A DNA stretch of 24,000 bases, taken from contig NC_016627.1 of NCBI RefSeq assembly GCF_000237085.1, forward strand, positions 1,960,118 through 1,984,117. Reading direction: 5' to 3'. Under the pieces are notes generated by a model that was given only the letters and a program-made list of their open reading frames with translations, was not told the origin of the DNA and did no database searches. Below are positions 1-24,000 of the stretch, piece after piece (position 1 is the stretch's first letter; each line of letters opens with the position of its first letter). Made by a program: the position numbers and the translations under genes. Source of the DNA: Acetivibrio clariflavus DSM 19732. GTDB lineage: Bacteria; Bacillota; Clostridia; Acetivibrionales; Acetivibrionaceae.

Positions 1-474
1 GACGTGGCGGCACAAAATGGATTAGGCACCAGCGCCCCTGGCCGTATTCTGTTGACCGGATTCTCTAATTTCAGAGTTCACCGTCAGAATCTGTACGATA
101 AATATAATCCACAAGGGAAATATCCCTTAGAGGATGGTTGGGGCGGTGCAAAAGTATTGGAGCGTATTGATGCACCTTATGAGGTCAGGGTATCAAATTC
201 TCACCCGAAAAAATCGAAAGATGGACTTTATTATATCGATTATGAGATAATTCCTTTAGACGAGAATGCAAAGGTTACCCTGTCCCGGGTAGAGTTAATA
301 GTAAACCAAAAAGTAATCAAATACTATACACAAGGTAATCTATTTAAGGGACAATTTATAATTGACACAAAGGAGTTGGACAATATATCTAATGGTAGCT
401 TTTCCTGTGTTATCGGTGCCTGGGATAATATTTTCAACTTTAAACGTTCCATTGAAATAATTATGGATCCGTGA
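1..474 (+). CDS. Hypothetical protein, C-terminal fragment (ORF open to the window edge)
   Basis: The frame-1 ORF is open from position 1 to TGA at 472-474, so the GTG at 4 in the ORF track is probably not the true start. The sequence looks beta-rich (YYIDYEIIPLDENAKVTLSRVELIV). I recognise no family or catalytic motif. Confidence 0.45.
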   Translation, partial: DVAAQNGLGTSAPGRILLTGFSNFRVHRQNLYDKYNPQGKYPLEDGWGGAKVLERIDAPYEVRVSNSHPKKSKDGLYYIDYEIIPLDENAKVTLSRVELIVNQKVIKYYTQGNLFKGQFIIDTKELDNISNGSFSCVIGAWDNIFNFKRSIEIIMDP

Positions 475-550
475 AAGCCGTATGCGGGAAAACCGAACTT
501 CCAGTTCTGTGGGGGATGGGTTGCAAATTGCTTACCCTTCTACCCGGAGG
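475..550 (+). mobile_element. Group II intron 3'-terminal remnant: degenerate domain V-like element plus domain VI-like hairpin with a bulged A
   Basis: 475-507 AAGCCGTATGCGGGAAAACCGAACTTCCAGTTC resembles the domain V consensus AGCCGUAU..GAAA..ACGUACGGUUC, but 3 pairs in the 3' arm are broken. 511-545 forms GGGGGATGGGT/ACCCTTCTACCC with A542 unpaired, 7-8 nt from about 549/550. No RT/maturase ORF lies upstream. Confidence 0.4.
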
Positions 551-616
551 TGGTAATACCTCTACTACTCTATCAAGGGTGAATAAGTAGAAGAAGTGAA
601 TAAGACTAAAGAAAGT

Positions 617-680
617 TTCCAGACATTAATCCATTTTCTCGGAGGTTATCTTTTATACAATTGTGTCTGGAACCTTTTTT
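617..680 (+). terminator. Hairpin plus T-tract, possible terminator of the upstream partial gene
   Basis: TTCCAGACA (617-625) pairs perfectly with TGTCTGGAA (664-672). The loop is long (38 nt) and CCTTTTTT (673-680) follows. Confidence 0.3.
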
Positions 681-856
681 GAAAAAACAAGTTTTTTGGA
701 TTTCCACAGATAATCTTTGCAAAAGAAAGAATTGAGTTTGAAAAGTAACAATACGGTAATATTATTCTAAGTTACCTGAACCGGAATACCACAAAGAACT
801 ATTATGTAAAAACTGTAAGAAAAATAAAAGCTATTCAGATATATAATTACTAATCC

Positions 857-891
857 CACTGTGTTTTTAAGTCGTTACACAGTGTTTTTTT
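857..891 (+). terminator. Orphan intrinsic terminator-like hairpin
   Basis: CACTGTGT (857-864) and ACACAGTG (877-884) form a perfect 8-bp stem with a 12-nt loop, followed by T7 (885-891). No ORF >=60 aa lies upstream within 380 nt. Confidence 0.5.
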
Positions 892-1538
892 ATAATATTA
901 TGATTACACTTGATGACGGTAGTTTTGGATTTTTTTAACAATATGTAATGTTCTCAAGGATTAAAACTTCTGAAAGTATCTTTAAAGACTTGGAAGATAT
1001 TATTGATTTTTATGGAAAAATTAGAAAATTTTACTCATAAAGTATGTTGAATATTGATAACTGATTTTATCATGTTAAACTAATTATATTTTATTGTACA
1101 AAAAATTGGTATTAAGATATGCACTTTTTTTCGATAATTTATATATAACAAAATTTTTGTCTTACAGTTTTTTTATCGTTATTGAGATTTAATGTTGACC
1201 GGCTTTATGATGACAAAACCTATAAACTATCCTGTTTCTGATATATCTTTTAAAAGCTTATGAATCTTCTATTGATAGCCTAACAATTAGCGCTTTTTTG
1301 GGTAATTTGCCAACAAAAAGTTAGTTACATAGTAACGTTAAGACCATGAATTTTACACCGTTGATGGATTATTTACTAGTAACTGTGAATGGTAAAATAT
1401 AATTCACAGTTTTAGTTCAATAACACTTTTCGGTTTTTTAAGTATCTGTAAATAACCATATCAGAGCACTGGAAGTCCATATCTATAAAACAACCATATC
1501 CGATAATCATTGTCGAGATATCCTTTGCATCTGGAATT

Positions 1539-1627
1539 TTGATAAGATTATGCAACCAAACTTAACATAATTTATAAAAATTCGTTATCTGCGGTTGGTG
1601 GATACTTATGCAACCAGGGGTTACAAT
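1539..1627 (+). promoter_or_regulatory. Two promoter-like modules, each carrying the 11-nt direct repeat TTATGCAACCA
   Basis: Module 1 is TTGATA (1539-1544)-N17-TTAACA (1562-1567) with the repeat at 1548-1558. Module 2 is TGGATA (1599-1604)-N17-TACAAT (1622-1627) with the repeat at 1606-1616. Both lie upstream of the RBS GGAGG (1649-1653) and ATG 1661. Confidence 0.3.
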
Positions 1628-1660
1628 ATACATATAAATCGGATTTTTGGAGGATGGTTT

Positions 1661-2380
1661 ATGAGTATTGTAACGGTCCGAAATCTTGTCAAAGAATATC
1701 CGACATTTCGATTGAATAGTGTAAACTTTTCTCTGGATGCAGGAAAGATTACTGGTTTTATCAGCAGAAACGGTGCAGGGAAAACTACGACAATAAAATC
1801 TATGCTGAACCTTGTCCATCCCGACAGCGGCGAGATTATCTTTTTTAATAAGCCTCTGAAAGAACATGAAGCTGAAATCAAGAAGCAAATAGGATATTCC
1901 ACCGGCATTGTAAACTGGTATCCGAGAAAGAAAATCAGAGATATCGTTGAAGTCACAAAGGGCTTTTATGATACATGGGATCAGACAGCATACCACAAGT
2001 TTCTGAAAATGTTCCGGCTGGATGAAAATAAGACCCCACGAGAATTATCGGAAGGTATGAAAGTGAAATGTAACCTGCTGCTGGCACTTTCCCATAAAGC
2101 CGAGATATTGATTTTGGATGAGCCTACCAGTGGTCTGGATCCATTTTCAAGAGATGAACTTTTAGAACTGTTTGGTGAGTTGAAGAAAACCGGTGTTGCA
2201 ATTTTCTTCTCTACGCACATTATTTCCGATATAGAAAAATGCGCTGATGATATTGTATATATATCAGGAGGGAATATCGTTGCCGCAATGTCAAAACCGG
2301 ATTTTGTGAGACAATTTTCAATGCCGGGCGAAAGTCTTGAGCAGACATTTTTAAGACTGGAAAGAGGTGAGCTAAAATGA
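1661..2380 (+). CDS. ABC transporter ATP-binding protein (ABC-2 type subfamily)
   Basis: Walker A is RNGAGKTTT, the signature-like motif is LSEGMKVK, Walker B is ILILDEPTSGLD and the H-loop is FFSTHI. GGAGG lies 7 nt upstream of ATG 1661, and the TTG at 1595 has no RBS. The stop overlaps the next start (ATGA, 2377-2380). Confidence 0.9.
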   Translation: MSIVTVRNLVKEYPTFRLNSVNFSLDAGKITGFISRNGAGKTTTIKSMLNLVHPDSGEIIFFNKPLKEHEAEIKKQIGYSTGIVNWYPRKKIRDIVEVTKGFYDTWDQTAYHKFLKMFRLDENKTPRELSEGMKVKCNLLLALSHKAEILILDEPTSGLDPFSRDELLELFGELKKTGVAIFFSTHIISDIEKCADDIVYISGGNIVAAMSKPDFVRQFSMPGESLEQTFLRLERGELK

Positions 2381-3030
2381 TTAATATATTAAGAAAAGAA
2401 ATGAGGCTAAGTGCATCTATGCTTTCCTATCTGTTTATTGCTTTTGGCTTTATGTTTTTTATTCCCGGCTATCCGATACTCTGTGGTGTATTTTTTGTTA
2501 CGCTTGGAATATTCTATAGTTTTCAAAATGCACGGGAAACCAACGATATTCTTTTTTCAACCTTACTTCCCATTGCCAAAAAAGATGTGGTAAAAGGCAA
2601 ATTCCTGTTCTCGTGTTTTATCGAATTATGTAGCTTCACCCTGATGGTTGCAGTAACCATACTGCGAATGACAATATTTTCAGAATCAACGGTGTACAGA
2701 AACAATGCTTTGATGAATGCAAACCCATTCGCTCTCGGTATGGCTTTTGTGATATTTGGTCTGTTTAATTTTATATTCATCGGGGGCTTTTTTAAGACGG
2801 CGTATAATTTTGGCAAGCCCTTCTTTCAATACATTATATCTGCCTTCCTTACCATCGGAATTGGAGAGACACTTCATCATTTACCCGGACTTGAGAAATT
2901 GAACTCATTTGGTTTTGAGTATATAATACTTCAGCTGGGATTATTCGGTATAGGTGCGCTGTGCTATGTTCTGATGACCTTGCTTTCTTACAGGAATGCC
3001 TGTGAACATTTTGAAAAAATCGATTTATAA
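2377..3030 (+). CDS. ABC-2 type transporter permease / integral membrane protein
   Basis: 217 aa with about six hydrophobic segments. It is translationally coupled (ATGA) to the upstream ATPase gene. Confidence 0.75.
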   Translation: MINILRKEMRLSASMLSYLFIAFGFMFFIPGYPILCGVFFVTLGIFYSFQNARETNDILFSTLLPIAKKDVVKGKFLFSCFIELCSFTLMVAVTILRMTIFSESTVYRNNALMNANPFALGMAFVIFGLFNFIFIGGFFKTAYNFGKPFFQYIISAFLTIGIGETLHHLPGLEKLNSFGFEYIILQLGLFGIGALCYVLMTLLSYRNACEHFEKIDL

Positions 3031-3044
3031 AGGAGTACGATATC

Positions 3045-3485
3045 ATGCTGAAAGATAATTTGGTTATGCTTCGCAATATACATGGCTATTCTCAGGAAGA
3101 AATCGCGGAGAAAATAGGTATTTCCCGTCAGGCTTATACTAAGTGGGAAAGCGGAGCTACCATTCCGGATATTGAAAAATGCAGCTGTCTTGCAAAGGTG
3201 CATGGCGTTACTATTGATAGCTTAGTTAAAACCGAAACGGCGGAGGGGATTGGTATAATTCCTCCTGCCCCGAAGGGAAAAAATATCTGGGGTTCTGTTA
3301 CAATCAACGAGCGAGGGCAGATTGTTATTCCGAAAGCCGCAAGGGAAAAGTTTGCGCTTACAGGTGGGCAGCGTTTGATTGTGCTAAGTGACGAGGAAGG
3401 TATTGCTCTTATACCCGCAGAAATATTTGAGTCCAAACTGAAGGACATAATGAAGTTTGGAGCTATGAAGATCGATGAAGAATAG
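3045..3485 (+). CDS. Transcriptional regulator: N-terminal XRE-family HTH fused to a C-terminal AbrB/SpoVT/MazE-type swapped-hairpin domain
   Basis: The N-terminus LRNIHGYSQEEIAEKIGISRQAYTKWESGATIPDIEKCSCLAKVHGVTIDSL is a typical HTH_3. The C-terminus GSVTINERGQIVIPKAAREKFALTGGQRLIVLSDEEGIALIP is a typical AbrB-like looped hinge. RBS AAAGGAG lies 9 nt upstream. Confidence 0.8.
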   Translation: MLKDNLVMLRNIHGYSQEEIAEKIGISRQAYTKWESGATIPDIEKCSCLAKVHGVTIDSLVKTETAEGIGIIPPAPKGKNIWGSVTINERGQIVIPKAAREKFALTGGQRLIVLSDEEGIALIPAEIFESKLKDIMKFGAMKIDEE

Positions 3486-3535
3486 AACTTGATGTTATCA
3501 ATACAATATATTCTCTTTTTGATAAAATAAATAAT

Positions 3536-3586
3536 AAAGGACGCAGCTTAGGGTAGTGAAAGGTATTACCGAAAGTTACGTCCTTT
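3536..3586 (+). terminator. Long imperfect hairpin downstream of the regulator gene (weak terminator candidate)
   Basis: AAAGGACG (3536-3543) pairs with CGTCCTTT (3579-3586), with inner helices 3545-3549/3573-3577 and 3552-3555/3567-3570. The + strand tail is only TTTAATAT-like, so termination is uncertain. Confidence 0.3.
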
Positions 3587-3773
3587 AATATACAAAATTC
3601 AAAAGAGTTGGTAATTTTAGAAAAGAAAGATTGAGAACATAAAAAATAAAGGATAACTTTTTTCTTTAGAAATTTGTATACATAACACTTCAATGAAAGT
3701 AAAGCGGCTTAATAAAGGTGCTTTTTTTGTGGTTTGAACCTTTCTGATTAAACTATAAGCCTAATTCTGCTAA

Positions 3774-3802
3774 TTGCTATTAAAATTATATAGTGTTAAA
3801 CT
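3774..3802 (+). promoter_or_regulatory. Candidate sigma-A type promoter for the aldo/keto reductase gene
   Basis: TTGCTA (3774-3779)-N17-TAAACT (3797-3802), about 95 nt upstream of ATG 3898. Confidence 0.3.
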
Positions 3803-3897
3803 GATAAATGAAGTAATGCAATATAAATGCCTCAACTACATTATGTAGAGTTTTATTTAAGATGTTAGGCTTCTGTATATCAATAGGAGGAAATACG

Positions 3898-5076
3898 ATG
3901 AAGTATAGAGAAGATAAATATGGGAACAAACTTTCTGTTTTAGGTTATGGATGTATGCGTTTTACAATGAAAGCAGGAAGGATTGATATAAAAAAGGCCA
4001 ATGCCGAGATCATGGCAGCTTATGAAGCAGGCGTAAACTATTTTGACACGGCTTATATTTATCCAGGTAGTGAGGCTGCGTTAGGGACTATATTGGCTGA
4101 CAATGGCATCCGTGATAAAGTCAATATTGCGACAAAGCTTCCTCATTATATGATCCGTAAGAAGGAAGATCTCGATAAATATTTTGAAGAGCAACTGAAA
4201 CGGCTGCGTACAAATTATGTAGACTATTATCTCATGCATATGCTTTCTGATGTGAAGACCTGGGAGAGACTTAAGGGACTGGGCATAGATGAGTGGCTGG
4301 CAAAAAAGAAGGAAAAGGGGGCTATACGTCAGGTAGGCTTCTCGTATCATGGAAATTCGGATGCATTTTGCTCGCTCATCGATGCATATGACTGGGATTT
4401 TTGCATGGTTCAGTATAATTATCTGGATGAGACAACTCAAGCAGGACGCACAGGAGTTCAATATGCTGCATCCAAAGGATTGCCAGTGTTTATTATGGAA
4501 CCGCTCAGGGGCGGTAAACTTGCCAGAAACCTTCCGGATAAGGCAAGACAACTCATTTCATCTTACCCGATTAAGCGCAGCCCGGTAGAGTGGTCCTTTC
4601 GATGGCTATGGAATCAACCTGAAGTAACCTGTGTCCTATCCGGTATGAATTCTCTTGAAATGGTACAGGAAAATGTGGAATATGCGGCTACTGCTGAAGT
4701 AAATTCGTTTACGGAAGATGATTTTAATCTGATTGCAAAGGTAAAAGAAGCCATCAATGAAAAGATGAAAGTACCCTGTACCGGTTGCCGTTATTGTATG
4801 CCTTGTCCTAAGGGAGTTGATATTCCGGGTACGTTGGCAGCATATAACAGGCGGTATACAGATGGTAAAATTGCAGGTTTTATAGATTATTTTATTTGTA
4901 CAGCCCTCCGCAGGGACAGCACAGCTGCTTCTAATTGTATTGATTGTGGTAAATGCGAGCAGTATTGTCCGCAAAATATTTCAATTCGGAAAGAATTAAA
5001 GATTGCTAGGAGAGAATTGGAAGGTTATATTTATGGCATAACGAAGCGAGCAGTAAAGTTGTTTATGAGGTATTGA
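3898..5076 (+). CDS. Aldo/keto reductase family oxidoreductase with C-terminal 4Fe-4S ferredoxin-type domain
   Basis: The N-terminal AKR fold shows LGYGCMRF, FDTAYIYPGSE and VGFSYHG. The C-terminal Cys clusters are CTGCRYCMPCP and CIDCGKCEQYCP. AGGAGG lies 7 nt upstream of ATG 3898, so the 3862 start in the ORF track is unlikely. Confidence 0.88.
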   Translation: MKYREDKYGNKLSVLGYGCMRFTMKAGRIDIKKANAEIMAAYEAGVNYFDTAYIYPGSEAALGTILADNGIRDKVNIATKLPHYMIRKKEDLDKYFEEQLKRLRTNYVDYYLMHMLSDVKTWERLKGLGIDEWLAKKKEKGAIRQVGFSYHGNSDAFCSLIDAYDWDFCMVQYNYLDETTQAGRTGVQYAASKGLPVFIMEPLRGGKLARNLPDKARQLISSYPIKRSPVEWSFRWLWNQPEVTCVLSGMNSLEMVQENVEYAATAEVNSFTEDDFNLIAKVKEAINEKMKVPCTGCRYCMPCPKGVDIPGTLAAYNRRYTDGKIAGFIDYFICTALRRDSTAASNCIDCGKCEQYCPQNISIRKELKIARRELEGYIYGITKRAVKLFMRY

Positions 5077-5202
5077 GCTTATATTATTAACTGATGAAGG
5101 ATGGTTCAAAGTCTAAGATTTGAATAGTCATTAGAGTAAAAAATGAGTTCAGTGATGATGAGGTTGTAATTTCAGTTGAAAAGGAGTTGCCTTTGTTTTC
5201 CG

Positions 5203-5224
5203 TATCGAAAATGATTTTTCGATA
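5203..5224. promoter_or_regulatory. Perfect 9-bp inverted repeat, candidate operator upstream of the acyl-CoA synthetase gene
   Basis: TATCGAAAA (5203-5211)-tgat-TTTTCGATA (5216-5224), about 80 bp upstream of ATG 5306. Confidence 0.35.
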
Positions 5225-5305
5225 TTGAAATTATCTTATGATAAGGTTATCATTAAAAAATAATTTGTTATAAATAATTAACGATTAATAGATGTAAGGA
5301 GTATT

Positions 5306-7054
5306 ATGAGAATGAGTGCCGATATAAAGTATCCACTGTACGAGACCACAGTCTTTGAAAATTTCCGGGTGATGGTCGAAAATGTGGCCAGAAAATATCC
5401 CGACAGAATAGCATATTCCTATAAAAAAGACCCGCGTGATACCAATACTGTTGATGTAACCTTCAGCGAAGTGCGTGATTATGTGAGGAATTTGGGTACA
5501 GAACTGATATCTTTAGGCTGTACTGATAAAAAGGTTGCTATTGTAGGCGAAACTTCATATAACTGGATCTGCAGCTATTTTGCGCTGATGGCTATAGGGG
5601 CGATCGTTGTCCCGCTGGACAAGGATATGCCTGTAAATGAATTAACGGGGCTGCTCGATTTTGCCGAGTGTGAATATATTGTCTACAGCACTTCAGTTGA
5701 AGAAAAGATCATGCAGATTGGTGACAGCGTTCCAACATTAAAGACCTATATATGCATGGGCGAGCCAAAAATGGAGCCAGCCCTCAAGCTTTCGGATCTG
5801 GCTGAAAGGGGAAAGGCAAAATTCGAAAACGGAGATAATTCATACTATGATTATGAAATTGATCCCGACAGGCTTGCGACCATCGTATTCACATCGGGAA
5901 CAACAGGCAAGGGCAAGGGTGTTATGCTTTCCCAAAAAAATATAGCTTCAGACATGACACAGGGTATGTATCTCTTTGCCATAACACCAAAAACCATGTC
6001 AGTGCTTCCACCGCACCATACTTATTGCTCTACAGTGGTTTTTGTCGGACATTTTTCGCAGGGATGCACAACCTTTATTAACAGCGGACTTAAGTATTTC
6101 TTAAACGAAGTAAAGGAGCAGCAGCCCAGTCATTTGGTCCTGGTACCGTTATTCGTAGAAACTATGTATAAAAGGATATGGAACACAGCAGAAAAAAGCG
6201 GTAAGGCTAATATGCTAAAGCGTATGATAAAGGTTAGCAATTTCTTAAGGAAAATAGGCATAGATTTGCGGAGTGTTTTCTTTAAGAGCGTACTGGAGAA
6301 TTTTGGAGGCAAGCTGGAGATGATCATTTCGGGCGGTGCCGCCATCAACCAGGACATAATCGACTTTTTTGATGCCATTGGAATAACTATTCTTAACGGA
6401 TATGGTATAACCGAGTGTTCACCTTTGGTTTCATGTAACAGAAACAAGTATCAGAAAAAAGGCAGTGTCGGTATTCCGATAATAGGTGAGCAGGTCAAGA
6501 TCAAAGATCCTGATGAAAACGGAGAGGGAGAGATTTGTGTTAAGGGCCCCAATGTCATGCTTGGCTATTATAAGAATCCTGAAGCTACAGCTGCTGCATT
6601 TGATGAAGAAGGCTATTTCATGACAGGAGATTATGGAAGGCTAGACGATGAGGGGTGGCTATATATTACCGGCAGACTGAAGAATATCATTATTCTGAGC
6701 AATGGCAAGAATGTATATCCTGAGGAGATCGAACAAGAGGTACAAAGGATACCCGGCGTTTCGGAGGTTGTTGTTTATGCAGGGGAAACAAAGAATCAGA
6801 GCAATAAGGAAGTTATTGTTGCCGAGATATTCCCGGATTACGAATTACTCAAATTAAAAGGTATTGAGGGTGCGCAGGCTATTAAAGAATACTTCAATAA
6901 GGAGATAAAGAATGTAAACAGCAGAATGGCACCTCACAAGACCATCAGAAAGGTGAAGATCCGCGAGGAGGAATTTATTAAAAATACTTCAAAGAAAATA
7001 CTCCGTCATGCTATTGATAAGAGCATCGACAATGATGATTCCACAGAGGATTAA
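5306..7054 (+). CDS. AMP-dependent acyl-CoA synthetase (long-chain-fatty-acid--CoA ligase-like)
   Basis: AMP-binding motifs present: TSGTTGKGKGV, GYGITE and TGDYGRLDDEGWLYITGRLKNIIILSNGKNVYPEEIE. AAGGAG lies just upstream. An alternative start is ATG 5312. Confidence 0.88.
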   Translation: MRMSADIKYPLYETTVFENFRVMVENVARKYPDRIAYSYKKDPRDTNTVDVTFSEVRDYVRNLGTELISLGCTDKKVAIVGETSYNWICSYFALMAIGAIVVPLDKDMPVNELTGLLDFAECEYIVYSTSVEEKIMQIGDSVPTLKTYICMGEPKMEPALKLSDLAERGKAKFENGDNSYYDYEIDPDRLATIVFTSGTTGKGKGVMLSQKNIASDMTQGMYLFAITPKTMSVLPPHHTYCSTVVFVGHFSQGCTTFINSGLKYFLNEVKEQQPSHLVLVPLFVETMYKRIWNTAEKSGKANMLKRMIKVSNFLRKIGIDLRSVFFKSVLENFGGKLEMIISGGAAINQDIIDFFDAIGITILNGYGITECSPLVSCNRNKYQKKGSVGIPIIGEQVKIKDPDENGEGEICVKGPNVMLGYYKNPEATAAAFDEEGYFMTGDYGRLDDEGWLYITGRLKNIIILSNGKNVYPEEIEQEVQRIPGVSEVVVYAGETKNQSNKEVIVAEIFPDYELLKLKGIEGAQAIKEYFNKEIKNVNSRMAPHKTIRKVKIREEEFIKNTSKKILRHAIDKSIDNDDSTED

Positions 7055-7201
7055 GAAAGTGGATATATTTTAATGCAAGAACAATATAATCAGGATATTG
7101 TAGTAAAAACTTAGTACAAAAGAGTATTGAGTTGGTAATAAGTTCGTCCCTTTTAAGATTGTAAAAGATATTAAAGACGAAGTGGATTATATAAAGTGAA
7201 A

Positions 7202-7223
7202 GCCAGCGTCTTTAGGCGCTGGC
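7202..7223. terminator. GC-rich hairpin between convergent genes (candidate bidirectional terminator)
   Basis: GCCAGCG (7202-7208) pairs with CGCTGGC (7217-7223). On the - strand it is followed by TTTCACTTTATA. It lies 50 nt past the cdd stop and 150 nt past the acyl-CoA synthetase stop. Confidence 0.5.
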
Positions 7224-7272
7224 CGGTAACAAGCCTTATAGGTCTGAGTAATTGTTAATATCATTTCTTGTT

Positions 7273-7689
7273 TTATTTTTCCAAATCTTTTGGCCCAAAA
7301 CCCATGGGAAGAATTTGTTCCAGTGTAAAAATTTCATAATTTTCCGGATCTTTTGCAAGTATCACTTGGAAGGTTTTTGGGTCACAAAATTCCATCATGA
7401 CCTGACGGCACACACCGCACGGGGCACACAAATCCAGAGTGTCTGTTCCTTTTGGACCTCCGACAATGGCGATGGAGGAAAACTCTCTGACACCTTCGCT
7501 AACGGCTTTAAAGAAAGCAGTACGTTCAGCGCAGTTACCGGGGGTGTAGGCGGCATTTTCTATGTTGCAGCCGGTATACAGTTTCCCGTCTTTGGACAGT
7601 AGCGCTGCCCCAACTGCAAAATTAGAATAGGGTGAGTAGGATTGATTACGTGCTTGTAAAGCATGAGAAATTAACTCCGATGGTGTCAT
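7273..7689 (-). CDS. cdd: Cytidine deaminase
   Basis: 138 aa with the zinc-ligand motifs CAERTAFFKAVSEG and CAPCGVCRQV. Similarity to homotetrameric Cdd such as the B. subtilis enzyme runs end to end. RBS GGAAAGGAG lies upstream. Confidence 0.93.
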   Translation of the reverse strand: MTPSELISHALQARNQSYSPYSNFAVGAALLSKDGKLYTGCNIENAAYTPGNCAERTAFFKAVSEGVREFSSIAIVGGPKGTDTLDLCAPCGVCRQVMMEFCDPKTFQVILAKDPENYEIFTLEQILPMGFGPKDLEK

Positions 7690-7699
7690 AAATATGCTC

Positions 7700-7737
7700 C
7701 TTTCCTATAAGTAAAGGGTAAAAGGTTACTTTTGCCC
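7700..7737 (-). terminator. Hairpin plus U-rich tail between the last permease gene and cdd (weak internal terminator or attenuator candidate)
   Basis: The arms are 7716-7724 and 7729-7737 (GGGTAAAAG/CTTTTGCCC on the + strand). On the - strand the stem carries one C-A mismatch and is followed by TTTACTTATAGG. Confidence 0.3.
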
Positions 7738-7744
7738 GTCTCAT

Positions 7745-8680
7745 TTACTTCTGCTTTAAATACGGCTTGCCGCTGGCAGCAGGTACTCGGGATTTACCGA
7801 CAAACAGCACCAGCGTAATGATTGTCACGACATAAGGAATCATAGAAATCAGGTTTGGTGATATTACGTTGCCTGACCCCAGTAAGACCTTTAAGCCGTT
7901 GCACAATCCGAACAGCAGACAGGCTCCCATGGCCCCGTGAGGGGTGAATTTACCGAAGATAACAGCGGCGATGGCGATGAAACCCTGACCGACAATAACT
8001 TCGGGACGGAATTGACTGACAGTGCACAAGGTAACATACGCACCGCCCAGACCGGCGAAAAAGCCGGAAGCAATCACAGCTAAGTAGCGGATGCGAAATA
8101 CGTTGATGCCTTGGGTTTCGCAAGCCTTGGGATGTTCACCAACAGCCCGAAGACGCATTCCGAATCTGGTCTTATAGAAAATAAACCATACGACAGCCAC
8201 TGCGACAAAGGCCAAATAAGTAGCAACGTAGGTGTTAAGTACATTGTTCCAAAAACTTCCCACTTCGAAAATACCGTTGAACAACTTGGGCAGCTTTTGG
8301 GATGTGTCCAGTGGAGGAGTGTTCGAAGATTGCTCAAACAGGGCTTTACATACGAAGATGGCTACACCGGGCGCCAAAAAGTTTATGGCAGTACCGGAGA
8401 TGGTCTGGTCTGCACCGAAGGAGACACAGGCTATGGCGTGAATCAGTCCAAAGAGAGCACCAACCAGTCCACCGCATATAAAGGCCAGCCAGGCATTACC
8501 GGTGAAATGAGCTACTGCAGCACCTACAAAAGCACCGATGGTCATCATGCCTTCAATACCAATGTTAATGACGCCACTGCGTTCTGAAAAAGTGGAGCCC
8601 AGTGCAGCATAAAGCAAAGGAGGTGTAGCTATCAGTGTGGCGTTAATAATCAGGCCGAGGTTTTTAATCAATTCTTCCAT
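7745..8680 (-). CDS. ABC transporter permease, nucleoside/BMP-type (NupQ/RnsD-like)
   Basis: 311 aa polytopic membrane protein. Its ATG overlaps the upstream permease stop (TAATG at 8680). The operon context is a BMP lipoprotein plus a double ATPase. Confidence 0.85.
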   Translation of the reverse strand: MEELIKNLGLIINATLIATPPLLYAALGSTFSERSGVINIGIEGMMTIGAFVGAAVAHFTGNAWLAFICGGLVGALFGLIHAIACVSFGADQTISGTAINFLAPGVAIFVCKALFEQSSNTPPLDTSQKLPKLFNGIFEVGSFWNNVLNTYVATYLAFVAVAVVWFIFYKTRFGMRLRAVGEHPKACETQGINVFRIRYLAVIASGFFAGLGGAYVTLCTVSQFRPEVIVGQGFIAIAAVIFGKFTPHGAMGACLLFGLCNGLKVLLGSGNVISPNLISMIPYVVTIITLVLFVGKSRVPAASGKPYLKQK

Positions 8681-9798
8681 TATTTCTCCTCCTTATTCTT
8701 AAGCCGTCTTGTAATTAAATAGCGGAATACATGTGATATAGCTATAAAGAGCACGATAGTGCCCATAATAATGTCAACCACTTCGGTGGGAGCATCAATT
8801 AAATTGAGCTTGGAACCACCGTATTTCATGGCACCGTAAAACAGCCCGGAAAAAATACAGCCAATGGGGTGAGAGCTAGCAATTAGTGCAACGGTGATTC
8901 CCTGGAAGCCGAAGCCCTCCTGTCCTGCAAACTGGCTGATGCGCATGGAGTTACCCATCAGTTGTACGGCACCGCCTAGAGCCGCCAGCGCACCCGACAG
9001 GCTCATGGCGATATACATGGTCTTGTCGGAATTAATACCGCCGTATTTGGCTGCGTGAGGGTTAAGCCCAACGGCCTGTACTCTATAGCCAAAAGTGGTT
9101 TTTGTGAGAATAAACCAAATAGCAACTGCTGCAATTATTGCCAGTAAAATACCGTAATTGGCTTTATTACTCTGAAAAATATTCTGCAGCGATTGGGGAA
9201 GCAAAATTCTTGCCGATTCACGAATATCCTTGGAAGCTTCACCGCCGCCTACCTTGTGAATTGTTTTAGTGTTAATTACGTAGTTTGAGAGATAAAAGGC
9301 GATCCAATTGAACATGATGAAGGACAAAACCTCATTGATGCCGAACCGGACGCGAAGCACTGCTACCAGGAAGCTCCACACCATACCTGCTGCAATAGCT
9401 GCCAGCATACATAGCAATACGTGTAAAACAGGATGAGCGTCCACCAGGATTCCTACACACAAAGCGGCCAGTGAACCTACAACAAACTGACCTTCTGCAC
9501 CGATGTTGAAAACACCCATTTTGTAAGAAAAGGCCACGCTCAATCCCGTAAACACCAGCGGGGTTGCATAGATTACCGACCAAATGAGATACTTTGGACG
9601 GCTAAACACGCTGCTAAACAACTTTGCATATGCTTCCAGGGGACTGAAGCCGGCTGACCACAGAAAAATGCCACCGACCAGAAACCCGAAGAAAATAGCA
9701 ATAATGGTATATAGAGCATTTTGATAAATTAGACCTTGTACTTTAATTTTTAAAATGTTCTGAGAGGTCTCGCTATTATGATTAATCTTCTGTTTCAT
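8680..9798 (-). CDS. ABC transporter permease, nucleoside/BMP-type (NupP/RnsC-like)
   Basis: 372 aa polytopic membrane protein. AGGAGG lies 8 nt upstream of the ATG at 9798. The start overlaps the ATPase 3' end by 17 nt. Confidence 0.85.
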   Translation of the reverse strand: MKQKINHNSETSQNILKIKVQGLIYQNALYTIIAIFFGFLVGGIFLWSAGFSPLEAYAKLFSSVFSRPKYLIWSVIYATPLVFTGLSVAFSYKMGVFNIGAEGQFVVGSLAALCVGILVDAHPVLHVLLCMLAAIAAGMVWSFLVAVLRVRFGINEVLSFIMFNWIAFYLSNYVINTKTIHKVGGGEASKDIRESARILLPQSLQNIFQSNKANYGILLAIIAAVAIWFILTKTTFGYRVQAVGLNPHAAKYGGINSDKTMYIAMSLSGALAALGGAVQLMGNSMRISQFAGQEGFGFQGITVALIASSHPIGCIFSGLFYGAMKYGGSKLNLIDAPTEVVDIIMGTIVLFIAISHVFRYLITRRLKNKEEK

Positions 9799-11335
9799 TT
9801 TTGGTTCCTCCTGCCATCATCAGTCCCAGGACTTTTTCATTGGCCTTGTGGCCTGGTACACTGCCTACGATATTGCCATTGTAAATGACTTCAATCCGGT
9901 CGGAAAGGCTCATGATTTCATCCAGTTCAAAGGACACCAGCAGCACAGCTTTATTTTTATTGCGCTGTTCCACAATATATCGGTGAACAAACTCGATGGC
10001 GCCTACGTCCAAACCGCGAGTGGGATTTACTGCAATAAGCAAGTCCTTGTCGTTGGTGACCTCCCGGGCAATAATGACTTTCTGCTGGTTACCGCCGGAC
10101 AGCTTGCCAGCTTCTTTGGTGCCGCCTTCTGCACCGCGGATGTCAAATTTACCGACCAATTCTTCCGCATGCTTATAAATATCATCTTTCTTTAAAATGC
10201 CGTGTTTGGAGAAAGGAGGTTTAACATAATTTTGCAGCACCAGGTTGTAAGCTACCGAATATTCCAGTACCAGCCCGTGCTTCTGCCGGTCGGCCGGAAT
10301 GCTGGATACTCCGTTATCAAACAAAGTATGTGCATCGGCATTAAATAAATCCTTGCCGCCAATGATAACCTTGCCGGATTCGCCTTTTCTTAAGCCGGTT
10401 AAAATCTCCACCAGCTCGGTCTGGCCATTGCCGTCTACTCCGGCTAAACCCACAATTTCACCACGGCGCACTTTTAGGTTCAAGCCCTTAAGCACTTCAA
10501 CGCCGCGGTAATCCTTAGCGTGGAGATCCTGTATGTCAATAATGACTTCACCGGGTTCAATAGGCTTTTTGTCCACCACAAATTGAACATCGCGGCCTAC
10601 CATCATGGAAGCCAGATCGTGTTCACTGACAGCTTCCACATCGACAGTATTGATATATTTGCCTTGCCTGATAATAGTACATCTATCAGCCGATGCTTTG
10701 ATTTCCTTCAGCTTATGGGTAATTAGAATCACGGTTTTACCATCGGCTGTGAGATTGCGGATGATATTGATCAGTTCTTCGATTTCCTGCGGAGTCAGCG
10801 AGGCGGTGGGCTCATCAAGAATAAGGATGTTAGCACCTCGGTACAGTACCTTGAGGATTTCCACACGCTGCTGCATTCCTACCGAAATGTCTTCAATTTT
10901 GGCATCGGGATCCACATGCATTCCATAGCGCTCTGAAAGCTCTTTTACTTTCCGGCGTGCCTTTTTGATGTCAACCACCATAGCTTTAGTGGGTTCCATG
11001 CCGAGAATAATGTTTTCGGTAACAGTGAAGGGTTCCACCAACATAAAGTGCTGGTGCACCATGCCGATGCCAAGTTCAATGGCATGGCTCGGATTCTCAA
11101 TGTGCACAGGAGAGCCGAATATGGTAATGCTGCCCGATGTCGGTTTATACAGTCCATACAATATGTTCATCAGTGTGCTTTTTCCGGCGCCGTTTTCGCC
11201 AAGAATAGCGTGAACTTCACCTTTATAAACTGTTAGGTTGATGTGGTCGTTGGCCACGAAATTACCGAACTTTTTGACAATGTCAGTCATTTGAACGGCA
11301 ACTGTGTTGGGATCAAAATGGCTTGTTTTTTTCAA
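9782..11335 (-). CDS. ABC transporter ATP-binding protein with two ABC cassettes, nucleoside/BMP-type (NupO/RnsB-like)
   Basis: Cassette 1 has GENGAGKST, LSVGMQQRVEIL and ILILDEPTA. Cassette 2 has GVDGNGQTE, LSGGNQQK and LLIAVNPTRGLD. The most likely start is TTG at 11335, preceded by AAGGAGGG (9-nt spacing). The ORF-track start at 11446 would overlap the upstream gene and has no RBS. An alternative start is ATG 11290. Confidence 0.88.
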   Translation of the reverse strand: MKKTSHFDPNTVAVQMTDIVKKFGNFVANDHINLTVYKGEVHAILGENGAGKSTLMNILYGLYKPTSGSITIFGSPVHIENPSHAIELGIGMVHQHFMLVEPFTVTENIILGMEPTKAMVVDIKKARRKVKELSERYGMHVDPDAKIEDISVGMQQRVEILKVLYRGANILILDEPTASLTPQEIEELINIIRNLTADGKTVILITHKLKEIKASADRCTIIRQGKYINTVDVEAVSEHDLASMMVGRDVQFVVDKKPIEPGEVIIDIQDLHAKDYRGVEVLKGLNLKVRRGEIVGLAGVDGNGQTELVEILTGLRKGESGKVIIGGKDLFNADAHTLFDNGVSSIPADRQKHGLVLEYSVAYNLVLQNYVKPPFSKHGILKKDDIYKHAEELVGKFDIRGAEGGTKEAGKLSGGNQQKVIIAREVTNDKDLLIAVNPTRGLDVGAIEFVHRYIVEQRNKNKAVLLVSFELDEIMSLSDRIEVIYNGNIVGSVPGHKANEKVLGLMMAGGTKNETED

Positions 11336-11408
11336 ATCCGTTTTTCCCTCCTTGTATATTTGTCTCACGGGAATTACGTGATGTATATGTATATATGGTT
11401 TATACAAT

Positions 11409-12251
11409 TCAAATGATAATAATATCTTTAAAGCCTTTGGCTGCAAGTAGTCTGGCGTAATATTCCATTTGTTCGCGTGCAGGGATTTTCAAAGTATCCT
11501 TATATTGCTGGCGAACACCTATAGGACGATAAGATATAAGTTTATATCGTATGGGACGAAGGGACAAGAAGCCGCTAAGCATGTCGCCGGTTTGTATAAT
11601 GGTTTGTTCTGCATCGAAAAGGCCGGGGGAAACTACTGTACGTACCTCATACAGTTTAGCCTTCGAGGCAAGAAACCTGGCATTTTTCAAGACAAGGGAA
11701 TTGTCCCATCCGGTTACCCGCTTGTGTTCTTCAGAGTTACCAGCTTTAATGTCAAGCATCACGCCGTCGGTGACGGCCAGCAAATCAGGATATTGTTCAA
11801 AATCAAGAGTCCCATTGGAATCAATTAGGGTGGACAGGCCATGAGCCTGTGCCAGGGTAAACAGCTCAGTTAAAAACTCCGGATAAAGTGTACATTCCCC
11901 GCCCGAAACGGTGATACCGCGGATAAACGGAATTTGATTTTCTACCTTTTGCCAAACCTGTTCCGGTGTCATATCGAGGGTTTTGGGACTGCTGTCATGG
12001 GGACATACGTTAATGCACCTGTCACAATGGATGCATTTGGTGCTGTTGTAAACAACTTTCTGTCCTTCGAAGCTTAATGCCCCTGTGGGGCATGAGTTGA
12101 TACATGTCCCACAGTGCACACATTTGCCTCTTGTTTCAGGGTTGTGGCAATACAAACAGTTCATATTACAACCTTGCAGAAAGATGGCTGTACGGTTACC
12201 AGGGCCGTCAACGGTGCTAAAGGGTATGATTTTGTTGACTGTGACCACCAT
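11409..12251 (-). CDS. yjjW: Glycyl-radical enzyme activating protein (radical SAM, YjjW-like)
   Basis: Carries the CNMNCLYC radical-SAM CX3CX2C motif (12147-12170), the GRE-activase type N-terminus VDGPGNRTAIFLQGC, and two ferredoxin motifs, CVHCGTCINSCP and CIHCDRCINVCP. It starts 2 nt after the upstream GRE-like gene stop, with AAAGGTG upstream. Confidence 0.85.
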   Translation of the reverse strand: MVVTVNKIIPFSTVDGPGNRTAIFLQGCNMNCLYCHNPETRGKCVHCGTCINSCPTGALSFEGQKVVYNSTKCIHCDRCINVCPHDSSPKTLDMTPEQVWQKVENQIPFIRGITVSGGECTLYPEFLTELFTLAQAHGLSTLIDSNGTLDFEQYPDLLAVTDGVMLDIKAGNSEEHKRVTGWDNSLVLKNARFLASKAKLYEVRTVVSPGLFDAEQTIIQTGDMLSGFLSLRPIRYKLISYRPIGVRQQYKDTLKIPAREQMEYYARLLAAKGFKDIIII

Positions 12252-12253
12252 AA

Positions 12254-13798
12254 TTAGCGCACCTTTCTATCAAAAACTTTTCCGTTTTGGGCTGCGCCCA
12301 TTCCCAAAGCGGTAGTGTCATGCAATACATTCTGACCACTTTTTAGCTTTTCGATTTCCGAGCGCTTGACCAAATAGCCCGTAATACGGATAACATCGCT
12401 GTTCTTCTCATAGAAGGACAGATAGCGTAATTCCTTGCGGAAAGAACCTTTTACAATATCCAGTACATATTCCGGATTTTGGTGAACAGTGATATCCATA
12501 GGGAAAATGTCACCCGTTCCGGATGGGAAATATTTATGGAAATGATTGATAACCATGAGGTGATCAATCATTTCGTCGGGTTCTTCCCCGATGGGGATAC
12601 GCGTGCCCGGTGAGATATTTTTATCCTCTGAAATTCCTACTTGCGCATGAAGCAGAAAATGACCGCCGGTTATTTCGCAATATGGGTTATGGTGTTTTTC
12701 GTTGAATTCATATATCTGCCTGATAATGGATTCACCAAGTTCGGTGGCATACTCGTCATGACCGAAGCGACCGGGACGACCTTCTTTTTCCAGTAGGATG
12801 TTGACACACTCCGCCAGGCCTACCAGGCCAAACATGGCAGTAAAACGATTGCGACTGATAAAGCCTTCCTTAGCCAGGAAGTTATTTTCAAAGAAGCCGC
12901 TTTCTTCGACTTCGAAACGGATACGGGCGTCCATATACCGCGCCATGATGTCCATAACATAGGGCAGTTGGTTGGTTTTAAAATCCTCAATTCCGCTGGC
13001 ACGTTTGGCAATATTGCCGAGAATCAGGCGGCAAAGGGTGTATGATCCGCCGCCTAACGGCAATCCGTTATAGCAGCTGGCAATGACGTAATTTTCGCCA
13101 AGTTCCTGTCTGAACATACAGTGGTTGGCAAAGCTGGGCTTGGCCGAACGTAAAGCTGTTTTTACAGCCTGAATGGCGAAGTCATCATCGGTAACACCTT
13201 CTTCGTATTTTAAGGTCAGATTGGGCACGGCCTGCATAAGCTCTGTCTCTAGCTCAAGCAGCAAGCGACCGGTACGTGTAGGCATAGGGCCGATATTTGC
13301 ATGGGAGAAGGAGTCAAGAATAGTACGGTCCACATGCACCAAAAAGCCTCGCAGAAGTTTTTTGGCAGTAGCGTCGTCCACATTTTGTATAAAAGGTTCC
13401 AGCAGCATGTCCAACTGCCCCAGATAGACGGGGAAGTTGGTCACGCTGGGAACATGCTTGTAAAAAATAAGCAGAGAATTAAGTGCTTCATACAAGTCGG
13501 TAGGGGGCATAAGTTGCAGAAACCGGCTGCCTTCTTTCATGAATTTGGCGTAGTCGGGGATTATATATCGCGGGCGAAGAGGAGCGTGCCCCTCATTAAG
13601 GTCGCATATGCATTTTTTATCTTCCGGGACGTTCATCAGCTCGTCCAATCCTTCCGGCAAATCCAGTACTTCCAGAAGAGAATCGGCAGCATTGGCCAGT
13701 GAAGCAACCTTTTGCTCGTGAGTGAGTGTTGGACTTTTAATTATATCCAGTATTTTTTCGCGTGTTTCGTTCACACGCTGCATGGAAATATCTCTCAA
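12254..13798 (-). CDS. yjjI: YjjI-like (DUF3029) putative glycyl radical enzyme, substrate unknown
   Basis: 514 aa (E. coli YjjI is about 516 aa). The C-terminal glycyl-radical fingerprint is VIRITGYLV, with G474 encoded at 12377-12379. It sits immediately upstream of a GRE activase. The start is TTG 13798, with GGGTGG 7 nt upstream; an alternative is ATG 13783. The family assignment is from memory of family features, not from a search. Confidence 0.7.
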   Translation of the reverse strand: MRDISMQRVNETREKILDIIKSPTLTHEQKVASLANAADSLLEVLDLPEGLDELMNVPEDKKCICDLNEGHAPLRPRYIIPDYAKFMKEGSRFLQLMPPTDLYEALNSLLIFYKHVPSVTNFPVYLGQLDMLLEPFIQNVDDATAKKLLRGFLVHVDRTILDSFSHANIGPMPTRTGRLLLELETELMQAVPNLTLKYEEGVTDDDFAIQAVKTALRSAKPSFANHCMFRQELGENYVIASCYNGLPLGGGSYTLCRLILGNIAKRASGIEDFKTNQLPYVMDIMARYMDARIRFEVEESGFFENNFLAKEGFISRNRFTAMFGLVGLAECVNILLEKEGRPGRFGHDEYATELGESIIRQIYEFNEKHHNPYCEITGGHFLLHAQVGISEDKNISPGTRIPIGEEPDEMIDHLMVINHFHKYFPSGTGDIFPMDITVHQNPEYVLDIVKGSFRKELRYLSFYEKNSDVIRITGYLVKRSEIEKLKSGQNVLHDTTALGMGAAQNGKVFDRKVR

Positions 13799-13852
13799 TT
13801 GATTGCCACCCTTCTTTGGATAATTAAGGTTGTTTTGCTTAAATAGTTAGAA

Positions 13853-14911
13853 TTAGTCGTCTAATTCGTAGATGTTACCGTATTTTGCTTCAAATTCATC
13901 TTTGGTTTTCGGAACGGTAATTTTACCGCTGAGGATGTCCTGTTTAGCCTGGTTTACATAGTCAAGAACTTCCTTAGGCAAGTTGGTGGTAGTAGGAGCG
14001 ATGTCCACACCTGCGGACTTTAGATCATAAGTGATGATACCGGATTTGAAATTGCCTTCCTTAACGGCTTTAGCAATATCAAAGCATGCATTGTCAACAC
14101 GTTTCATAGCAGAGGTCAGAATATTTTCAGGAGCGAGAGGGGACTGGTCACTGTCTACACCGATTGCCCATTTGCCTGCATCTTTACAGCCTTCGATTAC
14201 TCCCAGACCTGTGCCGCCTGCTGCATGGAAGATTACGTCCGCACCGTTGGTGATCATTGTAGTAGCAGCAGATTTACCGGTTTCGGTGCTTCCGAAAGAG
14301 TTAGCATTGAACTGCAGGATAGTAGCATTGGGGTTGGCATCTTTAACTCCGGCAAGATACCCATACCCGAACTCGTTCATGGTCTGGCTGACCATACCGA
14401 CAACGAAGCCTACTTTGTTTGTCTTGGTCATTTTACCGGCAACAAGACCAACCAGATAAGAAGCCTGGCTCTGTTCAAACATCAGGCAGGTAACGTTGGG
14501 CAAATTGATGGATGCATCGTCGATGATGGCAAACTTCTGATTGGGATTAGCTTCAGCTGCTTTTTTAGTGGCATCAGCCAACATGTATCCTACACAGATG
14601 ATGAGGTCATAGCCTTCATCGATAAAAGCCTCAATGTTGGGAGCATAGTCGGCATCGGTTGCAGATTCGGCATAGCGAACTTCTACCCCAAGTTCTCTTT
14701 GAGCGCGCTGAAGACCTTCCCAGGCAGATTGGTTGAAGGAACCGTCGTTTACACCGCCAATGTCGGTAACCATACCGATCTTAATCTTCTTGCCACCGCT
14801 GTCGTTGTTATTGTTATTATTGTTGTTAATGTTTTCAGGTTTCTTTCCGCTGCATGCGGTCATTGAAAAGACCATTATTATCGATAATAGTAATGCTAGA
14901 AACTTTTTCAT
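13853..14911 (-). CDS. BMP-family (BmpA/PnrA/NupN-like) ABC substrate-binding lipoprotein, nucleoside-binding type
   Basis: Signal peptide with lipobox (LLSIIMVFSMTAC), a poly-Asn/Gly linker, and BMP-family core motifs GMVTDIGGVNDGSFNQSAWEG and HAAGGTGLGV. AAAGGAG lies 8 nt upstream. Confidence 0.9.
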   Translation of the reverse strand: MKKFLALLLSIIMVFSMTACSGKKPENINNNNNNNNDSGGKKIKIGMVTDIGGVNDGSFNQSAWEGLQRAQRELGVEVRYAESATDADYAPNIEAFIDEGYDLIICVGYMLADATKKAAEANPNQKFAIIDDASINLPNVTCLMFEQSQASYLVGLVAGKMTKTNKVGFVVGMVSQTMNEFGYGYLAGVKDANPNATILQFNANSFGSTETGKSAATTMITNGADVIFHAAGGTGLGVIEGCKDAGKWAIGVDSDQSPLAPENILTSAMKRVDNACFDIAKAVKEGNFKSGIITYDLKSAGVDIAPTTTNLPKEVLDYVNQAKQDILSGKITVPKTKDEFEAKYGNIYELDD

Positions 14912-14994
14912 GTCACTATCTCCTTTTCAATATATTTTTTATTTATTTTTTACTTTTCAGCATTGTTTAATTTATCTGAAACCTAAATTGTTTT

Positions 14995-15705
14995 TTAAAT
15001 AATTCCCAGTGCAACTTCAATCATATTTTTGAAGCCTAGCTGACGTTCCTGAGAAGATAGCTGTGTACCTTTGTAAATGTGGTCAGATATAGACAGGATA
15101 CACAAAGCATTTTTTCCTGCCTTGGCTGCATTCATATACAAAGCTGCAGCTTCCATTTCGATACACAACACGCCCATACTCTTCCAGGCATCGTTAGCAC
15201 CTTTATTGGCGTTGTAGAACACATCTGTGGAAAGAACATTGCCGATGGCAACGCTAATTTCTTTTTTGCGCGCTTCCTCAATAGCTTTTTGCATCAGCAC
15301 AAAACTAGCAATGGGTGCAAAAGTGCCGGGAAGTTGGTATTGGCTGGCATAATTGGAATCAGTGCAGGCTCCCATAGCAATGACAAGATCTTTTAGTTCC
15401 AGATCATCGCTTAAAGCACCGGCTGAGCCTATGCGGATGATATTGTCCACATCGTAAAAATTAAAAAGCTCATAGGAATAAATTCCGATAGAGGGAATAC
15501 CCATACCGTGTCCCATAACAGACACCGGCTTTCCTTGATAAGTACCGGTAAAACCTAACATATTGCGAACAGTATTAAAGCAGGTAACATTTTCTAAATA
15601 GGTTTCAGCAATAAACTTTGCACGCAGTGGATCACCGGGCATAAGCACCGTTTTTGCAATTTGCCCTTCTTCTGCTGCGTTATGTGGAGTTGGCACTCTG
15701 CTCAT
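14995..15705 (-). CDS. deoD: Purine nucleoside phosphorylase, DeoD type
   Basis: Strong similarity to E. coli DeoD across its length (VLMPGDPLRAKFIAETYLE, MLGFTGTYQGKPVSVMGHGMGIPS, CIEMEAAALY, LSISDH). RBS AAGGAGGTGA lies upstream. Confidence 0.95.
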   Translation of the reverse strand: MSRVPTPHNAAEEGQIAKTVLMPGDPLRAKFIAETYLENVTCFNTVRNMLGFTGTYQGKPVSVMGHGMGIPSIGIYSYELFNFYDVDNIIRIGSAGALSDDLELKDLVIAMGACTDSNYASQYQLPGTFAPIASFVLMQKAIEEARKKEISVAIGNVLSTDVFYNANKGANDAWKSMGVLCIEMEAAALYMNAAKAGKNALCILSISDHIYKGTQLSSQERQLGFKNMIEVALGII

Positions 15706-15887
15706 GTTTCACCTCCTTGTATATGGTATTGCTTTCCGGAACCTTAATTGTAACTAATCATATTTTTTCTCCTTTTGGAAAAATTATTATCAAAAGAAAG
15801 GATATACTTTTCTGAAATAAAAGCTGTTACACGTATTTATAAAGGACACTGTAAATTCAAAGATCAAAAGTGCCTTTTATATTTTAG

Positions 15888-15929
15888 CACACGATGTCGA
15901 ATTATACAATATAATGTCGAAAGTGTGAC
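15888..15929 (-). promoter_or_regulatory. Candidate deoD-operon promoter bracketed by two direct repeats (operator candidate)
   Basis: On the - strand: GTCACA (15929-15924)-N17-TATAAT (15906-15901). The direct repeat ATGTCGAA (+ strand) occurs at 15894-15901 and 15914-15921, 20 bp apart. CACAC and GTGTG flank the pair. Confidence 0.35.
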
Positions 15930-16044
15930 TTTGCCCGTGAGGGTATGATTAGGCAAAGAAAATGGTTAATGCATGGTGTGACTATTATATTTACGGTTTA
16001 CTAAAAAGAGATACTGAAAAAATTAATTAATTATTCTAAGTAGT

Positions 16045-16073
16045 TTGTGTTATAAATTCCAATAAGTTATAAT
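16045..16073 (+). promoter_or_regulatory. Candidate sigma-A type promoter for the PNP/UDP-family gene
   Basis: TTGTGT (16045-16050)-N17-TATAAT (16068-16073), about 70 nt upstream of ATG 16144. RBS AAGGTGGTGA follows. Confidence 0.45.
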
Positions 16074-16143
16074 ATAGGGTAATCAAGAGTATGTTTTTTA
16101 AATCACAGCAGTAGATTATTATTAATAAGGTGGTGATTTTGTC

Positions 16144-16914
16144 ATGTTAAACGAAAGCTTATTTCCAATTCTAGAATTTGATTCAAATAAACACGCCAAG
16201 ATTAATCCCTCAAGTGTTGTTAACAAGAAGCAAGTACCTAAAGCATGTGTTATTACTTTTTTCAAGGAAGTAATCAGAAAAAAACTGGAACGAGGTGAAT
16301 TGGAGCAAATTGGTACAAGTCCTTCGGAAACAATAGATATTCCAATTTATGAAACTAAATATAATGGTTGTTCTGTGGGTCTTGTTGGTGGTTTTGTCGG
16401 AGCAGCAGGTTCGGCAGCATTGTTGGAAGAATTGATAGCATCAGGATTTGAAAAATTTATAGTTTGTGGTGGCGCTGGCGTTTTAAAGAAAGGTATTCAA
16501 GTAGGTCATTTAGTATTGCCTTACTCTGCGGTAAGAGATGAAGGTGTATCATATCATTATATCGAGCCATCACGTGAAATAGAATGCAACCCCGATGCTG
16601 TAAAAGTTATTGAGAGAATATTAAATAAAGAAAAAATTCCGTTTATTAAAGCAAAGACATGGACAACAGATGCAATTTTTAGAGAAACTGAGGATAAAAT
16701 AGCAAAAAGAGTTTCAGAAGGCTGTGTTACCGTTGAAATGGAAGCAGCAGCATTTTTCGCTGTATCTAAATTCAGGAACGTTTTATTGGGACAGATTTTG
16801 TACTGCGGTGACGATTTGAGCGGAATCGAATGGGACAGCCGCTCCTGGCATAGCAGAGATTTAATAAGATCCAATCTCGTAGACTTATGCCTAAAAATAG
16901 CTACAGAATTATAG
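16144..16914 (+). CDS. Nucleoside phosphorylase family protein (PNP_UDP_1 superfamily, uridine-phosphorylase-like); specificity unknown
   Basis: Shows VTVEMEAAAFFAV (the EME motif of the PNP/UDP family), the glycine-rich GLVGGFVGAAGSAA, and LPYSAVRDEGVSYHY, which resembles the Udp substrate loop. Confidence 0.75.
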   Translation: MLNESLFPILEFDSNKHAKINPSSVVNKKQVPKACVITFFKEVIRKKLERGELEQIGTSPSETIDIPIYETKYNGCSVGLVGGFVGAAGSAALLEELIASGFEKFIVCGGAGVLKKGIQVGHLVLPYSAVRDEGVSYHYIEPSREIECNPDAVKVIERILNKEKIPFIKAKTWTTDAIFRETEDKIAKRVSEGCVTVEMEAAAFFAVSKFRNVLLGQILYCGDDLSGIEWDSRSWHSRDLIRSNLVDLCLKIATEL

Positions 16915-16945
16915 CTTAGAACAAGGGACGGTTCTTTGTTCTAAG
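16915..16945 (+). terminator. Perfect 10-bp hairpin immediately after the stop codon (terminator candidate lacking a clear U-tract)
   Basis: CTTAGAACAA (16915-16924) pairs with TTGTTCTAAG (16936-16945) and starts 1 nt after TAG 16912-16914. The downstream sequence is A-rich rather than T-rich. Confidence 0.35.
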
Positions 16946-17482
16946 ATGAAAAATAAAACTGTATGCAGCGATTTTTGATTTATGCATTTATGATATTTAC
17001 CATAGAGGATTTCTTAGATTCAATCCGATATAGAAACACCTTTGTCCGAACTTATAACAAGATTGATAATAATTTTATTACTTGATGGATTCGTATTGTA
17101 ATTTAATAAAAAGTATATATAACAATTAATTGATGATAATTTCTTGTATTTATAAGAGGTATCTTGAAGGCAAGATAAGCCTAAAACGGCAGGTAGAGCA
17201 TTATGGATTGTTTTACCGTTTGCCTGAGGGATACCTTGCTTTGTTAAGGGAAAATATAATAACTGTTGCAAAGACACTTTTAAAATATTTGAACGGGTAA
17301 GAGGACTATGATGAGTGAGTAGCAATAATCTTTAAAGATTCAAGAAGCATTTTTACAGAAAATGATAAAGGGGCAAAATCCCGGATATATATTTATGAAG
17401 GTGAAAAATATTCAAAAGATAGATAGATTTTGGTAACGGATAGAAACTGAAGAAAGTTCATGAAAAGGAGAGGAAACTTGAT

Positions 17483-17962
17483 TTGAATAAAAAGTATTTT
17501 GCATATGGAAGCTGTACAAACTTTGAATCTTTCGGAGACACTATGAAAAAAGCAGAATGTGAAGATAAATTCAGTGTTTGCGGCATTGGCAGGCTTAATG
17601 ACTATCGTCTGGCTTTCACGAGATATTCCATGAAGTGGGGAGGAGGCGTTTTAAATATAATAAAATCGCCTGGGGATTATGTTTTAGGAGTAGTTTATGA
17701 TATTCCGGAACAGGCGGTATCGGCAATAGATAAAAGAGAGGGAGCGCCAAAATATTATAAGAGAATTGAGGATGTTGAAGTTGAAGTGGAAAATAAGCGG
17801 GTTAAAGTATTTACCTATGCAGTGGTTGAGAAGGATTTTGATGAAATCAAACCCGCATTGGAATATTTTGATACAGTGTATAAAGGAATGAAACAACACT
17901 TCCCTTCTGAATATGTAAACAAATATTTAATTGAGCATTGTAAAAACCGTTTTGGAATGTAA
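17483..17962 (+). CDS. Gamma-glutamylcyclotransferase-like (AIG2/GGCT fold) protein
   Basis: The N-terminus YFAYGSCTNFESF matches the GGCT YGS motif. YRLAFTRYS...GGVLNIIKSPGDYVLGVVYDI and IDKREGAPKYYKR are typical of AIG2-like proteins. The start is TTG 17483, with AAAGGAGAGG 9 nt upstream. Confidence 0.7.
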   Translation: MNKKYFAYGSCTNFESFGDTMKKAECEDKFSVCGIGRLNDYRLAFTRYSMKWGGGVLNIIKSPGDYVLGVVYDIPEQAVSAIDKREGAPKYYKRIEDVEVEVENKRVKVFTYAVVEKDFDEIKPALEYFDTVYKGMKQHFPSEYVNKYLIEHCKNRFGM

Positions 17963-17994
17963 AATCAGCGAATGAAAAAATCAAAATATACAGA

Positions 17995-19224
17995 TCATAC
18001 TACCTGAAAGATATAAAACTTTAGGTAGTCTGTTTCCGGAACATTCCACAGGATAGGATGATCCGGCGCCTGCTGGCGTGCTTCAATCTGTCTGAGGGAT
18101 ACGGAAGCATCCTTTGCTGCACTTGCCAACATTTTGCGGAACAGGTCATCGGTCATGAAATGGCTGCAACTGCAGGTAGCAAGATATCCACCACGAGGCA
18201 GCAGTTTCATAGCTTTAAGGTTAATCTCCTTATATCCGCGGGCAGCAGACTGTACCGTCTTTCGGGATTTGGTAAAAGCCGGCGGGTCAAGGATTATATA
18301 GTCGTAATCTTTACATTTTTGTTCTACCAGTTTTGTCAACAGGTCAAATACGTCCTCGCACAAAAAATCCATTTTATCGTCCAAACCGTTGTGTACAGCA
18401 TTTGATTTTGCCAGGTCAATAGCTGACTGTGAGATGTCTACACAGGTCACGTGTTCAGCTCCTCCCAACGCTGCATTAAGACCGAAGGAACCGGTATGGG
18501 TAAAGCAGTCCAGCACCCGTTTTCCTTTGGCAATACGGGCCACAGCCAGGCGATTATACTTCTGATCCAGGAAAAATCCGGTTTTTTGTCCGTTTTCCAC
18601 ATCTACCAGATATTTCACGCCGTTTTCGCATATCTCAGTTACAGCGGATTCAGGAACGGGTATGTTATCGGAACGGTACCAGCCTTTATATTCTGAAAGG
18701 TTTTCCTTTGCACGCAAGGCAATGTCATTACGTTCATAAATTCCGGTAATGGTTTCGCCCATTTCGGTAAGCACATCCCAGATAGCTTGGTAAATCGTGT
18801 CTTTGACAAGTTCCATACCGAGGCAGGTAATCTGTACCGACAGGATGCTGCCAAAACGATCCACTGTCAGACCGGGCATTTGATCAGCTTCACCGTGAAT
18901 TATGCGGCAACAGGCGAAATCTGCACCGGGCATGACGGTTTTACGGTAATTAACGGCATACTCCACACGTCTGCGCCAAAAGCGAGCGTCAAATACATCA
19001 TTGGCGTTGCTGGAAATAAGTCGAACAGTAATCTTGCTGGCATTATTGTAAAAGCCAGTACCGATATAGGCATTTCCGGCAAGCACATCCACCAGTTCGC
19101 CGTTTTGGGGTGTACCTTCTATTTTGCGAATCTCTTCACCGTATATCCACGGATGCCCGCTTTTTGCACTGCGCTCCGCTTTTGGAGATATCATGACTTT
19201 TGGATATTGCCGTTTCTGTTTCAT
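17995..19224 (-). CDS. rlmI: Class I SAM-dependent rRNA methyltransferase, RlmI-like (PUA-like N-terminal domain plus MTase)
   Basis: SAM-binding motif VLDCFTHTGSFGLNAA, catalytic region DYIILDPPAFTKS, and N-terminal GHPWIYGEEI typical of RlmI/YwbD. ATG 19224 is preceded by AAAGGTGA, and the ORF-track GTG 19233 lies inside that RBS. Confidence 0.8.
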   Translation of the reverse strand: MKQKRQYPKVMISPKAERSAKSGHPWIYGEEIRKIEGTPQNGELVDVLAGNAYIGTGFYNNASKITVRLISSNANDVFDARFWRRRVEYAVNYRKTVMPGADFACCRIIHGEADQMPGLTVDRFGSILSVQITCLGMELVKDTIYQAIWDVLTEMGETITGIYERNDIALRAKENLSEYKGWYRSDNIPVPESAVTEICENGVKYLVDVENGQKTGFFLDQKYNRLAVARIAKGKRVLDCFTHTGSFGLNAALGGAEHVTCVDISQSAIDLAKSNAVHNGLDDKMDFLCEDVFDLLTKLVEQKCKDYDYIILDPPAFTKSRKTVQSAARGYKEINLKAMKLLPRGGYLATCSCSHFMTDDLFRKMLASAAKDASVSLRQIEARQQAPDHPILWNVPETDYLKFYIFQVV

Positions 19225-19572
19225 TTGTATCACCTTTAGAAATAGAATTTTTATGCGCTGATTTTACCACATTTCTCTTCTGCCTTCAACGGTGGGCATC
19301 ATTATAATGTGATTAAAAGGAATACTTTATTCTGAATTTAATGAAAAAGATTGCAGTGTACACCTTCCTTTAATGTATTTGATCTTATAAATGTAAACTG
19401 CCAAAATAAAACGGGAGGACGCTTCCAAAACACTGAAAAATAAGCTTTATTAAGCTATTCTCCGGGGGTTAAGTATCATTATTGGAGGTGTTTTTTAGTT
19501 TTATGTTCATCAAATCATAAGAGAAGTGGAATTTTTCAGGCATCAGTTTTATAATGTAGGCAGAATTAATAA

Positions 19573-19601
19573 TTGACAATGATTGTTTTATATTTGATAA
19601 T
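19573..19601 (+). promoter_or_regulatory. Candidate sigma-A type promoter for the ior-paaK operon
   Basis: TTGACA (19573-19578)-N17-GATAAT (19596-19601), about 70 nt upstream of ATG 19674. Confidence 0.5.
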
Positions 19602-19673
19602 AATTATAATATGCAGTGAAAAATTTATAGCTTATAAATATTGATTATAAATAAAGTATTGGGGGATAGGTTA

Positions 19674-21410
19674 ATGAAAAAACTAATGCTTGGTAATGAG
19701 GCTGTCGCCAGAGGGGCTTATGAGGCAGGCGTTACTGTTGCAGCTGCTTACCCTGGGACACCAAGTACAGAAATAACAGAGAATATAGCCAAATATGACG
19801 AAATATATTCCGAGTGGTCACCTAATGAAAAGGTTGCCCTGGAAGTGGCAATAGGAGCGTCCATAGCAGGAGCAAGGGCTATATGTTCAATGAAGCATGT
19901 TGGACTTAATGTTGCAGCAGATCCTTTGTTTACAGCTTCTTATACCGGTGTTAACGGCGGTCTGGTAATAATGGTTGCCGATGACCCGGGAATGCACAGT
20001 TCACAAAATGAACAAGACAGTCGATGTTATGCCAAAGGTGCAAAAGTTCCAATGCTAGAACCTTCCGACAGTCAAGAGTGTAAGGATTTTGTAAAAAAAG
20101 CTTTCGAAGTCAGTGAAAAATACGACACGCCGGTTATTGTAAGATTGTCAACTAGAATTTCCCACTCCCAAAGTATAGTAGAGATATGTGAAAGAAGTGA
20201 ATACAAGCTTAAAGATTATGTCAAGGATCCCGCAAAATATGTAATGATGCCTGCAATGGCAAGACCAAGACATGTAGAAGTTGAAAAGAGAATGGCAGCT
20301 CTCAAGGAACTTTCCAATACCGATGAATTTAATAAAATTGAATGGGGAAACAAGGAAATTGGGGTTATAACCAGCGGTATTGCTTATCAATATGCCCGTG
20401 AAGCATTCGGCGATGTTTCTTACCTAAAGCTTGGTATGGTTCATCCCCTTCCCGATAAATTGATTAAAGAATTTGCAAGTCAGGTCAAAACCCTTTATAT
20501 AATTGAAGAACTTGACCCGTTTATAGAGGAATATGTAAAAACTCTTGGAATTAAAGCTATCGGTAAAGAAAAACTGCCTATTATAGGCGAATACAGTGCA
20601 AATCTCATAAGAGAAAAGATTTTCGGCCAAAAAGTTGAAACTAAGCCTGTTACCGATGAGCAAATACCGGTAAGACCTCCGGTTATGTGTCCTGGATGTC
20701 CTCACCGCGGTATGTATTATGTTTTGAGAAAATTAAAACTTACAGTTAGCGGTGATATAGGATGTTATACTCTTGGTGCTCTTCCGCCAACCCAGAGCAT
20801 GGATACCTGTGTATGTATGGGTGCAAGTATCGGCGGTGCTCTCGGTATGGAAAAAGCAAGAGGACCTGAATTTGGAAAGAAGACTGTAGCTGTTATAGGT
20901 GATTCCACCTTTATCCACTCAGGTATAACCGGGTTGATAGATGTAGTATATAACAAGGGTAATTCAACGGTTATCATACTGGATAACTCCATTACCGGTA
21001 TGACTGGTCATCAGCACAATCCTACCACCGGTTTTACTATAAAGGGTGAACCTACAAAGCAGGTGGATCTCGAAAAACTTTGCAATGCAATAGGTATAGA
21101 CAGAGTAAGAATTGTTGATCCCTTTGATATAAAAGAGTTTGAAAAGGTAGTAAAAGAAGAAACACAGGCCGATGAGCCATCGGTTATTATATCCCAAAGA
21201 CCGTGCGCGCTTTTAAAGCATGTTAAATTTGAAGGACCTATCAGGATAAGCATCGAAAAATGTAAAAAATGTAAGATGTGTTTATCGGTTGGATGTCCTG
21301 CAATTGTTGACAAAGGCGACCATATAGAAGTTAATGAAGCTCTGTGTGTAGGCTGTATGTTATGTACAAAGGTATGTAATTTCAATGCTTTCGAAAAGGC
21401 GGGTGAATAA
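19674..21410 (+). CDS. iorA: Indolepyruvate:ferredoxin oxidoreductase, alpha subunit
   Basis: The N-terminus MKKLMLGNEAVARGAYEAGVTVAAAYPGTPSTEI is typical IorA. TPP-binding region is GDIGCYTLG...GDSTFIHSG. The C-terminal 2x[4Fe-4S] motifs are CKKCKMCLSVGCP and CVGCMLCTKVCN. GGGGGA lies 7 nt upstream of ATG 19674. Confidence 0.92.
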   Translation: MKKLMLGNEAVARGAYEAGVTVAAAYPGTPSTEITENIAKYDEIYSEWSPNEKVALEVAIGASIAGARAICSMKHVGLNVAADPLFTASYTGVNGGLVIMVADDPGMHSSQNEQDSRCYAKGAKVPMLEPSDSQECKDFVKKAFEVSEKYDTPVIVRLSTRISHSQSIVEICERSEYKLKDYVKDPAKYVMMPAMARPRHVEVEKRMAALKELSNTDEFNKIEWGNKEIGVITSGIAYQYAREAFGDVSYLKLGMVHPLPDKLIKEFASQVKTLYIIEELDPFIEEYVKTLGIKAIGKEKLPIIGEYSANLIREKIFGQKVETKPVTDEQIPVRPPVMCPGCPHRGMYYVLRKLKLTVSGDIGCYTLGALPPTQSMDTCVCMGASIGGALGMEKARGPEFGKKTVAVIGDSTFIHSGITGLIDVVYNKGNSTVIILDNSITGMTGHQHNPTTGFTIKGEPTKQVDLEKLCNAIGIDRVRIVDPFDIKEFEKVVKEETQADEPSVIISQRPCALLKHVKFEGPIRISIEKCKKCKMCLSVGCPAIVDKGDHIEVNEALCVGCMLCTKVCNFNAFEKAGE

Positions 21411-21413
21411 AAA

Positions 21414-21986
21414 ATGGAAAAGCTTAATATAATGATAGTTGGAGTAGGTGGACAAGGAACTCTTCTTGCCAGCAGGGTTTTGGGAAATGTTGCAATGAAA
21501 ATGGATTATGATGTCAAAGTTTCAGAAGTTCACGGTATGGCTCAGCGCGGCGGAAGCGTCGTAACCTACGTAAAATTAGGTGATAAAGTATATTCTCCTA
21601 TAATTGAAAAGGGTGAAGCGGATATAATAATTGCCTTTGAAAAGTTGGAAGCTCTTCGTTGGATAGAATATTTAAAAGAAGACGGAACACTTATTTTAAA
21701 TGATCAGAGAATTGATCCCATGCCTGTAATAACCGGTAAAGCAAAGTACCCGGAAAATATAGTGAAAAAAATAAAAAATAATTATAAAAACGTTATTTCA
21801 ATAGATGCTCTTCAAATTGCAAAGGAATGTGGAAATATAAAAGCCGTAAACACTGTTTTGCTTGGAATTTTAGCCAAATCTACATCTATCGGCAAAGAGG
21901 TTTGGCTTGAATCCTTAAAAGAAAATGTTCCTGCAAAAGCATTAGACGTAAACCTTAAGGCTTTCGAAGCAGGTTATAGTGCTTAA
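21414..21986 (+). CDS. iorB: Indolepyruvate:ferredoxin oxidoreductase, beta subunit
   Basis: 190 aa with N-terminal IMIVGVGGQGTLLASRVLG and EVHGMAQRGGSV, typical of the gamma/IorB family. It starts 3 nt after the iorA stop. Confidence 0.9.
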   Translation: MEKLNIMIVGVGGQGTLLASRVLGNVAMKMDYDVKVSEVHGMAQRGGSVVTYVKLGDKVYSPIIEKGEADIIIAFEKLEALRWIEYLKEDGTLILNDQRIDPMPVITGKAKYPENIVKKIKNNYKNVISIDALQIAKECGNIKAVNTVLLGILAKSTSIGKEVWLESLKENVPAKALDVNLKAFEAGYSA

Positions 21987-22038
21987 ACAGATTATGGTGT
22001 TTAATTATGAATAAAAAATAATAGGGGGTAAAAGATGT

Positions 22039-23343
22039 ATGCAGTATTGGAATCCTACATTTGAATGTATGTCAAGGGAAGAAATGACCAGAGTACAGAC
22101 GGAAAGGCTAATTAACACAGTAAAAAGGGTGTATCATAATGTGCCTTTTTACAGGGAAAAGATGCAAAAAATAGGATTGGAACCTGGAGATATAAAATCT
22201 ATTGAGGATCTAAAAAAATTGCCTTTTACTTATAAACAGGACTTAAGGGATAATTATCCATATGGTCTGTTTGCCACACCGTTAAGTGAAATTGTAAGAA
22301 TTCATGCTTCATCGGGAACAACCGGAAAACAAACAGTTGTAGGATATACAAGAAAGGACCTTGACACATGGTCTGAAGTTATGGCCAGAACTTTTACCTG
22401 TGCCGGAGCAAATAAAGAATCCATCATCCAGATTGCTTATGGCTATGGACTTTTTACCGGTGGTCTGGGAGCTCACTATGGAGCTGAAAGAATCGGTGCA
22501 TCGGTTATTCCTATATCCGGCGGTAACACCAAGAGACAAATACAATTGATGAAGGATTTCGGAACCACTGTTCTTGCCTGTACGCCTTCCTATGCCCTTT
22601 ATATGGCAGAAGAAATGGAAGAGATGGGCATAAAGAAAGAGGAATTAAAGTTAAAAGCCGGAGTATTTGGAGCAGAACCGTGGACTGAAAATATGAGAAA
22701 AGAAATTGAAGAGCGTTTTGGAATTTTGGCAATAGATATTTACGGGCTTAGTGAAATTATCGGTCCTGGTGTCGCATCAGAATGTCATTTAAAATGCGGT
22801 ATGCATATTAATGAAGACCATTTTATTCCTGAAATAATTGACCCTGAGACAGAAGAAGTACTGCCTCCCGGTTCAAAGGGTGAACTGGTATTTACCACTG
22901 TTACGAAAGAAGGCTTGCCGCTTATTAGATACAGAACAAGGGATATATCAACACTGAACTATGAAAAATGCGAATGCGGAAGAACCCTGGTCAGAATGTC
23001 GAAGGTTACAGGAAGAACGGACGATATGCTCATAATCAGAGGAGTAAATGTATTCCCCTCACAGATTGAAAGTGTGCTCCTTGAAGTAGCTGAAGTTGCA
23101 CCCCATTATCTTCTGATAGTAGACAGGGTTGATAATCTCGATAACCTGGAAGTTTGGGTGGAAATGAATCAAAATATGTTCTCCGATGAAGTTAAGAAGA
23201 TAGAAGAAGTTGAACGCAAAATAAAAAGAGAGTTGGAAAGTACTATAGGAATCAATGCAAAAGTAAAGCTTGTTGAACCGAAGTCTATTGAGAGAAGTGA
23301 AGGAAAGGCAAAACGTGTCATAGATAAGCGTGTTCTCAAATAA
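22039..23343 (+). CDS. paaK: Phenylacetate--CoA ligase (PaaK family)
   Basis: The N-terminus [14 protein letters not shown]...QTERL is typical PaaK. Also present: the AMP-binding P-loop [16 protein letters not shown], and C-terminal [10 protein letters not shown]. Confidence 0.9.
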
Positions 23344-23381
23344 TTTGTTTCAGTAATACAAATAAAAAGGAGGGCATAATA

Positions 23382-23813
23382 ATGCTTATAAAACAAATAT
23401 CTGTATTCCTTGAAAATAAATCGGGAAGACTGGCAGAAGTGACAAAAATTCTAGGGGAAAACAATATTGACATAAGTGCATTGTCAATAGCTGACACTAC
23501 TGACTTCGGAATTTTAAGGCTTATTGTCAACAACCCTGATATGGCTGAAAAAGTACTTAGAGAAAATGAATTTACAGTGAGTTCAACCGATGTTATTGGC
23601 ATTGGCGTTGAAGATAAACCGGGTGGATTAAATAAAGCATTAAGCGTATTGGAAAAGAGCGATATAGGAATTGAGTACATGTATGCTTTTGTTGGAAAGG
23701 CTTCTGATGAAGCCATGGTTATAATCAGAGTTGACGATTCGGATAAGGCAATTGAAACGTTAAAAAATGGCGGTATAAAAGTTTTGTCGCCTGAAAGTGT
23801 TTATAAATTATAG
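23382..23813 (+). CDS. ACT domain-containing protein (tandem ACT, commonly found downstream of paaK)
   Basis: Shows ISVFLENKSGRLAEVTKILGENNIDISALSIA (ACT beta-alpha-beta) and a second repeat, IGIGVEDKPGGLNKALSVLEKSDIGIEYMYAF. AGGAGGG lies 7 nt upstream. Confidence 0.85.
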   Translation: MLIKQISVFLENKSGRLAEVTKILGENNIDISALSIADTTDFGILRLIVNNPDMAEKVLRENEFTVSSTDVIGIGVEDKPGGLNKALSVLEKSDIGIEYMYAFVGKASDEAMVIIRVDDSDKAIETLKNGGIKVLSPESVYKL

Positions 23814-23918
23814 GCAAAAAGTAAAGAGAGACTTTATGCCCCGAATTTGAAATTGATCTTGTAACATTCAAATCTATAGTTCAATAGCATTGGTGTACAG
23901 GGGGTAGAAAACTGCAGT

Positions 23919-24000
23919 ATGGAAGCAAAAAAAGAGCCTTTGGCGTATAGAATGCGTCCAAGAACCTTAGAAGAGTTTTTCGGACAGGAGGATATAGTAG
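23919..24000 (+). CDS. rarA: Replication-associated recombination protein A (RarA/MgsA AAA+ ATPase), N-terminal fragment running off the window
   Basis: MEAKKEPLAYRMRPRTLEEFFGQEDIV matches the conserved RarA N-terminus (PLAxRMRPxxLDEFxGQ). Only 27 codons are visible. Confidence 0.6.
   Translation, partial: MEAKKEPLAYRMRPRTLEEFFGQEDIV

Follow-up and report, generated by a model that had tools for sequence, protein, structure and literature searches.

The window, which is the whole 24,000-nt stretch of Acetivibrio clariflavus DSM 19732 DNA analysed here, encodes a glycyl radical enzyme (GRE) of the YjjI family and its YjjW activase in the middle of a set of nucleoside uptake and catabolism genes. 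The identity of both proteins is established by their family profiles, the catalytic glycine and cysteine are both in place, and the linkage of the pair to nucleoside genes is conserved and recurs in other bacteria. This gene context favours the pentose over the base as the part on which YjjI acts, and our best guess is a radical reaction of ribose or ribose phosphate derived from nucleosides.

The yjjI ORF (12254-13798, minus strand, 514 aa) begins with a TTG codon which has a ribosome-binding site, GAAGGGTGG, 7 nt ahead of it. Its product matched PF11230 over profile positions 1-485 of 485 (753.7 bits, cut-off 23, E=8.7e-227) and TIGR04040 over positions 2-497 of 497 (694.6 bits, cut-off 498.3), and by these matches it is a full-length YjjI-family GRE, a member of a known, uncharacterised family. 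The exact protein is present in public data, in a 90% cluster that includes Acetivibrio thermocellus Cthe_1577. The predicted glycyl-radical site is G474 (codon 12377-12379) in the motif R471-I-T-G474-Y475, which lies 40 residues from the C-terminus, reads locally S-D-V-I-R-I-T-G-Y, fits the GRE motif R-V-x-G-[FWY] and aligns with PFL G734 and with the RITGYL motif of the class III ribonucleotide reductase (RNR) NrdD. The predicted thiyl-radical residue is C242 (codon 13073-13075, minus strand) in an S-C-Y-N loop that profile searches aligned with PFL C419; the protein has cysteines only at positions 63, 65, 227, 242, 256, 331 and 374. Every intact full-length representative of the family has both the Gly of R-[IV]-[TS]-G-[YF] and the Cys of S-C-[YF]-N. 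Moreover, 32 columns are invariant over 23 diverse members and all of them are present in the window protein, among them E69, R77, Y78, D130, D157, H166, N193, S241, C242, N244, R257, E311, H384, Q386, D392, R400, R471, G474 and R511. C65, which lies in an I-C-D motif, was considered as a second catalytic Cys and rejected, as H, Y or D stands there in several family representatives. An AlphaFold2 model (pLDDT 78, pTM 0.79) has the GRE barrel fold, and YjjI is thus predicted to form the ten-stranded alpha/beta barrel of that superfamily. All 50 of the PDB matches listed by Foldseek for the model were GREs (E-values 3.9e-13 to 2e-8), the top ones being class III RNRs and PFL-like dehydratases with TMq of 0.6-0.68. 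At the sequence level, a PDB search with YjjI returned nothing at E<=1 and no solved structure, and the family profile gave just marginal local matches to PFL and NrdD.

The TAA stop codon of yjjI is followed after 2 nt by the ATG of a 280-aa ORF (11409-12251, minus strand), whose product scored 386.2 bits against TIGR04041 (cut-off 250.2). CNMNCLYC (12147-12170, residues 28-35) contains the CX3CX2C SAM-cluster cysteines C28/C32/C35, and two CX2CX2CX3C ferredoxin-type motifs at residues 44-54 and 73-83 make up the ferredoxin-like insert (C44-C54, C73-C83). Judged by this profile and these motifs, the ORF is the YjjW activase, of the radical-SAM type, of the YjjI enzyme. The next-best scores after TIGR04041 came from activases of eliminase-type GREs (160 bits), compared with 137 for PflA and 80 and 46 for NrdG, and YjjW adjoins YjjI in 67 of the 76 divergent loci. 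Hence the preliminary description was right to recognise a 514-aa GRE by its RITGY fingerprint and an activase 2 nt downstream by CNMNCLYC and two ferredoxin motifs, and to place them in the YjjI and YjjW families; the scores for PF11230, TIGR04040 and TIGR04041, the invariant glycine and the predicted fold all agree with it.

Around the pair, all on the minus strand, lie genes for nucleoside import and cleavage. The first gene, deoD (14995-15705), encodes a DeoD-type purine nucleoside phosphorylase (NF004489, 348.8 bits, cut-off 230; TIGR00107, 308 bits) that is 49% identical to E. coli DeoD, and it is followed by the gene of a Bmp/PnrA-family substrate-binding lipoprotein (13853-14911; PF02608, 261.3 bits) with an N-terminal signal peptide ending in ...MTAC. 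Downstream of yjjW come an ABC transporter ATPase of 517 aa with two ATP-binding cassettes (9782-11335; PF00005 twice), permease 1 (8680-9798; PF02653, 154.5 bits), permease 2 (7745-8680; PF02653, 161.8 bits) and finally cdd, for a tetrameric-type cytidine deaminase (7273-7689; TIGR01354, 142.6 bits, cut-off 113.65). The binding protein, the tandem-cassette ATPase and the two BPD_transp_2 permeases have the make-up of a Bmp/PnrA nucleoside ABC transporter, whose nucleoside ligand we infer from the family and the neighbouring genes; NCBIfam 'B6 transporter' models scored far under their cut-offs on the transporter genes. For the ATPase we took the TTG at 11335 as the start, which has a ribosome-binding site, AAGGAGGG, upstream and corresponds to the 517-aa call made elsewhere for the same locus. 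With this start, the spacing is as first described: gaps of 83, 54, 2 and 73 nt, and after them overlaps (17 nt between the ATPase and permease 1 genes, 1 nt between the permease genes). The profile matches likewise support the claim that the pair splits the Bmp gene from its ATPase and permease genes in a series that deoD opens and cdd closes.

A terminator-like hairpin (7201-7224, minus strand) with an 8-bp stem and 6 G-C pairs lies ~50 nt past cdd and is the probable end of the operon. It was the top-scoring minus-strand site in 6900-16300, and the scan of this interval gave no convincing minus-strand terminator ahead of it, other candidates being weak and intragenic. A candidate operon promoter upstream of deoD (15901-15929, minus strand; GTCACA, 17 nt, TATAAT) is a consensus match only, at 10 of 12 positions, and sites of this type showed no enrichment over shuffled sequence. 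No riboswitch or leader RNA was matched in Rfam across the window at gathering thresholds, the deoD leader giving a chance-level match only, and a 13-nt inverted repeat in that leader is not conserved in the closest relative. The genes from deoD to cdd (7273-15705, minus strand) could plausibly be a single operon, with deoD, bmp, yjjI, yjjW, the ATPase gene, both permease genes and cdd on one transcript, and co-transcription is the tentative part of this proposal.

The linkage of yjjI to nucleoside genes is conserved and recurs in many bacteria, yet it is not family-wide. Among close relatives, yjjI stands among nucleoside genes in 74 of 80 species-level genomes (47 of the 50 with full flanks); the partners, arranged in over eight different gene orders, are Bmp, ABC, permease, DeoD, Udp, Cdd, DeoB and DeoC genes, and the recognised nucleoside genes are all on the YjjI strand in each of the 80 loci. 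The most frequent position is between the binding-protein gene and the ATPase gene, and in some loci udp-deoB separates yjjI from yjjW. The position had been called unusual, but within its own clade it is the standard one. In six Lachnospiraceae species no nucleoside gene was found near YjjI, and five of these have an alpha-amylase gene a few genes upstream. The genome-collection scan gave only close relatives (73-93% identity), and wider sampling drew on an exhaustive representative search, a word-index search and a metagenome scan; because a single clade (at least 73% identity) contributes much of the strong signal, the linkage counts are not phylogenetically independent.

In the divergent metagenome sample, 17 of the 51 loci with enough flank were linked, falling in 7 of 19 clusters at 70% identity, with Bmp-ABC transporters, nucleoside hydrolases, nucleoside phosphorylases, DeoC, PsuG or ribokinase as partners. 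A ribokinase gene (TIGR02152, 336.6 bits, cut-off 299.65) immediately precedes yjjI-yjjW in ~7 loci, an IU-nucleoside hydrolase was found in 9, and DeoB and DeoC are common neighbours. Proteiniborus has a Bmp-ABC system two genes upstream of YjjI; yjjI-yjjW is head-to-head with deoCABD in E. coli and Edwardsiella, the latter with nupC directly downstream as well. About two-thirds of the divergent loci are stand-alone pairs, and so are four of the five named Clostridia isolates examined. The pairs of Caminicella, Tepidibacter, Haloimpatiens, Lutispora and Proteus have no nucleoside or ribose gene within 8-10 kb, and among unlinked loci no other recurrent theme emerged, the neighbours being a thioredoxin-like protein, Sua5, a LuxR-type regulator, DUF1848, isochorismatase, aldehyde:ferredoxin oxidoreductase and others. 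Thus the survey extended the nucleoside linkage beyond one genome and not to the whole family.

This distribution bears on whether the linkage is functional at all. YjjI might have a general anaerobic role on an unrelated metabolite, with its position in the nucleoside cluster of one clade and beside deo in enterobacteria fixed by chance or for shared regulation, and such a local genomic history would be consistent with the fact that the majority of divergent members are stand-alone two-gene units with heterogeneous neighbours. The family-invariant residues are all common to linked and unlinked members, suggesting that one substrate probably serves all, and the whole cluster may have spread horizontally, as the YjjI proteins of the window (Acetivibrio-like) and of Lachnospiraceae-type genomes share 73-79% identity. 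We regard this explanation as rather unlikely, however: the linkage occurs in at least 7 of the 19 divergent clusters and in two phyla, with partners and gene orders that differ each time, and apart from YjjW no theme recurs but that of nucleoside and ribose genes, which account for ~7% of the ORFs neighbouring YjjI. The genome-wide share of such genes would, by a rough estimate, be well under 1%.

The neighbours are variously purine-specific (DeoD), pyrimidine-specific (Udp, TIGR01718, 323 bits; Pdp, TIGR02644, 539 bits; Cdd) and C-nucleoside-specific (PsuG), and others, such as DeoB, DeoC and ribokinase, are sugar enzymes that do not depend on the base. Because purine- and pyrimidine-specific neighbours both occur, the constant partner is the pentose. 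The same variety makes it very unlikely that YjjI degrades or modifies a nucleobase freed by DeoD or Cdd, whether by radical ring opening, decarboxylation or C-N cleavage, since no base is common to all loci and the ribokinase-only units have no base-related gene; base-processing neighbours do occur (cdd, an amidohydrolase-type deaminase), and some GREs are described in PDB entries as decarboxylases or C-N lyases. We tentatively favour a ribosyl or pentose (phosphate) substrate derived from imported nucleosides, and a radical removal of a ring hydroxyl, where we infer both the class of substrate and the type of chemistry. The operon would import nucleosides and split them into base and pentose. 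Under anoxia, YjjW, with SAM and its [4Fe-4S] clusters, would generate a glycyl radical at G474 of YjjI; from there the radical would pass to C242, and the resulting thiyl radical would abstract a hydrogen atom from the substrate, which would most likely be ribose-5-phosphate or ribose-1-phosphate. The ring hydroxyl next to the abstraction site would then be removed, as in ribonucleotide reductase or GRE dehydratases, and the deoxy or deoxy-keto pentose phosphate would go to DeoC, to give glyceraldehyde-3-phosphate and acetaldehyde, or to deoxynucleoside salvage.

The small size of YjjI and its lack of allosteric domains fit a base-free substrate. An intact or modified nucleoside is a less probable substrate, and not a likely one; YjjI would then be a ribonucleoside 2'-reductase for salvage, or would form a 3'-keto-2'-deoxy intermediate that expels a phosphorylase-resistant base. 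The pair does have the gene of the nucleoside-binding protein ahead of it and those of the permeases after it, and YjjI resembles NrdD in profile and fold. In Caminicella the start of yjjI is overlapped by a dihydrofolate reductase gene, and in one other locus an MFS-thymidylate kinase fusion is encoded two genes downstream; both hint at DNA-precursor supply. PsuK/PsuG are close by in a further locus. On the other hand, the ribokinase-yjjI-yjjW units and the DeoB/DeoC partners suggest a free sugar phosphate, no base-specific neighbour is constant, and neither a nucleotide-specificity nor an allosteric domain is recognisable in YjjI, which falls below threshold on PF13597 (NRDD).

In line with an anaerobic role, yjjI of E. 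coli is listed as directly FNR-activated (PMC3688515), and the deo control region has CRP ChIP peaks within yjjI and in the spacer between yjjI and deoC (PMC4287617). Besides the unlinked loci and the weight of one clade in the counts, several points count against a pentose substrate. Hallmarks of both model chemistries are missing in YjjI, with Asn in place of the eliminase Glu and a gap at the position of the second NrdD Cys, and neither deoC nor deoB is present in the window. Ribose phosphate is normally processed without radical chemistry. Moreover, the activase was undetected in the proteome of cellobiose-grown A. thermocellus (PMC3492117).

A more specific version of the pentose proposal, which we consider unlikely as it stands, would make YjjI a minimal, non-allosteric relative of the anaerobic RNR that strips the 2-hydroxyl from ribose-5-phosphate or ribose-1-phosphate, either reductively with formate or by redox-neutral dehydration. 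If this is true, DeoC would cleave nucleoside-derived ribose to glyceraldehyde-3-phosphate plus acetaldehyde, or DNA precursors would receive their deoxyribose with no nucleotide reductase involved. Such a reaction would be new for GREs and would let ribose bypass the pentose phosphate pathway by radical chemistry.

A full-text literature search on the YjjI/YjjW family found no biochemical characterisation and no assigned substrate, in agreement with the preliminary description, which knew of no assigned substrate. YjjI was guessed to have a role in nitrogen metabolism in co-expression work of 2011; other mentions of the family are in FNR and CRP ChIP tables and omics tables. The family is widespread (E. 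coli, Salmonella, Acetivibrio thermocellus and many gut Lachnospiraceae), and the neighbourhood evidence reduces the candidate substrates to a short list: ribose, ribose-1-phosphate, ribose-5-phosphate and ribonucleosides, with or without formate. To our knowledge, YjjI is probably the last orphan GRE of E. coli, given the ligand structures of PflD and YbiW. YjjI may, as first proposed, serve a new anaerobic branch of nucleoside catabolism. If so, gut and cellulolytic bacteria would have an additional, radical step in their anaerobic scavenging of nucleosides and RNA, and this would bear on how deoxyribose chemistry relates to the evolution of ribonucleotide reductase.

Among known systems the nearest is that of E. 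coli, whose YjjI (b4380) and YjjW (b4379) founded the families PF11230/TIGR04040 and TIGR04041. They share 41% and 44% identity, respectively, with the window proteins, and both are above the curated cut-offs. Length, Gly motif, S-C-Y-N loop, the order of enzyme then activase and the nucleoside catabolism genes alongside are common to both. As noted in the preliminary description, the E. coli pair is beside deoCABD: b4379-b4380 is divergent from b4381-b4384, with 257 bp between yjjI and deoC. The E. coli pair is a separate unit transcribed away from deoCABD, with overlapping genes, whereas the window pair is inside the transporter operon and on the same strand.

NrdD has the glycyl radical barrel in common with YjjI (Foldseek matches 9dau and 8p23, TMq 0.62-0.67), an hhalign probability of 89.7% over 332 columns, an identical RITGYL Gly motif and, if the pentose hypothesis holds, a ribose-based substrate. 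It is thus among the best structural and profile matches, and YjjI could be viewed as a minimal class III RNR or as a spare glycyl-radical module supporting one. We consider this highly improbable. YjjI is ~200 residues shorter, scored 21.3 bits on PF13597 (gathering threshold 26.2), has no ATP-cone match and lacks the CxxC pairs that bind Zn at the C-terminus; it does not conserve the second catalytic Cys of NrdD (C175 in E. coli), whose position is an alignment gap after R77-Y78. In addition, the activase is of the ferredoxin-insert type and not the NrdG type, and E. coli keeps a separate nrdDG. Membership of the PFL-type C-C lyases was also rejected: PFL C418-C419 aligned with S241-C242, where the Ser is invariant, and this single Cys excludes PFL-type C-C cleavage.

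The PFL-like GRE eliminases (PflD, YbiW, HypD, glycerol dehydratase, CutC) have, as YjjI/YjjW do, a single catalytic Cys and an activase with two extra [4Fe-4S] motifs, and the structural similarity is comparable (8id0, TMq 0.68). In PDB entries, the E. coli GREs PflD and YbiW are bound to 1,5-anhydrohexitol-6-phosphates, and the dehydration of a cyclic sugar phosphate by a GRE has its precedent in these enzymes. YjjI is, however, ~270-300 residues shorter, with sequence similarity that is just marginal, and it is less likely to belong to the 1,2-eliminases (glycerol/propanediol dehydratase, CutC, HypD), as it has C242-Y243-N244 with an invariant N244, where those enzymes have C-x-E with Glu as the general base. 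A dehydratase-like mechanism may nevertheless operate through other conserved acid/base residues.

Bmp/PnrA-type nucleoside ABC uptake operons are found in Firmicutes, such as bmpA-nupABC and B. subtilis nupNOPQ, with deoD, cdd and deoC. They match the window operon both in their transporter families and in their accessory catabolic genes, and we know of no radical enzyme in the classical ones. Unlike these, the window and the linked species among its close relatives have yjjI, and usually yjjW too, among the transporter genes.

The assignment of both proteins, which had been proposed from their size and layout, was borne out by profile searches. YjjI matched PF11230 (YjjI-like) from end to end with 753.7 bits and NCBIfam TIGR04040 with 694.6 bits (cut-off 498.3), and YjjW matched TIGR04041 (YjjW activase) with 386.2 bits (cut-off 250.2), so that both lie above the curated cut-offs of families that NCBIfam still labels 'hypoth_equivalog'. 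When 1.8 billion representatives were searched exhaustively with HMMER, the YjjI family proved compact, with 532 matches, mainly fragments, and about 20 full-length clusters at 50% identity; full-length representatives with an intact C-terminus were at least 39% identical to the query. An identical YjjI sequence is present in public data, and its 90%-identity cluster includes Acetivibrio thermocellus Cthe_1577 together with A. clariflavus proteins. The alignment of 23 diverse members has 32 invariant columns, among them S241-C242-x-N244, H384-x-Q386, R471-x-x-G474 (with the glycine of the RITGY motif) and several Arg, Asp and Glu. The searchable literature, which leaves subscription journals outside and in which a recent assignment may therefore be missed, yielded no biochemical or genetic assignment for YjjI; the sole functional suggestion is a co-expression guess from 2011, a role in nitrogen metabolism.

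In the window, the ORF map gives eight co-directional genes on the minus strand, from 15705 to 7273. The 514-aa yjjI ORF (12254-13798) begins with TTG downstream of GAAGGGTGG, and the codon of its predicted glycyl-radical Gly (12377-12379) lies within S-D-V-I-R-I-T-G-Y-L-V-K-R; the yjjW ATG follows 2 bases past the yjjI stop codon, and YjjW carries CNMNCLYC at residues 28-35 plus two CX2CX2CX3C motifs. Provided that the ABC ATPase gene begins at TTG 11335, a start with a strong ribosome-binding site that agrees with the 517-aa gene call of an identical public contig, the spacers quoted in the preliminary description (83, 54, 2 and 73 nt) are exact. The flanking genes, all on the minus strand, matched Pfam/NCBIfam profiles for a DeoD-type purine nucleoside phosphorylase, a Bmp/PnrA-family binding lipoprotein, an ABC ATPase with tandem cassettes, two BPD_transp_2 permeases and a tetrameric-type cytidine deaminase. 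From deoD to cdd, no convincing minus-strand terminator was seen. On this strand the best hairpin of terminator type is located just past cdd (7201-7224), and a promoter-like site is located upstream of deoD, each as a consensus match only; no Rfam family, riboswitches included, was found in the window.

Behind a strong AAAGGAG site, the deoD leader carries the mini-ORF M-I-S-Y-N of five codons (15744-15761, minus strand); it also has a 13-nt inverted repeat, TATAAAGGACACT / AGTGCCTTTTATA, with a spacing of 18 nt (15838-15881). Neither the mini-ORF nor the repeat is kept in the closest relative, L002. Divergently oriented and 438 bp upstream of deoD, a plus-strand gene (16144-16914) encodes a 256-aa PNP_UDP_1 phosphorylase-superfamily protein that fits no curated subfamily, the best being AMP nucleosidase with 54 bits (cut-off 264); it occupies the same position in three public contigs identical to the window. 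Further out, at 17483-23343, the Pfam annotation of the identical contig L088 points to a GGACT-family protein, a SAM methyltransferase, a ferredoxin oxidoreductase of the indolepyruvate type with two subunits, and an AMP-binding ligase, none of which has an apparent link to the yjjI operon.

The position of the pair had been considered unusual, but a census of close relatives, in which one genome per species was scanned, showed that it is common in the clade. Among 80 loci from Acetivibrio-like species, Lachnospiraceae and related Clostridia (YjjI 73-93% identical), 74 have at least one nucleoside gene near YjjI, as do 47 of the 50 with complete flanks. Bmp is found in 67 of the 80 loci, ABC ATPase in 63, Cdd in 46, a second PNP-family gene in 42, DeoB in 33, DeoC in 31 and DeoD in 24; the one second PNP-family gene that was scanned, in locus L016, proved to be a uridine phosphorylase, with 323 bits for TIGR01718 (cut-off 280). 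The YjjI/YjjW pair belongs to a family that is catalogued but still uncharacterised, and because the arrangement is common in the clade and already present in sequenced genomes, it is not a new type of system. At least eight gene orders occur, and in some loci yjjI follows the permease genes with udp-deoB between yjjI and yjjW. This persistence of linkage through rearrangement argues for its maintenance by selection. The recognised nucleoside genes are all on the YjjI strand in 80 of 80 loci, and this, with the conserved synteny, indirectly supports probable co-transcription of yjjI and yjjW with the flanking nucleoside genes.

Six of the 80 species have no nucleoside gene near YjjI. Five of these, a Lachnospiraceae subgroup, have alpha-amylase and CxxCxxCC (PF03692) genes upstream of yjjI, directly adjoining it in three of the five loci; YjjI is at about 10001-11545 in L021, L038, L050 and L054 and at 3414-4958 in L045. 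YjjW was not found within the fetched flanks (10-kb neighbourhood) of L045, L050 and L054, and the L021 contig stops ~180 nt past yjjI. In three other loci (L041, L056 and L061) yjjI is flanked by duplicate sets of ABC ATPase and permease genes, and in L041 a separate Bmp gene accompanies each set. The second set of L041, like that of L056, starts right behind a displaced yjjW, an arrangement suggestive of duplication and recombination inside the cluster.

The linkage also occurs in distant relatives. A 257-bp spacer separates yjjW-yjjI of E. coli K-12 from the divergent deoCABD, so that the adjacency given in the preliminary description is present, and Edwardsiella is arranged in the same way, with a NupC-type transporter gene in addition directly past yjjW; in Proteus the deo neighbour is lost. 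E. coli yjjI is listed among the operons directly activated by FNR (PMC3688515), and CRP ChIP peaks lie within yjjI and in the yjjI/deoC spacer (PMC4287617); both results are consistent with a function under anaerobic conditions that is linked to the regulation of deo. On a 2.9-kb contig of one E. coli assembly, a 574-aa ORF (P0124) joins the N-terminal ~110 residues of DeoC to YjjI starting near residue 57; since deoC and yjjI are normally head-to-head, this single sighting is probably an inversion or an assembly artefact.

Stand-alone yjjI-yjjW pairs occur in named isolates of Caminicella, Tepidibacter and Haloimpatiens (YjjI 56-59% identical to that of the window) and in Lutispora. In Proteiniborus sp. 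DW1 (L173, 2438-18791) the pair is placed between rpoN and, downstream, the operon of central glycolysis, cggR-gapA-pgk-tpi-gpmI-eno; a Bmp-ABC transporter lies just 5' of rpoN, two genes upstream of yjjI. A metagenome scan seeded with divergent YjjI representatives gave 76 loci with YjjI, in which unbiased clustering of all neighbouring ORFs left YjjW as the sole near-universal neighbour (67 loci). Next came a short ABC-type ATPase, found in 12 loci, then an IU-type nucleoside hydrolase (PF01156), a PfkB kinase and a DNA-alkylation repair protein (9 each) and Bmp-type transporter genes (6-7). The PfkB gene is directly 5' of yjjI-yjjW in about seven loci, and in the one scanned it encodes a genuine ribokinase, with 336.6 bits for TIGR02152 (cut-off 299.65); at another locus PfkB is pseudouridine-kinase-like and is followed by PsuG. 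Further linked genes encode a pyrimidine-nucleoside phosphorylase, DeoC, a uridine-phosphorylase-like protein and a deaminase-type amidohydrolase. Of the 51 metagenome loci whose flanks reached 5 kb or more, 17 had a nucleoside or ribose gene, as did 7 of the 19 clusters formed at 70% identity, and in 15 loci this gene was at most three genes from yjjI; a search of the unlinked distant loci for another shared neighbour theme found none. The nucleoside linkage of yjjI is real and recurrent, but not universal.

Several neighbours were seen singly. One locus (L131, 117-6170) has, in this order, genes for a nucleoside hydrolase, a FocA-type formate/nitrite transporter, an alanine racemase and an SNase-type nuclease, then yjjI and yjjW. 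In this single case, a channel for formate would be in keeping with a reaction that either depends on formate, as in NrdD, or produces it. In Caminicella (L085, 8499-9008) a dihydrofolate reductase gene overlaps the yjjI start, and in an Actinomycetota-type locus (L170, 13078-15150) an MFS-transporter-thymidylate-kinase fusion lies two genes past yjjW; both neighbours are thymidylate-related, perhaps a hint of a role in supplying DNA precursors. In another Actinomycetota-type locus (L145, 8694-9893), the one annotated case, the gene immediately 5' of yjjI encodes a protein with a thioredoxin fold (AhpC/TSA, Redoxin), which might serve as a protein reductant by analogy with thioredoxin-dependent NrdD enzymes.

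The base-specific partners vary between purine phosphorylase, pyrimidine phosphorylases, cytidine deaminase and C-nucleoside glycosidase, whereas the pentose-handling partners phosphopentomutase, deoxyribose-phosphate aldolase, ribokinase and nucleoside hydrolase recur. Therefore the simplest common factor is nucleoside-derived ribose or ribose phosphate. The observations of the preliminary description were accurate, and its proposal of a nucleoside-derived substrate survived all computational checks that were run; the neighbourhoods give a short, directly testable list of candidate substrates for one of the few glycyl radical enzyme (GRE) families that are still orphans. Because YjjI is a small, NrdD-like, single-Cys enzyme without allosteric domains, we infer that it might act on a substrate without a base and remove a ribose-ring hydroxyl by radical chemistry, in either a reductive reaction or a dehydration, and that the product could pass to DeoC or to deoxynucleoside salvage.

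Comparison with characterised GREs places these features in context. Profile comparison aligned C242 with PFL C419 and G474 with PFL G734, and hhalign related YjjI to E. coli NrdD with 89.7% probability over 332 columns and to PflB with 70.6%. A PDB sequence search matched no chain; the listed PDB matches of the AlphaFold2 model (pLDDT 78, pTM 0.79) are all glycyl radical enzymes, with class III ribonucleotide reductases about equal to PFL-like dehydratases (TMq 0.6-0.68), and the next-best profiles of YjjW after TIGR04041 are activases of eliminase-type GREs. However, where PFL has a Cys-Cys pair YjjI has Ser-Cys, and where GRE eliminases have Glu two residues past the Cys it has Asn. Its score is under the Pfam NRDD threshold, and of the features of NrdD it has neither the ATP cone nor the Zn site nor the second Cys of the active site. 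With the eliminase Glu and the second NrdD Cys both missing, neither textbook GRE mechanism is directly transferable. Thus, because the defining features of every characterised class fail and yet similarity to NrdD and PFL persists, YjjI is, on profile and motif comparison, a separate small GRE family between NrdD and the PFL-like enzymes.
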